Below are positions 1 through 64,000 of a stretch of DNA of 64,000 nt, one piece after another. Made by a program: the position numbers and the translations under genes. This DNA comes from Escherichia coli (lineage in GTDB: Bacteria > Pseudomonadota > Gammaproteobacteria > Enterobacterales > Enterobacteriaceae). Location of the stretch: the NCBI RefSeq assembly GCF_003019035.1, contig NZ_CP027447.1, one strand, 5' to 3'. How positions within the stretch are numbered: position 1 is the stretch's first letter; each line of letters starts with the position of its first letter. The notes under the pieces are model-generated. The model was given only the letters and a program-made list of their open reading frames with translations, did no database searches and was not told the DNA's origin.

Positions 1-3000
1 CATTATTACTTCCGCGACTATCGACCCGGAACGCTTTTCGCGCCACTTTAATAATGCGCCGATTATCGAAGTCTCCGGTCGGACCTATCCGGTGGAAGTG
101 CGCTATCGCCCGATCGTTGAAGAAGCTGATGACACCGAGCGCGATCAGTTGCAGGCGATTTTTGACGCCGTAGACGAACTGAGCCAGGAAAGCCCTGGCG
201 ACATTCTGATCTTTATGAGCGGTGAGCGGGAAATTCGCGATACCGCCGATGCGCTGAACAAGCTAAATCTGCGGCATACCGAAATCTTGCCGCTTTATGC
301 GCGGCTTTCGAACAGCGAACAGAACCGCGTGTTCCAGTCGCACAGTGGACGGCGCATTGTGCTGGCGACCAACGTCGCGGAAACCTCGCTGACCGTACCG
401 GGTATTAAATACGTTATCGACCCCGGTACAGCGCGTATCAGCCGCTACAGCTATCGCACCAAAGTGCAGCGTTTGCCGATTGAACCCATTTCGCAGGCGT
501 CTGCCAATCAGCGTAAAGGCCGCTGTGGTCGTGTGTCCGAAGGGATCTGTATTCGTCTCTATTCCGAAGACGATTTCCTTTCGCGCCCGGAATTTACCGA
601 TCCGGAGATTCTGCGTACCAACCTGGCCTCGGTTATTTTGCAGATGACTGCGCTGGGGCTGGGCGATATCGCTGCGTTCCCGTTTGTTGAAGCACCGGAT
701 AAACGCAATATCCAGGATGGCGTGCGTCTGCTCGAAGAACTGGGCGCGATCACCACGGATGAACAGGCCAGCGCCTATAAACTGACGCCGCTCGGTCGCC
801 AGCTCTCGCAGTTGCCTGTCGACCCACGTCTGGCGCGTATGGTGCTGGAAGCGCAAAAACATGGCTGCGTGCGTGAGGCGATGATTATCACGTCCGCGCT
901 CTCCATTCAGGATCCGCGCGAGCGTCCGATGGATAAACAGCAGGCATCGGACGAAAAACATCGTCGCTTCCACGACAAAGAATCCGACTTCCTCGCGTTT
1001 GTAAATCTGTGGAATTATCTTGGCGAGCAGCAAAAGGCGCTTTCTTCCAACGCCTTCCGTCGCCTGTGTCGTACCGATTATCTCAACTATCTGCGCGTGC
1101 GCGAATGGCAGGATATCTACACCCAGTTGCGCCAGGTGGTGAAAGAACTTGGCATTCCGGTTAACAGCGAACCGGCGGAGTATCGTGAAATTCACATTGC
1201 GTTGCTGACGGGTTTACTTTCCCATATCGGCATGAAAGATGCCGATAAACAAGAATATACCGGCGCACGTAACGCGCGTTTCTCCATTTTCCCCGGTTCC
1301 GGCTTATTTAAAAAGCCGCCGAAATGGGTAATGGTGGCGGAACTGGTAGAAACCAGCCGCCTGTGGGGGCGCATTGCTGCGCGTATCGACCCGGAATGGG
1401 TAGAACCCGTTGCTCAGCATTTGATTAAACGCACCTACAGCGAACCGCACTGGGAACGGGCGCAGGGCGCGGTGATGGCAACGGAAAAAGTCACTGTTTA
1501 TGGTTTGCCGATTGTTGCTGCGCGCAAGGTCAACTACAGCCAGATCGATCCGGCGTTATGTCGTGAACTCTTTATTCGCCACGCTCTGGTGGAAGGTGAC
1601 TGGCAGACGCGTCACGCATTCTTCCGTGAAAACCTGAAACTGCGGGCCGAAGTGGAAGAGCTGGAACACAAATCACGTCGCCGCGATATTCTGGTTGATG
1701 ACGAAACGTTGTTTGAGTTCTACGACCAGCGCATCAGCCACGATGTAATCTCCGCTCGTCACTTCGACAGCTGGTGGAAAAAAGTCAGCCGCGAAACGCC
1801 TGATTTGCTCAACTTTGAAAAGAGCATGTTGATCAAAGAAGGGGCGGAAAAAATCAGCAAGCTGGATTATCCGAACTTCTGGCATCAGAGCAATCTCAAG
1901 CTGCGTTTGAGCTATCAGTTTGAGCCCGGCGCGGATGCTGACGGTGTGACTGTGCATATCCCGCTGCCGCTGCTTAATCAGGTAGAAGAGAGCGGGTTTG
2001 AATGGCAAATCCCCGGCCTGCGCCGCGAACTGGTGATTGCTCTGATTAAATCGTTGCCGAAACCGGTACGCCGTAATTTTGTACCTGCGCCAAACTATGC
2101 CGAAGCGTTTTTAGGCCGCGTCAAACCGCTGGAGTTACCGTTGCTCGACAGTCTTGAGCGCGAGTTACGGCGGATGACCGGTGTTACCGTTGACCGCGAA
2201 GACTGGCACTGGGATCAGGTGCCCGATCACCTGAAAATCACCTTCCGCGTGGTGGATGACAAAAACAAGAAGCTAAAAGAAGGGCGCTCTCTACAAGATC
2301 TGAAAGATGCGCTGAAAGGCAAAGTGCAGGAAACGCTGTCTGCGGTGGCGGATGACGGTATCGAGCAGAGCGGCTTACATATCTGGAGTTTTGGTCAGCT
2401 GCCGGAAAGCTACGAACAGAAGCGTGGTAACTACAAAGTGAAGGCGTGGCCGGCGCTGGTGGATGAACGCGACAGCGTGGCGATCAAACTGTTTGATAAT
2501 CCGCTGGAACAAAAGCAGGCAATGTGGAACGGTCTTCGCCGTCTACTGCTGCTGAATATTCCATCGCCGATCAAGTATTTGCATGAAAAGTTACCGAACA
2601 AAGCCAAGCTGGGGCTGTACTTTAACCCGTATGGCAAAGTGCTGGAGCTGATCGACGACTGTATCTCCTGCGGGGTGGATCAACTGATCGACGCCAATGG
2701 TGGCCCGGTCTGGACGGAAGAAGGCTTTGCTGCGCTGCATGAGAAAGTGCGTGCCGAACTGAACGACACGGTGGTGGATATTGCGAAGCAGGTCGAGCAA
2801 ATTCTTACGGCAGTGTTCAATATCAACAAACGTCTGAAAGGGCGGGTGGATATGACCATGGCGCTGGGGCTTTCTGACATTAAAGCGCAGATGGGCGGGC
2901 TGGTGTATCGCGGTTTTGTGACTGGTAACGGCTTCAAACGGTTGGGCGACACGCTGCGTTATTTGCAGGCGATTGAAAAACGACTGGAAAAACTGGCGGT

Positions 3001-3229
3001 TGATCCGCATCGTGACCGTGCTCAGATGCTGAAAGTCGAAAACGTCCAGCAGGCGTGGCAGCAATGGATCAACAAACTGCCGCCTGCACGTCGTGAGGAT
3101 GAAGACGTGAAAGAGATCCGCTGGATGATAGAAGAGCTGCGCGTCAGCTACTTCGCTCAACAACTTGGTACGCCTTATCCGATTTCGGATAAGCGTATTT
3201 TGCAGGCGATGGAGCAGATTAGCGGTTAA
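1..3229 (+). CDS. hrpA: ATP-dependent RNA helicase HrpA, C-terminal ~1045 codons; 5' end lies upstream of the window
   Basis: Open frame runs from the window edge to the stop at 3227-3229; translated sequence recognised as the HrpA C-terminal region; hairpin terminator follows. Confidence 0.9.
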   Translation, partial: IITSATIDPERFSRHFNNAPIIEVSGRTYPVEVRYRPIVEEADDTERDQLQAIFDAVDELSQESPGDILIFMSGEREIRDTADALNKLNLRHTEILPLYARLSNSEQNRVFQSHSGRRIVLATNVAETSLTVPGIKYVIDPGTARISRYSYRTKVQRLPIEPISQASANQRKGRCGRVSEGICIRLYSEDDFLSRPEFTDPEILRTNLASVILQMTALGLGDIAAFPFVEAPDKRNIQDGVRLLEELGAITTDEQASAYKLTPLGRQLSQLPVDPRLARMVLEAQKHGCVREAMIITSALSIQDPRERPMDKQQASDEKHRRFHDKESDFLAFVNLWNYLGEQQKALSSNAFRRLCRTDYLNYLRVREWQDIYTQLRQVVKELGIPVNSEPAEYREIHIALLTGLLSHIGMKDADKQEYTGARNARFSIFPGSGLFKKPPKWVMVAELVETSRLWGRIAARIDPEWVEPVAQHLIKRTYSEPHWERAQGAVMATEKVTVYGLPIVAARKVNYSQIDPALCRELFIRHALVEGDWQTRHAFFRENLKLRAEVEELEHKSRRRDILVDDETLFEFYDQRISHDVISARHFDSWWKKVSRETPDLLNFEKSMLIKEGAEKISKLDYPNFWHQSNLKLRLSYQFEPGADADGVTVHIPLPLLNQVEESGFEWQIPGLRRELVIALIKSLPKPVRRNFVPAPNYAEAFLGRVKPLELPLLDSLERELRRMTGVTVDREDWHWDQVPDHLKITFRVVDDKNKKLKEGRSLQDLKDALKGKVQETLSAVADDGIEQSGLHIWSFGQLPESYEQKRGNYKVKAWPALVDERDSVAIKLFDNPLEQKQAMWNGLRRLLLLNIPSPIKYLHEKLPNKAKLGLYFNPYGKVLELIDDCISCGVDQLIDANGGPVWTEEGFAALHEKVRAELNDTVVDIAKQVEQILTAVFNINKRLKGRVDMTMALGLSDIKAQMGGLVYRGFVTGNGFKRLGDTLRYLQAIEKRLEKLAVDPHRDRAQMLKVENVQQAWQQWINKLPPARREDEDVKEIRWMIEELRVSYFAQQLGTPYPISDKRILQAMEQISG

Positions 3230-3253
3230 CCCTGCTATTTGCCTGATAAATCT

Positions 3254-3287
3254 AAAACCCGGTAAGCATTTAGCGCCGGGTTTTTTA
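3254..3287 (+). terminator. Rho-independent terminator after hrpA
   Basis: Inverted repeat aaaacccgg...ccgggtttt followed by a T-run. Confidence 0.6.
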
Positions 3288-3500
3288 TTAATTCTAAAAC
3301 GGTAAGCGAAAAAATTCAGGAATTCAGAAAAATACAATTCTCTGCTGCAAGATGAATAATGTTTATCTACAGCATTTCCTTAAAAGATATGTCAGGCTTG
3401 CGGAGTGGCGGTTAAGGGAATACGACTTCCTCCTTTCAGAGTGCTCCGCTTCTCACTATTATCTCACGCAGTATTCTTAAGGGAACGATAAGGAGGAACC

Positions 3501-4301
3501 ATGAACATTACCCCGTTTCCGACGCTTTCGCCGGCAACCATAGATGCCATAAATGTTATCGGACAGTGGCTGGCGCAGGATGATTTCTCCGGTGAGGTGC
3601 CGTATCAGGCCGATTGCGTGATCCTTGCAGGCAATGCGGTTATGCCGACTATCGACGCGGCATGTAAGATTGCTCGCGATCAGCAAATTCCTTTACTGAT
3701 TAGTGGTGGTATCGGTCACTCGACAACTTTTTTGTATAACGCCATCGCACAGCATCCGCACTACAACACTATCCGCGCCACCGGCAGAGCAGAAGCTACC
3801 ATTCTGGCGGATATCGCTCATCAGTTCTGGCACATTCCGCATGAAAAAATCTGGATTGAAGACCAGTCAACAAACTGCGGTGAAAACGCACGCTTTAGCA
3901 TCGCGCTATTGAATCAGGCCGTAGAACGAGTTCACACAGCTATCGTTGTACAGGACCCCACCATGCAGCGGCGCACGATGGCGACGTTCCGCCGTATGAC
4001 CGGGGACAATCCCGATGCACCACGCTGGTTGAGTTATCCCGGATTCGTTCCTCAGTTAGGAAATAACGCAGACAGTGTAATCTTTGTTAATCCGTTGCAA
4101 GGATTATGGCCGGTTGAGCGTTATCTATCGCTACTCACTGGCGAGCTGCCGCGTTTACGCGATGATAGCGATGGCTACGGCCCCCGCGGGCGAGATTTTA
4201 TCGTTCACGTTGATTTTCCGGCAGAAGTCATTCAGGCATGGCAAACGCTGAAACACGATGCGGTGCTCATCGAGGCGATGGAAAGTCGCTCGTTACGTTA
4301 A
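3501..4301 (+). CDS. ydcF: DUF218-family protein YdcF
   Basis: 266-aa ORF with strong SD (aaggagg) 7 nt upstream; sequence and position match E. coli ydcF. Confidence 0.85.
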
Positions 4302-4497
4302 AAATTGCCCGTTTGTGAACCACTTGTTTGCAAACGGGCATAACTCCTGCCTTTTATTTCTGCCTCTTATTCCTTTTACACTTGTTTTTATGAAGCCCTT
4401 CACAGAATTGTCCTTTCATGATGCCGTCTCTCTGATGATTGATGTTAATTAACAATGTATTTACCAAAAACAAACATATAAATCACAGGAGTCGCTC

Positions 4498-5937
4498 ATG
4501 TCAGTACCCGTTCAACATCCTATGTATATTGATGGACAGTTTGTTACCTGGCGTGGAGACGCATGGATTGATGTGGTAAACCCTGCTACAGAGGCTGTCA
4601 TTTCCCGCATTCCCGATGGTCAGGCCGAGGATGCCCGTAAGGCAATCGATGCAGCAGAACGTGCACAACCAGAATGGGAAGCGTTGCCTGCTATTGAACG
4701 CGCCAGTTGGTTGCGCAAAATCTCCGCCGGGATCCGCAAACGCGCCAGCGAAATCAGTGCGCTGATTGTTGAAGAAGGGGGCAAGATCCAGCAGCTGGCT
4801 GAAGTCGAAGTGGCTTTTACTGCGGACTATATCGATTACATGGCGGAGTGGGCACGGCGTTATGAAGGCGAGATTATTCAAAGCGATCGTCCAGGAGAAA
4901 ATATTCTTCTGTTTAAACGTGCGCTTGGCGTGACTACCGGCATTCTGCCGTGGAACTTCCCGTTCTTCCTCATTGCCCGCAAAATGGCCCCCGCTCTTTT
5001 GACCGGTAATACCATCGTCATTAAACCCAGTGAATTTACGCCAAACAATGCGATTGCATTCGCCAAAATTGTCGATGAAATAGGCCTTCCGCGCGGCGTG
5101 TTTAACCTTGTTCTGGGGCGTGGTGAAACCGTTGGGCAAGAACTGGCGGGTAACCCAAAGGTCGCAATGGTCAGTATGACAGGCAGCGTCTCTGCAGGTG
5201 AAAAGATTATGGCGACTGCGGCGAAAAACATCACCAAAGTGTGCCTGGAATTGGGGGGTAAAGCACCGGCTATCGTAATGGACGATGCCGATCTTGAACT
5301 GGCAGTCAAAGCCATCGTTGATTCACGCGTTATTAATAGTGGGCAAGTGTGTAACTGTGCAGAACGTGTTTATGTACAGAAAGGCATTTATGATCAGTTT
5401 GTCAATCGGCTGGGTGAAGCGTTGCAGGCGGTTCAATTTGGTAACCCCGCTGAACGCAACGACATTGCGATGGGGCCGTTGATTAACGCCGCGGCGCTGG
5501 AAAGGGTCGAGCAAAAAGTGGCGCGCGCAGTAGAAGAAGGGGCGAGAGTGGCGTTGGGTGGCAAAGCGGTAGAGGGGAAAGGATATTATTATCCGCCGAC
5601 ATTGCTGCTGGATGTTCGCCAGGAAATGTCGATTATGCATGAGGAAACCTTTGGCCCGGTTCTGCCGGTGGTCGCATTTGATACGCTGGAAGAGGCTATC
5701 TCAATGGCGAATGATAGTGATTACGGCCTGACCTCATCAATCTATACCCAAAATCTGAACGTCGCGATGAAAGCCATTAACGGGCTGAAGTTTGGTGAAA
5801 CTTACATCAACCGTGAAAACTTCGAAGCTATGCAAGGCTTCCACGCCGGATGGCGTAAATCTGGTATTGGCGGCGCAGATGGTAAACATGGCCTGCATGA
5901 ATATCTGCAGACCCAGGTGGTTTATTTACAGTCTTAA
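4498..5937 (+). CDS. aldA: Lactaldehyde dehydrogenase (NAD-dependent aldehyde dehydrogenase)
   Basis: 479-aa ORF; aldehyde dehydrogenase catalytic Cys/Glu context ([15 protein letters not shown]); synteny. Confidence 0.93.
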   Translation: MSVPVQHPMYIDGQFVTWRGDAWIDVVNPATEAVISRIPDGQAEDARKAIDAAERAQPEWEALPAIERASWLRKISAGIRKRASEISALIVEEGGKIQQLAEVEVAFTADYIDYMAEWARRYEGEIIQSDRPGENILLFKRALGVTTGILPWNFPFFLIARKMAPALLTGNTIVIKPSEFTPNNAIAFAKIVDEIGLPRGVFNLVLGRGETVGQELAGNPKVAMVSMTGSVSAGEKIMATAAKNITKVCLELGGKAPAIVMDDADLELAVKAIVDSRVINSGQVCNCAERVYVQKGIYDQFVNRLGEALQAVQFGNPAERNDIAMGPLINAAALERVEQKVARAVEEGARVALGGKAVEGKGYYYPPTLLLDVRQEMSIMHEETFGPVLPVVAFDTLEEAISMANDSDYGLTSSIYTQNLNVAMKAINGLKFGETYINRENFEAMQGFHAGWRKSGIGGADGKHGLHEYLQTQVVYLQS

Positions 5938-5947
5938 TGAGTGGAAG

Positions 5948-5970
5948 AGGCGGAGGTTTTTCCTCCGCCT
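5948..5970. terminator. Bidirectional hairpin between convergent aldA and gapC
   Basis: aggcggagg-ttttt-cctccgcct perfect inverted repeat. Confidence 0.6.
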
Positions 5971-5977
5971 GTGTGCG

Positions 5978-6979
5978 TCAGAGTTTAGCGAATTTTTCGA
6001 GGGTGCGAATGAGCTGTGTGACGAAGCCATATTCGTTATCGTACCAGGCGACCGTTTTCACCAGTTGTAAATCGCCCACGGCGGTAATTTCCGTTTGCGT
6101 GGCATCAAACACCGAACCGAAATGGCTGCCAATGATATCGGAAGAGACTATTTCTTCATCGGTATAACCAAATGACTCGTTATTGGTGGTTGCTTGTTTA
6201 AGTGCGTTATTCACCTCTTCGGCAGTCACTTTTTTTCCGAGAATGGACACCAGCTCAGTGACCGAACCTGTTTTCACCGGCACGCGTTGCGCATGACCTT
6301 TCAGTTTGCCGCTCAGTTCCGGGATCACCAGACCAATGGCTTTTGCCGCACCTGTAGTGTGGGGAATGATATTTTCTGCCGCTGCACGTGAAGCGCGTAG
6401 ATCTTTACCTCGCGGACCATCCACCAGTGACTGAGTGCCGGTATAGGCATGAATGGTCGTCATCGTGCCGACTTCTATTCCGAAACTGTCGTGCAAGGCT
6501 TTGGCCATCGGTGCAAGACAGTTAGTGGTGCATGACGCCACGGAAACAATGGTGTCGTTGCCATCCAGTGTGTCGTCATTGACGTTATAAACGATGGTTT
6601 TCATTTCACCGGCAGGGGCGGAAATCAACACCTTCTTCGCACCAGCATCAAGGTGCGCCTGCGATTTCTCGGCGGAGGTATAAAAGCCAGTACATTCGAC
6701 AATGATTTCTGCGCCTTTCGCTTTCCATGGAATATTTTTAGCCTCTTTTTCGGCGTAAACCGCGATACTTTTTCCATCAACGATAAGTGAATCTTCCGTA
6801 AAATCAACGCTCCAGGGGAACGGTCCGTAGTTTGAATCATGTTTCAACAGGTAGGCGAGAATTTTTGGGGAAGTGAGATCATTAATAGCAACAATGTCTA
6901 TGTTGCTTTTGACTTCAAGTAATCGACGCAACACCAGTCGACCGATACGACCAAAACCGTTAATACCAACTTTACTCAT
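5978..6979 (-). CDS. gapC: Glyceraldehyde-3-phosphate dehydrogenase C, intact 333-aa frame
   Basis: Uninterrupted 333-aa ORF with GAPDH motifs (NGFGRIGR N-terminus, SCTTNCLAP active-site Cys region). Confidence 0.9.
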
Positions 6980-7167
6980 GGTCTTCTCCTGTCAGGAACG
7001 TTCGGATGAAAATTGATCCTTTCCAGGCTTAGACCAGGATGGCGGGATGGGCAATCTACATTCTTGCCGTGAAACGTAACGTACTGAAAACGGGTGAACA
7101 ATATTTAATGAAATTTTAAGAAAAGCTCGTTATGTTAACGGAAAATTATGTTAAAGCAGGAAATGTT

Positions 7168-7698
7168 ATGGAAAGTAAATATTCAAGGTTACAAATCGGC
7201 ATTCACTGGCTGGTCTTTTTGCTGGTTATCGCAGCGTATTGCGCAATGGAGTTTCGTGGTTTTTTCCCACGTGGCGATAGGCCGCTTATCAACATGATTC
7301 ATGTTTCCTGTGGCATCTCAATTCTCGTGCTGATGGTTGTTCGTCTTTTGTTAAGGCTTAAATACCCAACTCCGCCGATTGTACCTAAACCAAAACCGAT
7401 GATGACGGGACTGGCGCATTTGGGACATTTGGTGATCTATCTCCTGTTTATTGCGCTGCCAGTGATTGGTTTGGTGATGATGTATAACCGGGGCAACCCG
7501 TGGTCTGCGTTTGGTATGACAATGCCTTATGCAGCAGAGGCCAATTTCGAACGGGTTGATAGCTTAAAGTGGTGGCATGAGACGCTGGCGAATCTGGGAT
7601 ATTTTGTCATCGGGTTGCACGCTGCGGCTGCACTGGCACACCACTATTTCTGGAAGGACAACACACTTCTACGCATGATGCCGCGTAAACGTTCCTGA
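7168..7698 (+). CDS. cybB: Cytochrome b561
   Basis: ORF 7132-7698; internal Met at 7168 gives the 176-aa protein beginning MESKYSRLQ; multiple TM helices. Confidence 0.85.
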   Translation: MESKYSRLQIGIHWLVFLLVIAAYCAMEFRGFFPRGDRPLINMIHVSCGISILVLMVVRLLLRLKYPTPPIVPKPKPMMTGLAHLGHLVIYLLFIALPVIGLVMMYNRGNPWSAFGMTMPYAAEANFERVDSLKWWHETLANLGYFVIGLHAAAALAHHYFWKDNTLLRMMPRKRS

Positions 7699-7704
7699 AG
7701 GATC

Positions 7705-7772
7705 TTTAAAGAAAACGCCTGTACTAAAACCGACCCGCGGTACAGGCGAAGAGTACGGGCCTACATCGGAAG
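7705..7772 (-). ncRNA. rydC: Candidate small RNA RydC with its own minus-strand terminator
   Basis: Minus-strand sequence cttccgatgtaggcccgtactcttcgcctgtaccgcgggtcggttttagtacaggcg followed by a T-run; matches recalled RydC sequence and its position between cybB and ydcA. Confidence 0.5.
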
Positions 7773-7942
7773 CGCCTATTATATTTATTTGTATGACAAA
7801 TAAAACCATAATCCTTGTCCATATGTCCATCTGGCTTATCTTTAATCAATTCACACGATCTTTGATCTCATCAACAGTATCAAAATAAACCAGCGTATAA
7901 CGTTCAAATCGAACATAAGATTCGATAAACCATGGAGGTTAT

Positions 7943-8116
7943 ATGAAAAAACTGGCACTTATCTTGGTTATAGGAGCGCTTGTTTCCTTTTATGCCGATG
8001 CCGGGCGCAAACCCTGTTCTGGTTCGAAAGGGGGGATCTCACACTGTACGGCAGGCGGCAAATTTGTCTGTAATGATGGTTCTATTAGTGCATCGAAAAA
8101 AACATGCACTAACTGA
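7943..8116 (+). CDS. ydcA: Small secreted protein YdcA (57 aa, N-terminal signal peptide)
   Basis: ATG at 7943 preceded by ggagg; hydrophobic N-terminus MKKLALILVIGALVSFYADA; below the 60-aa ORF track cutoff. Confidence 0.75.
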   Translation: MKKLALILVIGALVSFYADAGRKPCSGSKGGISHCTAGGKFVCNDGSISASKKTCTN

Positions 8117-8160
8117 AGTGTAAAAGGGGTGCCATGAGAAAATGAATCTGCTAGTCAGAT

Positions 8161-8181
8161 GCGCGGGGAAAATCCCCGCGC
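8161..8181 (-). terminator. Hairpin terminator of the hokB transcript
   Basis: gcgcgggga-aaa-tccccgcgc perfect inverted repeat immediately 3' of hokB on the minus strand. Confidence 0.6.
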
Positions 8182-8187
8182 TTGCCC

Positions 8188-8347
<160 letters not shown>

Positions 8348-8735
8348 TTTGCCGGATGGCGGGTAAGAGGCTAAGATCTGAATTGCTAGGTTCATTCGTT
8401 GGCCTCGGTTGATAGAAATATCGGTCGGGGCCTTCGTCTTTCTGATTCCCGGTTAGCCTGAAAACAGAAAGTCTCAGGCACCCGTGAGCATCCTATGTGG
8501 TTTCCTTAGGGACGAAAATAATCACCTGACGAAATTGCGTGCTGTTTTCCAGAATTTTTCGTCATTCGGGTTAGCCGGTTTAGCCATTCGTTACTCTCTT
8601 CATTCCAATAGCATTAATTTTCTCTGCAATAATTGTTGTAAAAATGTGACGCAAAGAGGTTTTTGGTCATAAGTAATTACCGTCAAGTGCCGATGACTTT
8701 CTATCAGGAGTAAACCTGGACGAGAGACAACGGTA

Positions 8736-10376
8736 ATGAATACAACTCCCTCACAGCGATTAGGTTTTTTGCATCACATCAGGCTGGTTCCGTTATTTGC
8801 CTGCATTCTTGGCGGTATCTTAGTTCTATTCGCATTAAGTTCTGCTCTGGCTGGCTATTTCCTCTGGCAGGCCGATCGCGATCAGCGTGATGTTACTGCG
8901 GAGATTGAGATTCGGACCGGGTTAGCGAACAGTTCAGATTTTTTGCGTTCAGCCCGGATCAATATGATTCAGGCCGGGGCAGCGAGTCGTATTGCGGAAA
9001 TGGAAGCAATGAAGCGAAATATTGCGCAAGCCGAATCGGAGATTAAACAGTCGCAGCAAGGTTATCGTGCTTATCAGAATCGGTCGGTGAAAACACCTGC
9101 TGATGAAGCCCTCGACACTGAATTAAATCAACGCTTCCAGGCTTATATCACGGGTATGCAACCGATGTTGAAATATGCCAAAAATGGCATGTTTGAAGCG
9201 ATTATCAATCATGAAAGTGAGCAGATCCGACCGCTGGATAATGCTTATACCGATATTTTGAACAAAGCCGTTAAGATACGTAGCACCAGAGCCAACCAAC
9301 TGGCGGAACTGGCCCATCAGCGCACCCGCTTGGGTGGGATGTTCATGATTGGCGCGTTTGTGCTTGCCCTGGTCATGACGCTGATAACATTTATAGTGCT
9401 ACGTCGGATCGTCATTCGTCCACTGCAACATGCCGCACAACGGATTGAAAAAATCGCCAGTGGCGATCTGACGATGAATGATGAACCGGCGGGTCGTAAT
9501 GAAATCGGTCGCTTAAGTCGTCATTTACAGCAAATGCAGCATTCACTGGGGATGACTGTAGGGACCGTTCGACAGGGCGCGGAAGAGATTTATCGTGGCA
9601 CCAGCGAAATTTCCGCTGGCAATGCGGACCTTTCATCTCGCACTGAAGAACAAGCGGCGGCAATTGAACAAACTGCCGCCAGCATGGAGCAACTCACTGC
9701 GACGGTGAAACAGAATGCGGATAACGCGCATCATGCCAGCAAACTGGCGCAAGAGGCTTCTATTAAAGCCTGCAATGGCGGGCAGACGGTTTCCGGTGTA
9801 GTAAAAACGATGGGCGCTATCTCCACGAGTTCGAAGAAAATTTCTGAGATCACCGCCGTCATCAACAGTATTGCTTTCCAGACGAATATTCTGGCACTGA
9901 ATGCTGCCGTTGAAGCCGCGCGAGCGGGTGAGCAAGGGCGTGGATTTGCCGTTGTCGCCAGCGAAGTACGGACACTCGCAAGCCGCAGCGCTCAGGCGGC
10001 GAAAGAGATTGAAGGCTTGATCAGTGAATCAGTCAGGTTAATTGACCTGGGATCGGATGAGGTGGCCACGGCCGGGAAAACCATGAGCACTATTGTTGAT
10101 GCCGTCGCGAGTGTCACACATATCATGCAGGAAATTGCCGCCGCCTCGGATGAACAAAGCAGAGGCATAACGCAGGTTAGCCAGGCGATTTCAGAAATGG
10201 ATAAGGTGACGCAACAGAATGCTTCTCTGGTAGAAGAGGCCTCAGCGGCGGCGGTGTCCCTTGAAGAACAGGCTGCACGATTAACTGAGGCGGTGGACGT
10301 ATTCCGTCTGAACAAACATTCTGTGTCGGCAGAACCTCGCGGAGCGGGTGAACCAGTTAGTTTCGCTACGGTGTGA
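8736..10376 (+). CDS. trg: Methyl-accepting chemotaxis protein III (ribose/galactose sensor)
   Basis: 546-aa ORF with two TM segments, HAMP region and conserved MCP signalling domain. Confidence 0.9.
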
Positions 10377-10387
10377 AAATGTTCAAG

Positions 10388-10409
10388 GAAGGGATCGACA
10401 GATCCCTTC
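10388..10409. terminator. Hairpin between convergent trg and ydcI
   Basis: gaagggatc-gaca-gatcccttc inverted repeat. Confidence 0.5.
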
Positions 10410-10414
10410 ACCTT

Positions 10415-11338
10415 TCAGAACGGCATTGATTTTCGAATAGCGTTAATCATCAACTGGCAACCAGAAGAGAACGTCGCATCTACGCGGGTCAGTATTCCAA
10501 TCGGTTCGCCTGCACCATGCCCCGGAACAGGCAGGGCCACCAGCGTGGCATGACGCAGGTCGTCTTTTACAGCGCCAGAAGGGACAAACCACACGTAGTC
10601 GTATTCAACCGTAAGTTGACGAGATAGCGAAGCAGACAGTGTTTCGATACAGCCCGAAGGAATTTTACAGCCTTGGCTCTGCACTAATGCATCTGAATGC
10701 TGGCGTGGCGCAGTGCCTTCTGGTGATACAACGACCGGCCATTCCAGCACCCGGCTTAGCGTTACGTTCTCCTGAAGTAGCGGATGATTAGGGCGGACAA
10801 CCAGCTTCAGCGATTCAAGAAACAGCAGTTCGTAATTAAGCCCGGTCATCAGTTCAGGATCTGACATCCGACCAATGCCGATATCTATTTCCCCGGTTTT
10901 TAAACCCGCAAGAATCATAGGGTTACTCATTGTCGCAACTTGCAAGGTCGTCTCTTTTTGTTGCTGATGAAACTGACCTATAACCGAAGGTAATATCCCC
11001 AGTGCCGCAGTCGGTAGTGCACCAACCCTGACGACATCATTATTAAGACCTTCTTTACGATGAAGCGACTGTCCAGCAGTGTTGATGGCGTCAAGAACTC
11101 TGACTGCATGCGTTAAAAATTGTTCGCCGGGTAAGGTAAGTTGCGCCCCCTGACGACCACGCTCAAACAAGCGTGCGCCCGTCAGCTGCTCCAGTTCATT
11201 CAATGTCTTAGAGAGCGCAGGTTGACTCAAATTAAGGGTTTCAGCCGCGCGCCCCAAAGTTCCTTGTTGTGCGACAGCTACGAATGTATGAAGGTGGCGC
11301 AAACGGATGCGCTGACTAAACAGACTATTTTTTTCCAT
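10415..11338 (-). CDS. ydcI: LysR-family transcriptional regulator
   Basis: ORF 10415-11479; likely start at the Met of MEKNSLFSQRIRLRHLHTF (307 aa); N-terminal HTH, LysR substrate-binding domain. Confidence 0.85.
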   Translation of the reverse strand: MEKNSLFSQRIRLRHLHTFVAVAQQGTLGRAAETLNLSQPALSKTLNELEQLTGARLFERGRQGAQLTLPGEQFLTHAVRVLDAINTAGQSLHRKEGLNNDVVRVGALPTAALGILPSVIGQFHQQQKETTLQVATMSNPMILAGLKTGEIDIGIGRMSDPELMTGLNYELLFLESLKLVVRPNHPLLQENVTLSRVLEWPVVVSPEGTAPRQHSDALVQSQGCKIPSGCIETLSASLSRQLTVEYDYVWFVPSGAVKDDLRHATLVALPVPGHGAGEPIGILTRVDATFSSGCQLMINAIRKSMPF

Positions 11339-11554
11339 AAGCGATGTTAAAAACGAAGCGGTGTCGCTGACAAGTGAAGTTGTTTGATTATGATAACTTG
11401 ATTGCAAAATATTATTAACAATTAAAGCAATTATGTTACAGCAAAATGGATAATATTGATGTTTTCGCGGCGAGATCACAGTTTGTAAATTCTTCCCGCC
11501 GGAGTGAATGCGGTTACCTACACTCCAGATTACTGACCACTGGAGGCAGACACT

Positions 11555-12898
11555 ATGGCGAACAGCATCACGGCGGATGAGATTCGGGAACAGTTTTCGC
11601 AGGCAATGTCAGCCATGTACCAGCAAGAAGTTCCGCAGTACGGCACGCTGCTGGAACTGGTAGCTGATGTGAATCTGGCTGTGCTGGAAAACAATCCTCA
11701 ACTGCACGAAAAAATGGTAAATGCAGACGAGCTGGCGCGACTGAATGTTGAACGTCATGGGGCGATTCGTGTTGGGACTGCACAAGAGCTTGCTACTCTT
11801 CGGCGGATGTTTGCCATTATGGGGATGTACCCGGTGAGCTATTACGATCTCTCGCAGGCGGGAGTGCCGGTACATTCCACAGCATTTCGGCCCATTGATG
11901 ATGCTTCTCTGGCGCGTAATCCCTTCCGCGTTTTTACTTCATTACTCCGCCTTGAGCTTATCGAGAACGAAATTTTGCGCCAGAAAGCGGCGGAGATTCT
12001 GCGTCAGCGCGATATCTTCACCCCACGTTGTCGACAATTGTTAGAGGAATATGAGCAGCGGGGCGGTTTTAACGAAACACAGGCACAGGAGTTTGTGCAG
12101 GAAGCCCTGGAAACGTTTCGCTGGCACCAGTCAGCAACGGTGGATGAAGTAACCTATCGCGCCTTGCATAACGAACATCGGCTGATTGCTGATGTGGTCT
12201 GTTTTCCTGGATGCCATATCAACCACCTGACGCCACGCACGCTGGATATCGACCGGGTGCAGTCGATGATGCCTGAATGCGGAATTGAACCCAAAATTCT
12301 GATCGAAGGGCCGCCGCGCCGCGAGGTACCGATTTTACTACGCCAGACCAGCTTTAAAGCACTGGAAGAGACGGTGTTGTTTGCAGGGCAGAAACAGGGC
12401 ACGCATACCGCGCGCTTTGGTGAAATAGAGCAGCGTGGCGTGGCATTAACGCCGAAAGGACGACAACTGTATGATGATCTACTGCGGAACGCTGGAACCG
12501 GGCAGGATAATCTCACTCACCAAATGCATTTACAGGAAACCTTCCGCACTTTTCCTGACAGTGAGTTTTTAATGCGTCAGCAAGGGTTGGCATGGTTCCG
12601 GTACCGTCTGACGCCTTCAGGTGAGGCGCATCGTCAGGCGATTCATCCCGGAGACGATCCACAGCCCTTAATTGAACGTGGTTGGGTAGTGGCGCAACCC
12701 ATTACCTATGAAGATTTCTTGCCTGTTAGCGCGGCGGGGATCTTCCAGTCAAATCTGGGTAATGAAACGCAGGCACGCAGTCACGGTAATGCCAGTCGCG
12801 AAGCATTTGAGCAGGCGTTGGGCTGCCCGGTTTTGGATGAGTTCCAGCTTTATCAGGAAGCGGAAGAACGCAGTAAACGTCGCTGTGGTTTGCTTTAA
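11555..12898 (+). CDS. ydcJ: DUF1338-family protein YdcJ
   Basis: 447-aa ORF; synteny between ydcI and opgD. Confidence 0.85.
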   Translation: MANSITADEIREQFSQAMSAMYQQEVPQYGTLLELVADVNLAVLENNPQLHEKMVNADELARLNVERHGAIRVGTAQELATLRRMFAIMGMYPVSYYDLSQAGVPVHSTAFRPIDDASLARNPFRVFTSLLRLELIENEILRQKAAEILRQRDIFTPRCRQLLEEYEQRGGFNETQAQEFVQEALETFRWHQSATVDEVTYRALHNEHRLIADVVCFPGCHINHLTPRTLDIDRVQSMMPECGIEPKILIEGPPRREVPILLRQTSFKALEETVLFAGQKQGTHTARFGEIEQRGVALTPKGRQLYDDLLRNAGTGQDNLTHQMHLQETFRTFPDSEFLMRQQGLAWFRYRLTPSGEAHRQAIHPGDDPQPLIERGWVVAQPITYEDFLPVSAAGIFQSNLGNETQARSHGNASREAFEQALGCPVLDEFQLYQEAEERSKRRCGLL

Positions 12899-13122
12899 AT
12901 TCTGACCATCCGCCTTTGCAAAAATTTGCCTGATTTTACAAACGAATCAGGCTCATCCCATCGACATAAAAAAATTGCCGATTTATGCATATTCTCTCAG
13001 TTCAACAATTGGATTATTAATAAATATTGTCTAGAGTGAGCGGTCATAAATAAGCACTTTCTTGCCGCTGAAAACGACCAGCGCGGGACCATTCACAACA
13101 CCAGAAGGACTCACTTTCAGGT

Positions 13123-14778
13123 ATGGATCGTAGACGATTTATTAAAGGTTCAATGGCTATGGCCGCCGTGTGCGGTACCAGCGGCATTGCTTCTCTTTTT
13201 TCTCAGGCGGCATTCGCGGCAGATTCTGATATTGCCGACGGGCAAACCCAGCGTTTTGACTTCTCCATTCTACAGTCAATGGCGCACGACTTAGCGCAAA
13301 CAGCGTGGCGTGGTGCGCCGCGTCCGTTACCTGACACGCTGGCGACAATGACGCCGCAGGCTTATAACAGTATTCAATACGACGCCGAAAAATCGCTCTG
13401 GCATAACGTTGAGAACCGTCAACTGGACGCTCAGTTTTTCCATATGGGAATGGGATTCCGTCGCCGCGTTCGTATGTTTTCTGTTGATCCCGCAACACAT
13501 CTGGCGCGTGAAATTCACTTTCGCCCGGAGTTGTTCAAATACAACGATGCGGGTGTGGATACCAAACAATTAGAAGGGCAAAGCGATCTCGGTTTTGCCG
13601 GTTTTCGCGTGTTTAAAGCCCCCGAACTGGCGCGCCGTGATGTCGTATCATTCCTCGGTGCGAGTTATTTCCGCGCCGTTGACGACACATATCAATACGG
13701 TCTATCGGCTCGCGGCCTGGCGATCGACACTTACACCGACAGTAAAGAAGAGTTCCCCGACTTTACCGCCTTCTGGTTTGATACGGTAAAACCGGGGGCA
13801 ACCACCTTTACCGTTTATGCGTTGCTCGATAGCGCCAGCATTACTGGTGCCTATAAGTTCACTATCCATTGCGAGAAAAGTCAGGTGATTATGGATGTGG
13901 AAAATCACCTGTATGCGCGCAAAGACATTAAACAGCTGGGCATTGCGCCGATGACCAGTATGTTCAGCTGCGGTACTAATGAACGTCGGATGTGCGACAC
14001 CATTCATCCGCAAATCCATGACTCTGATCGTTTGTCCATGTGGCGGGGCAACGGCGAGTGGATTTGTCGTCCGCTGAACAATCCGCAAAAATTGCAGTTC
14101 AATGCTTACACCGACAACAACCCGAAAGGGTTTGGTTTATTGCAACTGGATCGTGATTTCTCCCATTATCAGGACATTATGGGCTGGTATAACAAACGCC
14201 CAAGTCTGTGGGTGGAACCGCGTAACAAGTGGGGTAAGGGCACCATCGGCCTGATGGAAATCCCAACAACGGGCGAAACGCTGGATAACATTGTCTGCTT
14301 CTGGCAGCCAGAAAAAGCTGTAAAAGCGGGTGATGAGTTTGCATTCCAGTATCGTCTGTACTGGAGTGCGCAACCGCCTGTTCATTGCCCATTAGCGCGC
14401 GTTATGGCGACGCGTACCGGCATGGGTGGTTTCCCGGAAGGTTGGGCTCCTGGTGAACACTATCCCGAAAAATGGGCGCGTCGTTTTGCCGTCGATTTCG
14501 TTGGTGGTGATCTGAAAGCTGCCGCGCCAAAAGGCATTGAGCCGGTGATTACGCTTTCCAGTGGGGAAGCGAAGCAAATCGAAATTCTCTATATTGAACC
14601 CATTGATGGTTATCGTATTCAGTTTGACTGGTATCCGACTTCGGACTCCACTGATCCGGTCGATATGCGGATGTATCTGCGTTGTCAGGGCGACGCTATC
14701 AGTGAAACATGGCTGTATCAGTATTTCCCGCCAGCGCCGGATAAACGTCAGTATGTTGACGACCGCGTGATGAGTTAA
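13123..14778 (+). CDS. opgD: Glucan biosynthesis protein D (periplasmic, Tat signal)
   Basis: 551-aa ORF; N-terminal twin-arginine motif RRRFIKGS. Confidence 0.9.
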
Positions 14779-14917
14779 TCGTTTTTTCTTCGGCACCTTC
14801 TTCGGGAGGTGCCGTCTGGTTAAACACGATCCCGCTCGCATTTTTCCCTAAGTTAAATGAGTAATCTGATGGTGTGTATTTCAGATACACCTTGTCAGCC
14901 ACTAACAGGGAGTGCGT

Positions 14918-15142
14918 ATGTTTCCAGAATATCGAGATTTAATATCCCGTCTGAAAAACGAAAATCCTCGCTTTATGTCCTTGTTCGATAAACACAATAA
15001 ACTTGATCATGAAATTGCCAGAAAGGAAGGTTCCGACGGTCGAGGGTACAATGCGGAAGTGGTCCGCATGAAAAAACAAAAGCTACAGTTAAAAGATGAG
15101 ATGCTCAAAATCCTGCAGCAGGAGAGCGTCAAAGAGGTGTAA
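14918..15142 (+). CDS. ydcH: Small conserved protein YdcH (DUF465-like)
   Basis: ORF 14912-15142; likely start at second Met (MFPEYRDLISRLKNENPRF). Confidence 0.8.
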   Translation: MFPEYRDLISRLKNENPRFMSLFDKHNKLDHEIARKEGSDGRGYNAEVVRMKKQKLQLKDEMLKILQQESVKEV

Positions 15143-15151
15143 ACTTTCCTA

Positions 15152-15176
15152 AGCCGCCAGCCAGGCGGCTTTTTTA
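15152..15176 (+). terminator. Rho-independent terminator after ydcH
   Basis: agccgcc-agcc-aggcggct followed by ttttt. Confidence 0.6.
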
Positions 15177-15204
15177 ACAACTGCATGGATTGACTGGAGA
15201 TAAG

Positions 15205-15744
15205 ATGACCGAAACGATAAAAGTAAGTGAATCACTTGAATTACATGCTGTTGCAGAAAGTCATGTCACACCTCTTTATCAGTTAATCTGTAAAAATAGA
15301 ACCTGGTTACAGCAGTCGCTAAACTGGCCGCAGTTTGTTCAAAGTGAAGAGGACACGCGAAAAACGGTGCAGGGCAATGTAATGTTGCATCAACGCGGCT
15401 ATGCCAAAATGTTCATGATTTTCAAAGAAGATGAACTTATCGGCGTTATCTCGTTTAATCGTATTGAACCACTGAATAAAACCGCTGAAATCGGCTACTG
15501 GCTGGACGAATCTCATCAGGGGCAGGGGATCATTTCTCAGGCGCTGCAGGCATTGATTCATCATTACGCTCAGTCTGGTGAACTTAGACGCTTCGTGATC
15601 AAATGTCGGGTGGACAATGCGCAAAGCAACCAGGTCGCTTTGCGCAATGGTTTTATCCTTGAAGGTTGCCTGAAACAGGCTGAGTTCCTGAATGATGCCT
15701 ATGATGATGTGAACTTATACGCGCGTATTATCGATTCACAATAA
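15205..15744 (+). CDS. rimL: Ribosomal-protein-L7/L12 serine acetyltransferase (GNAT)
   Basis: ORF 15190-15744; start at [14 protein letters not shown] gives 179 aa; GNAT fold motifs. Confidence 0.88.
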
Positions 15745-16716
15745 CCCTGCCAACGGCGTTCGAGTAATGCGCTCCTCGCCGTTAATGACTTTTGGACCAC
15801 GGACATGAACCGTGTCGCCATCAAAGGCTTCAACGACGGCGTGGTCGGTTAACTCCACATGGTTTTCAATTATCACCGCACCTGTAATACGGCTCTCACC
15901 TTGTATGACAACGTGCTCGTCGAGCAGAATCGGTCCGCCACGTACCACGGCATTTCCGCCAATCAAGACATGATGTTTTAACACACAATTACCTTCCACA
16001 ATGGCATATTCCGCCACCTGCGAACTGTAATGAATCGTCGGAATGGCATCTTCTTCTATGCCAGCTTTCACCTGCGCGTGACCGTAGACTTTAGCACAAT
16101 CGCATAGCCAGACGTTGTTCTCTTCATTACCCTCAATACTGGCAAAATCAAAAACTTCGGCGCGATGTTCAATAAAAGCATACCGGACGACGGCATCGCC
16201 ATAAATTTGTGCCTGGTGGACAATCCGCGAGGCGCTAACCCTCGCGCGATCATAAATTTGTAGCAGGAGTTGATGGTCGGGCGTTAAGCCTTGTGCGGCG
16301 ACGATCATAGAATGTTGATCAATTAAGGCGTGACCAAATATTCTACATTGACCGCAAACTAATGAGCCACGAATGGTGACACTGTCACTTATATATGCAC
16401 CCTGGCTGATTTCACTATTATCGATCCAGACATTATCCGTTGCGTAAACCTCTCCCCACAGCACGCTGGTGCCGGTGATACGCGTATTCCCGGAAATCAC
16501 CGTTCCGCCGAACGCAATAGCATTCTGGTCGTAAATCCAGCAATTTCCTTCCTGTGCTAACACCGTTTCGCGATCGATCCAGCCGCCAGCGGTTCCTGCT
16601 ATCACATCGTTAAAATCGCTAATGGCGATAATCTGCCGTAATAACACATTTTTTTTAGTGCCATCATCCTGATAACTAAAGGCTCGCTGTTCTTCACTTA
16701 GACGATATTTGCGCAT
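15736..16716 (-). CDS. ydcK: Hexapeptide-repeat (left-handed beta-helix) protein YdcK
   Basis: 326-aa ORF with repeated hexapeptide-like motifs; 3' end overlaps rimL by 9 nt. Confidence 0.85.
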
Positions 16717-16839
16717 AGCGTTTTCCCACAGGTGACTTACTATAACCGTAGCAAATTCTGCGGCTCTGGCTATGCTCGAGAAAATTCCATAAAATGCATT
16801 TCAAATATACTTTATAAATTAAACAAAATGAGTAAGAAG

Positions 16840-17832
16840 ATGCAGAGCGATAAAGTGCTCAATTTGCCGGCAGGCTACTTTGGTATTGTGTTGGGGACGA
16901 TAGGGATGGGATTTGCCTGGCGCTATGCCAGCCAGGTTTGGCAGGTCAGCCACTGGTTGGGGGATGGGCTGGTGATTCTGGCGATGATCATCTGGGGACT
17001 ATTGACTGGCGCATTTATTACCCGACTCATACGCTTTCCGCATAGCGTGCTGGCAGAAGTGCGCCATCCAGTGCTGAGCAGTTTTGTGAGTTTGTTTCCG
17101 GCAACGACGATGCTGGTGGCGATTGGTTTTGTTCCGTGGTTTCGCCCACTGGCGGTGTGCCTGTTCAGTTTTGGTGTCGTGGTTCAGTTGGCTTATGCCG
17201 CCTGGCAAACTGCGGGATTATGGCGCGGATCTCACCCTGAAGAAGCTACCACGCCTGGACTGTATCTGCCGACAGTTGCCAACAACTTTATCAGCGCAAT
17301 GGCCTGTGGTGCGTTGGGCTACACCGACGCCGGTCTGGTGTTTTTAGGCGCAGGCGTTTTCTCATGGCTAAGCCTGGAACCGGTGATCTTGCAGCGTCTG
17401 CGCAGTTCGGGAGAATTACCCACGGCACTGAGGACATCACTCGGCATTCAGCTCGCTCCTGCGCTGGTGGCCTGTAGTGCCTGGCTGAGCGTCAACGGCG
17501 GCGAGGGTGACACGCTGGCGAAAATGCTTTTCGGTTATGGACTGCTGCAACTGCTGTTTATGCTACGTCTGATGCCATGGTATCTCTCCCAGCCATTTAA
17601 TGCTTCATTCTGGAGTTTCTCGTTCGGCGTATCTGCACTGGCAACCACCGGTTTGCATCTGGGGAGTGGCAGCGATAATGGATTTTTCCATACGCTGGCG
17701 GTGCCGCTGTTTATCTTTACCAATTTTATTATTGCAATACTGCTCATCCGTACTTTTGCGCTTCTGATGCAGGGAAAATTGTTAGTCAGAACCGAGCGCG
17801 CCGTTTTAATGAAAGCAGAGGACAAAGAATGA
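16840..17832 (+). CDS. tehA: Tellurite resistance protein TehA (TDT-family transporter)
   Basis: ORF 16732-17832; start at [15 protein letters not shown] gives 330 aa; polytopic membrane protein. Confidence 0.9.
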
Positions 17833-18422
17833 TCATTCGTGACGAAAACTATTTTACTGATAAATATGAATTAACCCGCACACACTCTGAAGTGCTGGAA
17901 GCGGTGAAAGTGGTTAAACCGGGTAAAACGCTGGATCTGGGCTGTGGCAATGGTCGTAACAGTCTTTACCTGGCAGCCAATGGTTATGATGTTGACGCAT
18001 GGGATAAAAATGCCATGAGTATCGCCAACGTCGAGCGCATTAAGTCCATTGAAAATCTGGATAATTTACACACCCGGGTCGTTGATCTGAATAACCTCAC
18101 ATTTGATGGACAGTACGATTTTATTCTTTCGACTGTGGTGCTGATGTTCCTTGAGGCTAAAACCATCCCAGGGCTGATTGCCAATATGCAACGTTGCACT
18201 AAACCTGGCGGTTACAACCTGATTGTGGCGGCGATGGATACCGCTGATTATCCATGTACCGTCGGCTTCCCGTTTGCCTTCAAAGAGGGAGAATTACGTC
18301 GATATTACGAAGGCTGGGAGAGGGTGAAATACAATGAGGACGTCGGCGAGCTGCACCGCACCGACGCCAACGGTAATCGTATTAAACTGCGTTTCGCCAC
18401 GATGCTGGCACGTAAAAAATGA
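17829..18422 (+). CDS. tehB: Tellurite methyltransferase TehB (SAM-dependent)
   Basis: 197-aa ORF overlapping the tehA stop by 4 nt (ATGA coupling); SAM-binding motif [11 protein letters not shown]. Confidence 0.9.
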
Positions 18423-18724
18423 TCCGGTAAGAACAAAGCGCGTGAAAATTCCCCACGCTGAGATGGTTTACTGTTCTTCTTTTCGGTAAGCATATTTTTA
18501 ATCAAAAGGATGTGAAATTAATCACAGTAGTCGAAGTTTTTCATCAGATTAACGCACTGATATTTAACTACTGATGATTGACTTAGCCCCTTTTTCGGCA
18601 TTGACTATGTCGTCTGTAAAGGGGCTGAAAAATTTATTTTCACCAACACTTTTTTTGCCACAACACGAAGCGGCGCTTTTTGCTATAACTTAAAAAGTAA
18701 TATAATCATCTCAGGAAACTATTC

Positions 18725-19393
18725 ATGCGTACCACATCATTTGCGAAAGTTGCAGCTTTATGCGGCTTGTTGGCTCTGTCTGGTTGTGCCTCTAAAATCA
18801 CCCAGCCAGATAAATATTCTGGTTTTTTAAACAATTACTCTGATTTAAAAGAAACAACCTCAGCAACAGGTAAACCTGTTTTACGTTGGGTAGACCCGAG
18901 TTTTGATCAAAGCAAATATGACAGCATCGTCTGGAACCCAATCACTTATTATCCGGTACCAAAACCTTCTACCCAGGTAGGGCAGAAAGTTCTGGATAAA
19001 ATTTTGAACTATACCAACACCGAAATGAAAGAAGCGATAGCGCAGCGTAAACCACTGGTTACCACCGCTGGGCCGCGTAGTCTGATTTTCCGTGGGGCCA
19101 TTACCGGTGTAGATACCAGCAAAGAAGGGCTGCAATTCTATGAAGTGGTTCCTGTTGCATTAGTGGTTGCGGGGACGCAAATGGCTACAGGCCACCGTAC
19201 CATGGATACTCGCCTCTATTTTGAAGGTGAGCTGATTGATGCAGCGACTAATAAACCGGTTATCAAAGTCGTTCGTCAGGGCGAAGGTAAAGACCTGAAT
19301 AACGAAAGTACGCCAATGGCTTTCGAAAATATTAAACAAGTTATTGATGACATGGCGACCGATGCCACCATGTTTGACGTTAACAAAAAGTAG
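18725..19393 (+). CDS. ydcL: Lipoprotein YdcL
   Basis: 222-aa ORF; lipobox LALSGC near N-terminus. Confidence 0.85.
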   Translation: MRTTSFAKVAALCGLLALSGCASKITQPDKYSGFLNNYSDLKETTSATGKPVLRWVDPSFDQSKYDSIVWNPITYYPVPKPSTQVGQKVLDKILNYTNTEMKEAIAQRKPLVTTAGPRSLIFRGAITGVDTSKEGLQFYEVVPVALVVAGTQMATGHRTMDTRLYFEGELIDAATNKPVIKVVRQGEGKDLNNESTPMAFENIKQVIDDMATDATMFDVNKK

Positions 19394-19401
19394 TTCCAGA
19401 C

Positions 19402-19426
19402 GCGCCATCGTTAGATGGCGCTTTTT
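19402..19426 (+). terminator. Rho-independent terminator after ydcL
   Basis: gcgccatc-gtta-gatggcgc followed by ttttt. Confidence 0.6.
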
Positions 19427-19477
19427 ATCCGGTGCGCCGTAAAACCCCGTCCTTCAGGGCGGGGATATAAGGCGCGG

Positions 19478-19917
19478 TTTTGCACCTGACCAGGTGTTTG
19501 CTGTTGTTCAATGTATTGGCGGATGACGGATATTGGCGCACCTCCGCAGCTACTGGCAAAATAGCCAGGACTCCACAAAACGCCTTTGTAGTAATACCTG
19601 ACTGCAATATCTGGTCGATCTCGTCGCAGTAACCTACCCGATACGCCTTTGAGGCTGTTTACCAGACTGGATATCGCCAGTTTGGGAGGTTAGTTAATTA
19701 ACAAATGGACGTGATCTGGTTCGCCATCCATTTCAACCAGTTCAGCTTCAAAATCAGCACATACATTTGAAAAGTAAGTGCGTAGTTTTTCTGTCGCGTC
19801 ATGGTCAAAAATCTGGCGTCGGTATCTGGTGACAAAGACCAGATGAACATGCATCAGGAAAACACAATGCCTTCCACGCCGGATATCGGTTTCTTTTTTC
19901 ACAGACCAAAGTATCAT
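19478..19917 (-). pseudogene. insP: IS200-type Y1 (HuH) transposase tnpA, disrupted by frameshifts
   Basis: N-terminal 75 codons (19693-19917) carry HVHLVFVTRYRR and the HuH motif DHVHLLI and then stop; downstream minus-strand frames give SLVNSLKGVSGRLLRRD and LWSPGYFASSCGGAPISVIRQYIEQQ in two different frames. Confidence 0.7.
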
Positions 19918-19924
19918 TTGACCT

Positions 19925-21133
19925 GTGAAACGATTACAGGCATTTAAATTCCAGTTAAGACCAGGTGGTCAACAGGAGTGTGAAATGAGGCGCTTCGCAG
20001 GCGCATGTCGTTTCGTTTTCAATCGTGCTCTGGCACGTCAGAATGAGAATCATGAGGCCGGTAATAAATACATCCCTTACGGGAAAATGGCTTCCTGGCT
20101 GGTTGAGTGGAAAAATGCCACTGAAACGCAATGGCTTAAAGATTCTCCCTCACAGCCATTGCAACAGTCACTGAAAGACCTTGAGCGGGCTTACAAAAAC
20201 TTCTTCCGGAAGCGGGCTGCTTTTCCCCGATTCAAAAAGCGGGGACAGAATGATGCATTCCGCTACCCGCAGGGCGTTAAGCTCGATCAGGAAAACAGCC
20301 GTATTTTTCTGCCGAAACTGGGCTGGATGCGCTACCGGAATAGCCGTCAGGTCACGGGTGTTGTGAAAAATGTCACTGTCAGCCAGTCCTGCGGTAAGTG
20401 GTACATCAGTATTCAGACAGAAAGTGAAGTATCCACTCCGGCTCACCCTTCAGCATCAATGGTCGGGCTGGATGCTGGCGTGGCTAAACTCGCCACGCTG
20501 TCAGATGGCACAGTCTTTGAGCCTGTAAACAGTTTTCAGAAAAACCAGAAGACGCTGGCGAGACTTCAGCGACAGTTAAGCCGCAAGGTCAAATTCAGCA
20601 ACAACTGGCAGAAGCAGAAACGCAAAATACAGCGACTGCATTCCTGTATCGCAAATATCCGCAGGGACTACCTTCACAAAGTCACAACGGCCGTCAGCAA
20701 AAACCACGCAATGATAGTCATTGAGGATTTGAAGGTCAGCAACATGTCAAAGTCAGCAGCGGGTACGGTCAGCCAGCCGGGGCGCAATGTCCGGGCAAAA
20801 TCAGGTTTAAACCGTTCGATACTGGATCAGGGCTGGTATGAAATGCGCCGCCAGCTTGAGTACAAGCAGCTCTGGCGTGGCGGTCAGGTGCTTGCTGTTC
20901 CGCCAGCGTATACAAGCCAGCGTTGCGCGTACTGTGGTCATACAGCGAAAGAGAACCGCCTGTCACAAAGTAAATTCAGATGCCAGGTATGTGGATATAC
21001 AGCGAACGCCGATGTAAATGGCGCTCGTAACATTTTAGCGGCGGGGCACGCCGTTCTTGCCTGTGGAGAGATGGTGCAGTCAGGCCGCCCGTTGAAGCAG
21101 GAACCCACCGAAATGATTCAGGCGACAGCCTGA
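19925..21133 (+). CDS. insQ: TnpB-family (OrfB/IS605-type) protein, RuvC-like RNA-guided nuclease family
   Basis: 402-aa intact ORF; N-terminal FKFQLRPGG...RFVFNRAL motif and C-terminal zinc-finger-like CAYCGH/CQVCG cysteine pairs typical of TnpB. Confidence 0.85.
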
Positions 21134-21172
21134 ACGTAGCAGGGATCCACGTCCTTCAGGGCGTGGAGGATG

Positions 21173-22348
21173 TCAATATCGGTTTCTGTCAGCGATTAAA
21201 TTCAACACCACGTAACAAACGCCTCCGGCAATTAATCCCCAAAACGCAGAACCAATCCCGGCCAGCGTCAATCCACTTGCCGTTACCAGAAATGCCACCA
21301 CCGCCGCGTCGCGCTCACGCTCATTATGCAGCGCCTGATACAAACTGCCGCCAATGGTACTCAACAGCGCCAGACCTGCCAGCATCTGGATCCAACTTAC
21401 GGGCAGGGCAGCCATCATCCCGGTAATGGCACTACCAAACAGACCTGCGAGCAAATAGAAAATGCCTGCAACGGCAGCGGCCAGCCAACGTTGATCTTTA
21501 TCCGGATGCGCTTCCGGGCTTTGGCAAATAGCCGCGGTGATTGCCGCAATACCGACGGAATAAACGCCGAAAGGGGAAAAAACCAGTGCCAGCAATCCAG
21601 TAAATACAATTAATGGCGAAACAGGAGCCGAATATCCGGCGGCTTTCATTGCTGCGATACCCGGTGCGTTTTGCGATGCCATCGTCACCAGAAAAAGGGG
21701 GAGTGCAACGCTCAGGCTGTGAGCAAACGAAAAATCAGGGCTAATATAAGTGGGGAGAACGGGTTTAAAGACAACATCAGTTGTGACAACGTCACCTTGC
21801 GCGATAACGATCACGACCCCAATAATCATCGCGGCAATTACCGCATAGCGCGGCGCAACGGCCCTGGTTGCCAGCCATACCAGCAACATACTGCCACACA
21901 ACGTAAATTGACCATCCAGGCTCGCAAACGCCTGTAAACCAAAGCGTAATAAAATCCCGGCAAGCATTGCCGCCGCAAGCGAGTGCGGAATAATGCGCAT
22001 CAGACGAGCAAAGAGTCCCGTTATGCCGCAGAGGACTATTAACGCGTTGGTGACAATAAAAACGCCGATGGTTTCGTTAAGTGTTAGTCCCTGCAATCCG
22101 GTGACCAACAAAGCCGCGCCAGGCGTTGACCATGCGGTGAGAACAGGTACGCGATACCATAATGTCAGAGCCAGCGTACTGACGCCCATTACCAGCCCCA
22201 GCGCCGTCATCCAGCCAGAGATTTGTGCAGTGGTGGCTCCGGCGACAATCGCTGCTTGCCAGATTATTGCCGCTGAACTGGCGTAGCCAATTAATACCGC
22301 CAGAAACCCCGCCAGTAGCGTGGGTGGAGGAATAGAAAACAGACGCAT
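21173..22348 (-). CDS. ydcO: BenE-family (benzoate-type) membrane transporter
   Basis: ORF 21173-22471; start at MRLFSIPPPTLLAGF gives 391 aa; about 12 TM helices. Confidence 0.85.
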   Translation of the reverse strand: MRLFSIPPPTLLAGFLAVLIGYASSAAIIWQAAIVAGATTAQISGWMTALGLVMGVSTLALTLWYRVPVLTAWSTPGAALLVTGLQGLTLNETIGVFIVTNALIVLCGITGLFARLMRIIPHSLAAAMLAGILLRFGLQAFASLDGQFTLCGSMLLVWLATRAVAPRYAVIAAMIIGVVIVIAQGDVVTTDVVFKPVLPTYISPDFSFAHSLSVALPLFLVTMASQNAPGIAAMKAAGYSAPVSPLIVFTGLLALVFSPFGVYSVGIAAITAAICQSPEAHPDKDQRWLAAAVAGIFYLLAGLFGSAITGMMAALPVSWIQMLAGLALLSTIGGSLYQALHNERERDAAVVAFLVTASGLTLAGIGSAFWGLIAGGVCYVVLNLIADRNRY

Positions 22349-22439
22349 AGTCACCTCGTGCGTTATAGCGTACAGGCACCGTAGCATTTGTCCGTTATAA
22401 CGCACAAGTGATAAACTTCCGTTTTGCCGGAGGAGTCGC

Positions 22440-22976
22440 ATGGAAAATCTCGCTTGCTTTTTATCCACCACACTTAAACAACTACGTCAGCAGCGCGGCT
22501 GGAGTCTTTCGCGACTGGCAGAAGCGACGGGCGTTTCTAAAGCGATGTTAGGGCAGATTGAGCGTAATGAATCCAGCCCGACGGTCGCGACATTATGGAA
22601 AATAGCCACCGGGTTGAACGTGCCATTTTCGACATTTATTTCTCCGCCGCAGTCCGCAACGCCTTCAGTTTATGATCCACAACAACAGGCGATGGTGATC
22701 ACTTCGCTGTTTCCTTATGATCCACAACTCTGCTTTGAACACTTCTCGATTCAGATGGCACCCGGTGCAATAAGCGAATCGACGCCCCATGAGAAGGGGG
22801 TAATCGAACATGTTGTCGTCATTGATGGACAACTTGATTTGTGCGTTGATGGTGAATGGCAGAGCCTTAATTGTGGGGAAGGCGCTCGATTTGCTGCAGA
22901 CGTCACGCATGTCTATCGTAATGGTGGGGAGCAAACCGTACATTTTCATTCCCTCATCCATTACCCGCGCAGTTAA
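22440..22976 (+). CDS. sutR: XRE-HTH plus cupin transcriptional regulator
   Basis: 178-aa ORF; N-terminal HTH (LSRLAEATGVSKAMLGQIERNESSP) and C-terminal cupin. Confidence 0.85.
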   Translation: MENLACFLSTTLKQLRQQRGWSLSRLAEATGVSKAMLGQIERNESSPTVATLWKIATGLNVPFSTFISPPQSATPSVYDPQQQAMVITSLFPYDPQLCFEHFSIQMAPGAISESTPHEKGVIEHVVVIDGQLDLCVDGEWQSLNCGEGARFAADVTHVYRNGGEQTVHFHSLIHYPRS

Positions 22977-23048
22977 GCGGGAAAACTATTTCGTAACGTC
23001 GCGCTTGTGGCTAAAATAGCCGCCATTTTTCAGCTACTGGATAAGAAA

Positions 23049-25010
23049 GTGACCGTATCTTCTCATCGTCTTGAACTGTTAAGTCCGGCACGCGATGCCG
23101 CCATTGCCCGCGAAGCTATTTTGCACGGTGCCGATGCTGTTTATATCGGCGGCCCTGGTTTTGGTGCCCGTCATAATGCCAGTAATAGCCTGAAAGATAT
23201 TGCCGAGCTGGTGCCGTTTGCCCATCGTTATGGTGCAAAAATTTTCGTCACGCTTAACACCATTTTGCATGATGATGAGCTGGAACCTGCGCAACGGCTG
23301 ATTACCGACCTCTACCAGACCGGCGTCGATGCGCTGATTGTTCAGGATATGGGGATTCTGGAACTTGATATTCCGCCGATTGAACTGCACGCCAGTACGC
23401 AGTGCGACATTCGCACGGTAGAAAAAGCGAAGTTCCTCTCTGATGTTGGCTTCACGCAGATTGTGCTGGCGCGAGAGCTGAATCTTGAGCAGATCCGCGC
23501 GATTCACCAGGCCACGGACGCGACCATTGAATTCTTTATTCATGGCGCACTGTGCGTGGCCTATTCGGGTCAGTGCTACATTTCTCATGCGCAAACAGGG
23601 CGTAGCGCCAACCGTGGCGATTGCTCGCAGGCGTGCCGTTTGCCATACACATTGAAAGACGATCAGGGGCGGGTGGTTTCCTATGAAAAACATCTGCTGT
23701 CGATGAAAGATAACGATCAGACTGCCAACCTCGGCGCGCTGATTGATGCTGGCGTACGCTCCTTCAAGATTGAAGGGCGTTACAAAGATATGAGCTACGT
23801 GAAGAATATCACCGCCCATTATCGCCAGATGCTGGATGCCATTATTGAAGAACGTGGCGATCTGACGCGTGCTTCATCAGGTCGTACTGAACATTTCTTT
23901 GTTCCATCGACGGAAAAGACTTTCCACCGTGGTAGCACAGATTATTTTGTGAATGCCCGTAAAGGCGATATTGGCGCGTTCGATTCGCCGAAATTTATCG
24001 GCCTGCCGGTGGGCGAAGTATTGAAAGTAGCGAAAGATCATATTGATGTTGCCGTTACCGAGCCACTGGCAAATGGCGATGGCCTGAACGTGATGATTAA
24101 ACGTGAAGTCGTCGGTTTTCGTGCCAATACGGTCGAGAAAACCGGAGAAAATCAGTACCGCGTCTGGCCCAATGAAATGCCAGCAGATTTGCACAAAATT
24201 CGCCCGCATCACCCACTAAACCGTAATCTTGATCATAACTGGCAGCAGGCACTGACAAAAACCTCCAGCGAACGTCGGGTGGCGGTAGACATTGAACTGG
24301 GCGGCTGGCAGGAACAACTGATTCTGACCCTCACCAGTGAAGAGGGTGTCAGCATCACGCATACGCTGGACGGGCAGTTCGACGAAGCCAATAACGCCGA
24401 AAAAGCAATGAACAATCTAAAGGATGGTCTGGCAAAACTGGGGCAAACCATCTATTACGCCCGCGATGTGCAAATTAATTTGCCGGGTGCGCTGTTTGTA
24501 CCAAACAGTCTGTTAAACCAGTTCCGCCGTGAAGCCGCCGACATGCTGGATGCTGCACGTCTTGCCGGTTACCAGCGGGGCAGCCGTAAACCGGTTGCTG
24601 ATCCTGCGCCGGTTTATCCGCAAACGCATCTGAGTTTCCTCGCGAACGTATACAACCAGAAAGCGCGTGAATTTTATCATCGCTATGGTGTGCAACTGAT
24701 TGACGCGGCGTATGAGGCACATGAAGAGAAGGGCGAAGTCCCGGTGATGATCACCAAGCATTGTCTGCGCTTTGCCTTCAATCTGTGCCCGAAACAGGCG
24801 AAAGGCAATATCAAAAGCTGGAAGGCGACGCCAATGCAACTGGTTAACGGCGATGAAGTATTAACGCTAAAGTTTGATTGCCGCCCATGCGAGATGCACG
24901 TCATTGGCAAAATCAAAAATCACATACTGAAAATGCCGTTACCGGGAAGCGTAGTGGCATCCGTAAGTCCGGATGATCTGCTGAAAACATTGCCGAAGCG
25001 AAAAGGGTAA
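23049..25010 (+). CDS. rlhA: Peptidase U32-family protein YdcP/RlhA
   Basis: ORF 23007-25010; probable GTG start at 23049 gives 653 aa; U32 family signature. Confidence 0.85.
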   Translation: MTVSSHRLELLSPARDAAIAREAILHGADAVYIGGPGFGARHNASNSLKDIAELVPFAHRYGAKIFVTLNTILHDDELEPAQRLITDLYQTGVDALIVQDMGILELDIPPIELHASTQCDIRTVEKAKFLSDVGFTQIVLARELNLEQIRAIHQATDATIEFFIHGALCVAYSGQCYISHAQTGRSANRGDCSQACRLPYTLKDDQGRVVSYEKHLLSMKDNDQTANLGALIDAGVRSFKIEGRYKDMSYVKNITAHYRQMLDAIIEERGDLTRASSGRTEHFFVPSTEKTFHRGSTDYFVNARKGDIGAFDSPKFIGLPVGEVLKVAKDHIDVAVTEPLANGDGLNVMIKREVVGFRANTVEKTGENQYRVWPNEMPADLHKIRPHHPLNRNLDHNWQQALTKTSSERRVAVDIELGGWQEQLILTLTSEEGVSITHTLDGQFDEANNAEKAMNNLKDGLAKLGQTIYYARDVQINLPGALFVPNSLLNQFRREAADMLDAARLAGYQRGSRKPVADPAPVYPQTHLSFLANVYNQKAREFYHRYGVQLIDAAYEAHEEKGEVPVMITKHCLRFAFNLCPKQAKGNIKSWKATPMQLVNGDEVLTLKFDCRPCEMHVIGKIKNHILKMPLPGSVVASVSPDDLLKTLPKRKG

Positions 25011-25101
25011 AACGCCAGTTTTCGGGTTACTCACCACTCATCAAATCTGCATGATATTGCCTGGCGGGTAAGGCGTCATGCCGCATCCGGCAACAAATGA
25101 C

Positions 25102-25332
25102 TCAACGCTGTCCCGCTTCTGGTTTGCGCGATTTTTGCCAGTAAAAATGCTCGCGCAAACCTTCCGCCGACTCTTCCGCCACAGCACGCAATTCATCGCT
25201 GTCCGCTTCATGACGCAGCTGATGATCCACATTCTTTACCCACATAAATTCATGTCCTTTGTGCCCTGCCATGAGTTGTCCTGAGAACAGTGCACACGTT
25301 AATAAGACAACCGATAACGCCTTCGAAAACAT
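25102..25332 (-). CDS. yncJ: Small secreted protein YncJ (DUF2554)
   Basis: 76-aa ORF with N-terminal signal peptide (MFSKALSVVLLTCALFSGQLMA). Confidence 0.8.
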   Translation of the reverse strand: MFSKALSVVLLTCALFSGQLMAGHKGHEFMWVKNVDHQLRHEADSDELRAVAEESAEGLREHFYWQKSRKPEAGQR

Positions 25333-25493
25333 CCCGCCACCTTTTTCTAACCTTTTGCCGCTATGATGCCAATCGTTTCTTGAGGTTATTATTCAGTTTT
25401 GCAAATTAGCGCAAAGAAATTCTGGAATCTTCCTTCCTGATTTTGCATTGCATTCTGCCGTTGCGGCGATTTAGTGCTATTTTCGAGCAAATT

Positions 25494-25574
25494 ACACACG
25501 GAGGTAAAAAAATCGACGCCGTCCAGCTCGCGGCTAAGGCGCTTGGCAAAGAGTTATCACTGGTGATGGTTTAA
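25494..25574 (+). pseudogene. hicB: 3'-terminal remnant of an XRE-HTH antitoxin gene (hicB-like); no hicA and no hicB body present
   Basis: In-frame tail ...KKIDAVQLAAKALGKELSLVMV* ending at 25574 in the yncJ-ydcR intergenic region, with no start codon or N-terminal domain upstream. Confidence 0.45.
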
Positions 25575-25652
25575 TTACAGTTAACGAAAAGTTGTCATTT
25601 TTAACAACTGATATAGACTGCCGAATCATCTGCACATAATTACGATTCGATA

Positions 25653-27059
25653 ATGAAAAAATACCAGCAGCTTGCAGAACAATTACGCGAGCAGATTGCG
25701 TCGGGTATCTGGCAACCCGGCGATCGTTTGCCTTCGTTGCGTGACCAGGTGGCGCTTTCTGGCATGAGCTTTATGACCGTGAGCCATGCCTATCAGTTGC
25801 TCGAAAGTCAGGGATATATTATCGCGCGACCGCAGTCGGGTTATTACGTTGCGCCACAGGCAATAAAAATGCCGAAAGCGCCAGTCATTCCAGTCACTCG
25901 AGATGAAGCAGTCGATATCAACACCTATATTTTTGATATGTTGCAGGCCAGTCGCGATCCGTCGGTAGTTCCGTTTGCCTCGGCCTTTCCCGACCCGCGA
26001 CTTTTCCCCCTCCAACAACTAAACCGCTCGCTGGCGCAGGTAAGCAAAACCGCCACAGCGATGAGCGTGATTGAAAACTTACCGCCAGGAAACGCAGAAC
26101 TGCGTCAGGCTATTGCTCGTCGCTATGCCTTACAGGGCATCACTATTTCTCCAGATGAAATTGTCATTACCGCCGGGGCGTTAGAGGCATTAAACCTCAG
26201 TTTGCAAGTGGTAACTGAACCGGGCGATTGGGTGATAGTAGAGAATCCTTGTTTCTACGGCGCTTTGCAGGCGCTGGAGCGGTTACGGCTGAAGGCGTTA
26301 TCGGTGGCGACGGACGTTAAAGAAGGGATCGATCTTCAGGCGCTGGAACTGGCGTTGCAGGAGTATCCGGTGAAAGCGTGCTGGCTGATGACTAATAGCC
26401 AGAATCCACTCGGATTTACCTTAACACCGCAAAAAAAAGCACAACTGGTGGCGTTGCTCAATCAGTACAACGTAACGTTGATTGAAGATGACGTTTACAG
26501 CGAACTTTATTTTGGACGGGAAAAACCGCTGCCTGCGAAAGCGTGGGATCACCACGATGGTGTTTTGCATTGCTCTTCGTTTTCGAAATGTCTGGTGCCT
26601 GGTTTTCGTATTGGTTGGGTCGCCGCCGGAAAACATGCACGTAAAATTCAACGCTTGCAGTTGATGAGTACGCTTTCCACCAGCTCACCGATGCAGCTTG
26701 CGCTGGTGGATTACCTTTCTACTCGCCGATACGATGCTCATCTTCGTCGTCTGCGTCGCCAGCTTGCGGAACGTAAACAACGCGCCTGGCAGGCTTTGCT
26801 GCGTTATCTGCCTGCGGAAGTCAAAATTCATCACAATGACAGCGGTTATTTTCTCTGGCTGGAGCTCCCCGAGCCGTTAGATGCAGGAGAATTAAGCCTG
26901 GTGGCACTGACGCATCATATCAGTATTGCGCCGGGTAAAATGTTTTCTACCGGTGAAAACTGGTCACGTTTTTTTCGTTTTAATACCGCGTGGCAGTGGG
27001 GAGAACGTGAAGAACAGGCGGTAAAACAATTAGGCAAACTTATTCAAGAACGGCTGTAA
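25653..27059 (+). CDS. ydcR: GntR/MocR-family regulator with aminotransferase-like domain
   Basis: 468-aa ORF; N-terminal GntR HTH, C-terminal PLP-fold domain. Confidence 0.88.
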   Translation: MKKYQQLAEQLREQIASGIWQPGDRLPSLRDQVALSGMSFMTVSHAYQLLESQGYIIARPQSGYYVAPQAIKMPKAPVIPVTRDEAVDINTYIFDMLQASRDPSVVPFASAFPDPRLFPLQQLNRSLAQVSKTATAMSVIENLPPGNAELRQAIARRYALQGITISPDEIVITAGALEALNLSLQVVTEPGDWVIVENPCFYGALQALERLRLKALSVATDVKEGIDLQALELALQEYPVKACWLMTNSQNPLGFTLTPQKKAQLVALLNQYNVTLIEDDVYSELYFGREKPLPAKAWDHHDGVLHCSSFSKCLVPGFRIGWVAAGKHARKIQRLQLMSTLSTSSPMQLALVDYLSTRRYDAHLRRLRRQLAERKQRAWQALLRYLPAEVKIHHNDSGYFLWLELPEPLDAGELSLVALTHHISIAPGKMFSTGENWSRFFRFNTAWQWGEREEQAVKQLGKLIQERL

Positions 27060-27303
27060 TAGCGTTTAATTTAATTCCTCTCAGGATGGGTAATATGAAT
27101 TTCGAATAGCAGTCATATTTCCTAACTCCTTGTCTATACTCCAGAAGATAACCTTACAGAGGGCATAATGCGCGGTAGCTCACAACCTGATTAAATTTTC
27201 TCAGGGGCGAAGGTGTGCCTGCTAGCCGCCGTCTATGGTTAAACAAGGAGATATTTTTACGGCACGGCGGCTGAACAATTAATTACGACAGGAGTAAGAC
27301 CTT

Positions 27304-28449
27304 ATGAGCAAGATATTTGCCCGCAGCAGCCTGTGTGCGCTCACCATGACAATAATGACCGCTCACGCCGCCGAACCGCCTACCAATTTAGATAAACCGG
27401 AAGGGCGACTGGATATTATCGCCTGGCCGGGATACATCGAACGCGGACAAACTGATAAACAATACGACTGGGTAACGCAATTCGAAAAAGAGACAGGCTG
27501 CGCGGTGAATGTGAAAACCGCCGCGACTTCCGATGAAATGGTCAGTCTGATGACCAAAGGGGGTTACGATCTGGTTACGGCATCCGGCGATGCCTCGCTG
27601 CGCCTGATTATGGGCAAACGCGTGCAGCCGATTAATACCGCCTTGATTCCCAACTGGAAAGCGCTCGATCCGCGCGTGGTTAAAGGCGACTGGTTTAACG
27701 TTGGCGGCAAAGTTTACGGCACACCTTACCAATGGGGGCCGAACCTGCTGATGTACAACACTAAAACCTTCCCGACGCCGCCGAATAGCTGGCAAGTGGT
27801 TTTTGTTGAGCAGAATCTGCCGGACGGCAAGAGCAATAAAGGCCGGGTACAGGCTTATGATGGCCCTATCTACATTGCGGATGCCGCGTTGTTCGTCAAA
27901 GCCACGCAGCCACAGTTGGGCATCAGCGATCCGTATCAACTCACCGAAGAACAGTACCAGGCGGTGCTGAAAGTGCTGCGCGATCAACATAGTTTGATCC
28001 ATCGCTACTGGCATGACACTACCGTGCAAATGAGCGATTTCAAAAACGAGGGTGTGGTTGCTTCCAGTGCATGGCCCTATCAGGCCAACGCCCTGAAAGC
28101 CGAAGGCCAGCCTGTCGCTACCGTTTTCCCGAAGGAGGGCGTTACCGGTTGGGCTGATACCACCATGCTACATAGCGAAGCGAAACATCCGGTTTGCGCC
28201 TACAAATGGATGAACTGGTCATTAACCCCAAAAGTGCAGGGCGATGTGGCGGCCTGGTTTGGCTCGCTACCAGTAGTGCCGCAAGGGTGTAAAGCCAGTC
28301 CGTTATTAGGCGAGAAAGGTTGTGAAACAAACGGTTTTAACTATTTCGATAAAATCGCCTTCTGGAAAACGCCTATAGCAGAAGGGGGCAAGTTTGTTCC
28401 CTACAGTCGCTGGACGCAGGATTACATTGCCATTATGGGTGGTCGCTAA
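27304..28449 (+). CDS. ydcS: Periplasmic substrate-binding protein of a polyamine-type ABC transporter
   Basis: 381-aa ORF with signal peptide; first gene of the ydcSTUV-patD cluster. Confidence 0.88.
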   Translation: MSKIFARSSLCALTMTIMTAHAAEPPTNLDKPEGRLDIIAWPGYIERGQTDKQYDWVTQFEKETGCAVNVKTAATSDEMVSLMTKGGYDLVTASGDASLRLIMGKRVQPINTALIPNWKALDPRVVKGDWFNVGGKVYGTPYQWGPNLLMYNTKTFPTPPNSWQVVFVEQNLPDGKSNKGRVQAYDGPIYIADAALFVKATQPQLGISDPYQLTEEQYQAVLKVLRDQHSLIHRYWHDTTVQMSDFKNEGVVASSAWPYQANALKAEGQPVATVFPKEGVTGWADTTMLHSEAKHPVCAYKWMNWSLTPKVQGDVAAWFGSLPVVPQGCKASPLLGEKGCETNGFNYFDKIAFWKTPIAEGGKFVPYSRWTQDYIAIMGGR

Positions 28450-28466
28450 CTTCGCTGGGGTGTTTT

Positions 28467-29480
28467 ATGACGTACGCAGTGGAGTTTGACAACGTCTCAC
28501 GGTTGTACGGTGACGTGCGCGCAGTAGATGGCGTCAGTATTGCGATAAAAGATGGTGAGTTCTTCTCTATGCTGGGGCCGTCCGGTTCCGGCAAAACCAC
28601 CTGCCTGCGCCTGATTGCTGGATTCGAACAACTTTCCGGCGGGGCTATCTCTATCTTTGGTAAACCCGCCAGCAATCTGCCACCGTGGGAGCGGGACGTG
28701 AATACTGTCTTCCAGGACTACGCGCTATTTCCGCATATGTCGATTCTTGACAACGTCGCCTACGGGCTGATGGTCAAAGGCGTGGATAAAAAACAGCGGC
28801 ATGCGATGGCGCAAGAGGCGCTGGAGAAAGTGGCGCTGGGTTTTGTTCAGCAACGTAAACCGTCACAACTTTCTGGTGGTCAGCGCCAGCGGGTTGCTAT
28901 CGCCAGAGCATTGGTGAATGAACCGCGTGTGTTGTTGCTGGATGAACCGCTCGGCGCACTGGATCTCAAATTGCGTGAGCAGATGCAACTGGAACTGAAA
29001 AAGCTGCAACAGTCTCTCGGTATCACTTTTATCTTCGTTACCCACGATCAGGGCGAAGCGTTATCGATGTCCGATCGTGTGGCGGTTTTCAATAATGGAC
29101 GCATTGAGCAGGTCGATTCCCCGCGCGATCTCTATATGCGCCCGCGCACGCCGTTTGTTGCCGGGTTCGTTGGTACATCGAATGTTTTTGATGCACTGAT
29201 GGCAGAGAAACTTTGTGGCATGACGGGAAGCTTCGCCCTGCGACCGGAACATATCCGCCTCAACACCCCTGGTGAACTGCAGGCCAATGGCACGATCCAG
29301 GCGGTGCAATATCAGGGCGCGGCAACTCGTTTTGAACTGAGACTGAACGGCGGTGAAAAACTGCTTGTGAGTCAGGCCAATATGACAGGCGAAGAACTGC
29401 CTGCCACGCTCACGCCCGGACAACAGGTGATGGTTTCCTGGTCGCGTGATGTGATGGTGCCGCTGGTTGAGGAGAGGTGA
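28467..29480 (+). CDS. ydcT: ABC transporter ATP-binding protein
   Basis: Walker A GPSGSGKTT, ABC signature LSGGQRQR, Walker B LLLDEP. Confidence 0.9.
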   Translation: MTYAVEFDNVSRLYGDVRAVDGVSIAIKDGEFFSMLGPSGSGKTTCLRLIAGFEQLSGGAISIFGKPASNLPPWERDVNTVFQDYALFPHMSILDNVAYGLMVKGVDKKQRHAMAQEALEKVALGFVQQRKPSQLSGGQRQRVAIARALVNEPRVLLLDEPLGALDLKLREQMQLELKKLQQSLGITFIFVTHDQGEALSMSDRVAVFNNGRIEQVDSPRDLYMRPRTPFVAGFVGTSNVFDALMAEKLCGMTGSFALRPEHIRLNTPGELQANGTIQAVQYQGAATRFELRLNGGEKLLVSQANMTGEELPATLTPGQQVMVSWSRDVMVPLVEER

Positions 29481-30422
29481 ATGGCGATGAATGTATTGCA
29501 ATCACCTTCACGTCCAGGTCTGGGTAAGGTGTCCGGTTTCTTCTGGCGTAATCCGGGGCTGGGGCTGTTTTTGTTGCTGCTTGGCCCGCTAATGTGGTTT
29601 GGCATTGTCTATTTCGGCTCGCTGCTAACGCTGTTATGGCAGGGCTTTTATACCTTTGACGATTTCACCATGTCGGTAACGCCGGAACTGACGCTGGCGA
29701 ATATCCGTGCGCTGTTTAATCCGGCGAATTACGACATCATTCTCCGCACGCTGACTATGGCTGTGGCAGTCACTATCGCCAGCGCCATTCTGGCTTTTCC
29801 AATGGCGTGGTATATGGCGCGCTATACCAGCGGGAAAATGAAAGCGTTTTTTTATATTGCGGTAATGTTGCCGATGTGGGCGAGCTACATTGTTAAAGCC
29901 TATGCCTGGACGTTATTGCTGGCAAAAGATGGCGTGGCTCAGTGGTTTTTACAACATCTTGGGCTGGAACCACTGCTGACTGCGTTCCTTACATTACCTG
30001 CGGTGGGCGGCAATACGCTGTCAACTTCCGGGCTGGGGCGCTTTCTGGTGTTTCTCTATATCTGGCTGCCGTTCATGATCCTGCCCGTGCAGGCGGCGCT
30101 TGAGCGTTTGCCGCCGTCATTGTTGCAGGCGTCAGCTGATCTCGGCGCACGTCCACGACAAACCTTTCGCTATGTGGTGCTGCCGCTGGCGATCCCGGGT
30201 ATTGCCGCTGGCTCTATCTTTACCTTCTCACTCACACTGGGCGATTTTATTGTCCCGCAGCTGGTTGGCCCTCCAGGATATTTTATCGGCAATATGGTTT
30301 ATTCCCAGCAGGGGGCGATTGGCAATATGCCGATGGCGGCGGCATTCACCCTGGTGCCGATTGTTCTCATCGCACTCTATCTGGCGTTCGTGAAACGTCT
30401 GGGAGCGTTCGATGCACTCTGA
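29481..30422 (+). CDS. ydcU: ABC transporter permease
   Basis: 313-aa polytopic membrane ORF immediately following ydcT. Confidence 0.88.
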
Positions 30423-31206
30423 ACGCGCACCGTTTTTCCTCAAACTGGCGGCCTGGGGCGGCGTGGTTTTCCTACATTTTCCCATCCTGATTATCGCCGC
30501 CTATGCGTTTAACACTGAAGATGCGGCGTTTAGTTTTCCACCGCAAGGCCTGACGCTGCGCTGGTTTAGCGTGGCAGCACAGCGTAGTGATATTCTTGAT
30601 GCCGTGACACTGTCACTTAAAGTGGCAGCGCTGGCGACATTAATCGCGCTGGTGTTAGGGACGCTGGCCGCTGCCGCGCTGTGGCGACGAGACTTTTTCG
30701 GCAAAAACGCCATTTCGCTGTTACTGCTGCTGCCCATTGCGCTGCCGGGCATTGTCACTGGTCTGGCGCTATTAACCGCCTTTAAAACCATCAATCTGGA
30801 GCCGGGATTTTTCACCATCGTGGTCGGCCATGCGACTTTTTGCGTAGTGGTGGTGTTTAACAATGTCATCGCCCGTTTTCGCCGCACCTCGTGGAGTCTG
30901 GTTGAGGCGTCAATGGATCTTGGGGCCAATGGCTGGCAAACCTTCCGCTACGTAGTGTTGCCGAATCTCAGTTCGGCGCTACTGGCAGGAGGAATGCTGG
31001 CGTTTGCCTTGTCGTTCGATGAAATCATCGTGACGACCTTTACGGCAGGTCATGAACGAACGTTACCGTTGTGGTTGCTCAATCAGCTTGGGCGACCGCG
31101 TGATGTACCGGTAACCAACGTGGTGGCACTGCTGGTTATGTTGGTAACAACCTTGCCGATCCTGGGGGCCTGGTGGCTAACCCGCGAAGGCGACAATGGT
31201 CAATAA
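30412..31206 (+). CDS. ydcV: ABC transporter permease
   Basis: 264-aa membrane ORF overlapping the ydcU 3' end. Confidence 0.88.
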
Positions 31207-31227
31207 CCACTGATACAGGAATATGCT

Positions 31228-32652
31228 ATGCAACATAAGTTACTGATTAACGGAGAACTGGTTAGCGGCGAAGGGGAAAAACAGCCTGTTTATAATCCGG
31301 CAACGGGGGACGTTTTACTTGAGATTGCCGAGGCATCCGCAGAGCAGGTGGATGCTGCTGTGCGCGCGGCAGATGCAGCATTTGCCGAATGGGGGCAAAC
31401 CACGCCGAAAGCGCGTGCGGAATACCTGCTGAAACTGGCGGATGTTATCGAAGACAATGGTCAGGTTTTTGCTGAACTGGAATCCCGTAATTGTGGCAAA
31501 CCGCTGCATAGTGCGTTCAATGATGAAATTCCGGCGATTGTCGATGTCTTTCGCTTTTTCGCTGGTGCGGCGCGCTGTCTGAATGGTCTGGCGGCAGGTG
31601 AATATCTCGAAGGCCACACATCGATGATCCGTCGCGATCCGGTGGGGGTGGTGGCCTCTATTGCCCCGTGGAACTACCCGCTGATGATGGCGGCGTGGAA
31701 ACTGGCTCCGGCGTTGGCGGCAGGGAATTGTGTGGTACTCAAGCCCTCGGAAATCACGCCCCTCACTGCCCTGAAGCTGGCTGAGCTGGCGAAAGATATC
31801 TTCCCGGCAGGCGTGATTAACGTACTGTTTGGCAGAGGCAAAACGGTGGGCGATCCGCTGACCGGACATCCCAAAGTGCGGATGGTGTCGCTCACGGGCT
31901 CTATCGCCACTGGGGAACACATCATCAGCCATACCGCGCCGTCCATAAAGCGTACTCATATGGAACTTGGAGGCAAAGCACCAGTGATAGTTTTTGATGA
32001 TGCGGATATTGAAGCAGTGGTCGAAGGTGTACGTACTTTTGGCTATTACAATGCCGGACAGGATTGTACAGCGGCTTGTCGGATCTATGCGCAAAAAGGT
32101 ATTTACGATACGCTGGTGGAAAAACTCGGTGCTGCAGTGGCAACGTTAAAATCGGGTGCACCGGCTGAAGAGTCTACGGAGCTTGGACCTTTAAGCTCGC
32201 TGGCGCATCTCGAACGCGTCAGCAAGGCGGTAGAAGAGGCGAAAGCGACAGGGCACATCAAAGTGATCACCGGTGGTGAAAAGCGCAAGGGTAATGGCTA
32301 TTACTATGCGCCGACGCTACTGGCTGGCGCATTACAGGATGATGCCATCGTGCAAAAAGAGGTATTTGGTCCGGTAGTGAGTGTTACGCTCTTCGACAAC
32401 GAAGAACAGGTGGTGAACTGGGCGAATGACAGTCAGTACGGACTTGCATCCTCGGTATGGACGAAAGATGTGGGCAGGGCGCATCGCGTCAGCGCGCGGC
32501 TGCAATATGGTTGTACCTGGGTCAATACCCATTTCATGCTGGTAAGTGAAATGCCGCACGGTGGGCAGAAACTTTCTGGTTACGGCAAGGATATGTCACT
32601 TTATGGGCTGGAGGATTACACCGTCGTCCGCCACGTCATGGTTAAACATTAA
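31228..32652 (+). CDS. patD: Gamma-aminobutyraldehyde dehydrogenase
   Basis: 474-aa aldehyde dehydrogenase (ELGGKAP, catalytic Cys context); synteny after ydcV. Confidence 0.9.
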
Positions 32653-32748
32653 GGATAATATTGCAGATCGTAAGAGTATGAGATGATCTTGCGTACTGTC
32701 AGAGCACTGATTTCTCTGACAGTACGTGCTGCGTGCAAAATCACTACA

Positions 32749-32844
32749 TCAAATAAACCAGCCAAATCTCATAGAGATAAGAGTAAACAAACCAACAGCA
32801 GCAAAGACATTTATCAGTACTACAGTTCTACTGGAAACATTCAT
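32749..32844 (-). CDS. yncL: Small membrane protein YncL (31 aa)
   Basis: Minus-strand translation MNVSSRTVVLINVFAAVGLFTLISMRFGWFI; below the ORF track cutoff. Confidence 0.7.
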   Translation of the reverse strand: MNVSSRTVVLINVFAAVGLFTLISMRFGWFI

Positions 32845-33038
32845 TTTTGCCACCTTTTATCATTGCCCCTATGTGTATAGTACGGGTTAAGAAAATCCGC
32901 AATAATACTCATTCTGAAGATGGATAAGGGCAAGTTGCTGTTTGATGATTTTTTCTCAAACGGGTGAAAAAACTTGATGCACGTCAAAAAATGACGCATA
33001 TTTGCGCGCGTTTTATTCATCTGGCTGGACGCCCGTAC

Positions 33039-33212
33039 ATGTCTCTCTATCAACACATGCTTGTTTTTTATGCGGTTATGGCAGCAATCGCATTTCTTAT
33101 CACCTGGTTTCTTTCTCACGATAAGAAACGCATCCGTCTCTTAAGCGCCTTTCTGGTGGGGGCAACATGGCCGATGAGTTTCCCGGTGGCGCTGTTATTT
33201 TCACTGTTTTAA
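33039..33212 (+). CDS. ortT: Small membrane toxin OrtT (57 aa)
   Basis: ORF 32964-33212; start at MSLYQHMLVFYAVMAAIAFLITWFLSHDKK gives 57 aa; two predicted TM segments. Confidence 0.8.
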   Translation: MSLYQHMLVFYAVMAAIAFLITWFLSHDKKRIRLLSAFLVGATWPMSFPVALLFSLF

Positions 33213-33297
33213 ATCTTACGCACTGGCTTGACGGCACCACGCAGACTTATATCATTTGGATGAATCGATAAATTTCACAAGTGGCTAAGGAGAAAGT

Positions 33298-33531
33298 ATG
33301 TCGCATCTGGATGAAGTCATCGCGCGCGTGGATGCCGCGATTGAAGAGAGCGTCATTGCCCATATGAACGAATTATTAATCGCCCTGAGCGATGACGCGG
33401 AGTTAAGTCGGGAAGATCGCTACACCCAGCAGCAGCGTTTGCGCACAGCGATCGCCCATCACGGTCGCAAACATAAAGAAGATATGGAAGCGCGCCACGA
33501 ACAGTTAACCAAAGGTGGCACCATCCTCTGA
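33298..33531 (+). CDS. ydcY: Small conserved protein YdcY
   Basis: 77-aa ORF; synteny. Confidence 0.8.
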   Translation: MSHLDEVIARVDAAIEESVIAHMNELLIALSDDAELSREDRYTQQQRLRTAIAHHGRKHKEDMEARHEQLTKGGTIL

Positions 33532-33981
33532 TTAAAATGTGCGCCTGGCCACCAGCCAGGCGCCAACCACAAGTAAAATTGCGCCACAAATTGGGCCGAA
33601 CAACGCCCGTAGTGGTACGCCATGACTGCGAAAGATATCCAGCACCAGACCGCCAATCAACTGGCTGGCGACCAGTACTGCAATAGTTGTCGCCGCTCCC
33701 ACATTCTGATATCCGCTGATACTGGCGAAGACAAAAAACGATCCCAGCAAGCCAGGTATAAGTGTCCACCATCGCACGCTGGACACCAGTTCGCCAAACC
33801 CCGCCATACCTTGTTTAAACCATAAAATAGAAACAAAGAGCACAATCCCCACCAGTGAGTTCAGCAACATGGCGATGAGAATGGTAGAGGAGGTCTGGGT
33901 GATGCGCACCATCAGCGTGTTCTGGACTACCAGACCAATTCCGGCGGCAATCAAAAAAGCAAGGGTGAGCGACTGATTCAT
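33532..33981 (-). CDS. ydcZ: DMT-superfamily inner membrane protein
   Basis: 149-aa hydrophobic ORF; overlaps the mnaT start by 4 nt. Confidence 0.85.
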   Translation of the reverse strand: MNQSLTLAFLIAAGIGLVVQNTLMVRITQTSSTILIAMLLNSLVGIVLFVSILWFKQGMAGFGELVSSVRWWTLIPGLLGSFFVFASISGYQNVGAATTIAVLVASQLIGGLVLDIFRSHGVPLRALFGPICGAILLVVGAWLVARRTF

Positions 33982-34496
33982 CCAATCGCGTCCGGTTCAG
34001 TGCGTTCGTCGAGTTGCAACTGCATAAATGTCAGATCCAGCCAGCGCCCAAATTTAGTGCCCACCTGCGGCATTTGCGCGGTGACGACAAATCCCAGCGA
34101 CTGGTGGAGATGCAGCGAAGCCTGATTTTGCGATTCGATCCCGGCGACCATGACATGCTTCCCGCAATCCCTCGCTTCATCAATCAATCGGCTTAACAAT
34201 TTACGCCCAAGACCTTTGCCCTGATGATCGGGATGGACATAAATCGAATGTTCCACGGTATGGCGAAAACCATCGAAACTACGCCAGTCGCCAAACGAGG
34301 CATATCCTGTAACTACGCCATCTTCTTCACTCACCAGCACCGGATAACCTGCTAAAGTCCGCGCTTCGAACCAGGCAATGCGGTTATCTGCATCCACCGT
34401 TTGGTCATTCCAGATAGCCGCCGTATACAACACGGCGTGGTTATAAATTTCCGCAATGGCAGCACAGTCGGCTTTGCGGGCAAAACGGATGGACAT
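33978..34496 (-). CDS. mnaT: L-amino acid N-acyltransferase (GNAT)
   Basis: ORF 33978-34730; start at MSIRFARKADCAAIAEIYN gives 172 aa; GNAT motifs. Confidence 0.85.
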   Translation of the reverse strand: MSIRFARKADCAAIAEIYNHAVLYTAAIWNDQTVDADNRIAWFEARTLAGYPVLVSEEDGVVTGYASFGDWRSFDGFRHTVEHSIYVHPDHQGKGLGRKLLSRLIDEARDCGKHVMVAGIESQNQASLHLHQSLGFVVTAQMPQVGTKFGRWLDLTFMQLQLDERTEPDAIG

Positions 34497-34676
34497 GTCT
34501 GGCCTCGATAAAATAATGATGGTGATGTTATCAATACTATCGAAAACAGCCCGAAGCAACGGATTCCTCGATGAAATTATTGCGTGCTGCAGAGGGGATG
34601 TGACGGCTGCAAACAAAACCATTCCTGCGAGCCTGCTACTATTGATGGATTCATGCCAAAAGCACAGGAGAGCATT

Positions 34677-35714
34677 ATGGGGCAACAAAAGCAGCGTAAC
34701 CGCCGTTGGGTTCTGGCCTCGCGTCCGCATGGCGCACCGGTTCCGGAGAATTTCCGTCTTGAAGAAGATGATGTCGCCACACCGGGTGAAGGACAGGTGT
34801 TACTGCGCACAGTTTATTTGTCCCTGGACCCGTATATGCGTGGACGTATGAGCGATGAGCCATCTTATTCACCGCCGGTTGATATTGGCGGCGTGATGGT
34901 CGGCGGTACGGTGAGCCGTGTCGTGGAGTCGAATCATCCTGATTACCAGCCTGGCGACTGGGTGCTGGGCTACAGTGGATGGCAGGACTATGACATATCC
35001 AGTGGTGATGAACTGGTGAAACTTGGCGATCATCCGCAAAATCCATCGTGGTCGCTGGGTGTGCTGGGGATGCCAGGCTTTACTGCTTATATGGGCCTAC
35101 TGGATATCGGTCAGCCTAAAGAGGGCGAAACGCTGGTGGTTGCGGCGGCGACAGGACCAGTAGGGGCGACGGTGGGGCAAATCGGCAAACTTAAAGGTTG
35201 TAGAGTGGTTGGGGTGGCCGGCGGCGTGGAAAAATGCCGCCATGCTACTGAGGTGCTGGGCTTCGATGTTTGTCTTGACCATCACGCGGATGATTTTGCC
35301 GAACAACTGGCGAAAGCGTGCCCAAAAGGTATTGATATCTATTATGAAAACGTGGGCGGTAAGGTATTTGATGCAGTGCTACCTTTACTTAATACATCTG
35401 CGCGCATTCCCGTTTGTGGCTTAGTGAGCAGCTATAACGCTACAGAGCTACCACCCGGTCCGGATCGTTTACCTCTGTTGATGGCTACGGTGCTGAAAAA
35501 ACGTATTCGCTTGCAAGGATTTATTATCGCTCAGGATTATGGTCACCGCATCCATGAGTTTCAGAAGGAGATGGGGCAATGGGTGAAAGAGGATAAAATT
35601 CACTATCGTGAACAAATTACCAACGGTTTGGAGAATGCCCCACAGACGTTTATTGGCCTGCTGAACGGCAAAAACTTCGGTAAAGTTGTTATTCGCGTCG
35701 CGGATGATGATTAA
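34677..35714 (+). CDS. curA: NADPH-dependent curcumin/enone reductase (MDR family)
   Basis: ORF 34584-35714; start at MGQQKQRNRRWVLASRPHG gives 345 aa; Rossmann motif AAATGPVG. Confidence 0.88.
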   Translation: MGQQKQRNRRWVLASRPHGAPVPENFRLEEDDVATPGEGQVLLRTVYLSLDPYMRGRMSDEPSYSPPVDIGGVMVGGTVSRVVESNHPDYQPGDWVLGYSGWQDYDISSGDELVKLGDHPQNPSWSLGVLGMPGFTAYMGLLDIGQPKEGETLVVAAATGPVGATVGQIGKLKGCRVVGVAGGVEKCRHATEVLGFDVCLDHHADDFAEQLAKACPKGIDIYYENVGGKVFDAVLPLLNTSARIPVCGLVSSYNATELPPGPDRLPLLMATVLKKRIRLQGFIIAQDYGHRIHEFQKEMGQWVKEDKIHYREQITNGLENAPQTFIGLLNGKNFGKVVIRVADDD

Positions 35715-35912
35715 AGATACGACGGCGGCATAAAGCCGCCATAAAAATCCAGGCAAAAAGCTTATTTTCAGCTTTAATTAACTAACCACGTCATTGTTCT
35801 GCTGCTAATAACAACAAAGGTGAGTGGTTTATGATTATTCACTTTAATACACCAGGTGAACTCCTTCTGCCATGCAGGCAGGGTTGGACAGAAAACACGC
35901 GAAGGAATTAAA

Positions 35913-36578
35913 ATGCCTGGAACGGGAAAAATGAAACATGTCAGTTTGACTCTGCAGGTTGAGAACGACCTGAAACATCAGCTTAGTATTGGCGCATTAA
36001 AACCTGGCGCACGCCTGATTACTAAAAATCTGGCGGAGCAATTAGGTATGAGTATTACACCTGTGCGTGAAGCATTATTACGTCTGGTTTCGGTGAATGC
36101 GCTTTCTGTCGCACCAGCGCAAGCATTTACAGTTCCGGAAGTGGGGAAACGTCAATTAGACGAAATCAATCGGATCCGCTACGAGCTGGAATTAATGGCA
36201 GTTACTCTGGCTGTTGAAAACCTCACCCCGCAAGACCTGGCGGAACTCCAGGAATTGCTTGAGAAATTACAGCAGGCGCAAGAAAAGGGCGACATGGAAC
36301 GAATCATTAATGCGAGCAGGCTATTTCGCTTAGCAATTTATCATCGTTCAAATATGCCCATTCTGTGTGAGATGATTGAGCAACTGTGGGTCAGGATGGG
36401 ACCTGGTTTACATTATCTCTATGAAGCGATTAATCCAGCGGAATTACGGGAGCGTATAGCAAACTATCATCTATTACTCGCCACGCTAAAAGCAAAAGAC
36501 AAAGAGGGATGCAGACATTGTCTTGCTGAAATTATGCAACAGAATATTGCTATTCTATACCAGCAATACAATCGTTAA
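35913..36578 (+). CDS. mcbR: GntR-family transcriptional regulator
   Basis: ORF 35856-36578; start at MPGTGKMKHVSL gives 221 aa; GntR HTH plus FCD domain. Confidence 0.88.
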   Translation: MPGTGKMKHVSLTLQVENDLKHQLSIGALKPGARLITKNLAEQLGMSITPVREALLRLVSVNALSVAPAQAFTVPEVGKRQLDEINRIRYELELMAVTLAVENLTPQDLAELQELLEKLQQAQEKGDMERIINASRLFRLAIYHRSNMPILCEMIEQLWVRMGPGLHYLYEAINPAELRERIANYHLLLATLKAKDKEGCRHCLAEIMQQNIAILYQQYNR

Positions 36579-36584
36579 ATTAAA

Positions 36585-36604
36585 TGCCCGGCAAATGCCG
36601 GGCA
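36585..36604. terminator. Bidirectional hairpin between convergent mcbR and yncD
   Basis: tgcccggca-aat-gccgggca inverted repeat. Confidence 0.55.
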
Positions 36605-36613
36605 TCAAGGTAA

Positions 36614-38716
36614 TTACTCAAATCGCCACGCAATATTCATGCCGACACCATAATTTCGCCCGGGAGCTGGTTCGTAATATCGACCATTTGATTCATTAAC
36701 AATCACCGATCCGACATATTCTTTATCGAATAAATTATCGACACGACCAAATAAATCCATAGTTAAATTGTGGTAATTGTATTTATACCCCGTGAATAAG
36801 CCGACGAGTGTATAAGAAGGTGCTTTGGCCGTATTTTCATCATCTGCCATAATATCGCCCATATAACGTGTTTCTGTGCCTGCATACCAGCCATCTTCCG
36901 GTACGTAACCTAAAGACACAAAGCCCATATTACGGGCGATCCCTGGCATCCGGTTACCGTTACAATCCTGTTCATTGCAAACATTGCTGCGATAGGTCGC
37001 ATCAAGCCAGGTCCAGGACGCTTTTACGCGAAAATCTCCCGCGAAACGTTGATCCCATGCCAGTTCAGCGCCTTGACGACGGGTCTTTCCGGCATTTTTG
37101 TAAGTCGTACGCCCACCGCTACTGCTATCGACAACAATTTCATCATCGGTGTCGGTCTGGAACAATGCGAGACTAAGCAGCCCATCACCAATACGCGTTT
37201 TACTGCCGATCTCAATTGTATCGTTGGTGGAGGGTTTTAACCCAAAGTTCATACCGCTTTGTCCATCAGCACGATAAGACAGCTCATTAATCGTCGGCGT
37301 TTCAAAACCTCGCCCGGCTGCCAGATAGATATTCCAGGCATCGGTCATTGCATATTTTAACGAACCGGCAGGTAGCCATTTGTGATAACTGGCATCACCG
37401 CTGTCATCGCCGTTACCCGGAGTAACGTAATGGTCGTTGGAATCAAACCACACGGAGCTGTAGCGCACGCCAGCATCCAGCGACAGTTTTTCGCTCAGCT
37501 GCCACTGCGTCTGTAAATAGGGATCGACGTTCCACATCAGATTGCGTTCGTCGCGGCGCAACTCACCTTTTTGCCCGTATTCCGGCACGCCGCTATTCAG
37601 GCGGAAGTTATTGTAGCCCTTGCGGTTTTCACTCATGTTTTCGTAGTTCAGGCCGGTAGTGAACGTGAGCGGAACGCCCAGTTCACCACGGTGTGTCCAG
37701 CGGCTGTCTATCCCCTGGTAATGGCGTTGCAGAGTAATCACGCCGCCCGCATGCGACGGGTTAAGTTGGGGGGCCATCGGGATTGACTGGTACTGGGTCG
37801 TTTCTCGCTCTCCGGCATACATCATCACACTCATATCATCCCGCGAACTCAGGCTACGTTCATAGCGCAACCCAGCCTGAGTTTGCTTGATGGTTTTTCG
37901 CGTGTCGTACTGTTCTGCACGAGGCGCTTGTTGTGGATTCGCCTTCCATTCTGCTTTGGTTAGCCCACCTGGGTCATCTGCTTTGATATCCACACTATTG
38001 AAAATCAGGCTTAATTTGCTGGCGTCATCAATGCGTACGCCCAGTTTGGCATTGGCTAAATTTTTCTGTGCGCCACTATGGTCACGATAGCCGTGGGTCG
38101 TAAAACGCGTGGTTGAGACGGTGTAATCAACATCGCCGGGCTGTGTGCCGTCTCCCGTTGCGCCCGTTGCTTTCAGCCCATAGCGCCAGCTGCCAAAACT
38201 GCCGTAGTAACTACTGGCTTCAATGGTTGGTGGCTGTTGTCCGGTCTGGGTGGTGACATTCATTACACCGCCAGACGCGTTGCCATACAGGGCAGAGAAG
38301 GGGCCACGCAGCACTTCCACATTTTGCACACTGCTTAAATCGATGTTGGATGTTTGCCCTTGCCCGTCGGGCATGGTGGCGGGAATACCGTCCACATACA
38401 GGCGAATACCGCGAATTCCGTAAGTGGAACGGGAGCCAAATCCGCGAATCGACAGCTGTAAATCTTGCGCATAGTTCTGCCGGTTTTGTACCTGCAAACC
38501 AGGCACGCCGGTCAGTGATTCGGACAAGTTAATGCGCGGTGTTGCCAGGCGCATCTCCTCGCCATCCACCACGCTTACTGCTGCAGGGGTATCCAGTTCT
38601 GAAACCACCTGCGGCGCGGCACTGACAATCATGGTCTGTTCATCAGCGGCAAAAACAACGGGGGAAAGGACAAGCAGTGCGGGCAAAACGGTCTGTCGGA
38701 CGGAAAAAATCTTCAT
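36614..38716 (-). CDS. yncD: TonB-dependent outer membrane receptor
   Basis: 700-aa ORF with signal peptide, plug region and C-terminal beta-barrel ending ...AWRFE. Confidence 0.9.
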   Translation of the reverse strand: MKIFSVRQTVLPALLVLSPVVFAADEQTMIVSAAPQVVSELDTPAAVSVVDGEEMRLATPRINLSESLTGVPGLQVQNRQNYAQDLQLSIRGFGSRSTYGIRGIRLYVDGIPATMPDGQGQTSNIDLSSVQNVEVLRGPFSALYGNASGGVMNVTTQTGQQPPTIEASSYYGSFGSWRYGLKATGATGDGTQPGDVDYTVSTTRFTTHGYRDHSGAQKNLANAKLGVRIDDASKLSLIFNSVDIKADDPGGLTKAEWKANPQQAPRAEQYDTRKTIKQTQAGLRYERSLSSRDDMSVMMYAGERETTQYQSIPMAPQLNPSHAGGVITLQRHYQGIDSRWTHRGELGVPLTFTTGLNYENMSENRKGYNNFRLNSGVPEYGQKGELRRDERNLMWNVDPYLQTQWQLSEKLSLDAGVRYSSVWFDSNDHYVTPGNGDDSGDASYHKWLPAGSLKYAMTDAWNIYLAAGRGFETPTINELSYRADGQSGMNFGLKPSTNDTIEIGSKTRIGDGLLSLALFQTDTDDEIVVDSSSGGRTTYKNAGKTRRQGAELAWDQRFAGDFRVKASWTWLDATYRSNVCNEQDCNGNRMPGIARNMGFVSLGYVPEDGWYAGTETRYMGDIMADDENTAKAPSYTLVGLFTGYKYNYHNLTMDLFGRVDNLFDKEYVGSVIVNESNGRYYEPAPGRNYGVGMNIAWRFE

Positions 38717-38957
38717 GAAAAAAGCCAGGTTAAGAATGGGAAAACGCCGTCATGGTAATGAAATTGTAAATTTATGGAAAATGAAACGGCACAATACGTT
38801 AAGTAATTGAGAAAATTGTAGTCGTAACGGCAAGAAATGCTCCACATTTGAGAAAATAATGATTACCATTCCCATTTATAACAAGAGCGTAACGATGATT
38901 ACGCTTAGCGAAGCATTGTGAAGCAGCAAAAATATCGGTTCATCAAAGGGAGTCGTC

Positions 38958-40019
38958 ATGCATTTACGTCATCTGTTTTCATTGCGCCTGCGTGGTTCAT
39001 TACTGTTAGGTTCATTGCTTGTTGCTTCATCATTCAGTACGCAGGCCGCAGAAGAAATGCTGCGTAAAGCGGTAGGTAAAGGTGCCTACGAAATGGCTTA
39101 TAGCCAGCAAGAAAACGCGCTGTGGCTCGCCACTTCGCAAAGCCGCAAACTGGATAAAGGTGGCGTGGTTTATCGTCTTGATCCGGTCACTCTGGAAGTG
39201 ACGCAGGCGATCCATAACGATCTCAAGCCGTTTGGTGCCACCATCAATAACACGACTCAGACGTTGTGGTTTGGTAACACCGTAAATAGTGCGGTCACGG
39301 CGATAGATGCCAAAACGGGCGAAGTGAAAGGACGTCTGGTGCTTGATGAGCGTAAACGTACCGAAGAAGTGCGTCCGTTGCAGCCGCGTGAGCTGGTAAC
39401 TGATGATGCCACGAACACCGTTTACATCAGTGGTATTGGTAAAGAGAGCGTGATTTGGGTCGTTGATGGCGAGAATATCAAACTGAAAACCGCCATCCAG
39501 AACACCGGTAAAATGAGTACCGGTCTGGCGCAGGATAGCAAAGGCAAACGTCTTTACACCACTAACGCTGACGGCGAATTGATTACCATCGACACCGCCG
39601 ACAATAAAATCCTCAGCCGTAAAAAGCTGCTGGATGACGGCAAAGAGCACTTCTTTATCAACATCAGCCTTGATACCACCAATCAGCGTGCATTTATCAC
39701 CGATTCTAAAGCGGCAGAAGTGTTAGTGGTTGATACCCGTAATGGCAATATTCTTGCGAAGGTTGCGGCACCGGAATCACTGGCTGTGCTGTTTAACCCA
39801 GCGCGTAATGAAGCCTACGTGACGCATCGTCAGGCAGGTAAAGTCAGTGTGATTGACGCGAAAAGCTATAAAGTGGTGAAAACGTTCGATACGCCGACTC
39901 ATCCGAACAGCCTGGCGCTGTCTGCAGATGGCAAAACGCTGTATGTCAGTGTGAAACAAAAATCCACTAAACAGCAGGAAGCTACCCAGCCGGACGATGT
40001 GATTCGTATTGCGCTGTAA
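38958..40019 (+). CDS. yncE: Secreted beta-propeller protein YncE
   Basis: 353-aa ORF with signal peptide; repeated propeller-blade motifs. Confidence 0.88.
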   Translation: MHLRHLFSLRLRGSLLLGSLLVASSFSTQAAEEMLRKAVGKGAYEMAYSQQENALWLATSQSRKLDKGGVVYRLDPVTLEVTQAIHNDLKPFGATINNTTQTLWFGNTVNSAVTAIDAKTGEVKGRLVLDERKRTEEVRPLQPRELVTDDATNTVYISGIGKESVIWVVDGENIKLKTAIQNTGKMSTGLAQDSKGKRLYTTNADGELITIDTADNKILSRKKLLDDGKEHFFINISLDTTNQRAFITDSKAAEVLVVDTRNGNILAKVAAPESLAVLFNPARNEAYVTHRQAGKVSVIDAKSYKVVKTFDTPTHPNSLALSADGKTLYVSVKQKSTKQQEATQPDDVIRIAL

Positions 40020-40102
40020 TAGATATGGCGAGGGTGAAAACGGAGAGACTTGCCTGACTTTTATCACGCCGTATCCGGCACCTTCGTCAGTAATTTGAAT
40101 TT

Positions 40103-40127
40103 GCCCGGCACGTAGCCGGGCAATTTT
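40103..40127 (+). terminator. Possible hairpin terminator in the yncE-ansP convergent gap
   Basis: gcccggc-acgta-gccgggc followed by aatttt. Confidence 0.4.
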
Positions 40128-40131
40128 GCAA

Positions 40132-41631
40132 TTAACTCGCCGTTTCAGGCTTAAACACAATTTCCTGTTGTTCTTCATCTTCCTCGACGACTGGCGCAGT
40201 GCTGTGAATTTCAGCAACGCGTTTGCGCACACCAAACCAGCCTATAACCAGCAGAATACCGATAATCGGCAGCGCCGCGATAGTATAAGTCCCGTTCGGG
40301 TAATCGAACGCCATCAGCACCAGAACACTCAGTAAAAACAGTAATGTCAGCCAGGAAGTGAAGGGCGCGCCAGGCAGTTTAAAACTGACATCCGCTGCTT
40401 TGCCTTCTTTAATCGCTTTACGCAGGCGCATCTGGCACACGATGATAAACGCCCATGAAGCGATGATTCCCAGCGACGCGAAGTTCAACACAATCTCAAA
40501 TACGCGCGACGGCACCAGATAGTTGAGGAATACGCCGACGACATACACAACCAGTGTCGCCAGAATCCCGGCATACGGCACATGCTGACGACTCATTTTC
40601 GCCATAAAACTCGGTGCGGAACCGCCCATCGCCATTGAGCGCAGAATGCGTCCGGTGCAGTACAGACCTGAATTCAGGCTGGAGAGGGCAGCGGTCAGCA
40701 CCACAATGTTCATAATGCTGCCGATATATGGCACACCCAGTTTAGAGAAAAACGTCACGAACGGACTTTGCCCCGCCTGATACGCGCTCCACGGCAATAA
40801 CATAACCAGCAACACCACGGAGCCGACGTAAAACAGGCCAATACGCCAAATCACACTGTTAATGGCTTTAGGCACCATGGTCTGCGGATCTTTACATTCT
40901 CCGGCAGCTGTCCCCACCATTTCAATGGAGGCAAAAGCAAACACTACGCCCTGAATCAACACCAGCGCAGGCAGCAAACCGTGGGGGAAGAAGCCGCCAT
41001 TATCGGTGATTAAATGAAAGCCAGTGGTGTTGCCATCCAGCGGCTGACCACTACCGAGGAACACTGTACCCACGACCAAAAAGGTCACAATGGCGAGCAC
41101 TTTAATAAGCGCAAACCAGAACTCCATCTCCGCAAACCATTTCACACCGATCATATTCATGGTGCCAACGATGGTAAGTGCAGCGAGCGCAAAGACCCAC
41201 TGCGGCACGCCGCCAAACGCACCCCAGTAATGCATATACAGAGCGACGGCGGTAATATCAACAATCCCCGTCATCGCCCAGTTGATGAAGTACATCCAGC
41301 CAGCAACATAAGCGGCTTTCTCACCCAAAAACTCACGGGCATAAGAGACAAAACTGCCACTGGAAGGGCGGTGTAGCACCAGCTCACCCAATGCACGCAG
41401 AATAAAAAACGAAAACAAGCCACAAATTAAATAAACCAGTGCCAGTGCTGGACCCGCCATTTGCAGTCGGGCTCCTGCACCTAAAAACAAGCCGGTGCCA
41501 ATCGCGCCGCCAATGGCGATCATCTGTACCTGGCGATTGCCCATCGCTTTGTGATACCCCTCTTCGTGGGCATTAAGCCAGCGGCGTTTCGCGGCGTGTT
41601 GATCTGAAGTGTCGGTGTCGTGTTTACTCAT
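40132..41631 (-). CDS. ansP: L-asparagine permease (APC family)
   Basis: ORF 40132-41682; start at MSKHDTDTSDQHAAKRRWLNAHEEGYHKAMGNRQVQMIAIGG gives 499 aa. Confidence 0.9.
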   Translation of the reverse strand: MSKHDTDTSDQHAAKRRWLNAHEEGYHKAMGNRQVQMIAIGGAIGTGLFLGAGARLQMAGPALALVYLICGLFSFFILRALGELVLHRPSSGSFVSYAREFLGEKAAYVAGWMYFINWAMTGIVDITAVALYMHYWGAFGGVPQWVFALAALTIVGTMNMIGVKWFAEMEFWFALIKVLAIVTFLVVGTVFLGSGQPLDGNTTGFHLITDNGGFFPHGLLPALVLIQGVVFAFASIEMVGTAAGECKDPQTMVPKAINSVIWRIGLFYVGSVVLLVMLLPWSAYQAGQSPFVTFFSKLGVPYIGSIMNIVVLTAALSSLNSGLYCTGRILRSMAMGGSAPSFMAKMSRQHVPYAGILATLVVYVVGVFLNYLVPSRVFEIVLNFASLGIIASWAFIIVCQMRLRKAIKEGKAADVSFKLPGAPFTSWLTLLFLLSVLVLMAFDYPNGTYTIAALPIIGILLVIGWFGVRKRVAEIHSTAPVVEEDEEQQEIVFKPETAS

Positions 41632-41897
41632 TGCTCTCCCTGATTGCTTTAATGAAAAAGTCATATAAGTTGCCATGAACAATGTTTATTCATCCTGGCG
41701 ATGATAGTTATCACCATTATTCTTTATGGGTATAAAACTATCGGCGCAGCATCCTACCCGTTATCGATAAACGATGCAAAACATCCCCTTACAATCCTGA
41801 AGGGGAATAATACAACTGACGAAAAAATGACAAATCCTTTTGCTGGTTAACCTGTGTACTGTCCTACACTTAATCTTTAAAAGATTGTGAGGGGCAT

Positions 41898-42515
41898 ATG
41901 ATTAAGGTGTATGGCGTACCCGGATGGGGCTCTACAATCAGTGAGCTGATGCTAACACTGGCTGATATTCCTTATCAGTTCTTTGATGTCAGTGGTTTTG
42001 ACCACGAGGGAACTTCACGCGAGTTATTGAAAACCCTGAACCCGTTGTGTCAGATTCCGACACTGGCGCTGGAAAATGACGAGATTATGACGGAGACAGC
42101 GGCGATTGCATTGATGGTTCTCGATCGTCGCCCGGACCTTGCGCCACCGGTTGGGCGCGCCGAACGTCAGCAGTTTCAACGGCTATTGGTCTGGCTGGTT
42201 GCTAATGTCTATCCAACATTCACTTTCGCCGATTACCCTGAGCGTTGGGCTCCTGACGCACCTGAACAGTTAAAGAAGAATGTTATTGAATATCGAAAAT
42301 CGCTTTATATCTGGTTGAATTCGCAGCTCACTGCTGAACCTTATGCGTTTGGTGAGCAACTAACGCTGGTGGACTGTTATCTTTGCACTATGCGCACATG
42401 GGGGCCTGGGCATGAATGGTTTCAGGATAATGCCACGAATATCAGTGCGATTGCTGATGCTGTATGTCAGTTACCGAAATTACAAGAAGTATTAAAAAGG
42501 AATGAAATTATTTGA
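41898..42515 (+). CDS. yncG: Glutathione S-transferase-like protein
   Basis: 205-aa ORF; GST N- and C-domain features. Confidence 0.85.
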   Translation: MIKVYGVPGWGSTISELMLTLADIPYQFFDVSGFDHEGTSRELLKTLNPLCQIPTLALENDEIMTETAAIALMVLDRRPDLAPPVGRAERQQFQRLLVWLVANVYPTFTFADYPERWAPDAPEQLKKNVIEYRKSLYIWLNSQLTAEPYAFGEQLTLVDCYLCTMRTWGPGHEWFQDNATNISAIADAVCQLPKLQEVLKRNEII

Positions 42516-42590
42516 GTGGGATACCAGAAGATTATGTTATTTATTATTCAGTAACTTTATCCACAATGATGGGCGTAATTAATTAAATTC

Positions 42591-42803
42591 ATGTTATGTT
42601 TTTTAATTTATATCACTCTCCCTTTCATTCAGCTTGTCTATTTCATTTCCTCTGAAAAGAAACTAACTATTCACATTGTGCAGATGTTTCAGTTGTTATC
42701 ACAGGTATTCTATAATCTCAAAATGTTTTTAATGATGGATATGCTCGGAGTTGGAGATGCAATTAATATTAATACAAATAAAAATATCCGGCAGGTATGC
42801 TAA
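42591..42803 (+). CDS. yncH: Small hypothetical protein YncH (AT-rich)
   Basis: 70-aa ORF in an AT-rich interval; position after yncG. Confidence 0.55.
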   Translation: MLCFLIYITLPFIQLVYFISSEKKLTIHIVQMFQLLSQVFYNLKMFLMMDMLGVGDAININTNKNIRQVC

Positions 42804-43623
42804 AAGGATAAATGGCGTTCTCTGTATTTATTCGCAATTATCTGTAGGACAAATATGGAGAGCTTGATGAGTCAGAGCTAAAACAGCAATTGATTAATAA
42901 ACATGTTGATTTATTCAAGAAAATGGATGTATTTTAAATATTGATTCTTAATATAACCTAATCAATAGATTATCACGTGAGAGCTGCACATTATTGGAGG
43001 GGCAGGGGAAAACACCATTTTGGGAACAATGCATCAGGTACTCTTACCACTGAAGCAAGATCATCCGGGCACCAGGTGGTGGTGCAGTGCTTTGGAAATG
43101 GTCCCCTCGGGGGAGTTGTCATTATTTTCTATGCTATTTGCTTATTATATTCATCAGGTGAATTTAATAAATTCCTAATTTGAAATATCCACTATTAAGC
43201 TAGTGTTTAACGACGTTAAGATGGCAATGTGCAGATCATGTTATCAGGGTGGGGCGGTAGCGTATATTCCTTATACAAACCATCATTCATTTCAATGATT
43301 GTTATTGAATTATTTATTGTTGTGAATAAAAAGACATTATGAATATTGGTTTGACTTTGCATATCAGGTTTTTTATTACTCGCTGTAATGTACGAGCCTG
43401 TCGTGAATAACGTCGAGAACCCATCCGTTGCGTTTGTGATTATTTTGTTGACTAAACAGACACCCGTTTCTCTGAAGTAAAATCCCAGACTAAATCATCA
43501 CATAACCATGACATTTTTCTGATATTCCCCGGTAACGCCAGATGTCGACTCGCTTATCTCATCCGCCCGACATGTTGTACATGCAATATGTGCGGATTAT
43601 TATTCATTTTCACGGAGGTTGCT

Positions 43624-45732
43624 ATGTCAACCGGATTACGTTTCACGCTGGAAGTGGACGGCCTGCCACCGGACGCGTTTGCGGTGGTTTCCTTTCATCT
43701 CACCCAGTCACTCTCTTCACTTTTTTCCCTTGACCTTTCTCTGGTCAGTCAGCAGTTTCTCTCCCTTGAATTTGCGCAGGTGCTGGACAAAATGGCCTAC
43801 CTGACGGTATGGCAGGGCGATGACGTACAGCGCCGGGTGAAAGGCGTGGTGACCTGGTTTGAACTCGGGGAGAACGACAAAAACCAGATGCTGTACAGCA
43901 TAAAGGTGCGCCCGCCGCTGTGGCGGGCAGGACTGCGTCAGAACTTCCGTATCTTCCAGAACGAGGACATCAGAAGCATCCTCGGCACCATACTGCAGGA
44001 AAATGACGTCACGGAGTGGAGTCCGCTGTTCAGCGAGCCGCATCCTTCCCGTGAGTTTTGTGTCCAGTACGGCGAAACCGATTACGATTTCCTGTGCCGG
44101 ATGGCGGCGGAGGAAGGCATCTTCTTTTATGAGGAGCACGCGCAAAAAAGTACCGACCAGAGCCTGGTCCTGTGCGACACCGTGCGTTATCTGCCGGAGT
44201 CCTTTGAGATCCCCTGGAATCCGAACACCCGTACCGAGGTGAGCACCCTATGCATCAGCCAGTTCCTCTACAGCGCACAAATCCGCCCATCTTCCGTGGT
44301 GACCAAAGACTACACCTTTAAACGACCCGGCTGGGCAGGGCGTTTTGATCAGGAAGGCCAGCACCAGGATTACCAGCGCACACAGTATGAAGTGTATGAC
44401 TACCCCGGACGTTTCAAGGGTGCCCACGGGCAGAACTTTGCCTGCTGGCAGATGGATGGCTGGCGAAACAACGCAGAAGTGGCGCGCGGAACAAGCCGTT
44501 CGCCGGAGATATGGCCGGGACGGCGAATTGCGCTGACGGGGCATCCGCAGGCGAACCTGAACCGGGAATGGCAGGTGGTGGCAAGTGAACTGCACGGCGA
44601 GCAGCCGCAGGCGGTGCCGGGACGCAGTGGTTCAGGTACCACGCTGAATAACCACTTTGCGGTAATACCGGCAGACAGAACATGGCGGCCACAGCCGTTG
44701 CTGAAACCGCTGGTGGACGGCCCGCAGAGCGCCGTCGTGACGGGACCGGCAGGAGAAGAAATCTTCTGTGATGAACATGGCCGCGTGCGGGTGAAATTTA
44801 ACTGGGACCGTTATAACCCGTCAAACCAGGACAGTTCATGCTGGATCCGTGTGGCACAGGCGTGGGCAGGCACCGGGTTTGGTAACCTGGCGATACCGCG
44901 TGTGGGTCAGGAGGTCATTGTGGACTTCCTCAACGGCGATCCGGACCAGCCGATTATTATGGGGCGCACCTACCACCAGGAAAACCGCACCCCCGGCAGC
45001 CTGCCGGGAACAAAGACGCAAATGACCATTCGTTCAAAAACCTATAAGGGCAGCGGGTTTAATGAACTGAAGTTTGACGATGCGACAGGGAAAGAACAGG
45101 TCTACATCCACGCGCAGAAGAACATGAACACCGAGGTGCTGAATAACCGCACCACGGATGTGATAAACAACCATGCTGAGACCATCGGCAACAATCAGGT
45201 GATTGCGGTTACCAACAATCAGATACAGACGGTGGGCGTTAACCAGATAGAGACGGTGGGCAGTAACCAGATCATTAAAGTGGGCTCTGTTCAGGTGGAA
45301 ACGATTGGACTTGTTCGTGCGCTGACTGTGGGCGTGGCGTATCAGACGACGGTAGGTGGCATTATGAACACCTCGGTGGCCCTGATGCAGTCCTCGCAGA
45401 TCGGTTTGCATAAATCGTTGATGGTCGGGCTGGGTTATGACGTCAAAGTCGGAAATAACGTTACCTTCACCGTTGGTAAAACGAAAAAGGATGATACCGG
45501 GCAGACCGCGATTTACTCCGCCGGTGAGCATCTGGAACTCTGCTGTGGTAAGGCAAGGCTGGTGCTGACTAAGGACGGACAAATTTTTCTCAACGGCACA
45601 AAAATTCATTTGCAGGGTAAGGAGCAGGTTAATGGTGACTCACTGTTGATTAACTGGAACTGTGCAGCCTCGAAATCCCCACCGAAGACCCCTGATGAAA
45701 AGCAGGATACGCCGGATATGAGAGAGTACTGA
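43624..45732 (+). CDS. vgrG: Type VI secretion spike protein VgrG (orphan, no other T6SS core genes in window)
   Basis: ORF 43588-45732; start at MSTGLRFTLEVDGL with SD ggagg upstream; gp27/gp5-like N-terminus and C-terminal beta-helical repeats (VIAVTNNQIQTVGVNQIETVGSNQIIKVG). Confidence 0.9.
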   Translation: MSTGLRFTLEVDGLPPDAFAVVSFHLTQSLSSLFSLDLSLVSQQFLSLEFAQVLDKMAYLTVWQGDDVQRRVKGVVTWFELGENDKNQMLYSIKVRPPLWRAGLRQNFRIFQNEDIRSILGTILQENDVTEWSPLFSEPHPSREFCVQYGETDYDFLCRMAAEEGIFFYEEHAQKSTDQSLVLCDTVRYLPESFEIPWNPNTRTEVSTLCISQFLYSAQIRPSSVVTKDYTFKRPGWAGRFDQEGQHQDYQRTQYEVYDYPGRFKGAHGQNFACWQMDGWRNNAEVARGTSRSPEIWPGRRIALTGHPQANLNREWQVVASELHGEQPQAVPGRSGSGTTLNNHFAVIPADRTWRPQPLLKPLVDGPQSAVVTGPAGEEIFCDEHGRVRVKFNWDRYNPSNQDSSCWIRVAQAWAGTGFGNLAIPRVGQEVIVDFLNGDPDQPIIMGRTYHQENRTPGSLPGTKTQMTIRSKTYKGSGFNELKFDDATGKEQVYIHAQKNMNTEVLNNRTTDVINNHAETIGNNQVIAVTNNQIQTVGVNQIETVGSNQIIKVGSVQVETIGLVRALTVGVAYQTTVGGIMNTSVALMQSSQIGLHKSLMVGLGYDVKVGNNVTFTVGKTKKDDTGQTAIYSAGEHLELCCGKARLVLTKDGQIFLNGTKIHLQGKEQVNGDSLLINWNCAASKSPPKTPDEKQDTPDMREY

Positions 45733-45798
45733 TCCCGTACCTGTTCAGTATTCAGTAACAAACAAGCATTAAAAATAAACAGAAGAAGGAATTGAATC

Positions 45799-45815
45799 AT
45801 GAGCGGAAAACCAGC
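45799..45815 (+). pseudogene. 5' stub of an rhs gene (start codon plus about 5 codons) truncated by an H-repeat element
   Basis: atgagcggaaaacc matches the first 14 nt of the intact rhs at 53550 (atgagcggaaaacccgcg...), followed directly by the H-repeat left end cagggaaagatca at 45816. Confidence 0.7.
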
Positions 45816-47106
45816 CAGGGAAAGATCATCAGAAGTACACTTTTTGTACTAAACAATTCGCATTTTATGTTTAAAAATTGAGATATTCCTCATTACCTGA
45901 AGCTGTTTTTTATTGCTTATACATGATCAAATACTCCTTACATAATTAAGGAGAACAAAATGGAACTTAAAAAATTGATGGAGCATATTTCTATTATCCC
46001 CGATTACAGACAAGCCTGGAAAGTGGAACATAAATTATCGGACATTCTACTGTTGACTATTTGTGCCGTTATTTCTGGTGCAGAAGGCTGGGAAGATATA
46101 GAGGATTTTGGGGAAACACATCTCGATTTTTTGAAGCAATATGGTGATTTTGAAAATGGTATTCCTGTTCACGATACCATTGCCAGAGTTGTATCCTGTA
46201 TCAGTCCTGCAAAATTTCACGAGTGCTTTATTAACTGGATGCGTGACTGCCATTCTTCAGATGATAAAGGCGTCATTGCAATTGATGGAAAAACGCTCCG
46301 GCACTCTTATGACAAGAGTCGCCGCAGGGGAGCGATTCATGTCATTAGTGCGTTCTCAACAATGCACAGTCTGGTCATCGGACAGATCAAGACGGATGAG
46401 AAATCCAATGAGATTACAGCTATCCCAGAACTTCTTAACATGCTGGATATTAAAGGAAAAATCATCACAACTGATGCGATGGGTTGCCAGAAAGATATTG
46501 CAGAGAAGATACAAAAACAGGGAGGTGATTATTTATTCGCTGTAAAAGGAAATCAGGGGCGGCTTAATAAAGCCTTTGAGGAAAAATTTCCACTGAAAGA
46601 ATTAAATAATCCAGAGCATGACAGTTACGCAATGAGTGAAAAGAGTCACGGCAGAGAAGAAATCCGTCTTCACATTGTTTGCGATGTCCCTGATGAACTT
46701 ATTGATTTCACGTTTGAATGGAAAGGTCTGAAGAAATTATGCGTGGCAGTCTCCTTTCGGTCAATAATAGCAGAACAAAAGAAAGAGCCAGAAATGACGG
46801 TCAGATATTATATCAGTTCTGCTGATTTAACCGCAGAGAAGTTCGCCACAGCAATCCGAAACCACTGGCACGTGGAGAATAAGCTGCACTGGCGTCTGGA
46901 CGTGGTAATGAATGAAGACGACTGCAAAATAAGAAGAGGAAACGCCGCAGAATTATTTTCAGGGATACGGCACATCGCTATTAATATTTTAACGAATGAT
47001 AAGGTATTCAAGGCAGGGTTAAGACGTAAGATGCGAAAAGCTGCCATGGACAGAAACTATCTCGCGTCAGTCCTTGCGGGGAGCGGGCTTTCGTAATCTT
47101 TCCCTG
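45816..47106 (+). mobile_element. H-repeat (ISAs1-family) element, copy A, 1291 bp
   Basis: Terminal inverted repeats cagggaaaga (left) and tctttccctg (right); encodes a 378-aa transposase; nearly identical to copies at 50594-51884 and 58348-59638. Confidence 0.85.
45960..47096 (+). CDS. ISAs1-family transposase (H repeat-associated protein, YdcC/YhhI-like)
   Basis: 378-aa ORF with SD aaggag; three near-identical copies in the window. Confidence 0.88.
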
Positions 47107-48889
47107 GCTGCTGGAGTTCACGCGCGACCGCCTGCACCGGGAGACGGTGCGCAGCTTCGGCAGCATGGCAGGCAGTAATGCCGCATACGAACTGACCAGC
47201 ACATACACCCCCGCAGGCCAGTTACAGAGCCAGCACCTGAACAGCCTGGTATATGACCGTGACTACGGGTGGAGTGACAACGGCGACCTGGTGCGCATCA
47301 GCGGCCCGCGACAGACGCGGGAATACGGCTACAGCGCCACGGGCAGGCTGGAGAGTGTGCGCACCCTCGCACCGGACCTGGACATCCGCATCCCGTATGC
47401 CACGGACCCGGCGGGCAACCGGCTGCCGGACCCGGAGCTGCACCCGGACAGTACACTCACAGTGTGGCCGGATAACCGAATCACCGAAGACGCGCACTAC
47501 CTGTACCGTTACGATGAATACGGCAGGCTGACGGAGAAGACGGACCGCATCCCGGCGGGTGTGATACGGACGGACGACGAGCGGACCCACCACTACCGCT
47601 ACGACAGCCAGCACCGCCTGGTGTTCCACACGCGGATACAGCATGGCGAGCCACTGGTCGAGAGCCGCTACCTCTACGACCCGCTGGGACGGCGAATGGC
47701 AAAACGGGTCTGGCGGCGGGAGCGTGACCTGACGGGGTGGATGTCGCTGTCGCGTAAACCGGAGGAGACATGGTACGGGTGGGACGGCGACAGGCTGACG
47801 ACGGTGCAGACTGACACCACACGTATCCAGACGGTCTACCAGCCGGGGAGCTTCACGCCGCTCATCCGTATCGAGACAGAGAACGGCGAACGGGAGAAAA
47901 TGCAACGCCGCAGCCTGGCGGAGAAGTTACAGTCGGAAGGGAGTGAGGACGGTCACGGTGTGGTGTTCCCGGCTGAGCTGGTGAGGATGCTGGACAGGCT
48001 GGAGGAAGAAATCCGGGCAGACCGCGTGAGCAGTGAAAGCCGGGCGTGGCTTGCGCAGTGCGGGCTGACGGTGGAGCAACTGGCCAGACAGGTGGAGCCG
48101 GAATACACACCGGCGCGAAAAGTTCATTTTTACCACTGCGACCACCGGGGCCTGCCGCTGGCGCTCATCAGCGAAGACGGCAATACGGTGTGGAGCGGGG
48201 AGTATGATGAATGGGGCAACCAGCTTAATGAGGAGAACCCGCATCATGTGTATCAGCCATACCGCCTGCCGGGGCAGCAGTATGATGAGGAGTCGGGGCT
48301 GTACTATAACCGCAACCGGTACTATGATCCGTTGCAGGGGAGGTATATTACCCAGGATCCGATTGGGCCGGTGGGGGGGTGGAATCCCTATAGTTATGTG
48401 CTTATTAATCCAGCCCAGTTTATTGACCCAACAGGTTTAACTCAAGAGGACAATTGGACCTATGGTGAGGTAGGTAATAGCTGTGTTACGAGTCAACGCG
48501 ATTTTACTCCCCCGCCCGGACTTGCGGATATGAAAGCCAGCATTGGCGCTGCCTGCTCAAGAAACAATGCTTCCAGAAACTGCCACCCCGTAGATGGTAG
48601 TAATGCTTCTGCACCATCGGATAAAGCCGCATGGGAAAATATTCAAAATGCGACAAATGGTAAAGATTTATCTGGTGGTGGAAATATGTTTTGTGTAGGA
48701 AATGAGGACTGTGCGGTTGTTCATAGCTGTCGTGAAATAGTTAATGCTCGACACCCGGCAGGACGAGTGCGTGAACGTGTAACTCCGTTAACAACGTCAG
48801 GAACAGCAACGCTCAATGGAACAACAGTTTACTTTTATAATGATCCCCGGAATGGCAATTGTCCTGCTCACGAATATATTCCTCAATAA
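47107..48889 (+). pseudogene. rhsE: Orphan Rhs 3' fragment (rhsE-like): distal core repeats plus a divergent C-terminal toxin tip; no native start codon
   Basis: Begins abruptly at the right end of H-repeat copy A; 47107-48355 is collinear, without indels, with 55994-57242 of the intact rhs (about 93% amino-acid identity); DPIGP motif at 48356-48370; unique C-terminal about 173 codons. Confidence 0.8.
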
Positions 48890-48939
48890 AGAAAAGTGGC
48901 CAGACTAAGCTCTAGCCACATTTTTTGGAGATCCTTTTC

Positions 48940-49563
48940 ATGAAAAGGTTTTTTATAACATGTTGCGTTATGACATTATTTTTATTTGTTAAATGTAAAG
49001 CAGCGTGTGTAACTTCCTTATATGAGGTTCAGCAATCGCTCTTTACATACATTTATTTGATTAGACAAGACCCTGTTCATTTTGATTCATATATTAAGAA
49101 TGTGCATAACGAATTAAAAATATTCCATGATATTGATAAAGCAATGAATATAGCCTCAGATATGGTCAAAATTATTGATATAAAGACCCGTTTATCATTT
49201 AATAATGATTTATATATATTACAAGGGGAACGACAGTATGCAATAGTTAAGAGTGAAGGGGAAAGTAGTCAATTAAAATCATCAGCATTTATCATATCTA
49301 ATTACCCACTATTTAAAAACAAAGTTCTGTTAATTTTATCCGCTACTAGTCCCGTTCAGTTGGTTATATTGTCTTTTGATCAATGTCTTAATGTGGAGGT
49401 GTTATTTGATTCAATGTCTCCAGTTTTCGCTAAGTATAGAGAAGATATTAGTGCAACATTACCATTATGGAAGGTTATTTTGACAAAAAATGATATAGAA
49501 TTATATGAGTACCATAGAACAAATCCATACTCACTTAACAAATTATTGAGCATGTCAAAATAA
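48940..49563 (+). CDS. Putative immunity protein for the orphan Rhs-CT (AT-rich, signal-peptide-like N-terminus)
   Basis: ORF 48925-49563 (TTG) or ATG at 48940 (MKRFFITCCVMTLFLFVKCKAAC...); directly downstream of the toxin tip; low GC. Confidence 0.6.
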   Translation: MKRFFITCCVMTLFLFVKCKAACVTSLYEVQQSLFTYIYLIRQDPVHFDSYIKNVHNELKIFHDIDKAMNIASDMVKIIDIKTRLSFNNDLYILQGERQYAIVKSEGESSQLKSSAFIISNYPLFKNKVLLILSATSPVQLVILSFDQCLNVEVLFDSMSPVFAKYREDISATLPLWKVILTKNDIELYEYHRTNPYSLNKLLSMSK

Positions 49564-49748
49564 CGGTCAAGTATTCAACGTTGTAATATTATTCCTTTTG
49601 CTGAGTGTCTCGAACGGCTAAAGTTGACGTAAAATGCCACGTTTTGTGGGCAAACCGAATCGGTTAAAAAGCATGGTCCGGGAAAAGCTTAACATCAGCG
49701 CTATCGGTGCCAAATGTGCAGCAGGCCTTTCCAGCCTGATTACCAGGG

Positions 49749-50004
49749 CAGGGCGGGATCGTGAATATTGTGATGCATATCACATGAACTCCTGGTTTTA
49801 ACTTATTATTTCGGTTAAAATTTAACCACTGAAATCATTAGGATTCGAGCAAAGGGACGGCATATGGATATTCAAAATTTACTGGATTATATTTCTATAA
49901 TTCCTGATTATCGTCAGCAAGGGAAAATAAGGCATAAATTGTCAGATATTTTATTGCTCACTATATGTGCTATTATTGCCGGTTCTGATGAATGGGAGGA
50001 TATT
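49749..50004 (+). mobile_element. Truncated H-repeat variant (fragment D): left end plus first about 47 codons of transposase
   Basis: IR-like cagggcgggatcgtga at about 49749; ORF start 49864 ([48 protein letters not shown]) interrupted by the next element. Confidence 0.65.
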
Positions 50005-50593
50005 CAGGGCAAGATCATGAAAATCGTGATGTAAATCACAATTTTCAACCTGGCTTTAACTCCTTCAGGAGATTAAAATTTAACCTATGGAATAACTAAA
50101 AAGATAAAAAAGGACGCCAGATGAGTATTCAAAGTTTGCTTGATTATATTTCAGTGTTCCCTGATATACGACAACAAGGAAAGGTTAAACATAAATTATC
50201 TGATATTTTGTTTCTCACCGTATGTGCAGTAATTGCAGGTGCCGATGAGTGGCAGGAAATTGAAGATTTTGGACATGAAAGACTGGAATGGCTAAAGAAA
50301 TATGGTGATTTTGATAATGGCATTCCGGTCGATGACACCATTGCACGCGTTGTGAGTAACATTGACAGTTTGGCCTTTGAAAAGATGTTTATTGAATGGA
50401 TGCAGGAGTGCCATGAAATCACTGATGGTGAAATTATAGCAATAGATGGAAAGACCATAAGAGGCTCCTTTGATAAGGGAAAAAGGAAAGGAGCAATCCA
50501 TATGGTGAGTGCATTCTCGACTGAAAATGGTGTTGTACTGGGGCAGGTGAAAACGGAAGCCAAAAGTAATGAGATTACAGCCATTCCAGAGTT
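50005..50593 (+). mobile_element. Truncated H-repeat variant (fragment E) inserted into fragment D and itself cut by copy B
   Basis: Left end cagggcaagatca at 50005; transposase N-terminal 158 codons (ORF 50121..., diverged from copies A-C) ending where the copy B left IR starts at 50594. Confidence 0.7.
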
Positions 50594-51884
50594 CAGGGAA
50601 AGATCATCAGAAGTACACTTTTTGTACTAAACAATTCGCATTTTATGTTTAAAAATTGAGATATTCCTCATTACCTGAAGCTGTTTTTTATTGCTTATAC
50701 ATGATCAAATACTCCTTACATAATTAAGGAGAACAAAATGGAACTTAAAAAATTGATGGAACATATTTCTATTATCCCCGATTACAGACAAGCCTGGAAA
50801 GTGGAACATAAATTATCGGATATTCTACTGTTGACTATTTGTGCCGTTATTTCGGGTGCAGAAGGCTGGGAAGATATAGAGGATTTTGGGGAAACACATC
50901 TCGATTTTTTGAAGCAATATGGTGATTTTGATAATGGTATTCCTGTTCACGATACCATTGCCAGAGTTGTATCCTGTATCAGTCCTGCAAAATTTCACGA
51001 GTGCTTTATTAACTGGATGCGTGACTGCCATTCTTCAGATGATAAAGACGTCATCGCAATTGATGGAAAAACACTCCGGCATTCTTATGACAAGAGTCGC
51101 CGCAGGGGAGCGATTCATGTCATTAGTGCGTTCTCAACAATGCACAGTCTGGTCATCGGACAGATCAGGACGGATGAGAAATCCAATGAGATCACAGCTA
51201 TCCCTGAACTTCTTAACATGCTGGATATTAAAGGAAAAATTATCACAACTGATGCAATGGGTTGCCAGAAAGATATTGCAGAGAAGATACAAAAACAGGG
51301 CGGTGATTATTTATTCGCTGTAAAAGGAAATCAGGGTCGGCTAAATAAAGCCTTTGAGGAAAAATTCCCACTGAAAGAATTAAATAATCCAGAACATGAC
51401 AGTTACGCAATGAGTGAAAAGAGTCACGGCAGAGAAGAAATCCGTCTTCACATTGTTTGCGATGTCCCTGATGAACTTATTGATTTCACGTTTGAATGGA
51501 AAGGTCTGAAGAAATTATGCGTGGCAGTCTCCTTTCGGTCAATAATAGCAGAACAAAAGAAAGAGCCAGAAATGACGGTCAGATATTATATCAGTTCTGC
51601 TGATTTAACCGCAGAGAAGTTCGCCACAGCAATCCGAAACCACTGGCACGTGGAGAATAAGCTGCACTGGCGTCTGGACGTGGTAATGAATGAAGACGAC
51701 TGCAAAATAAGAAGAGGAAACGCCGCAGAATTATTTTCAGGGATACGGCACATCGCTATTAATATTTTGACGAATGATAAGGTATTCAAGGCAGGGTTAA
51801 GACGTAAGATGCGAAAAGCTGCCATGGACAGAAACTATCTCGCGTCAGTCCTTGCGGGGAGCGGGCTTTCGTAATCTTGCCCTG
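50594..51884 (+). mobile_element. H-repeat (ISAs1-family) element, copy B, 1291 bp
   Basis: Same IRs and length as copy A. Confidence 0.85.
50738..51874 (+). CDS. ISAs1-family transposase (H repeat-associated protein)
   Basis: 378-aa ORF, a few substitutions relative to copy A. Confidence 0.88.
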
Positions 51885-51896
51885 CTTTGTAATGGT

Positions 51897-52079
51897 ATGG
51901 CAGGAGGATATGAATTTGCAGTAAGTAAATTTGGTCAGTCGGCCTATGATGCCGCACAGGAAAAAGCATTAAATAACTATATGGAATTTGAAATGTTAGA
52001 TTTATTACAAAGCATGGGAGAGAATGTCAATCCAGATGAATATAAGCAGGCGCATGATAGAGTTGTTAATCCAAATTGA
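51897..52079 (+). CDS. Small ORF (60 aa) starting just outside the copy B right end; possibly the 3' remnant of a toxin tip
   Basis: ORF 51852-52079 begins inside the IS right end; first ATG outside the IS at 51897 (MAGGYEFAVSKFG...); stop overlaps the next gene. Confidence 0.35.
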   Translation: MAGGYEFAVSKFGQSAYDAAQEKALNNYMEFEMLDLLQSMGENVNPDEYKQAHDRVVNPN

Positions 52080-52093
52080 ATGCAGAGGGGAGT

Positions 52094-52657
52094 ATGTTAT
52101 TAAAACTGATAATGTTATTTTCAATATTTTTTATCCCGTTTTTGGCAGGTTGCAGTATGTTTGATGATGTTTTTGAGAAAAACTACTCATTGAGTTCTGT
52201 CGCCAGTTTTCCAGATGACGTTGATGAATTAAAAGAAATATGGTTTTTTTGTGAAAGATGTTTAAGTGATGAGCAGTGCGAAAATCATGACATTAAACAA
52301 TGTAGAGATGTAACTATTCCCGGTAGAGATGAAGCATTAAGTAAAGCTGTAGGCAGAGCCAATGTCGAAGCTGTTTACTTTCTTGTTGATGTGGCAAAAA
52401 CTGATGTCAATGGTATTACAGGTAAATATAAGGAAACACCATTAATTATTGCTGCATATTATGGAACTCAAGCACATCAGGATATAGCTGAATTTTTGCT
52501 ATTGCATGGGGCAGATATTAATAAAACTTACCCAGCCATTGGGCGAAATCCTCTAGGTGTCGCCAGATGGAAGCATAATGTCGATTTCGTTAATTTTCTA
52601 CTGAAGCATGGTGCTGAACCAGCAGTACATATGGGGTCGATTGAGAATAAAGAGTGA
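52094..52657 (+). CDS. Ankyrin-repeat lipoprotein (candidate immunity protein)
   Basis: ORF 52076-52657; ATG at 52094 preceded by gagggga; lipobox FLAGC; ankyrin-like repeats (TPLIIAAYYGTQAHQDIAEFLLLHGADIN, NPLGVARWKHNVDFVNFLLKHGAEP). Confidence 0.7.
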   Translation: MLLKLIMLFSIFFIPFLAGCSMFDDVFEKNYSLSSVASFPDDVDELKEIWFFCERCLSDEQCENHDIKQCRDVTIPGRDEALSKAVGRANVEAVYFLVDVAKTDVNGITGKYKETPLIIAAYYGTQAHQDIAEFLLLHGADINKTYPAIGRNPLGVARWKHNVDFVNFLLKHGAEPAVHMGSIENKE

Positions 52658-53100
52658 GATTTAACAAAAATGCAATTCATGCTCTCGCCTTGGGTGACGG
52701 TATTGATACTGCTTTTAAGTGTTCAGGAAAAATGGAAAGTGGTAAACCCTTAAAATCTTCGGGCAAATGGGATTACTCTGTTGGTGGGACAAATGGTGCC
52801 TTTCTTTATCTTAAAGACTATTCAAATATTTTGACGGCTGGCCACACAGGAAATCTGGCAGTTACTTTTCTTGGAAGTTACAATGCTCAATATTCAATAA
52901 ACGGAAACTCTCTGGATGTAGTTGTAACAAATTCTTCAACGATACAATCAGCGACACATCCCCCAATCCTGGAGTATACAAAATGGTGGCAGGATAATAT
53001 TGGTAATCCTTTGGATAGAAAATTTCAAAAAGGTCCCACGTCCCCAAAAACACAAACCATAAATTTACACTTTGATTTGTCATGTGCGTGCAAAAAATGA
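52654..53100 (+). CDS. Hypothetical protein, translationally coupled to flanking genes
   Basis: GTG at 52654 overlaps the upstream stop; alternative ATG at 52732; stop overlaps the downstream ATG (atga) at 53097. Confidence 0.5.
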   Translation: MRFNKNAIHALALGDGIDTAFKCSGKMESGKPLKSSGKWDYSVGGTNGAFLYLKDYSNILTAGHTGNLAVTFLGSYNAQYSINGNSLDVVVTNSSTIQSATHPPILEYTKWWQDNIGNPLDRKFQKGPTSPKTQTINLHFDLSCACKK

Positions 53101-53480
53101 AAATTTTATTTATGTTATTATTAATTATCTTGAGTGGATGTGATGGCGAAAATGATGCCAAATTTGTTGGGCAATGGCTTGCTGATATTGATGGTGATAT
53201 AAAATCAGAATTGATCGTGAAGGCAAATGGAATTTTTTATTTCAAGAATATGCCTATGGAGACAGTTTGTCGCGAGGATAAAACATATAAGGCTAATTTT
53301 TTCGGGGATTGGACTATTAATATTGACAATAGGATTGATATTTCAATGGATAATGTTAATTCTGAACGGTGTAATATTCCATCCTCGTATTTAATTAATG
53401 GGTTTTATGATGGTGGATATTTTTTATGTCAGAAAGGATTGTCTTTTTTCCAGACGGACCTGATGAGCCAGGTAATATGA
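53097..53480 (+). CDS. Small lipoprotein (candidate immunity protein)
   Basis: ORF 53082-53480; ATG at 53097 (MKILFMLLLIILSGCDGEND) with lipobox LSGC; AT-rich. Confidence 0.6.
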   Translation: MKILFMLLLIILSGCDGENDAKFVGQWLADIDGDIKSELIVKANGIFYFKNMPMETVCREDKTYKANFFGDWTINIDNRIDISMDNVNSERCNIPSSYLINGFYDGGYFLCQKGLSFFQTDLMSQVI

Positions 53481-53549
53481 TCATTTATATTAAACAATGA
53501 AAGTATTGATCGTGAGCAGATTAAATATATAAGAAATTAAGGAGATACC

Positions 53550-56500
53550 ATGAGCGGAAAACCCGCGGCACGCCAGGGTGATGCCACGCTGAAAGGCGGT
53601 CCGATAGTCCAGGGGTCAGCGGGGGTGCTGATAGGCGCGCCCACCGGCGTGGCGTGCTCGGTGTGTCCGGGCGGGATGACTTCGGGCAACCCGGTAAATC
53701 CGCTGCTGGGGGCGAAGGTGCTGCCCGGCGAGACGGACCTTGCCCTGCCCGGCCCGCTGCCGTTCATTCTCTCCCGCACCTACAGCAGCTACCGGACGAG
53801 GACGCCTGCCCCGGTGGGCGTTTTCGGCCCCGGCTGGAAAGCGCCTTCGGATATCCGCTTACAGCTACGTGATGACGCACTGATACTCAACGACAACGGC
53901 GGGCGGAGCATTCACTTTGAGCCGCTGCTGCCGGGGGAGGCGGTGTACAGCCGCAGCGAGTCAATGTGGCTGGTGCGCGGTGGTAAGGCAGCGCAGCCGG
54001 ACGGCCACACGCTGGCGCGACTGTGGGGGGCGCTGCCGCCGGATATCCGGTTAAGCCCGCATCTTTACCTGGCGACCAACAGCGCACAGGGGCCGTGGTG
54101 GATACTCGGCTGGTCAGAGCGGGTGCCGGGTACTGAGGACGTACTGCCAGCGCCGCTGCCGCCGTACCGGGTGCTTACCGGGCTGGCGGACCGCTTCGGG
54201 CAGACGCTGACGTACCGGCGTGAGGCCGCCGGTGACCTGGCCGGGGAAATCACCGGCGTGACGGACGGTGCCGGGCGGAAGTTCCGTCTGGTGCTGACCA
54301 CGCAGGCGCAGCGTGCGGAAGAGGCCCGCACCTCTTCGCTATCTTCTTCTGACCGTTCCCGCCCTCTCTCAGCCTCAGCGTTCCCCGACACACTGCCCGG
54401 TACGGAATACGGCCCCGACAGGGGCATCCGTCTTTCGGCGGTGTGGCTGATGCACGACCCGGCATACCCGGAAAGCCTGCCCGGTGCGCCACTGGCGCGG
54501 TACACGTATACGGAAGCCGGTGAACTGCTGGCGGTATATGACCGCAGCAATACGCAGGTGCGCGCTTTCACGTATGACGCGCAGCACCCGGGCCGGATGG
54601 TGGCGCACCGTTACGCGGGAAGGCCGGAGATGCGCTACCGCTACGACGATACGGGGCGGGTGGTGGAGCAACTGAACCCGGCAGGGTTAAGCTACCGCTA
54701 TCTTTATGAGCAGGACCGCATCACCATCACGGACAGCCTGAACCGGCGAGAGGTGCTGCATACAGAAGGCGGGGCCGGGCTGAAGCGGGTGGTGAAAAAA
54801 GAACTGGCGGACGGCAGCGTCACGCACAGCGGGTATGACGCGGCAGGAAGGCTCACGGCACAGACGGACGCGGCGGGACGGCAGACAGAGTACGGTCTGA
54901 ATGTGGTGTCAGGCGATATCACGGACATCACCACGCCGGACGGGCGGGAGACGAAATTTTACTATAACGACGGGAACCAGGTGACGGCAGTGGTGTCCCC
55001 GGACGGGCTGGAGAGCCGCCGGGCGTATGATGAGCGGGACAGGCTGGTAACGGAGACATCGCGCAGTGGGGACGTCATCCGGTATGCTTATGATAATCCG
55101 CACAGTGAATTACCGGCCACGACAACAGATGCGACGGGCAGCACCCGGCAGATGACCTGGAGCCGCTACGGGCAGTTGCTGGCGTTCACCGACTGCTCGG
55201 GCTACCAGACCCGCTATGAATACGACCGCTTCGGCCAGATGACGGCGGTCCACCGCGAGGAAGGCATCAGCCTTTACCGCCGCTATGACAACCGTGGCCG
55301 GTTAACCTCGGTGAAAGACGCACAGGCCCGTGAAACGCAGTATGAGTACAACGCCGCAGGCGACCTGACTGCCGTTATCACCCCGGATGGCAACCGGAGT
55401 GAGACACAGTACGATGGGTGGGGAAAGGCCATCAGCACCACGCAGGGCGGGCTGACGCGCAGTATGGAGTACGATGCTGCCGGACGTATCACCACGCTGA
55501 CTAACGAGAACGGCAGCCACAGCGACTTTAGTTACGATGCGCTGGACCGCCTGATACAGCAGGGCGGCTTTGACGGGCGGACGCAACGTTATCATTATGA
55601 CCTGACCGGAAAACTCACGCAGAGTGAAGATGAGGGGCTTGTCATCCTCTGGTACTACGATGAATCGGACCGTATTACTCACCGCACGGTAAACGGTGAA
55701 CCGGCAGAACAGTGGCGGTATGACGGCCACGGCTGGCTGAGAGAAATCAGCCACCTGAGCGAAGGCCACCGTGTTGCCGTCCACTATGGCTATGATAATA
55801 AAGGCCGCCTGACCAGTGAGCGCCAGACGGTGCATCACCCGGAGACGGGAGAGCTGCTCTGGCAGCATGAGACCGGACATGCGTACAACGAACAGGGGCT
55901 GGCAAACCGCGTCACGCCGGACAGTCTGCCGCCGGTGGAGTGGCTGACCTATGGTAGCGGTTATCTGGCAGGCATGAAGCTGGGCGGGACGCCGCTGCTG
56001 GAGTTCACGCGCGACCGCCTGCACCGTGAGACGGTGCGCAGCTTCGGCAGCATGGCAGGCAGTAATGCCGCATACGAACTGACCAGCACATACACCCCTG
56101 CAGGCCAGTTACAGAGTCAGCACCTGAACAGCCTGGTGTATGACCGTGACTACGGGTGGAATGACAACGGAGACCTGGTGCGCATCAGCGGCCCGCGACA
56201 GACGCGGGAATACGGCTACAGCGCCACGGGCAGGCTGGAGAGTGTGCGCACCCTCGCACCGGACCTGGACATCCGCATCCCGTATGCCACGGACCCGGCG
56301 GGCAACCGGCTGCCGGACCCGGAGCTGCACCCGGACAGTACACTCACAGTGTGGCCGGATAACCGCATCGCGGAGGATGCGCACTATGTCTACCGCCACG
56401 ATGAATACGGCAGGCTGACGGAGAAGACGGACCGCATCCCGGCGGGTGTGATACGGACGGACGACGAGCGGACCCACCACTACCACTACGACAGCCAGCA

Positions 56501-57803
56501 CCGCCTGGTGTTCTACACGCGGATACAGCATGGCGAGCCACTGGTCGAGAGCCGCTACGTCTACGACCCGCAGGGACGGCGAATGGCGAAACGGGTATGG
56601 CGGCGGGAGCGTGACCTGACGGGGTGGATGTCGCTGTCGCGTAAACCGGAGGTGACGTGGTACGGCTGGGACGGCGACCACCTGACGACGGTGCAGACCG
56701 ACAGCACACGTATCCAGACGGTATACGAGCCGGGAAGCTTCACACCGCTCATCCGCATCGAAACAGACAACGGCGAGCGGGAGAAAACGCAGCGGCGGAG
56801 CCTGGCGGAGAAGCTCCAGCAGGAAGGGAGCGAGGACGGACACGGTGTGGTGTTCCCGGCTGAACTGGTGAGGATGCTGGACAGGCTGGAGGAAGAAATC
56901 CGGGCAGACCGCGTGAGCGGTGAAAGCCGGACGTGGCTTGCACAGTGCGGGCTGGCGGTGGAGCAACTGGAAAAACAGGTGGAGCCGGAATACACGCCGG
57001 AACGCACACTGCATCTTTACCACTGCGACCACCGGGGACTGCCGCTGGCGCTTATCAGCGAAGACGGCAATACGGTGTGGAGCGCGGAGTATGATGAATG
57101 GGGAAACCTGCTTAATGAGGAGAACCCGCATCATGTGTATCAGTCATACCGTCTGCCGGGGCAGCAGCATGATGAGGAGTCGGGGCTGTATTATAACCGG
57201 AACCGGTACTATGACCCGCTACAGGGGAGGTATATCACCCAGGATCCAATCGGGCTAAGAGGTGAATGGAATCTGTATAAATATCCATTAAACCCTGTTC
57301 GGTTTATAGATTCTTTGGGTTTAAAATTCCATGTTAACGGTGATCCAAGTGATTTTAATCAGGCTGTTGAGTATTTAAAACAAGATTCACGAATGAAAGA
57401 AGCTATAGATTTTTTATCAAGCTCTGAAGAAACCATAAAGATAGAGTATATTGATGAAACCGACGTTAGATTTGACCCGGATAAAATGACTATATATTGG
57501 AATGGTAAGGCGGCTTTATTTTGTTCAACTGATTTAAAATCGAAATCACAATCACCTGCATTAGGTTTGGGGCATGAGTTTGCTCATGCGCACTTATATC
57601 TTATTGATAAGGATGGTTATATGGGGCTTGTGAGACGTGCGGATGAACAATATAAAAATAAAGAAGAGGCGAGAGTTATCACTTTAATTGAACAGCATGC
57701 GGCGAAAACTTTAGGTGAGTGTACCAGAACAGCATATAATGGAGTGTATTATCGTGTGAATACACCAACGCAGACGGCAACAATAAATGGCACGCCAGAA
57801 TAG
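53550..57803 (+). CDS. rhs: Full-length Rhs polymorphic toxin: PAAR-like N-terminus, YD-repeat shell, DPxGL autoproteolysis motif, C-terminal HExxH-containing toxin tip
   Basis: 1417-aa ORF with SD aaggag; N-terminal [11 protein letters not shown]...CSVCPGG; RHS/YD repeats; PxxxxDPIGL at 57243-57257; C-terminal about 180 aa contain [11 protein letters not shown]. Confidence 0.92.
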
Positions 57804-57815
57804 TGAGATTTTTTT

Positions 57816-58265
57816 ATGATGAAATATTTGATGGTTTTATTGTCTCTATTTTCTGCTTCGGTATTGGGGATGGGGCGAGTGAATGAATTGTGTGGAATAG
57901 ATAGTGTGAAAACGATAGAAATAATTAATCTTCCAGCATATGTTACCACCTTAACCCCGCTTAGCAAGGAAGGTCTCAAGAGAATATACAAACATAAAGT
58001 GGTGGTGAATGGAGTTAGCGATTTTTATGCTGGTGAGATAATTGATTTATTGCAAATGAAGTATTTCAGGAAGGAGGAGAATAACGATATAAGATGGGGG
58101 GTTGACATTGTTTCGAATAAAAATAATAAATGTGAAATTTATTTTGATGGTTTTGGTGAATGTGGAAGTGTGAATGGCATTAACGTATGTTTTGAAAAAA
58201 ATGAAATGATAGATTGGATTAAAAAAGAAATCCCTTTTCTGTCGCAAGAAATAGGTGGTCTTTAA
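57816..58265 (+). CDS. Putative cognate immunity protein with N-terminal signal peptide
   Basis: 149-aa ORF 12 nt downstream of the rhs stop; hydrophobic N-terminus MMKYLMVLLSLFSASVLG; AT-rich. Confidence 0.7.
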   Translation: MMKYLMVLLSLFSASVLGMGRVNELCGIDSVKTIEIINLPAYVTTLTPLSKEGLKRIYKHKVVVNGVSDFYAGEIIDLLQMKYFRKEENNDIRWGVDIVSNKNNKCEIYFDGFGECGSVNGINVCFEKNEMIDWIKKEIPFLSQEIGGL

Positions 58266-58322
58266 ATGGTAGGGCAATATTCAAAGACAGTATAGGTAAC
58301 TATTTGTATGGACATGTAAGGT

Positions 58323-58372
58323 CAGGGAAAGATCACGTAACGCTGCTCAGGGAAAGATCACGTAACGCTGCT
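58323..58372 (+). repeat. Perfect 25-bp tandem duplication of the H-repeat left terminus
   Basis: cagggaaagatcacgtaacgctgct occurs twice in direct tandem (58323-58347 and 58348-58372); measured from the second unit the element is 1291 bp, the same as copies A and B. Confidence 0.85.
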
Positions 58373-59638
58373 TTTTTGTACTAAACAATCCGCATTTTAT
58401 GTTTAAAAATTGAGATATTCCTCATTACCTAAAGCTGTTTTTTATTGCTTATACATGATCAAATACTCCTTACATAATTAAGGAGAACAAAATGGAACTT
58501 AAAAAATTGATGGAACATATTTCTATTATCCCCGATTACAGACAAGCCTGGAAAGTGGAACATAAATTATCGGATATTCTACTGTTGACTATTTGTGCCG
58601 TTATTTCGGGTGCAGAAGGCTGGGAAGATATAGAGGATTTTGGGGAAACACATCTCGATTTTTTGAAGCAATATGGTGATTTTGATAATGGTATTCCTGT
58701 TCACGATACCATTGCCAGAGTTGTATCCTGTATCAGTCCTGCAAAATTTCACGAGTGCTTTATTAACTGGATGCGTGACTGCCATTCTTCAGATGATAAA
58801 GACGTCATCGCAATTGATGGAAAAACACTCCGGCATTCTTATGACAAGAGTCGCCGCAGGGGAGCGATTCATGTCATTAGTGCGTTCTCAACAATGCACA
58901 GTCTGGTCATCGGACAGATCAGGACGGATGAGAAATCCAATGAGATCACAGCTATCCCTGAACTTCTTAACATGCTGGATATTAAAGGAAAAATTATCAC
59001 AACTGATGCAATGGGTTGCCAGAAAGATATTGCAGAGAAGATACAAAAACAGGGCGGTGATTATTTATTCGCTGTAAAAGGAAACCAGGGGCGGCTAAAT
59101 AAAGCCTTCGAGGAAAAATTTCCGCTGAAAGAATTAAATAATCCAGAGCATGACAGTTACGCAATGAGTGAAAAGAGTCACGGCAGAGAAGAAATCCGTC
59201 TTCACATTTTTTGCGATGTCCCTGATGAACTTATTGATTTCACGTTTGAATGGAAAGGTCTGAAGAAATTATGCGTGGCAGTCTCCTTTCGGTCAATAAT
59301 AGCAGAACAAAAGAAAGAGCCAGAAATGACGGTCAGATATTATATCAGTTCTGCTGATTTAACCGCAGAGAAGTTCGCCACAGCAATCCGAAACCACTGG
59401 CACGTGGAGAATAAGCTGCACTGGCGTCTGGACGTGGTAATGAATGAAGACGACTGCAAAATAAGAAGAGGAAATGCAGCAGAATTATTTTCAGGGATAC
59501 GGCACATCGCTATTAATATTTTGACGAATGATAAGGTATTCAAGGCAGGGTTAAGACGTAAGATGCGAAAAGCAGCCATGGACAGAAACTATCTGGCGTC
59601 AGTCCTTGCGGGGAGCGGGCTTTCGTAATCTTTCCCTG
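58348..59638 (+). mobile_element. H-repeat (ISAs1-family) element, copy C, 1291 bp
   Basis: Same terminal IRs; internal bases 14-25 differ from copies A and B (cgtaacgctgct versus tcagaagtacac). Confidence 0.85.
58492..59628 (+). CDS. ydcC: ISAs1-family transposase (H repeat-associated protein, ydcC-equivalent position)
   Basis: 378-aa ORF; position before yddH corresponds to ydcC of reference strains. Confidence 0.8.
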
Positions 59639-59744
59639 TTTGTTTATATAAATGCCAAGATATTCTTTCTCAAAATATTGACTTCAGATTAACCGTGTTC
59701 CACGCAAACAATTTTCAAACATTCATCAATAGATAAGGAATTCC

Positions 59745-60212
59745 ATGTTTATACGACCAGTCAAACCTTCAGATGTTGAACCATTACTGGATATGCTGCT
59801 TGCCAGTGGACAATTTGATCAAGATGGCCTTCATCATGTACAAAAAACACTAACACATTATTTCTCAGGTCAATCTGCCGATTTATGGTTTAGTGCAGAA
59901 CACTTAGGACTGGCAGGGATTGCCTATTGCGCTCCTGAAGTGATGACAAATGATGTCTGGAATTTATTAATGCTCTGGATCAGTCCTTCCCATCAGCGCC
60001 AGGGAGTGGGACATCTGCTGATTAACGAAATAGAAAAAGAGCTCACAATTAAACAGGCAAGACTACTTTTAGTAGAGACCTCCAGCCATATCGATTTTAG
60101 TGCCGCCCGCGCATTTTATACAAAACAGGGCTTTATCAATGAAGCTATAATACGCAATTACTATGATGTTGGTGAGGATAAATTAATCTTCACTAAGAAT
60201 ATACAATCGTGA
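59745..60212 (+). CDS. GNAT-family N-acetyltransferase
   Basis: 155-aa ORF; acetyl-CoA binding motif QRQGVGHLL; sits where a 77-aa tautomerase gene (pptA) is expected from recalled reference gene order. Confidence 0.7.
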   Translation: MFIRPVKPSDVEPLLDMLLASGQFDQDGLHHVQKTLTHYFSGQSADLWFSAEHLGLAGIAYCAPEVMTNDVWNLLMLWISPSHQRQGVGHLLINEIEKELTIKQARLLLVETSSHIDFSAARAFYTKQGFINEAIIRNYYDVGEDKLIFTKNIQS

Positions 60213-60277
60213 AATAAAATGTGCTTTTAACTCATATGGAAACATTGCTTAAAAAACCGGTCGCTGCATATGATTCT

Positions 60278-60847
60278 TTAGCCCGCGGTGACTCGCTTCC
60301 CGCTGGTAACAAACGTGCCAGCGCCTAAATGATGCAACGTATTGAGCTTATCATCATCAAACTGCCAGCGGCCTTCGACAAATACCCGTGCGTCTGCCGC
60401 TGCTGATACCACTTCGCCAAACAGCGTGTCGTATTTCTCTTGCGCGGAAGTCGCTGGTAGCAATCGGCACTCCATCCACGCCAGACATTTCTCTTCAACA
60501 AGTGGCAAACCAAGCACCGGACCTTCCACCACCGGAATGCCATAGCAATTAAATTTATCCTCTTCACGCCCAGATACACTTCCCACTGCCCACGTCCAGT
60601 TAGTCGCTGCAACGCCTGGGATAACGATGCCAAATTTACCGTTACGCTCAATCAACTCCCTGGTCCATGTCGACTTATCTACCACAATCGCCACGCGTGG
60701 CGGTTCAAACTCTACGGGCATAGACCAGGCTGCTGCCATCACATTACGTCGCTGTGATTTTTCATCAAAAGTTGTTATCAAAACTGTGGGGCCGTGGTTT
60801 AACAGACGGCTGGCATGGTGTAATTCGACGGGAATGAATTGGCTCAC
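60278..60847 (-). CDS. yddH: Flavin reductase-like protein
   Basis: 189-aa ORF; flavin reductase-like fold; synteny next to nhoA. Confidence 0.85.
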   Translation of the reverse strand: MSQFIPVELHHASRLLNHGPTVLITTFDEKSQRRNVMAAAWSMPVEFEPPRVAIVVDKSTWTRELIERNGKFGIVIPGVAATNWTWAVGSVSGREEDKFNCYGIPVVEGPVLGLPLVEEKCLAWMECRLLPATSAQEKYDTLFGEVVSAAADARVFVEGRWQFDDDKLNTLHHLGAGTFVTSGKRVTAG

Positions 60848-61021
60848 GATATCGCCTCGCTATGAAGGGTGTTTTAAAAGCGTAGCTCGTAACGCAATAA
60901 GTAACGAAATTAACGGGATTGGCGATTTGCGAACGTGATGCATGTCCGCGATCGCACAAAATAGCCGGTGCGGCGTCTATTCCAGGTTATAAGTTGAGAA
61001 AACCACTAAGGGAAACGCCTG

Positions 61022-61867
61022 ATGACGCCCATTCTGAATCATTATTTTGCCCGTATTAACTGGTCGGGAGCTGCTGCGGTCAATATTGATACGCTGCGTG
61101 CATTGCACCTGAAACACAATTGCACTATTCCGTTTGAAAACCTCGACGTTTTGCTGCCGAGGGAAATACAGCTTGATGATCAATCGCTGGAAGAGAAACT
61201 GGTGATAGCCCGTCGTGGCGGTTACTGTTTTGAGCAGAATGGCGTGTTTGAGCGGGTGTTATGCGAGCTGGGGTTTAACGTTCGCAGCTTGTTAGGGCGC
61301 GTAGTGTTATCAAATCCGCCAGCATTACCGCCGCGCACCCATCGTTTGCTGTTGGTGGAACTGGAAGGGGAAAAATGGATTGCTGATGTCGGCTTCGGTG
61401 GGCAGACGCTAACCGCGCCGATTCGTTTAGTTCCCGATCTCGTGCAGTTCACGCCACACGGAGAGTATCGGTTGTTACAGGAGGGTGATGATTGGGTGTT
61501 GCAGTTTAATCATCATCAGCACTGGCAGTCGATGTACCGTTTTGATCTCTGCGAGCAGCAACAAAGCGATTATGTGATGGGCAATTTCTGGTCGGCGCAC
61601 TGGCCGCAGTCGCATTTTCGCCATCATTTGCTGATGTGTCGCCATTTGCCGGACGGTGGCAAGCTAACGCTGACCAATTTTCATTTTACCCATTATGAAA
61701 ATGGGCACGCAGTTGAGCAGCGAAATCTACCAGATGTGGCGTCGTTATATGCCGTGATGCAGGAACAGTTTGGTCTGGGCATGGATGATGTGAAACATGG
61801 CTTTACTGTGGATGAGTTAGCGCTGGTGATGGCGGCGTTTGATACGCACCCGGAGGCGGGAAAATAA
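61022..61867 (+). CDS. nhoA: Arylamine N-acetyltransferase (N-hydroxyarylamine O-acetyltransferase)
   Basis: 281-aa ORF; catalytic Cys in RRGGYCFEQN. Confidence 0.92.
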   Translation: MTPILNHYFARINWSGAAAVNIDTLRALHLKHNCTIPFENLDVLLPREIQLDDQSLEEKLVIARRGGYCFEQNGVFERVLCELGFNVRSLLGRVVLSNPPALPPRTHRLLLVELEGEKWIADVGFGGQTLTAPIRLVPDLVQFTPHGEYRLLQEGDDWVLQFNHHQHWQSMYRFDLCEQQQSDYVMGNFWSAHWPQSHFRHHLLMCRHLPDGGKLTLTNFHFTHYENGHAVEQRNLPDVASLYAVMQEQFGLGMDDVKHGFTVDELALVMAAFDTHPEAGK

Positions 61868-61880
61868 TTTATGTCAGGTT

Positions 61881-61985
<105 letters not shown>

Positions 61986-62014
61986 GCCAGACACAGCGCC
62001 GTCAGGCGCTGTTG

Positions 62015-63238
<1,224 letters not shown>

Positions 63239-63241
63239 GTT

Positions 63242-64000
63242 TCAGAGTTCAATTGCCCATTCGGCATGAAACAAAATCACCGCCGTGCCAGAAATGGTGA
63301 CTTTCTCCGGTTGGTTATCGCGAATTGTCACCGTCACTTCAATTACGCCGTCACGCCCTAATGCGCGCCCCTGATGGCCTTTAACATGCAACACGTTGCC
63401 ATCGTGGGGCAATACGTTGTGATGTACCAACCATGCACCCATCGGGCCATTGGCATTGCCAGTCACCGGATCTTCCACAATACCAATCGCAGGCGAGAAC
63501 ATGCGACCATCGGTTTCGTTTTTGCCTGGGCGGATCTGGAACGGGAAGAAACCATTGCAGCCAATCTGTTTGCTGATTGTGGTCAGCGCAGCAAGGTCAG
63601 GCGAAAGGGCGTCGATATCCACTTCCGGCTTCAGTGGAATCATCACTTTTGAGTGTCCTGTGGTAGCCACCTGGATTGGCAAGCCTTGCAAAATATCGTC
63701 TTCAGTGAGATGAAGCGCGTTGATAATCGCTGCACGTGTTTCACCTTTCAGCGGTGGCTCAAAGCCTGGAGTACCTTGTTCCAGCGAAATACGATAATCA
63801 TCATTTTGCTTTTCGATAGTCACACGATGTTTTCCTGCCAGCGACGTTTGCCAGACGGTGCAATTTCCTAAACCTAACACCTTTGCACGTACATAGTGCG
63901 CAGCTACTGTCGCGTGACCACAAATCGGAACTTCAACCGTTGGCGTAAAGTAGCGGATGCGCACATCGCTGTCGTCGCTGTGCAGCAGAAAAGCAGTTTC
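63242..64000 (-). CDS. yddE: PhzF-family isomerase-like protein, C-terminal 240 codons; 5' end beyond the window
   Basis: Open minus-strand frame to the window edge; PhzF/DapF-like fold motifs. Confidence 0.85.
   Translation of the reverse strand, partial: ETAFLLHSDDSDVRIRYFTPTVEVPICGHATVAAHYVRAKVLGLGNCTVWQTSLAGKHRVTIEKQNDDYRISLEQGTPGFEPPLKGETRAAIINALHLTEDDILQGLPIQVATTGHSKVMIPLKPEVDIDALSPDLAALTTISKQIGCNGFFPFQIRPGKNETDGRMFSPAIGIVEDPVTGNANGPMGAWLVHHNVLPHDGNVLHVKGHQGRALGRDGVIEVTVTIRDNQPEKVTISGTAVILFHAEWAIEL

Follow-up and report, generated by a model that had tools for sequence, protein, structure and literature searches.

An intact gapC gene in an Escherichia coli genome and its relation to the K-12 pseudogene

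Laboratory Escherichia coli K-12 carries gapC, the gene for a second glyceraldehyde-3-phosphate dehydrogenase (GAPDH), as a pseudogene. In the 64,000-nt stretch of E. coli DNA analysed here (the window), the corresponding frame appears uninterrupted, raising the question of whether it encodes a working enzyme and whether its intactness sets this strain apart. Our analysis supports, with a probability of about 93%, the reading that the minus-strand frame is an intact, ancestral-type E. coli gapC for a phosphorylating, NAD-dependent type I GAPDH, and that the K-12 pseudogene is the derived form.

The gapC frame and its locus

Direct translation of the minus strand yielded, at exactly the coordinates assigned by an earlier sequence-only reading, the single intact frame of 333 codons that had been claimed (Table 1), with no internal stop along its length. 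That reading had named beforehand the observation that would speak against it, a frameshift or stop concealed in the minus-strand frame; both were looked for and not found, the critical A-run having all seven of its bases. In RefSeq, a sequence identical to the gene is annotated as the intact CDS WP_000048646.1 in both NZ_CP033635.1 and NZ_CP051751.1. The deduced protein scored 446.7 bits against the NCBIfam model of type I GAPDH (TIGR01534, curated cut-off 367.2) over profile positions 1-330 of 330, and it contained, each at full length, the Rossmann NAD-binding N-domain (PF00044, Gp_dh_N; residues 3-102, E = 8.6e-36) and the catalytic C-domain (PF02800, Gp_dh_C; residues 155-313, E = 6.5e-58). 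Because of this model score, the two complete domains and the RefSeq annotation, the frame is a real gene and not a chance ORF.

Table 1. Features of the gapC locus in window coordinates
Feature	Position	Strand	Details and basis
gapC CDS	5978..6979	-	ATG start, TGA stop, 333 sense codons; ORF listing and direct translation
Codon 39, gene nt 115 (A>T in K-12)	6863..6865	-	AAA (Lys) here, TAA in K-12; alignment
A7 run, gene nt 744-750, codons G248-K249-K250	6230..6236	-	A6 in K-12, frameshift; alignment
Cys150 codon TGC, catalytic nucleophile, SCTTNC motif	6530..6532	-	translation, residue check
His177 codon CAT, catalytic	6449..6451	-	translation, residue check
Shine-Dalgarno AGGAG	6986..6990	-	6 nt ahead of the gapC ATG; read from the sequence
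gapC-cybB divergent intergenic region	6980..7167	.	presumed site of the putative gapC promoter
9-bp G+C-rich hairpin AGGCGGAGG-AAAAA-CCTCCGCCT	5948..5970	.	in the 40-nt gap between convergent aldA and gapC

The gene lies between aldA (4498-5937, +) and cybB (7168-7698, +), convergent with the former and divergent from the latter; these coordinates, taken from the locus in ECCNB12-2, hold for the window as well. MG1655 has the same gene order, and its allele matches the gene at 973 of 1,002 positions, so that synteny and near-identity both identify it as the E. coli gapC orthologue. Its base composition (GC 0.479, GC3 0.485) shows no anomaly against the window GC of 0.494. A published label calls gapC 'laterally acquired', and the unremarkable composition neither supports nor excludes an ancient transfer.

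On the cybB side, a mechanical ORF call begins at ATG 7132 (7132-7698, +; 188 aa), and the RefSeq start is at 7168 (176 aa). Just 3' of cybB, Rfam places the RydC sRNA at 7709-7772 (-; 83.1 bits). It also places the hokB/sokB antitoxin RNA sok at 8332-8483 (-; 109.1 bits); both are as in K-12.

The Shine-Dalgarno sequence of gapC is invariant in seven aligned strains, and the upstream ~200 nt (aligned over window positions 6970-7180) have a mean column identity of 98% across seven diverse strains. A sigma-70 consensus scan upstream of the gene returned one weak site (7174-7145, -), where 1.8 would be expected by chance, so that the hit is uninformative; it straddles the boundary of the divergent intergenic region towards cybB. 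No other sigma-70-like site occurs on the strand of gapC, and this one also lies inside the overlap of the two versions of the cybB start. A passage in a ChIP-seq study of K-12 reports a peak of sigma-S RNA polymerase at the gapC_1/cybB region (PMC4447067). Downstream of gapC, the hairpin folds as RNA with an energy of -18.2 kcal/mol (z = -3.83 against shuffles). Neither strand provides it with a strong U tract, and a consensus terminator scan did not pick it up; its folding energy is the one feature suggesting that it is probably a transcription terminator shared by aldA and gapC.

A predicted second NAD-dependent GAPDH

The sequence-only reading had described the catalytic motifs of GapC as conserved, and a check of 13 residues from R11 to R232 agrees with it, as all were present. 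They comprise the NAD-binding residues R11, I12, D34 and S120, the catalytic residues S149, C150 (in the SCTTNC motif), T151 and H177, and the phosphate-site residues T180, T182, T209, G210 and R232. The G-x-G-x-x-G loop is likewise present at residues 5-14.

A search of PDB sequences linked the protein to an enzyme of established structure. Over its full length, GapC is identical at 332 of 333 positions to the wild-type chain of the 7C5F series, named EcGAPDH1 (PDB 7C5F, 7C5G-7C5R and 7C7K); the sole difference is conservative, V29 in EcGAPDH1 being I29 in the window. The crystallised protein carries in addition a 19-residue N-terminal tag. Both proteins share Cys150, His177, the Ps and 'new Pi' phosphate sites and the NAD-binding residues. 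The EcGAPDH1 paper does not use the name gapC, and the equivalence rests on sequence identity.

Wild-type EcGAPDH1 was purified and found active by NADH formation, with a Km for glyceraldehyde-3-phosphate (G3P) of 0.73 mM (Zhang et al. 2021, PMC8615399), a value measured on the His-tagged V29 allele at 50 C and pH 10, which are not physiological conditions. The C150A mutant was inactive, whereas C150S and H177A were impaired 10^3-10^4-fold, H177A by ~8,000-fold, and crystals trapped NAD, G3P, the thioacyl intermediate and 1,3-bisphosphoglycerate (1,3-BPG) (PMC8615399). The earlier suggestion that GapC is potentially functional thus gains support from its near-identity to an active, crystallised enzyme, and for the same reason it is about as well backed as sequence analysis allows. 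Very probably, the gapC of the window encodes a functional second GAPDH.

Following the mechanism known for this enzyme, Cys150 of GapC would attack G3P to form a hemithioacetal, from which His177 would aid hydride transfer to NAD+ to give a thioacyl-enzyme; attack of phosphate on the thioester would then release 1,3-BPG. The predicted overall reaction is the NAD-dependent oxidative phosphorylation of G3P to 1,3-BPG, as measured on the 332/333-identical protein (PMC8615399).

Intact gapC alleles are under strong purifying selection, since a comparison of nine of them, that of the window and eight others, gave a mean dS of 0.10 and a mean dN of 0.003, hence a dN/dS of ~0.03. This result bears on the possibility that the gene, its frame intact, lacks function or is silent here because of a regulatory lesion or an inactivating missense change, being a 'young' pseudogene that has still to acquire stops. 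The sigma-70 scan, with no promoter above chance, would be compatible with such a state, as would the dispensability of the gene in the ~20% of genomes that have the K-12 lesions; moreover, I29 is unique to the window allele among the nine compared. However, the I29V exchange is all that separates the protein from active EcGAPDH1, and the GapA residue aligned to position 29 is also Ile. The upstream 200 nt and the Shine-Dalgarno sequence are conserved across strains of the species, the allele family is under selection, and an unrelated isolate from chicken has exactly this allele. We therefore regard a silent gene as very unlikely, though it is the strongest of the rival explanations.

Still less probable is that GapC has the GAPDH fold and performs another job, be it that of an Epd/GapB-like erythrose-4-phosphate dehydrogenase, of an ArsJ-coupled GAPDH detoxifying arsenate, or of an NADP-dependent or non-phosphorylating enzyme. 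The shared fold does produce scores against models of such enzymes, namely 279.8 bits (NF010058) and 276.5 bits (TIGR01532) for Epd and 307.3 bits for the ArsJ-associated GAPDH (NF033735), but these stay far under the respective cut-offs of 539, 530.55 and 450, whereas that of TIGR01534 is passed. No arsJ adjoins gapC, its neighbours being aldA and cybB instead; the NAD-selecting Asp34 is present; and crystals of EcGAPDH1 contained NAD, G3P and 1,3-BPG, its assay being based on the NADH formed (PMC8615399).

We thus return to an NAD-dependent phosphorylating type I GAPDH, a description that also fits E. coli GapA (b1779). The two proteins have in common the fold, the SCTTNCLAP motif and the NAD-dependent phosphorylating chemistry. 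They are encoded at different loci, are 47% identical (155/333) and belong to different evolutionary lineages within type I GAPDH, which makes gapC, as judged from sequence, a paralogue distinct from gapA and not a duplicate of it. In the PDB search with GapC, the best non-self matches had E values of ~1e-143 to 1e-123; among the best 60 matches listed, which bear generic molecule names and no organism, no entry was recognisable as E. coli GapA.

The K-12 lesions and their distribution

In MG1655, gapC (b4493, NC_000913.3 1489713-1490713, 1,001 nt) is annotated as a pseudogene, formerly gapC_1/gapC_2. The same allele occurs in the K-12-type genome NZ_CP053603.1, where PGAP flags it as 'frameshifted; internal stop'. 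The alignment to K-12 gapC that the sequence-only reading had proposed was carried out. It revealed 29 differences in 1,002 nt (97.1% identity) at the same locus and in the same orientation, and it placed the lesions at codon 39 and in the A7 run (Table 1). With both lesions, K-12 gapC can give no full-length protein; the window gene has neither. The frameshift described for laboratory K-12 strains is therefore confirmed, preceded in the gene by a nonsense codon that had gone unmentioned. The defect is not peculiar to laboratory strains, as many field isolates have it too.

The A-run has seven bases in the window gene and in all eight of the other intact alleles sampled. It is hardly conceivable that the intact frame is an assembly artefact, a miscall masking a real frameshift. 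In favour of an artefact, the K-12 frameshift sits in a homopolymer of the kind that is error-prone in long-read assemblies, and many small indels elsewhere separate the window from SCU-301, the closest public genome. Against it, gapC is 100% identical in two independent assemblies, the A7 run recurs in 8/8 other intact alleles, and neither the K-12 SNP haplotype nor the stop codon linked to the frameshift occurs in the window.

The K-12 gapC allele, complete with its two lesions and the 27 SNPs linked to them, was also found in four field isolates. They came from raw-milk cheese in Egypt, chicken in Korea, human stool in Switzerland and pig faeces in the UK (NZ_CP042901.1, NZ_CP148409.1, NZ_CP086510.1 and NZ_CM149861.1). 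A further SNP distinguishes one of the four, and in the pig isolate one more base has been deleted. In a systematic 30-row sample of carriers of the TAA allele, ~19 were clinical, animal or environmental isolates and ~11 were K-12 derivatives. Because field isolates share the lesions with K-12 base for base, the lesions appear to have been inherited and not acquired in the laboratory, which argues, contrary to summaries in the literature, that they predate domestication. Most simply, a natural lineage gave rise to the pseudogene, K-12 inherited it from there, and its decay is still going on. The K-12 copy, with its stop at K39 and its one-base deletion in the A7 run, would then be the derived allele of one natural lineage, passed on to the laboratory strain.

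To place these alleles in the species, gapC was sought by megablast in 5,426 complete E. coli genomes and found in 5,417 of them, nearly always as one chromosomal copy. Five matches in the E. coli genome collection stood on records labelled plasmid. Codon 39 was typed with a 33-nt probe centred on it, which seeds only if that base matches. The TAA version of the 33-mer had matches in 1,154 genomes, against 3,711 for the AAA version; the ~550 genomes with neither are explained by synonymous SNPs within the probe, as exemplified by the O157:H7 allele, which is still AAA. A 47-nt probe for the A6 context matched 1,050 of the 5,426. A 48-nt probe for the A7 run gave no match, an artefact of low-complexity masking of the run and no sign that A7 is absent. 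About a fifth of complete E. coli genomes thus carry the K-12 gapC lesions.

The difference of ~104 genomes between the stop and the frameshift could represent a 'stop only' stage, or else truncated or variant alleles. In strain SCPM-O-B-7615 (NZ_CP144926.1), gapC has been destroyed independently, IS1A having replaced the 3' four-fifths of the gene together with the 3' end of aldA.

Of 40 alleles sampled systematically from the gapC ranking, 32 had 1,002 nt, six had 1,001 nt, one had 1,000 nt and one was truncated; all eight of the 1,002-nt alleles that were opened are annotated as intact proteins. At least 1,000 contigs are recorded as encoding exactly the GapC protein of the window, and the 90%-identity cluster to which it belongs holds 4,797 members, one of them from Citrobacter freundii. 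Intact gapC is the normal, majority state in E. coli, and the K-12 copy is the exception. The particular allele of the window is a minority one, found at 99% identity or more in 87 genomes. The genes flanking it have diverged from K-12 as much as gapC itself (95-99% identity per 500 nt), and the divergence of the window gapC from K-12 reflects strain phylogeny and nothing special to the gene.

The contrast between an intact gene in the wild and a broken one in the laboratory was published in 1998 by Espinosa-Urgel and Kolter, according to passages in PMC2949598 and PMC1796617. The former states, citing its reference 13, that environmental isolates have an intact gapC, expressed by preference in fresh water; the latter refers to an adaptive role in aquatic survival (Espinosa-Urgel and Kolter 1998, Mol Microbiol 28:325). 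As these passages describe it, the natural-isolate gapC of that work represents the same phenomenon as the window gene, with no substantive difference. Intact gapC is already known, genetically since 1998 and structurally since 2021. Being the majority state and in the literature since 1998, an intact gene does not distinguish this strain. The discovery value of the present gene is correspondingly small, as it represents the ordinary wild-type state of a protein whose structure and activity are already published. K-12 is unrepresentative of the species at gapC, and a second NAD-dependent GAPDH should be reckoned with when metabolic models or interpretations of knock-outs are carried over from K-12 to strains from the wild.

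A possible role of GapC, and other features of the window

GapA is the housekeeping enzyme and main glycolytic GAPDH of E. coli. We infer transcription of gapC, and a metabolic contribution of its product, in this strain, but because GapA fills the main glycolytic role and some one-fifth of genomes live without GapC, this contribution may be conditional or small.

One tentative proposal, towards which we lean less than away, is that GapC, far from being a redundant spare for GapA, is a niche-specific isozyme, serving for instance survival away from the host in the cold, in fresh water or in stationary phase. Its loss, through first the K39 stop, then the homopolymer frameshift and then further decay including the pig-isolate deletion and the IS1 deletion, would mark a large lineage of natural strains that includes K-12. 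Such specialisation would account for the very low dN/dS, and hence strong purifying selection, among intact alleles. If the proposal were true, the K-12 pseudogene would be an inherited ecological signature and not a product of laboratory domestication.

Several differences from related genomes were noticed elsewhere in the window. The window is ~99.9% identical, though not fully so, to SCU-301 (NZ_CP051751.1, reverse strand), which was isolated from a rectal swab of a healthy student in California. ECCNB12-2 (NZ_CP033635.1) matches the window at 99.1% identity over the first 19 kb, beyond which its content is different. At 19411-21133, between ydcL and ydcO, lies an IS200/IS605-type element (insQ/tnpB and tnpA, following the SCU-301 annotation), whereas ECCNB12-2 instead has an IS4 within ydcO. 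The hicA-hicB pair of ECCNB12-2 appears to be deleted from the window, where a hicB remnant of only 78 nt occupies 25497-25574, again following SCU-301. The mcbR gene (35913-36578, +) forms an intact frame of 221 aa in the window and is annotated as a pseudogene with an internal stop in SCU-301; one SNP between the two lies at 36273.

An island absent from ECCNB12-2 extends from 43588 to 59628, between yncH and yddH. It includes vgrG/tssI (43588-45732, 714 aa), an Rhs ORF (53550-57803, 1,417 aa) and three ISAs1 copies with transposase ORFs of 378 aa (45960-47096, 50738-51874 and 58492-59628). In SCU-301, many genes of the island are flagged as frameshifted, and dozens of small indels set the two sequences apart in this region, apparently a matter of differing assembly quality. 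Finally, between yddE and nhoA, a 326-aa ORF (62035-63015, -) stands where SCU-301 has an annotated transposase of IS621, an IS110-like element.

Follow-up and report, generated by a model that had tools for sequence, protein, structure and literature searches.

The rydC small RNA gene of an Escherichia coli strain: a conserved pseudoknot beside cybB with a putative YieP operator in its promoter

Introduction

The small RNA RydC has been known for about twenty years (Antal et al., 2005, as cited), and its crystal structure with Hfq, its targets and its repressor have all been described. In the published model RydC is an H-type pseudoknot that exposes its 5' seed (PMC4337610, PMC3985669), and its hairpin and U-tail serve at once as Rho-independent terminator and as the binding site for the proximal face of Hfq (PMC4337610). 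Hfq binding and Hfq-dependent stability are known for both the K-12 and the Salmonella RNAs (PMC4337610). Other Hfq-dependent small RNAs with a 5' seed activate by mRNA stabilisation or anti-termination, but their sequences are unrelated, and RydC stands out as a compact pseudoknot that incorporates its own terminator stem.

The published RydC target site on the cfa mRNA lies at -108 to -99, where the C5:G-101 pair has been validated by compensatory mutations and where RydC binding reportedly covers an RNase E site (10.1101/271551). The other cfa regulators ArrS, GadF and CpxQ likewise depend on Hfq and pair in the long cfa 5' UTR, although they are unrelated to RydC in sequence, and the ArrS site overlaps the RydC site (10.1101/271551). 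Regulation of yejABEF, csgD, pheA and trpE by RydC has been reported in the literature as well; for csgD, the effect reported in PMC3985669 is reduced expression. The rydC gene is itself under control of YieP, which represses it 20-fold in E. coli and 7.5-fold in Salmonella (PMC11340327), and rydC and ydcA are among the candidate YieP target operons in combined ChIP-exo and RNA-seq data (PMC7642389). The 2024 study that reports the repression names no operator in the rydC promoter (PMC11340327). FnrS and OmrB have been described in the literature as inputs to RydC regulation, and FnrS is known to lower YieP synthesis.

Identity of the segment

The window analysed here is a 64,000-nucleotide stretch of DNA from an E. 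coli strain, in which a first-pass annotation had proposed a minus-strand RydC gene, convergent with cybB, at 7705-7772. When the whole 64 kb window was scanned at the gathering threshold against all 4227 Rfam families, two matches were returned. One of these is a full-length match to RydC (RF00505; model positions 1-64 of 64, window 7772->7709 on the minus strand), which scores 83.1 bits against a gathering score of 48, some 35 bits over the curated threshold, with E = 1.1e-14. This covariance-model search, which the first-pass annotation had itself recommended and in which a missing match was to count against RydC, puts the minus-strand RNA gene where it had been proposed and agrees exactly with the 5' end given for it, 7772. 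The proposed 3' end at 7705 runs 3-4 nt too far, into AAAG, and is corrected to 7709 (Rfam) or 7708 (K-12 annotation). Read directly from positions 7700-7800, the reverse complement of the plus strand from 7772 to 7709 is CUUCCGAUGUAGGCCCGUACUCUUCGCCUGUACCGCGGGUCGGUUUUAGUACAGGCGUUUUCUU, and position p of the RNA corresponds to window coordinate 7773-p. The features discussed below are collected in Table 1.

Table 1. Features of the rydC locus in window coordinates; nt denotes positions in the RydC RNA
Feature	Position	Strand	Basis or remark
cybB (cytochrome b561 / superoxide oxidase)	7168..7698	+	ORF list; RefSeq annotation of the identical stretch; K-12 annotation
RydC small RNA	7709..7772	-	64 nt by Rfam; K-12 annotation maps to 7708-7772 (65 nt)
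U-rich 3' tail UUUUCUUU, nt 58-65	7708..7715	-	Sequence; terminator U-tract
Stem 2, 3' strand, nt 49-57 GUACAGGCG	7716..7724	-	Inverted repeat; also 3' half of the terminator stem
Stem 1, 3' strand, nt 35-41 GCGGGUC	7732..7738	-	Rfam consensus structure and alignment test
Stem 2, 5' strand, nt 25-33 CGCCUGUAC	7740..7748	-	Inverted repeat; also 5' half of the terminator stem
Stem 1, 5' strand, nt 12-18 GGCCCGU	7755..7761	-	Pairs with nt 35-41; helix of the Rfam consensus structure
Single-stranded 5' seed CUUCCGAUGUAG, nt 1-12	7761..7772	-	Invariant in 13/13 orthologues
Sigma-70 -10 box TATAAT	7778..7783	-	5 nt upstream of the +1 C at 7772; invariant in 13 orthologues
Palindrome TTTATTTGT-CAT-ACAAATAAA	7784..7804	.	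Fills the promoter spacer; 9-nt arms 100% complementary, 3-nt spacer
Palindrome core ATTTGTATGACAAAT	7787-7801	read on +	Putative operator of YieP (GntR/FadR-type repressor)
ydcA (57-aa predicted secreted protein)	7943..8116	+	Divergent from rydC; ORF list, RefSeq, K-12

By alignment, the segment occupies the position orthologous to the ncRNA gene rydC (b4597) of K-12 MG1655, which is annotated between cybB and ydcA. Common to both are the locus (cybB, rydC, ydcA), the length, the 5' seed, the two pseudoknot stems, the U-tail and the TATAAT promoter. The convergence with cybB holds as well: the cybB stop codon is at 7696-7698, leaving 9-10 nt to the 3' end of RydC. Salmonella RydC, the RNA that was crystallised with E. 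coli Hfq (PMC4337610), has the seed, the stem 1 sequence, the UU steps and the architecture found here, but differs in having three inner stem 2 pairs swapped (CGU/ACG, against UAC/GUA in the window), two additional loop nucleotides and another 5' neighbour gene.

Orthology with K-12 rydC, covariation in the pseudoknot, a conserved promoter with its YieP box, an intact seed and the complementarity of that seed to cfa together support the RydC interpretation, and we hold it as almost certain that the segment is the rydC gene of an E. coli strain. Its elements all agree with the literature, and nothing in the sequence argues against the identification. What the window holds is thus a known small RNA at its known locus, in a minor lineage-specific allele, and existing knowledge explains it in full; beyond correct annotation the finding matters little.

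Pseudoknot and competing folds

The first-pass annotation had also suggested that the RNA can form a pseudoknot, and this is borne out by an alignment of 13 orthologues (12 distinct rows) from three related genera, Escherichia, Salmonella and Citrobacter. Across the pseudoknot, 98.5% of alignment cells form a standard pair, and the covariation score of 0.280 lies above those of all 500 shuffles (0.158 ± 0.019; 0/500 reach it). Pairing drops to 27-43% when the 3' partners are slid by 1-3 columns. Stem 2 is paired in 100% of cells and carries compensatory double changes at four of its nine pairs (G-C to A-U, U-A to C-G, A-U to G-C and C-G to U-A), while stem 1 is nearly invariant, with 96.9% of cells paired and with A-U to G-U and U-A to U-G as its sole changes.

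The nested minimum free energy fold of the 64 nt (ViennaRNA) is an extended hairpin with swapped partners, unlike the published structure. Its z-score of -1.03 is unremarkable, as is expected for an RNA that is a pseudoknot, and since ViennaRNA cannot represent pseudoknots the nested fold was dropped as a test. On the same alignment this rival fold is paired in 82% of cells, and its covariation is no better than that of shuffles, 329 of 500 of which reach its score. The comparative evidence thus favours the pseudoknot and lends nothing to the nested fold. The transcript would fold as an H-type pseudoknot (nt 12-18 with 35-41; nt 25-33 with 49-57), and its invariant 5' end, CUUCCGAUGU, would be left single-stranded. 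RydC is also quasi-symmetric, and the extended hairpin can form by an exchange of partners, in which stem 2 lends its 5' strand to the 3' strand of stem 1 while the 5' strand of stem 1 together with loop 1 pairs with the 3' strand of stem 2.

The sequence in the window is identical to K-12 RydC at 61 of 64 bases and differs by A13G, U20C and A35G. Exactly this allele is found in 55 of the 5415 E. coli genomes with a match, and the rest differ from it by one to a few bases. Of the substitutions, two lie in stem 1, where each replaces a Watson-Crick pair by a G·U pair; they are the same two changes, A-U to G-U and U-A to U-G, that the stem 1 alignment contains, so the allele preserves pairing.

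This allele raises an alternative reading, namely that the gene is RydC by descent but has been functionally weakened by the combination of G13, C20 and G35, with two wobbles in stem 1 and a stabilised competing hairpin. The allele is indeed a minority one, and A13G and U20C each add a G-C pair to the extended hairpin, so that the best nested alternative reaches -18.7 kcal/mol, against -14.4 for K-12, and the probability of stem 2 (the terminator stem) within the nested ensemble falls from ~0.7 to 0.01. Both stem changes nevertheless keep a standard pair and barely alter the stacking of stem 1 (-16.8 kcal/mol, against -17.1 for K-12), G13 is also present in E. albertii and in another Escherichia species, and the seed, the UU steps, the tail, the promoter and the operator are all intact. 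The alternative fold is without covariation support, as described above. We also made a crude estimate for the pseudoknot as the sum of the stem stacking energies plus a penalty of 9.6 kcal/mol, the value used for pseudoknots in the Dirks-Pierce model. At ~-24 kcal/mol the pseudoknot is still the lowest, although its margin over the nested fold is narrowed in this allele. We therefore consider a functional weakening of the gene to be very unlikely. It is improbable too, though a little less so, that the allele, which accounts for ~1% of complete E. coli genomes, shifts folding from the pseudoknot towards the extended hairpin with swapped partners and thereby alters how efficiently the RNA terminates, how long it lasts or how far it depends on Hfq, and with that the level at which this lineage sets its cfa activation.

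Termination and Hfq contacts

The strong intrinsic terminator that had been proposed for the 3' end of RydC is real, in that a 9-bp stem is followed by a U-rich tail, but it is atypical: its loop is 15 nt long, and its stem is stem 2 of the pseudoknot. That stem is a perfect inverted repeat, CGCCUGUAC/GUACAGGCG, and the 15 nt between the arms hold the 3' strand of stem 1. Taken as a hairpin it has a free energy of -13.8 kcal/mol, and UUUUCUUU follows it. A simple terminator scan with a loop limit of 8 nt left the rydC terminator unreported because the 15-nt loop exceeds that limit, and its silence does not indicate absence. The UU steps at nt 23-24 and 45-46, together with the U-tail, are invariant in the 13-sequence alignment and correspond to the Hfq contacts described in the literature (PMC4337610). 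A transcript of 64-65 nt would be expected to end at UUUUCUUU after the GC-rich 9-bp stem, and Hfq would hold its U-tail and the UU steps of both loops, as the published work indicates for RydC.

The same hairpin, with its U and A tracts, might instead be read as the terminator of cybB alone, possibly a bidirectional one, with no independent small RNA at the site. The stem does lie only 18 nt past the cybB stop codon, and RNA from the plus strand can form the same 9 bp. On the plus strand, however, the stem is followed by AAGAGUACGG and not by a U-tract, and the scan reports no plus-strand terminator there; we rejected a bidirectional cybB terminator on the lack of this U-tract. A terminator of cybB would leave unexplained the invariant 10-nt 5' seed, the TATAAT and YieP box on the minus strand, stem 1 and the Rfam match over 64 positions, and the gene at this place in K-12 is an annotated and experimentally studied small RNA. 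In our view this reading is scarcely credible. Less credible still is that the region encodes a small protein: a 53-codon minus-strand ORF (7669-7830) that spans the segment exists mechanically, but its ATG comes before the conserved -10 box and the operator, it runs antisense into the end of the cybB coding sequence, the substitutions in the segment are compensatory for RNA pairing, and we rejected a 53-aa coding sequence on the 1-nt indels of the orthologues (+1 and +1 in Salmonella, -1 in Citrobacter), which break any frame.

Promoter and a candidate YieP operator

For the RydC gene itself, transcription would start from the C at 7772 under a sigma-70 promoter that has a perfect TATAAT and lacks a -35 box. 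Inspection of the sequence upstream of rydC revealed no recognisable -35 box, and the published rydC promoter has the same perfect -10 with the -35 missing (PMC11340327). A simple promoter scan, in which four of six matches are demanded in each hexamer, returned nothing at rydC; with the -35 box missing, this result reflects the rules of the scan and not the absence of a promoter.

The block between the -10 box and the expected position of the -35 is taken up by the palindrome listed in Table 1. Both the -10 box and the palindrome are kept in Escherichia, Salmonella and Citrobacter, whereas the sequence just upstream diverges. The core of the palindrome, ATTTGTATGACAAAT, agrees at 15/15 positions with the YieP motif from ChIP-exo, atTTGTaTGAcaAAT (PMC7642389), and it is the sole exact match to that motif in the 64 kb window. 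On the strength of this motif identity and conservation, and of the published YieP repression and candidate target status, we infer that 7787-7801 is a YieP operator, which may block RNA polymerase by occupying the spacer. YieP bound there would keep rydC almost silent until relieved. An exact YieP consensus in the spacer offers a simple explanation, at the level of sequence, of why the 2024 study saw such strong repression by YieP.

The operator in K-12 is ATTTATCATACAAAT, which differs from the perfect palindrome ATTTGTCATACAAAT found here by one change at a low-information position of the motif. Like the window strain, most of the Escherichia and Salmonella loci compared carry the perfect box; it reads ATTTATCATACAAAT in K-12 and in E. 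coli E69, and ATTCATCATACAAAT in Citrobacter sp. Awk 4. Such natural operator variants might tune the degree of repression by YieP. Elsewhere in the window the next-best match to the motif is ATCTGTAGGACAAAT, at 42840-42854 on the plus strand, with two mismatches; on the SCU-301 map it sits just past the 3' end of yncH and ~0.7 kb upstream of a vgrG/tssI pseudogene. Three more matches, each with three mismatches, cluster at 1996-3251. In total the window has seven matches with three or fewer mismatches, against 2.7 expected, and this excess of weaker matches is probably due to chance.

Seed and the cfa target

The conserved seed CUUCCGAUGU is identical here and lies outside both stems. In a duplex prediction, nt 3-12 of RydC make ten contiguous pairs with the 5' UTR of the cfa mRNA at -99 to -108. 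The longer duplex formed by nt 1-16, which contains these pairs, has an energy of -18.4 kcal/mol; shuffled seeds give -12.6 ± 2.2, with 11 of 500 reaching the RydC value. In the cfa UTR of E. coli SCU-301 the RydC site is identical, and one distant base of the UTR differs; more generally, 5424 of 5426 genomes keep the 70 nt of cfa that surround the site at 95% identity or more.

We infer from these features that the gene operates in this particular strain as it does elsewhere. Consider, for example, a cell in which repression by YieP has been relieved and RydC has accumulated on Hfq. The exposed seed would pair with mRNAs, the best characterised of which is the long isoform of cfa, at -108 to -99. 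By the literature, this pairing would mask the RNase E site and counter Rho-dependent termination, and the expected outcome is more cyclopropane fatty acid synthase and greater acid resistance.

Distribution and annotation

Of the 5426 complete E. coli genomes, 5415 have a single match to the 64-nt RydC query; five of the matches sit in records that carry a plasmid label. No feature is annotated at the RydC site in any of the 30 RefSeq records listed (30/30) or in the SCU-301 feature table, and K-12 MG1655 alone lists rydC. RefSeq/PGAP thus omits rydC in the non-K-12 E. coli records inspected, which makes a scan that recovers the gene a useful piece of annotation work.

To test the pseudoknot independently of RNA similarity, 80 loci anchored on the CybB protein were fetched from the Enterobacteriaceae, one genome per species, and RydC was located in them by single-sequence nhmmer and a purpose-built covariance model. 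It lies beside cybB in five Escherichia, two Salmonella and four Citrobacter loci, with C. amalonaticus having it 1.7 kb from cybB. Within 2.5 kb of cybB, RydC was not found in the Enterobacter, Klebsiella, Leclercia, Lelliottia, Kluyvera, Raoultella and C. freundii-group loci of this cybB-anchored set, and weaker matches (18 bits or less, E of at least 0.047) were discarded as chance. In Klebsiella, rydC resides at a different locus, between ecr and yebY (PMC11340327). The negative loci therefore do not mean that the gene is absent from Klebsiella or Enterobacter, and the ecr-yebY copy, set against the position beside cybB elsewhere, indicates that rydC has moved between genera.

Genomic context

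The gene order around the segment is aldA, gapC, cybB (+), RydC (-), ydcA (+), yncP, hokB and trg. The surrounding 1.6 kb are 100% identical to E. coli SCU-301 and GF131 and have at least 95% identity to nearly all of the 5426 complete E. coli genomes, and window positions 1-49974 are collinear with SCU-301 at 99.94% identity. The gapC gene (5978-6979, minus strand) is an intact ORF for a 333-aa glyceraldehyde-3-phosphate dehydrogenase; it is a normal CDS in SCU-301 and a pseudogene (b4493) in K-12.

The second Rfam match in the window, to the family named 'sok antitoxin (CssrC)' (RF01794, 109 bits), covers 8332-8483 on the minus strand, the strand of hokB (8188-8337). The 3' end of the match aligns to the AUGAAG start of hokB, and the match thus marks the leader of the hokB/mokB mRNA in sense orientation. 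The K-12 SokB antisense RNA maps to the opposite strand, at ~8385-8441 (+), and the name and strand of the RF01794 match do not fit the antitoxin RNA itself.

Collinearity with SCU-301 stops at ~49975. Further on, two segments, 50597-51882 and 58373-59636, correspond to the ISAs1 transposase/Rhs region of SCU-301 (97.6-98.1% identity), and 55994-57255 corresponds to the Rhs pseudogene next to that region (93.3%). This arrangement suggests that positions 49975-64000 of the window are a rearranged island of Rhs, T6SS-remnant and IS sequences.

Follow-up and report, generated by a model that had tools for sequence, protein, structure and literature searches.

A decayed tnpA, an open tnpB and a predicted ωRNA in an old IS609 insertion of Escherichia coli

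TnpB genes are often found without a transposase, with a neighbouring tnpA in only ~25% of cases (Meers et al., bioRxiv 10.1101/2023.03.14.532601). For TnpB2 of ISGst2 it was proposed in the same study that TnpB cuts the empty donor joint and that the element is kept in this way. TnpB homologues of another kind, the TldRs, have lost the RuvC residues as well as the transposon ends and target host promoters (Wiegand et al., bioRxiv 10.1101/2023.11.30.569447). Furthermore, the sot RNAs described by Gomes-Filho et al. (2015, PMC4615843) are located at tnpB 3' ends. Our literature search yielded no paper on the function of InsQ, the IS609 TnpB of E. coli.

Here, we analysed an IS200/IS605-family element located between ydcL and ydcO in a stretch of 64,000 nucleotides of E. 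coli (contig NZ_CP027447.1, assembly GCF_003019035.1; hereafter the window). The element is IS609, the insP/insQ (= ydcM) locus of K-12. For an identical stretch, the RefSeq annotation pipeline PGAP lists a tnpA pseudogene (‘internal stop’) and insQ, an "RNA-guided endonuclease InsQ/TnpB family protein". The element and its annotation are already known, and an intact tnpB together with a dead tnpA is the usual state in this transposon family. An earlier note, made from the letters of the window alone, had recognised an IS609-like element, and the PGAP annotation and the near-identity to IS609 of O157:H7 agree with this assignment.

Ends, insertion site and decay of tnpA

When the window was aligned with an empty ydcL-ydcO site and with IS609 copies from two other loci (ytfB and yfeD), the element was found to span 1748 bp (19429-21176, + strand), and these ends replace those given earlier (19434-21170). 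The comparison of empty and occupied sites revealed neither terminal inverted repeats nor a target duplication; the empty site reads TTTAT/TATCGG, with the insertion point at the slash. TTTAT was present directly 5' of the left end at 3/3 independent E. coli insertion sites, and in relatives the left-end flank was TTTAT nine times, TTTAC six times and TTGAT four times. In the window this target, the predicted TAM, lies in the flank outside the IS (19424-19428, + strand) and comprises the last five bases of the ydcL intrinsic terminator found by a terminator scan (GCGCCATC-GTTA-GATGGCGC plus TTTTTAT; 19402-19428, + strand).

The insertion point falls within two features, the T-tract of the ydcL terminator and the ydcO stop codon. 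With an empty site, ydcO ends with N-R-TAA and is 1173 bp long, whereas in the occupied site it ends with N-R-Y-TGA and is 1176 bp long. According to the ORF list and the site comparison, this TGA (21173-21175, - strand) is supplied by the right end of the IS (...GTCAA). The right end had been reported to abut the ydcO stop codon; the adjacency is correct, but the TGA actually lies inside the IS right end. The terminator scan and the site comparison also showed that the ydcO terminator was lost to the insertion and that ydcO transcription must now enter the right end.

The O157:H7 copy, whose TnpA is named ‘IS609 family transposase’ by PGAP, was used as IS609 reference. The 1753-bp stretch consisting of IS609 and the 5-nt TTTAT target was ~98% identical to this copy with zero indels, 99.2% identical to the K-12 copy and 100% identical to that of many isolates. 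By BLAST, IS609 was found at one place only in K-12 and at three places in genomes with an allele identical to that of the window.

The features of the IS200/IS605 family were all found, namely two subterminal hairpins, a fixed short 5' target and a Y1 HUH gene, the latter interrupted by Y76*. The left-end hairpin, read from the sequence, is CCCCGTCC-TTCA-GGGCGGGG (19445-19464, + strand). Its stem is intact in the window copy (G19449), as it is in the O157 and yfeD copies, whereas an A replaces G19449 in the other 20 copies examined at the ydcL-ydcO locus and introduces an A-C mismatch.

One-frame translation against an intact TnpA, together with the PGAP call, placed the tnpA pseudogene at 19411-19917 on the - strand. 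The codons of the HUH motif (H69-V-H71, 19705-19713) and the codon of the catalytic Tyr135 (19513-19515) are in the same frame, and the sole internal stop, Y76* (19690-19692; TAT to TAA, T at 19690), lies between them. The O157-type stop codon at codon 144 (19486-19488) is lost due to the G at 19488, and the frame therefore extends to 19411. The intact O157 homologue of this TnpA matched the NCBIfam model transpos_IS200 with 145.7 bits (cutoff 55). A tnpA broken into at least three frames, with the HUH and C-terminal segments in different frames, had been suggested by the earlier note, which was right in regarding the gene as non-functional. However, zero indels relative to the intact O157:H7 IS609 and the single-frame translation rule out decay by frameshifts; the lesion is one nonsense codon, which renders this IS609 copy non-autonomous. 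The inactivating lesion differs between lineages, with L96* in K-12 instead of Y76*.

TnpB, the right-end RNA and its predicted guide

The tnpB gene (insQ/ydcM; 19925-21133, + strand, GTG start) was defined by the ORF list, the alignment to ISDra2 TnpB, NCBIfam and Pfam, and corresponds to the uninterrupted 402-aa frame already reported for this DNA. Its product scored 380.6 bits with the NCBIfam model guided_TnpB (NF040570, cutoff 100) and has the Pfam architecture HTH_OrfB_IS605 (PF12323), OrfB_IS605 (PF01385, RuvC) and TNB zinc ribbon (PF07282). It aligned over the full length with ISDra2 TnpB (PDB 8bf8, E 2.7e-55), including the catalytic RuvC residues D183 (20471-20473), E267 (20723-20725) and D363 (21011-21013; all + strand), and the zinc finger C334/C337/C353/C356 is complete. 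RuvC substitutions, which would have spoken against the earlier proposal, were found in none of the 23 copies examined, and the catalytic and zinc-finger residues were invariant in all 23. Judged from its sequence, the tnpB product is of full length, keeps its D-E-D triad and is an apparently functional nuclease.

A conserved ωRNA scaffold of ~140 nt (21036-21176, + strand), covering the final 32 tnpB codons as well as the right end, was identified by covariation and by a covariance model. This fits the earlier suggestion that about 150 bp before the right end form an RNA scaffold. The proposed search with ω-RNA covariance models had a mixed outcome. The Rfam families matched the right end only below their gathering thresholds (HgcC 22.2 vs 50 bits, sot0042 17.0 vs 88, RAGATH-18 25.4 vs 44.9), and for this reason we built our own model, R1, from relatives in other genera only, with the window and the two sequences most closely related to it excluded. 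The sole match of R1 was 21036-21176, with 149.4 bits and an E value of 3e-43. Membership in the curated families HgcC, sot0042 or RAGATH-18 was rejected, as the scores were far under the gathering thresholds.

The scaffold was drawn with five covarying helices on the + strand, H1 (21038-43/21049-54), H2 (21060-64/21097-101), H3 (21073-76/21086-89), H4 (21117-23/21128-34) and H5 (21147-54/21159-66). H5 is the right-end subterminal hairpin CCACGTCC-TTCA-GGGCGTGG, located exactly where it had been noted before (21147-21166); as ssDNA it serves as the TnpA recognition hairpin, and within the ωRNA it forms the 3' stem-loop. The 3' tail of the ωRNA, GGAGGATGTCAA, is invariant, and the right-end motif was unchanged in 65 relatives. 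RNAalifold recovered only 17 pairs from the raw MAFFT alignment because of lineage-specific insertions, and its result was replaced by the hand-drawn five-helix structure, which was tested against controls with slid partners. Across 58 sequences, 86.7% of cells were paired in this structure vs 37-47% with the partners slid, and compensatory changes were observed at 23 of the 30 base pairs. Many of the pairs are G-U, possible only in RNA of the + strand. The single-sequence MFE fold reproduced H4 and H5 and paired the 5' half otherwise; it was left out of the model.

From the right-end boundary, and given that guides in this family follow directly 3' of the right end, a 16-nt guide, TATCGGTTTCTGTCAG, is predicted at 21177-21192 (+ strand). 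It consists of flank DNA, is antisense to the final ydcO codons and would, in combination with TTTAT, specify the empty ydcL-ydcO site. The composite target of TTTAT and guide was absent from the window, where the sole match at ≤3 mismatches was the guide itself at the right-end junction, with GTCAA in place of the TAM before it; it was present in the 2048 genomes with an empty site. In other genera, relatives occupy unrelated sites and have unrelated guides.

In ribosome profiling data of K-12, ydcM exceeded the expression thresholds, and at 20-60 nt after its stop codon 4-8 times more nuclease-protected fragments were recorded than over the ORF (PMC5373646). This interval corresponds to 21153-21193 of the window, i.e. 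the right-end hairpin and the guide. The very high signal was published as "misannotation"; in our reading, which is not that of the authors of PMC5373646, it is probably the ωRNA. The lack of a right-end transcript had been named in the earlier note as a finding that would contradict it, and strong protected RNA is seen over the right end in K-12.

Maintenance of tnpB at the ydcL-ydcO locus

IS609 was found between ydcL and ydcO in 3264 of 5426 complete E. coli genomes (60%), while 2048 (38%) had a clean empty site. Lesions and dN/dS were studied in 21 of the 3264 occupied genomes. All 21 locus copies had an intact tnpB, whereas five independent lesion alleles were found in tnpA (Y76*, L96*, E62*, a 5-bp deletion and a 1-bp deletion), although tnpA (432 bp) is 2.8 times smaller than tnpB (1209 bp). 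If lesions arose at an equal rate per bp, the chance that all five fell into tnpA would be 0.0013, and the preservation of tnpB claimed in the earlier note is thus beyond chance. The dN/dS check proposed there gave ~0.37-0.5 for tnpB, compared with 0.69 for tnpA and 0.14 for the 3' end of ydcO; the tnpB value is below 1 and at the same time indicates weak constraint on the protein. With 21/21 intact copies vs five tnpA lesions and a dN/dS of ~0.37, the tnpB ORF seems to be maintained, though loosely. In one study, insQ is among the genes listed as being under positive selection (PMC9110714).

IS200/IS605-family transposons such as IS609 are of the ‘peel-and-paste’ type. Most likely, this is an old, chromosomally fixed IS609 copy in which selfish retention or homing by TnpB keeps tnpB open while tnpA decayed neutrally and repeatedly. 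By analogy with TnpB of ISDra2 and of Geobacillus, processing of the tnpB transcript would yield an ωRNA consisting of the scaffold 21036-21176 and ~16 nt of flank. The TnpB-ωRNA complex would then recognise TTTAT followed by TATCGGTTTCTGTCAG, which is the unoccupied ydcL/ydcO junction, and would cut this junction whenever it is present, e.g. on incoming DNA, or after a TnpA acting in trans has excised the element. Through homologous repair of the cut, the element may then be restored or copied. The earlier note had taken a tnpB without tnpA as a sign of a transposition-independent role. Since tnpB genes usually lack tnpA and the known selfish role of TnpB explains the preservation, no new host function is required. 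K-12, with a single IS609 place and a dead tnpA, has no IS609 TnpA for excision, and the retention function would be exercised only rarely there, which speaks against selfish retention in this strain. The weak constraint on TnpB, the left-end mismatch in the 20 other locus copies and one lineage that lost the 3' arm of H4 but kept the tnpB ORF were also noted as observations at odds with selfish retention.

As a tentative extension, which we regard as doubtful, the immobile TnpB-ωRNA could be an active nuclease that selection keeps because it is permanently programmed against the empty allele, and E. coli lineages could be separated by it as by an allele-level gene drive or a barrier to recombination, without any transposase. 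If so, incoming DNA with the empty allele would be destroyed, or empty chromosomes would be converted when gene transfer brings in the element, and the K-12 ribosome profiling signal after ydcM would be the ωRNA.

It is unlikely that the host has domesticated TnpB-ωRNA at this fixed locus for a cellular role independent of transposition, maintained by host-level selection, such as RNA-guided control of ydcO or sutR, a recombination barrier or defence against DNA entering the cell. The ORF remained intact in all sampled locus copies despite repeated tnpA loss and a degraded left-end hairpin; it is also intact and, according to ribosome profiling, expressed in K-12 with its single IS609 place, and the guide and the read-out transcription are antisense to the 3' end of ydcO, whose terminator is gone. 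However, the guide is merely flank DNA as in any new insertion, relatives in other genera have unrelated sites and guides, the insertion occurs in only 60% of the complete genomes with a clean empty site in 38%, amino-acid constraint is weak, and the literature searched offered no support for a host function. A domestication of the TldR type was ruled out because the RuvC triad is intact, unlike in these repressors.

That tnpB merely persists without current function on its way to decay, intact by chance or for want of time, appears quite improbable. In its favour, tnpB has a dN/dS of 0.37-0.5, its substitutions are almost even over the codon positions (10/17/19 variable sites), and 28 codons had amino-acid changes vs 16 with synonymous changes only, marginally under the neutral expectation (p = 0.024). 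Thousands of distinct 402-aa TnpB variants exist in public data, and disrupted or eroded copies were encountered, with IS1 inserted into tnpB, with 6 bp of the ωRNA deleted, or with a near-total deletion that may be an assembly artefact. When a protein database was searched for shortened forms of TnpB, almost all of the matches listed were of full length, mostly 402 aa. Against neutral persistence, the same tree of 21 genomes holds five disruptions in the 432 bp of tnpA and none in the 1209 bp of tnpB (p ~0.001), and variable sites per 100 bp are fewer in tnpB (3.8) and the ωRNA (2.8) than in tnpA (5.6). In addition, the locus (0.023) and the neighbouring ydcO (0.027) have similar synonymous diversity, so the insertion is old enough to gather lesions. 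Finally, the ORF could be open only as a by-product of overlapping signals (ωRNA, tnpA/tnpB promoters, ydcO termination) with an irrelevant TnpB protein, but although the conserved scaffold takes in the final 32 codons and ydcO transcription must enter the right end, this is highly implausible, as the overlap is <10% of the ORF, the other ~1100 bp are also free of stops and frameshifts in the sampled locus copies, and the catalytic and zinc-finger residues are invariant in all 23 copies examined.

Significance and comparison with known systems

With an annotated IS609 and a family-typical tnpB without working tnpA, the finding is largely housekeeping. Nevertheless, E. coli, the best-studied bacterium, carries what its sequence suggests to be a functional TnpB-ωRNA system, for which the scaffold, the TAM and the guide are now given exactly. 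What the guide is predicted to target is naturally polymorphic, as the ydcL/ydcO site is empty in 38% of the complete genomes, and at least five separate tnpA deaths with tnpB still open provide a simple natural test of the role of TnpB after transposase loss. For TnpB assays hosted in E. coli K-12, the presence of an endogenous system is worth knowing.

The closest systems are the IS609 copies of K-12 and O157:H7 (insP-insQ), which are the same element, that of K-12 at the same locus. The window copy differs from the K-12 copy in its tnpA lesion and in the intact left-end hairpin, absent from the 20 other locus copies examined. As in the TnpB-ωRNA of ISDra2 from Deinococcus radiodurans (PDB 8bf8, 8exa, 8h1j), the RuvC triad and zinc finger can be aligned, and an ωRNA from the tnpB 3' end and right end, a guide from the flank 3' of the right end and a TAM identical to the five-base target that precedes the left end are predicted here. 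Unlike in ISDra2, the TAM is TTTAT instead of TTGAT, tnpA and tnpB are divergent and the ωRNA nucleotide sequence is unrelated. The Rfam families HgcC (RF00062), sot0042 (RF02656) and RAGATH-18 (RF03064) share the position and strand as well as a 3' hairpin followed by a GGAGGA motif.

ISGst2 TnpB2 (Meers et al., bioRxiv 10.1101/2023.03.14.532601) resembles the present system in its TTTAT TAM and in being a non-autonomous, tnpB-only element. However, it is a multicopy element of a thermophile mobilised in trans, whereas IS609 at ydcL-ydcO is a single old polymorphic chromosomal insertion, and many IS609 hosts, e.g. K-12, lack a cognate TnpA. Like TldR (Wiegand et al., bioRxiv 10.1101/2023.11.30.569447), the IS609 protein is a TnpB homologue of Enterobacteriaceae kept without a transposase and with a guide RNA predicted at its 3' end. 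In contrast to TldR, it has an intact RuvC triad, the insertion still has both ends and the flanking TAM, and the guide is just the flank of the insertion.

IS609 at the ydcL-ydcO junction

The element lies in the gene order tehA-tehB-ydcL-element-ydcO-sutR-rlhA of the E. coli chromosome. The 2-kb stretch around it matches many complete genomes at 100% identity, and in these PGAP annotates tnpA as an "IS200/IS605 family transposase" pseudogene with an internal stop and the second gene as insQ, "RNA-guided endonuclease InsQ/TnpB family protein". As K-12 MG1655 carries the same insertion (99.2% identity), the element is the known IS609 (insP/insQ, formerly ydcM): an ordinary, already annotated copy whose tnpA is inactivated by a nonsense codon and whose predicted TnpB-ωRNA module appears functional.

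The ends were set by aligning the window to the unoccupied ydcL-ydcO site of strain ampC_0069 and to two IS609 insertions elsewhere: an O157:H7 copy with intact tnpA, situated in a TetR-family pseudogene adjoining ytfB, and a copy adjoining yfeD. In this alignment the empty site reads GGCGCTTTTTAT joined directly to TATCGGTTTC, and the occupied site reads TTTAT, then CCGGTGCG at the left end and GGAGGATGTCAA at the right end, followed by TATCGG. The element thus spans 19429-21176 (1748 bp) without target duplication, and the ends proposed in the earlier note, 19434-21170, were 5-6 bp short on each side. In all three locations (ydcL-ydcO, ytfB, yfeD) the left end is directly preceded by TTTAT; the corresponding flanks in relatives from other genera were TTTAT (9), TTTAC (6) and TTGAT (4).

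At ydcL-ydcO the T-tract of the ydcL terminator (19402-19428) serves as the target TTTAT, whose last T is part of the ydcO stop codon. The empty-site ydcO ends ...NR-TAA and the occupied one ...NRY-TGA; the stop codon noted earlier as abutting the right end (TGA, 21173-21175, minus strand) is in fact supplied by that end itself. The insertion point is the terminator common to the convergent ydcL and ydcO (19402-19428, 21173-21192), and ydcO has lost its own terminator and stop codon and gained one residue (Tyr). Transcription of ydcO now has to continue, in antisense orientation, into the ωRNA and the tnpB 3' end. Compared with all other sampled strains, strain 2015C-3121 (sequence L011) has a 6-bp insertion in the ydcO 3' coding region after window position 21311.

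Decay of tnpA and maintenance of tnpB

The window, O157, yfeD and K-12 copies of IS609 aligned without gaps across 1753 bp. Read from the ATG at 19917 in a single frame, the window tnpA encodes a normal TnpA interrupted only by the nonsense codon Y76* (TAT to TAA, T at 19690); the HUH motif (H69/H71) precedes this stop and the catalytic Tyr135 follows it. The gene is dead, as had been proposed, through this point mutation and not through frameshifts into at least three reading frames. In O157 the last TnpA codon is 143, followed by a TAG stop as codon 144 (window 19486-19488). In the window, K-12 and yfeD copies this codon is CAG, which adds 25 codons through the left-end hairpin, and the window frame, lacking the O157 stop, runs to 19411. 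This read-through explains the PGAP 'missing C-terminus' flag on the otherwise open tnpA of the yfeD copy and of two ydcL-ydcO sequences (L013, L017).

The 402-aa tnpB ORF (19925-21133) proved uninterrupted, as described earlier. Its product scored 380.6 bits against NCBIfam guided_TnpB (cutoff 100), has the Pfam architecture HTH_OrfB_IS605, OrfB_IS605 and TNB, and aligned end to end with ISDra2 TnpB structures (E 2.7e-55). The RuvC residues D183, E267 and D363, checked for inactivating substitutions, are conserved together with the CxxC...CxxC zinc finger.

Among 5426 complete genomes the right-end/ydcO junction was present in 3264 and the uninterrupted empty site in 2048. We read 21 copies at ydcL-ydcO: those of the window and K-12, plus 19 sampled at regular intervals of BLAST rank. 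The full 1209-bp tnpB ORF was found in 21/21, with catalytic and zinc residues unchanged, whereas tnpA was disrupted in 19 by five different lesions: L96* (10 copies), a 1-bp deletion at 19876 (5), a 5-bp deletion at 19802-19806 (2), E62* (1) and the window's Y76* (1); it was still open in two. At an even per-bp rate, the chance of all five lesions falling in the 432-bp tnpA and none in the 1209-bp tnpB is 0.0013. Variable sites per 100 bp numbered 5.6 in tnpA, 3.8 in tnpB and 2.8 in the ωRNA. Synonymous diversity of tnpB (0.023) was close to the 0.027 of neighbouring ydcO, which marks the insertion as old.

Constraint on the TnpB protein is modest. The dN/dS value across the sampled copies was 0.37 for tnpB, 0.69 for tnpA and 0.14 for ydcO; tnpB variable sites were distributed 10/17/19 over the codon positions, and amino-acid changes affected 28 codons, whereas 16 changed only synonymously (p = 0.024 against neutrality). 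In one published scan, insQ is among the positively selected genes (PMC9110714).

Erosion of the element was also seen at the locus. The sole disrupted tnpB encountered there was in strain JX21CE33 (L106:726-2710), with IS1A inserted near codon 42. In strain HH45 (L100:100-160, NZ_CP116411.1) ydcL-ydcO holds TTTAT, 20 G, AGCC and only the 19 terminal nt of the right end (AGGGCGTGGAGGATGTCAA); either the IS has been deleted almost completely from within or the assembly is at fault. Of the 21 copies read, the 20 besides the window's carry G19449A, an A-C mismatch in the left-end hairpin stem. The window keeps G, like the active copies, and the same base stands at the O157 ytfB and yfeD sites; either the window lineage split off early or gene conversion from a different IS609 copy restored the base.

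The ωRNA scaffold and its predicted guide

Searching Rfam gave only sub-threshold matches (21006-21186, plus strand) to HgcC, sot0042 and RAGATH-18, three families all located at tnpB 3' ends, where sot RNAs have been described (PMC4615843). A scan of one genome per species gave 80 loci with TnpB at 58-94% identity in Enterobacterales, Burkholderiales and others. In 65 distinct right ends the element stops at an invariant GGAGGA(T/C)GTCAA, beyond which the sequences diverge. When 58 right ends were aligned, conserved single-stranded blocks alternated with stems of covarying sequence, forming five helices (H1-H5) in which 86.7% of cells were paired versus 37-47% with partners slid by 1-3 columns; compensatory changes occurred in 23 of 30 pairs, and the covariation score was 0.35 versus 0.05-0.11 for slid partners. 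Frequent G-U pairs assign the structure to plus-strand RNA. H1-H3 lie within the tnpB coding sequence, well past the single subterminal hairpin needed by TnpA.

A covariance model built without the window and its two closest relatives had exactly one match in the 64-kb window, at 21036-21176 (plus strand, 149.4 bits, E 3e-43), in which every base pair is a standard one. The hairpin at 21147-21166 pointed out earlier is H5, and the suggestion that about 150 bp upstream complete the scaffold holds. The family rule predicts a guide made up of the ~16 nt after 21176 (TATCGGTTTCTGTCAG) and, as target, TTTAT plus TATCGGTTTCTGTCAG, the empty ydcL-ydcO site. In strain XH987 (L010) a 6-bp deletion at about window 21129-21134 takes out the 3' arm of H4 together with the TGA stop; a new TAG keeps the ORF at 402 aa, so the protein is kept and the RNA scaffold damaged.

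In K-12 ribosome profiling ydcM passed expression filters (PMC5373646), and footprints 20-60 nt past its stop were 4-8 times those over the ORF, which was labelled misannotation (PMC5373646, S4 table). That interval corresponds here to 21153-21193, running from the 3' half of H5 through the GGAGGATGTCAA tail and over the predicted guide; the signal is therefore probably the nuclease-protected ωRNA 3' end, which explains it better than an unknown ORF. This reinterpretation is ours and not a claim of those authors. An 87-aa GTG ORF (21163-21426, plus strand) begins within the right-end hairpin and is antisense to ydcO; though probably spurious, it may correspond to the 'unidentified ORF' proposed as the source of the signal.

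Selection and function

The tnpB ORF is kept open while tnpA has decayed at a roughly neutral rate, which supports the earlier idea that tnpB is under selection. A host role for tnpB may exist: K-12 has IS609 at only one place with a dead tnpA, and tnpB is nevertheless intact. The lone tnpB is no pointer to the transposition-independent role put forward earlier, because a nearby tnpA accompanies only some 25% of tnpB genes and TnpB has a demonstrated retention function: it cleaves the site that lacks the transposon, which leads to retention or copying of the element (Meers et al., bioRxiv 10.1101/2023.03.14.532601). The IS609 ωRNA would be aimed at exactly such a site, one that also occurs naturally as a common allele. 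The earlier observation is partly confirmed and its interpretation partly supported; corrections concern the ends, the way tnpA was inactivated and how the right end relates to the ydcO stop. A selfish, mostly idle element fits the loose amino-acid constraint, the 60% occupancy, the unrelated insertion sites of IS609 relatives and the intact nuclease centre. The domesticated TldR has lost its nuclease centre (bioRxiv 10.1101/2023.11.30.569447), whereas that of IS609 TnpB is intact.

What the first reader, a model, noticed from the sequence alone, without database searches (positions are those of the whole stretch)
25333..25652. Only a 3' scar of a hicB-like gene lies between yncJ and ydcR
The intergenic region ends with an in-frame tail KKIDAVQLAAKALGKELSLVMV*, resembling the C-terminal end of an XRE-HTH antitoxin (recalled as the end of HicB), but there is no start codon, no N-terminal domain and no hicA. 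This looks like a deletion or incomplete acquisition of a type II toxin-antitoxin module.
Basis: inference. Interest (0 to 1): 0.45.

Follow-up and report, generated by a model that had tools for sequence, protein, structure and literature searches.

The report
Deletion scar of hicAB toxin-antitoxin locus
Between yncJ and ydcR this E. coli strain has lost the whole hicA toxin gene and all but the last 21 codons of the hicB antitoxin gene through one 618-base deletion, an ordinary and already annotated case of toxin-antitoxin gene decay.

Summary
Window 25333-25652 is the E. coli yncJ-hicA-hicB-ydcR intergenic region with a clean 618-bp deletion. Cutting 618 bp out of strain LR-28 reproduces the window base for base; LR-28's flanks are 100% identical to the window. 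What is lost: 45 bp upstream of hicA, all of hicA, the hicA-hicB spacer and hicB codons 1-117. What remains: hicB codons 118-138 plus the stop codon (25509-25574). The junction shows only 1 nt of microhomology.

"Deletion" is supported; "incomplete acquisition" is not. NCBI's PGAP pipeline already annotates the same scar as a HicB-family pseudogene in strain SCU-301, which is nearly identical to the window.

Among 5,426 complete E. coli genomes:
- 64 carry this junction.
- 1,094 carry a 445-bp deletion with the same left breakpoint.
- 811 carry a 22-bp frameshifting deletion in hicA.
- About 3,400 carry a full-length locus.

The junction occurs on four flank haplotypes that form a graded series. 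This favours one old deletion whose flanks were later overwritten by recombination up to the indel (about 0.7) over a recurrent identical deletion (about 0.25).

The scar is most likely non-functional. The finding is ordinary and of low interest.

The parts
25102..25332 (-). yncJ (DUF2554 family), the left neighbour, intact
   Evidence: 76-aa ORF. Annotated as yncJ, WP_000491567.1, in SCU-301, LR-28 and AF3.
25333..25508 (.). Retained 176 bp of the 221-bp yncJ-hicA spacer. It probably still holds the upstream hicAB promoter P1 (CRP-S/Sxy-dependent). It ends with GTAAA (25504-25508), the left part of the palindrome GTAAACA-CTAA-TGTTTAC seen in intact strains.
   Evidence: 209/209 identical to LR-28. 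The 221-bp spacer length in K-12 comes from PMC5120126. P1 upstream and P2/hicO downstream come from PMC11594946 and PMC10865869. Placing P1 inside this stretch, and equating the palindrome with hicO, is my inference and was not verified.
25507..25509 (.). Deletion junction. 618 bp are missing relative to LR-28. The breakpoint is ambiguous by 1 nt (a single A of microhomology) inside a run of 7 A.
   Evidence: Removing L001 2009-2626 or 2010-2627 both reproduce the window. See also the alignment.
25509..25574 (+). hicB 3' remnant: codons 118-138 (KIDAVQLAAKALGKELSLVMV) plus TAA. This is a pseudogene fragment.
   Evidence: PGAP annotates the same stretch in SCU-301, GF131, AF3 and AR_0077 as 'type II toxin-antitoxin system HicB family antitoxin, incomplete, missing N-terminus'.
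25575..25652 (.). Unchanged 78-bp hicB-ydcR spacer, with two overlapping sigma-70-like promoter matches (25592-25629) in front of ydcR.
   Evidence: The spacer is 78 bp in K-12 (PMC5120126). Consensus scan; these are pattern matches only.
25653..27059 (+). ydcR (MocR-type PLP-dependent regulator/aminotransferase), the right neighbour, intact
   Evidence: 468-aa ORF. WP_000760633.1 in both SCU-301 and LR-28.

Best explanation
The stretch is a dead remnant of the chromosomal hicAB type II toxin-antitoxin operon. One illegitimate 618-bp deletion, with 1 nt of microhomology, removed five things: the HicB-repressed promoter region just upstream of hicA, the hicA toxin gene, the hicA-hicB spacer, the N-terminal toxin-neutralising domain of HicB, and two thirds of its C-terminal helix-turn-helix. 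Only the last 21 codons and the stop codon remain. Toxin and antitoxin went together, so the loss is harmless to the cell, and the scar has no function of its own.

Shown: the deletion, its exact extent, and its presence in 64 of 5,426 complete genomes.

Inferred, about 0.7: this deletion allele arose once, probably from the common 445-bp-deletion allele by a second 173-bp deletion. It then persisted while homologous recombination with hicAB-positive strains replaced the DNA on both sides, with the exchanged tracts stopping at the indel where homology ends. That would explain why the window's scar looks 'fresh', at 100% identity to an intact hicB.

Inferred, not tested: the surviving upstream promoter P1 may now read through the scar into ydcR.
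For: - Exact reconstruction of the window from LR-28 minus 618 bp. LR-28 carries annotated hicA and hicB. Flanks are identical over 24117-27150.
- Domain content of what was lost: HicA_toxin, HicB_lk_antitox 3-67, HTH_3 88-134. The scar ORF has no Pfam hit.
- No hicA elsewhere in the window.
- The same junction is present in 64 genomes and is annotated there as a pseudogene.
- For a single origin followed by recombination: the junction sits on four haplotypes with a graded loss of AF3-like sequence to its right. AF3 keeps more than 0.8 kb, GF131 keeps it to 26343, AR_0077 only to 26057, and the window keeps none. In GF131, AR_0077 and the window the left flank is LR-28-like right up to the junction.
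- GF131 shares several other blocks with AF3, at 0-5 kb and 39-40 kb.
- The window itself is AF3-like at 28.0-28.7 kb.
- One nucleotide of microhomology gives no mechanism for exact recurrence.
- AF3 shares 25490C, 25538T and 25544A with the 445-bp-deletion strain JA0265.
Against: - The window's 3.5-kb haplotype is found at 100% in only two genomes, LR-28 (intact locus) and SCU-301 (deleted). The simplest reading of that pair alone is a recent deletion inside that haplotype.
- The single-origin model needs recombination tracts ending at the junction on both sides.
- The 445-bp and 618-bp deletions share a left breakpoint within 1 nt. This hints at a breakage hot spot and would make recurrence less improbable.
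- Promoter positions come from reviews, not from the primary paper, which is not held.
- No expression data were available.
Confidence: 0.9

Rival explanations
1. Recurrent deletion. The window's lineage lost the 618 bp independently and recently, at the same two nucleotides as the AF3-type strains, because the left breakpoint is a breakage or slippage hot spot. The breakpoint lies in the left arm of the palindrome upstream of hicA.
For: - LR-28 (intact) and SCU-301/window (deleted) are identical over about 3.5 kb apart from the indel, and this haplotype is seen in no other complete genome.
- The 445-bp and 618-bp deletions share the left breakpoint within 1 nt.
- Imperfect inverted repeats pair the left breakpoint with sequence near each right breakpoint: CGGAGGTAA/TTACCTTCG for the 445-bp deletion, and a 21-nt repeat at 71% for the 618-bp deletion.
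Against: - Only 1 nt of microhomology.
- Inverted repeats of that quality are expected by chance in 800 bp; 37 pairs were reported.
- The graded haplotype series AF3 > GF131 > AR_0077 > window is what stepwise recombination predicts.
- GF131 and AR_0077 already require tracts that end at the junction on the left side.
Confidence: 0.25
2. Incomplete acquisition. The hicAB module was never complete here, and only its 3' end integrated.
For: None beyond the bare absence of the 5' part.
Against: - The locus is syntenic in 5,416 of 5,426 genomes, and 4,248 cover at least 80% of the intact intergenic region.
- The scar is the exact in-frame end of the resident gene.
- A same-haplotype strain carries the intact operon.
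Confidence: 0.01
3. The remnant has acquired a function. Either the 43-aa TTG-initiated ORF (25443-25574) makes a small protein, or the deletion rewires ydcR by bringing promoter P1 618 bp closer and removing the HicB-repressed promoter P2.
For: - An in-frame ORF exists.
- No terminator-like site lies between the junction and ydcR.
- ydcR is listed as likely co-transcribed with hicAB in K-12 (PMC5120126).
Against: - No Pfam hit for the ORF, a weak TTG start, and I saw no Shine-Dalgarno-like sequence upstream of it.
- The scar carries 4 substitutions within 66 bp in the AF3-type carriers, so its sequence is not held constant.
- Other strains have deleted further into the remnant, and even into ydcR.
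Confidence: 0.05

Closest known systems
E. coli K-12 hicAB (hicA/yncN, hicB/ydcQ), a type II toxin-antitoxin operon between yncJ and ydcR
   Same: Same chromosomal slot and same flanking genes. The 176-bp upstream stretch, the 78-bp downstream spacer and the last 21 codons are those of this operon.
   Different: The toxin gene, the P2/operator region and hicB codons 1-117 are missing, so no toxin-antitoxin activity is possible.
PGAP pseudogene HHJ43_RS12480 in E. coli SCU-301 (NZ_CP051751.1): 'type II toxin-antitoxin system HicB family antitoxin, incomplete, missing N-terminus'
   Same: The same scar and the same junction. SCU-301 differs from the window at 4 positions in 44 kb.
   Different: The window is a very close relative rather than this assembly. 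For example, mcbR is intact in the window but has an internal stop in SCU-301.
The 445-bp deletion allele of hicAB, found in 1,094 complete genomes including IHE3034, UM146 and LF82
   Same: Same left breakpoint within 1 nt. It also removes hicA and the N-terminus of hicB.
   Different: It keeps 237 bp of hicB (the whole HTH part); the window keeps 66 bp. The window's allele is 17 times rarer.
Decay of chromosomal toxin-antitoxin systems in E. coli (Fiedoruk 2015 on distribution across phylogroups; Mine 2009 on ccdO157), as reviewed in PMC7167474
   Same: A chromosomal module at a conserved position, degenerating by deletion or inactivating mutation in part of the species.
   Different: Those papers were not read directly here. 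I found no held paper describing the hicAB allele series or this junction.

Membership tests
Functional HicAB type II toxin-antitoxin module | A hicA toxin gene (Pfam HicA_toxin, PF07927) next to the antitoxin gene | tested here: not met
   All of hicA lies inside the 618-bp deletion. tblastn with HicA against the whole window finds nothing better than E = 1.0.
Functional HicAB type II toxin-antitoxin module | HicB with the N-terminal toxin-binding domain (HicB_lk_antitox, PF15919) | tested here: not met
   The domain is at residues 3-67 in intact HicB. Codons 1-117 are deleted.
Functional HicAB type II toxin-antitoxin module | HicB C-terminal DNA-binding domain (HTH_3, PF01381) | tested here: not met
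   HTH_3 spans residues 88-134. Only 118-138 remain, and the 43-aa ORF gives no Pfam hit.
Functional HicAB type II toxin-antitoxin module | Autoregulated promoter P2 with the operator hicO upstream of hicA | tested here: inconclusive
   The 45 bp directly upstream of hicA are deleted. They include TGATATACT and the right half of the palindrome GTAAACA-N4-TGTTTAC. Equating these with P2 and hicO is my inference from review text; the primary paper is not held.
hicB pseudogene remnant at the yncJ-ydcR locus | Nucleotide identity to the hicB 3' end, in the syntenic position, without a start codon or N-terminal part | tested here: met
   66/66 nt identical to LR-28 hicB codons 118-138 plus the stop, and 78/78 nt for the downstream spacer. 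Same flanking genes. Annotated as such by PGAP in four strains.
Orphan antitoxin (complete antitoxin gene without its toxin) | An intact, translatable antitoxin gene | tested here: not met
   Only 21 of 138 codons remain.

The most novel reading that the evidence does not exclude
The left breakpoint lies inside the palindrome just upstream of hicA, which is probably the HicB operator. It may be a genuine deletion hot spot at which E. coli lineages have repeatedly and independently excised the toxin gene with nucleotide-identical junctions. On this reading the 445-bp deletion and at least two separate 618-bp events all start at the same base.
Probability: 0.2. Interest if true: 0.45.

Novelty: already known. 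Interest (0 to 1): 0.15.

Why it matters
For this window it matters little. It is a correctly spotted pseudogene scar that public annotation already flags.

The population picture has some practical value. hicA is deleted or frameshifted in at least 1,969 of 5,426 complete E. coli genomes (36%). Three lesions account for this: a 445-bp deletion, a 22-bp deletion and this 618-bp deletion. The K-12 hicAB system therefore cannot be assumed present when persistence, stress or phage-defence phenotypes are extrapolated to other strains, including the B2 strains sampled here (IHE3034, UM146, LF82).

The locus is also a clean natural example of a deletion allele that may have outlived its own flanks, because recombination tracts stop at the indel. 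A scar that looks young by sequence identity need not be young.

Tried and rejected
- Rfam scan of 24500-26500 at E <= 1. The only match was a sub-threshold eukaryotic snoRNA model (22.8 bits against a gathering score of 47), dismissed as chance.
- A 50-nt junction probe with megablast found nothing, because the A-run is masked and neither arm reaches the 28-nt word. An 87-nt asymmetric probe missed diverged carriers. A blastn word-11 search with E <= 1e-8 worked, and I reused that design for the other junctions.
- Search for a CRP-S motif (TGCGA-N6-TCGCA, up to 3 mismatches) to place promoter P1. There were no more matches than in shuffles and none in the spacer, so P1 is not located.
- The sigma-70 consensus scan of the intact spacer found no P1 or P2 candidate.
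- Direct and inverted repeat search for a mechanism behind the breakpoints gave only chance-level short repeats. The 25-nt direct repeat at 76% has the wrong spacing, 458 against 445 bp.
- I tested whether the high divergence of the AF3-type scar reflects pseudogene decay. It mostly does not. Most of those substitutions are also present in strains with a longer or intact hicB, such as JA0265, SMS-3-5 and BEC1. Only 25550G looks specific to the deletion carriers.
- The primary paper on the hicAB promoters (Turnbull and Gerdes 2017) is not held.
- I ran no further search on outgroups, because the within-species comparison already settles the direction of the change.

Full report
**What is in the window**

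The finding covers the whole 320-bp gap between yncJ (25102-25332, minus strand) and ydcR (25653-27059, plus strand); rlhA/ydcP lies upstream. A megablast of 25000-25760 against 5,426 complete E. coli genomes matched 5,416 of them. In most, the match splits into two pieces separated by annotated hicA and hicB. This is therefore the well-known yncJ-hicA-hicB-ydcR locus of E. coli. The K-12 layout is a 221-bp spacer, hicA, hicB and a 78-bp spacer (PMC5120126).

E. coli LR-28 (NZ_AP027512.1) has flanks 100% identical to the window, with intact hicA (177 bp) and hicB (417 bp). Removing 618 bp from LR-28, at either of two equivalent positions one base apart, reproduces the window exactly.

The deleted segment consists of:
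- 45 bp directly upstream of hicA;
- hicA itself (177 bp);
- the 45-bp hicA-hicB spacer;
- hicB codons 1-117 (351 bp).

What remains is:
- 176 bp of the upstream spacer (25333-25508);
- hicB codons 118-138 plus TAA (25509-25574);
- the unchanged 78-bp spacer in front of ydcR (25575-25652).

The tail KIDAVQLAAKALGKELSLVMV is identical to the end of HicB. The extra leading K read by the first stage comes from the fused upstream spacer.

Intact HicB has Pfam HicB_lk_antitox at residues 3-67 and HTH_3 at 88-134, and HicA matches HicA_toxin. The 43-aa mechanical ORF over the scar matches nothing. There is no hicA-like sequence elsewhere in the 64 kb. An Rfam scan found nothing credible.

**Direction of the change**

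The scar is the exact in-frame 3' end of a gene that a same-haplotype strain carries intact, at a locus syntenic across the species. This is a deletion, not a partial acquisition. The junction (GGAGGTAA|AAAAATCGACG, inside a run of seven A) has one nucleotide of microhomology. It is therefore an illegitimate deletion rather than slippage between repeats.

**Already annotated**

SCU-301 (NZ_CP051751.1) differs from the window at 4 positions in 44 kb. PGAP labels the same 78-bp stretch there as 'type II toxin-antitoxin system HicB family antitoxin, incomplete, missing N-terminus'. The window is a close relative rather than that assembly: mcbR is intact in the window but has an internal stop in SCU-301. 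Reviews already describe chromosomal toxin-antitoxin loci of E. coli as sitting at conserved positions and decaying by deletion or nonsense mutation (PMC7167474).

**The population picture**

I used 50-nt junction probes (blastn, E <= 1e-8) and the intact 938-bp intergenic region as queries against the 5,426 complete genomes.

| Allele | Genomes |
|---|---|
| This 618-bp junction | 64 |
| 445-bp deletion leaving 237 bp of hicB (IHE3034, UM146, LF82 and many others) | 1,094 |
| 22-bp deletion that frameshifts hicA, flanked by a TGCG repeat | 811 |
| Cover at least 80% of the intact region (includes the 811 above) | 4,248 |
| Full-length locus, by subtraction | about 3,437 |

Rarer states are:
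- further deletions inside the 237-bp remnant (ChlosBP-23-1);
- a deletion running into ydcR (OZ040994);
- a hicB 3' truncation by an ISApl1-associated insertion that leaves hicA intact (PE15).

hicA is thus lost or broken in at least 36% of complete genomes.

**One origin or several?**

The 618-bp junction sits on four flank haplotypes.

| Strain | Left flank | Right flank |
|---|---|---|
| AF3 | own variants, e.g. 25490C | diverged 'AF3-like' haplotype for more than 0.8 kb |
| GF131 | LR-28/SMS-3-5-like up to the junction | AF3-like to 26343 |
| AR_0077 | LR-28-like | AF3-like only from 25521 to 26057, then LR-28-like again |
| Window / SCU-301 | LR-28-like | LR-28-like |

I did not haplotype the other 60 junction carriers.

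Over 50 kb the region is strongly mosaic:
- LR-28 matches the window only from about 19 to 27.9 kb.
- GF131 matches the window from 5 kb exactly to the junction, and matches AF3 in several other blocks.
- The window itself is AF3-like at 28.0-28.7 kb.

The graded shrinking of AF3-like sequence towards the junction fits a single old deletion. On this reading, homologous exchange with hicAB-positive donors replaced the flanks, and the tracts ended where homology ends, at the indel. The near absence of microhomology points the same way.

Against this, the exact 3.5-kb window haplotype occurs only in LR-28 (intact) and SCU-301 (deleted). Taken alone, that pair looks like a fresh deletion. I put single origin plus recombination at about 0.7 and independent recurrence at about 0.25.

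**Relation to the 445-bp allele**

The two deletions share their left breakpoint within one base. AF3 shares 25490C on the left, and 25538T and 25544A on the right, with JA0265, a 445-bp-deletion strain. The 618-bp allele therefore probably arose from a 445-bp allele by a second 173-bp deletion.

Why that second deletion should start at the old junction is unexplained. Chance would give this roughly 1-2% of the time. The breakpoint lies in the left arm of GTAAACA-CTAA-TGTTTAC, 45 bp upstream of hicA. I take this palindrome to be the HicB operator hicO next to an extended -10 (TGATATACT), but I could not check that against the primary paper. Short inverted repeats link the left breakpoint to sequence near both right breakpoints, but repeats of that quality are expected by chance. 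A speculative alternative is that branch points at a heterology boundary fix the shared end during recombination. I have no test for this.

**Function**

Nothing suggests the scar does anything. The upstream promoter P1 (CRP-S/Sxy-dependent according to reviews) probably survives in 25333-25508. No terminator-like site precedes ydcR, so read-through into ydcR is possible but untested. I could not locate P1 by motif search.

**Verdict**

The feature is an ordinary, already annotated toxin-antitoxin deletion scar. Novelty: already known. Interest: low. The only mildly unusual points are the shared breakpoint and the fact that the deletion may be older than its flanks.

Noticed in passing
window 35856-36578: mcbR is an intact ORF in the window. 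The otherwise near-identical SCU-301 genome has mcbR annotated with an internal stop. This is one of only about 4 differences in 44 kb, so the window comes from a close relative rather than from that assembly.
   Followed up: partly
window ~19430-21180: An IS200/IS605-type insertion lies between ydcL and ydcO: insQ/TnpB, a 402-aa ORF at 19925-21133, plus a tnpA annotated as a pseudogene in SCU-301. It is present in SCU-301, LR-28 and GF131. It is absent from AF3, whose alignment to the window has a gap at exactly 19429-21176.
   Followed up: partly
L004 2055-2209 (WCHEC025985); 811 genomes: A 22-bp deletion in hicA, flanked by a 4-nt TGCG repeat, frameshifts the toxin and leaves hicB intact. 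It occurs in 811 of 5,426 complete E. coli genomes. This is an orphan-antitoxin state far commoner than the window's allele.
   Followed up: yes
L007 2944-3255 (strain PE15): The reverse case. hicB loses its C-terminus to an inserted segment that carries an ISApl1 transposase, while hicA stays intact. Presumably this is tolerated because the N-terminal domain of HicB neutralises the toxin.
   Followed up: no
L005 and L006 (ChlosBP-23-1, OZ040994): Strains with the 445-bp deletion have suffered further deletions. One removes 134 bp inside the remnant, with a 10-nt overlap between the aligned pieces. The other runs on into ydcR and removes its N-terminus.
   Followed up: partly
NZ_CP065615.1 (FDAARGOS_943), around 1193412-1193510: Only the first ~100 bp of ydcR match the window's query, and rlhA is annotated under the same short match. 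This suggests a larger rearrangement or deletion across yncJ and the hicAB site in this strain.
   Followed up: no
window 24014-24116 (inside rlhA): A cluster of 8 substitutions separates the window and SCU-301 from LR-28, GF131, AR_0077 and AF3, which mostly agree with one another here. It looks like a ~100-bp imported patch private to the window's lineage.
   Followed up: partly
window ~44000-52000: By comparison with the SCU-301 annotation, this end of the window holds a degraded type VI secretion tip region: tssI/VgrG with an internal stop, a frameshifted Rhs core protein, and ISAs1 and IS1 fragments. It is the only part where the window and SCU-301 differ noticeably.
   Followed up: no
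window ~33040-33210 and ~8190-8340 (coordinates estimated from SCU-301): Two other small toxin genes lie in the same window: the orphan toxin ortT and the type I toxin hokB. In AF3, ortT is truncated by an IS1 insertion.
   Followed up: no

Follow-up and report, generated by a model that had tools for sequence, protein, structure and literature searches.

The yncL-ortT locus of Escherichia coli: two divergent genes for small membrane proteins between patD and ydcY

Introduction

The gap between patD and ydcY of Escherichia coli poses the question of which of its very short open reading frames (ORFs) are genes. The DNA analysed here, referred to throughout as the window, is a stretch of 64,000 nucleotides from an E. 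coli contig (NZ_CP027447.1). A mechanical ORF list held 45 ORFs, each 20 aa or longer, that overlap the 2-kb stretch around the gap, so that an ORF of the size of yncL or ortT is, by itself, no evidence for a gene. A preliminary description of the window had nevertheless proposed two small membrane-protein genes in this gap, yncL on the minus strand and ortT on the plus strand, and had described the product of the latter as an orphan membrane toxin. We have asked whether the two frames are genes, where they start, how they may be expressed, and whether their products, each with a published effect on the membrane, might work together. Our conclusions on frames, starts and conservation come from comparison of sequences, while the physiological roles of YncL and OrtT are taken from published overexpression experiments, and what is said of translation, toxicity, depolarisation and regulation is likewise taken from papers.

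Identity of the locus

The genes that define the locus have the following positions in the window.

31228..32652, patD, gene for a 474-aa aldehyde dehydrogenase, with its stop codon at 32650..32652
32749..32844, minus strand, coding sequence of yncL, 31 aa, translation MNVSSRTVVLINVFAAVGLFTLISMRFGWFI
33039..33212, plus strand, coding sequence of ortT (= ydcX), 57 aa, translation MSLYQHMLVFYAVMAAIAFLITWFLSHDKKRIRLLSAFLVGATWPMSFPVALLFSLF
33298..33531, ydcY (DUF2526), ORF of 77 aa

The region 32749-33212 thus runs from the stop codon of yncL to the stop codon of ortT, and the gaps between patD and yncL, yncL and ortT, and ortT and ydcY measure 96, 194 and 85 bp, respectively. A 751-bp stretch of the locus is 100% identical to E. 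coli SCU-301. At an identity of at least 95% the same stretch was found in 5,415 of 5,426 complete E. coli genomes, with at least 80% of its length retained in 5,405. The order patD, yncL (minus), ortT (plus), ydcY, ydcZ, mnaT, curA is common to the best-matching record and K-12 MG1655, where the counterparts of the two small genes, b4598 (yncL) and b1445 (ortT), have the same placement between patD and ydcY. Every listed RefSeq record spanning both genes, K-12 included, annotates them under these names. The mechanical ORF over the nearby mnaT (33978..34730) is 250 aa long, compared with 172 aa (519 bp) in the annotation, and represents the longest ORF extended beyond the annotated start.

YncL of the window shares 30 of its 31 residues with the K-12 protein, which has the same locus, strand, length and position between patD and ortT. 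The one difference is at residue 13, which is V in the window and F in K-12, and which is V, F, L or I across species. OrtT shares 56 of 57 residues with K-12 OrtT (YdcX), again with the same locus and length, and differs at residue 34, where the window has L and K-12 has F. L34 is also found in Enterobacter, Raoultella, Pluralibacter, Kosakonia, Buttiauxella and Dryocola, as well as in GhoT. The genes of the window are therefore the E. coli orthologues themselves, beyond mere relatives. The coordinates, strands, lengths, names and patD-ydcY placement given in the preliminary description were all borne out by RefSeq, by the family models and by the literature. The 31-aa yncL is present in the RefSeq annotation; both genes have already been annotated and experimentally studied in E. 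coli, and the finding as such is already known. No observation spoke against this identification, and we conclude that this is almost certainly the ordinary yncL-ortT locus of E. coli, with two divergent, independently characterised genes for small inner-membrane proteins.

Family membership and membrane topology

YncL matched the NCBIfam equivalog model NF000537 (YncL) with 72.5 bits against a cutoff of 35, residues 1-30 aligning with positions 1-30 of the 30-position profile. A Pfam search with the 31-aa peptide gave no match; PF28073 (YncL) is assigned to yncL orthologues in public gene calls. Hydropathy and charge analysis (GRAVY 1.39) placed a single uncharged hydrophobic stretch at residues 7-25, flanked by R6 and R26. 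YncL resembles YohP, another of the stress-induced single-pass small membrane proteins of E. coli, in its size and its single transmembrane helix, and like YohP it is induced in stationary phase and brings about depolarisation and nucleoid condensation (PMC12542507). The two are encoded at separate loci, and more detailed work exists on YohP, including its effect on magainin-2 oligomerisation.

OrtT matched Pfam PF10753 (Toxin_GhoT_OrtT) over all 55 profile positions (1-55) with 97.4 bits against a cutoff of 22.1. Its hydropathy profile contains two hydrophobic segments with a charged loop, H27-D-K-K-R-I-R33, between them. An AlphaFold2 model, for which 30 sequences were aligned, has helices at residues 3-26 and 30-56, at moderate confidence (mean pLDDT 69.9), and transmembrane segments had previously been predicted at residues 6-26 and 34-54 (PMC4344625). 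A search of the PDB returned no OrtT relative with a solved structure, and a search of a phage collection returned no OrtT homologue. With one hydrophobic segment in YncL and two in OrtT, the earlier wording of single- or double-pass peptides holds, and the designation of OrtT as an orphan membrane toxin agrees with the RefSeq annotation, with PF10753 and with the study that described it (PMC4344625).

In that study, overproduction of the K-12 allele of OrtT led to growth arrest, membrane damage, a drop in ATP and cell lysis, while cells deleted for ortT stayed metabolically active under trimethoprim and sulfamethoxazole (PMC4344625). The substitution F38R weakened the toxicity of both GhoT and OrtT (PMC4344625). 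Both F38 and I21 are present in OrtT of the window, as they are in K-12; across the family position 38 varies and may be F, V, I, L or A.

Start codons

The mechanical ORF list extends both genes upstream, giving yncL as 34 aa from a GTG start (32749..32853) and ortT as 82 aa from a GTG start (32964..33212). The start codon of yncL is preceded by a strong ribosome-binding sequence.

32850..32856, minus strand, Shine-Dalgarno sequence AAGGTGG of yncL, 5 nt before the ATG

AAGGTGG was found before yncL in all Escherichia, Salmonella, Citrobacter and Raoultella loci, with ACGGAGG in its place in Pluralibacter. The in-frame GTG three codons upstream of the ATG lies inside this Shine-Dalgarno sequence and is out of frame in E. 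whittamii and in other species. The same conclusion on the start had been reached for yncL of Salmonella (PMC5437024).

The ATG of ortT at 33039 has a weak Shine-Dalgarno sequence or none, which would fit the low translation of a toxin. In public gene calls ortT very often comes out too long, at 63-97 aa where 57 would be correct, since GTG or TTG codons of the same frame sit within the promoter region; many automatic calls fall at 77-97 aa. These long database entries, the weak Shine-Dalgarno sequence at 33039 and the mechanical ORF could be taken together to mean that the true product of ortT is the 82-aa protein starting from the GTG at 32964. This we consider very improbable. In Buttiauxella, Dryocola, Enterobacter, Citrobacter and one Raoultella-type locus stop codons close the upstream frame 6-16 codons ahead of the ATG, and where it is open it displays no conservation at the protein level. 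The Pfam match to the 82-aa form starts only at residue 29, the added stretch runs over the conserved promoter-like elements described below, and a change of the start codon from ATG to ACG abolished toxicity, leaving the mutant harmless (PMC4344625). Given the upstream stop codons and the lack of protein conservation, both the 82-aa form and the database calls of 63-97 aa are over-extensions, and ortT is read here as the 57-codon gene from 33039.

Conservation and selection

Frames were compared across 17 loci, and dN/dS was calculated against the window sequence. In all 17 loci ortT has 57 codons and an ATG start. Wherever it was found, that is in Escherichia spp., Salmonella, Citrobacter, Raoultella/Klebsiella and Pluralibacter, yncL is intact, with 30-31 codons and an ATG start. 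For ortT dN/dS ranged from 0.05 to 0.29, and for yncL from 0.07 to 0.29, also in comparisons with synonymous sites close to saturation. Third codon positions vary most in both genes, the variable columns at codon positions 1, 2 and 3 numbering 14, 7 and 23 in yncL and 35, 19 and 51 in ortT. Both frames are under purifying selection. Conservation in related genomes, whose absence the preliminary description had named as evidence against the two genes, was thus found for both frames across genera.

This conservation is missed when the locus is approached from ydcY. Among 80 loci from different species fetched with ydcY as anchor and a 3-kb flank, yncL and ortT lay within 3 kb of ydcY only in the six Escherichia loci and in none of the 74 loci outside Escherichia. 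The resulting picture of non-conservation outside Escherichia was rejected as an artefact of the 3-kb flank, the orthologues being found through direct lookup of OrtT homologues. Salmonella and Citrobacter have an intact yncL-ortT pair downstream of their patD orthologue, and the next genes after ortT are srfC/srfB. In Enterobacter, Pluralibacter and Kosakonia ortT is followed by an alpha/beta-hydrolase gene and then srfC. Extra genes after ortT presumably put ydcY outside the 3-kb flank in these genera, with no fetched locus spanning both. Among the genera examined, ortT adjoins ydcY (window 33212..33298) only in Escherichia.

Two other readings of the same DNA were considered. One is that the region is a non-coding small RNA, known as STnc1110 in Salmonella, with an incidental frame of 31 codons. 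The yncL mRNA does appear in small-RNA interactome data, where its recorded partners are the small RNAs RprA and KilS. However, the frame, its length, its ATG and its strong Shine-Dalgarno sequence are conserved, the low dN/dS values point the same way, and no Rfam family matched in the region. The protein itself has moreover been followed: a translational lacZ fusion of the Salmonella gene is expressed (PMC5437024), His-tagged YncL has been immunodetected in E. coli (PMC12542507), and tagged YncL derivatives served as substrates for RseP-dependent cleavage in vivo, which was not reproduced in vitro (PMC10470546). Translation of YncL was first shown by Hemm et al. 2008, 2010, as reported in PMC12542507 and PMC5437024. 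With protein detection published, the small-RNA reading, to which we would give hardly any weight, is refuted.

The other reading would have the real gene lie opposite yncL, as a plus-strand antisense ORF at either 32683..32880 (65 aa) or 32726..32890 (54 aa). Both are open in E. coli, and one is called as an 81-aa gene in Citrobacter. In Raoultella and Pluralibacter, however, the 65-aa frame is interrupted by stop codons where it overlaps yncL. The 54-aa frame, whose wobble positions coincide with those of yncL, lacks a conserved start and stays open no further than yncL itself extends. No family model matched either frame, and it is the minus-strand frame that the HMM match and the experiments support, so that we regard an antisense gene as next to impossible. 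The coding sequence at this position is yncL.

Putative promoters and a hairpin between patD and yncL

Comparison of the intergenic sequences pointed to three candidate signals.

32874..32902, minus strand, putative yncL promoter, with -35 element TTGCGG (32902..32897), 17-nt spacer, -10 element TATACA (32879..32874) and C at -13
32974..33002, plus strand, putative ortT promoter, with -35 element TTGATG (32974..32979), 17-nt spacer and -10 element CATATT (32997..33002)
32691..32727, no strand, inverted repeat with a 14-bp stem and a 9-nt loop, between the convergent stop codons of patD and yncL

The promoter assignments are based on resemblance to consensus and on conservation, and both elements should be read as candidates. 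Upstream of yncL the CTATA and CGCAAT blocks are invariant in eight sequences from five genera. The -10 region resembles a sigma-S promoter, which fits the finding that expression of yncL (STnc1110) requires sigma-S in Salmonella (PMC5437024). Upstream of ortT the blocks CTTGAT and GCATA(T/A)TT are conserved in Escherichia, Salmonella, Citrobacter, Pluralibacter, Enterobacter and Dryocola, and partly in Buttiauxella. A promoter and terminator scan of the region returned chance-level matches only and flagged neither of the conserved promoter-like elements. The ortT element agrees with the consensus at 8 of 12 positions and was left unreported because this falls below the scan threshold of 9.

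The inverted repeat folds with -22.5 kcal/mol on the plus strand and -21.6 kcal/mol on the minus strand (z of about -4.6), and none of 200 shuffled sequences was as stable. When E. coli was aligned with E. whittamii, E. albertii, Salmonella and Citrobacter, 10 of 17 aligned pairs were kept by changes on both sides. No U-tract accompanies the hairpin at 32691..32727 on either strand. The hairpin is probably a structure shared by the 3' ends of the patD and yncL mRNAs, and may act as a bidirectional 3'-end or processing element. The patD-yncL pair has been listed among overlapping convergent transcripts, or excludons (PMC12288877).

OrtT and toxin-antitoxin systems

A further point of comparison for OrtT is GhoT, which is likewise 57 aa long and belongs to the same Pfam family, with two hydrophobic helices and the conserved F38. 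OrtT of the window is 65% identical to K-12 GhoT by our computation, and PMC4344625 gives 63% for OrtT and GhoT. In K-12, ghoS lies immediately upstream of ghoT in one operon, whereas the neighbours of ortT are yncL and ydcY, and no ghoS-type gene is present. GhoS fails to neutralise OrtT, and GhoT and OrtT respond to different stresses (PMC4344625). Thus, in contrast to ghoT, which follows ghoS, ortT has no ghoS-like neighbour, and OrtT is a member of the GhoT/OrtT family that stands outside the type V toxin-antitoxin system.

[quoted passage not shown] The Rfam scan gave no family match in or near yncL and ortT, and the putative 5' untranslated regions of the genes, that of ortT included, folded no better than shuffled sequence. 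A construct with both intergenic regions that flank ortT did not reduce toxicity (PMC4344625). The searches for an OrtT antitoxin in the same study, which covered YdcY, GhoS, the flanking intergenic RNA and a genomic library of 2.9-fold coverage, all failed (PMC4344625).

The association of yncL with ortT

YncL and OrtT could be envisaged as a functional two-gene module for membrane depolarisation, with YncL modulating OrtT as antidote, co-toxin or assembly partner, in which case OrtT would be no true orphan. The arrangement of the genes is what suggests it. In all five genera that proved to have yncL (Escherichia, Salmonella, Citrobacter, Raoultella/Klebsiella and Pluralibacter), it is divergent from ortT with a spacer of 179-198 bp, although the outer flanking genes differ. 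When 1.84 billion representative proteins were searched exhaustively, only nine YncL-like entries emerged; the named members of the YncL clusters are all Enterobacteriaceae, and each of the three diverged full-length representatives that were looked up adjoins ortT. The study that named OrtT an orphan cloned only 217 bp upstream of ortT, taking in about seven codons of yncL, and used a library of no more than the coverage given above, so that the YncL protein was never directly set against OrtT (PMC4344625). This was the only paper found that mentions both genes.

One representative that had looked like a diverged YncL (P0126, from Logan contigs L095, L096 and L097) was rejected as a variant. 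All of its differences are C-to-T changes on one strand, and the adjacent ortT has many stop codons where Trp is expected; the source contigs look like bisulfite-converted or damaged, deaminated E. coli reads.

Against a module stands the distribution of ortT, which is found without yncL in Enterobacter, Kosakonia, Dryocola/Cedecea, Buttiauxella and on Pantoea megaplasmids, so that OrtT does not need YncL. Overproduction of YncL, moreover, itself depolarises the membrane and lowers viability (PMC12542507), unlike what would be expected of an antidote. Genes 194 bp apart remain neighbours by default, which makes adjacency weak evidence, and the sample consists of five genera only. For these reasons (the existence of OrtT without YncL, the depolarising activity of YncL itself and the default persistence of close neighbours) a functional link between the two proteins is unlikely, and we would give it only a small chance of being right. 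The preferred account remains that of two neighbouring genes with independently characterised products.

Several loci carrying ortT alone have features of their own. Kosakonia cowanii (L098 3001..3470) has two tandem ortT paralogues, 84% and 68% identical to OrtT of the window, and no yncL. In Buttiauxella (L086 3609..3797) a gene encoding a 62-aa DUF1508 protein occupies the place of yncL, convergent with patD and divergent from ortT. A match to the GhoT/OrtT family was found in 95 plasmid records, 78 of them from Pantoea and 93 of them non-mobilizable; these were Pantoea megaplasmids, mislabelled E. coli chromosomes or other large non-mobilizable replicons. On plasmid p33.1_1 of Pantoea agglomerans (L101, 528 kb) the ortT-type gene lies amid stress genes encoding manganese catalase, a ferritin-like protein and a DUF892 protein. 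A 57-aa ORF after the Pantoea ortT copy was considered as a paralogue and rejected, as it aligned poorly and began with a lipoprotein-like signal.

Proposed roles and significance

According to Hemm et al. (2008, 2010), as cited in PMC12542507, minimal medium, heat shock and stationary phase all induce YncL. Its production depolarises the membrane, condenses the nucleoid and makes cells hypersensitive to magainin-2 (PMC12542507). Taken with the comparisons above, these reports give the following account. The 31-aa single-pass YncL peptide is made from a probably sigma-S-type promoter when cells are stressed, enter stationary phase or grow in minimal medium; produced early, it brings about a sublethal membrane depolarisation, which entails nucleoid condensation and reduced protein synthesis. 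OrtT, a two-helix hairpin, on overproduction damages the membrane, lowers ATP and lyses the cells, and it slows growth in stringent-response stress, as imposed by trimethoprim and sulfamethoxazole, with no antitoxin found.

If YncL did influence OrtT, the label of orphan toxin would change, and two small depolarising peptides would be joined in one stress module. The significance of the present findings lies mostly in annotation quality: yncL, which at 31 codons would be lost to a length filter, is a real, selected and experimentally supported gene.
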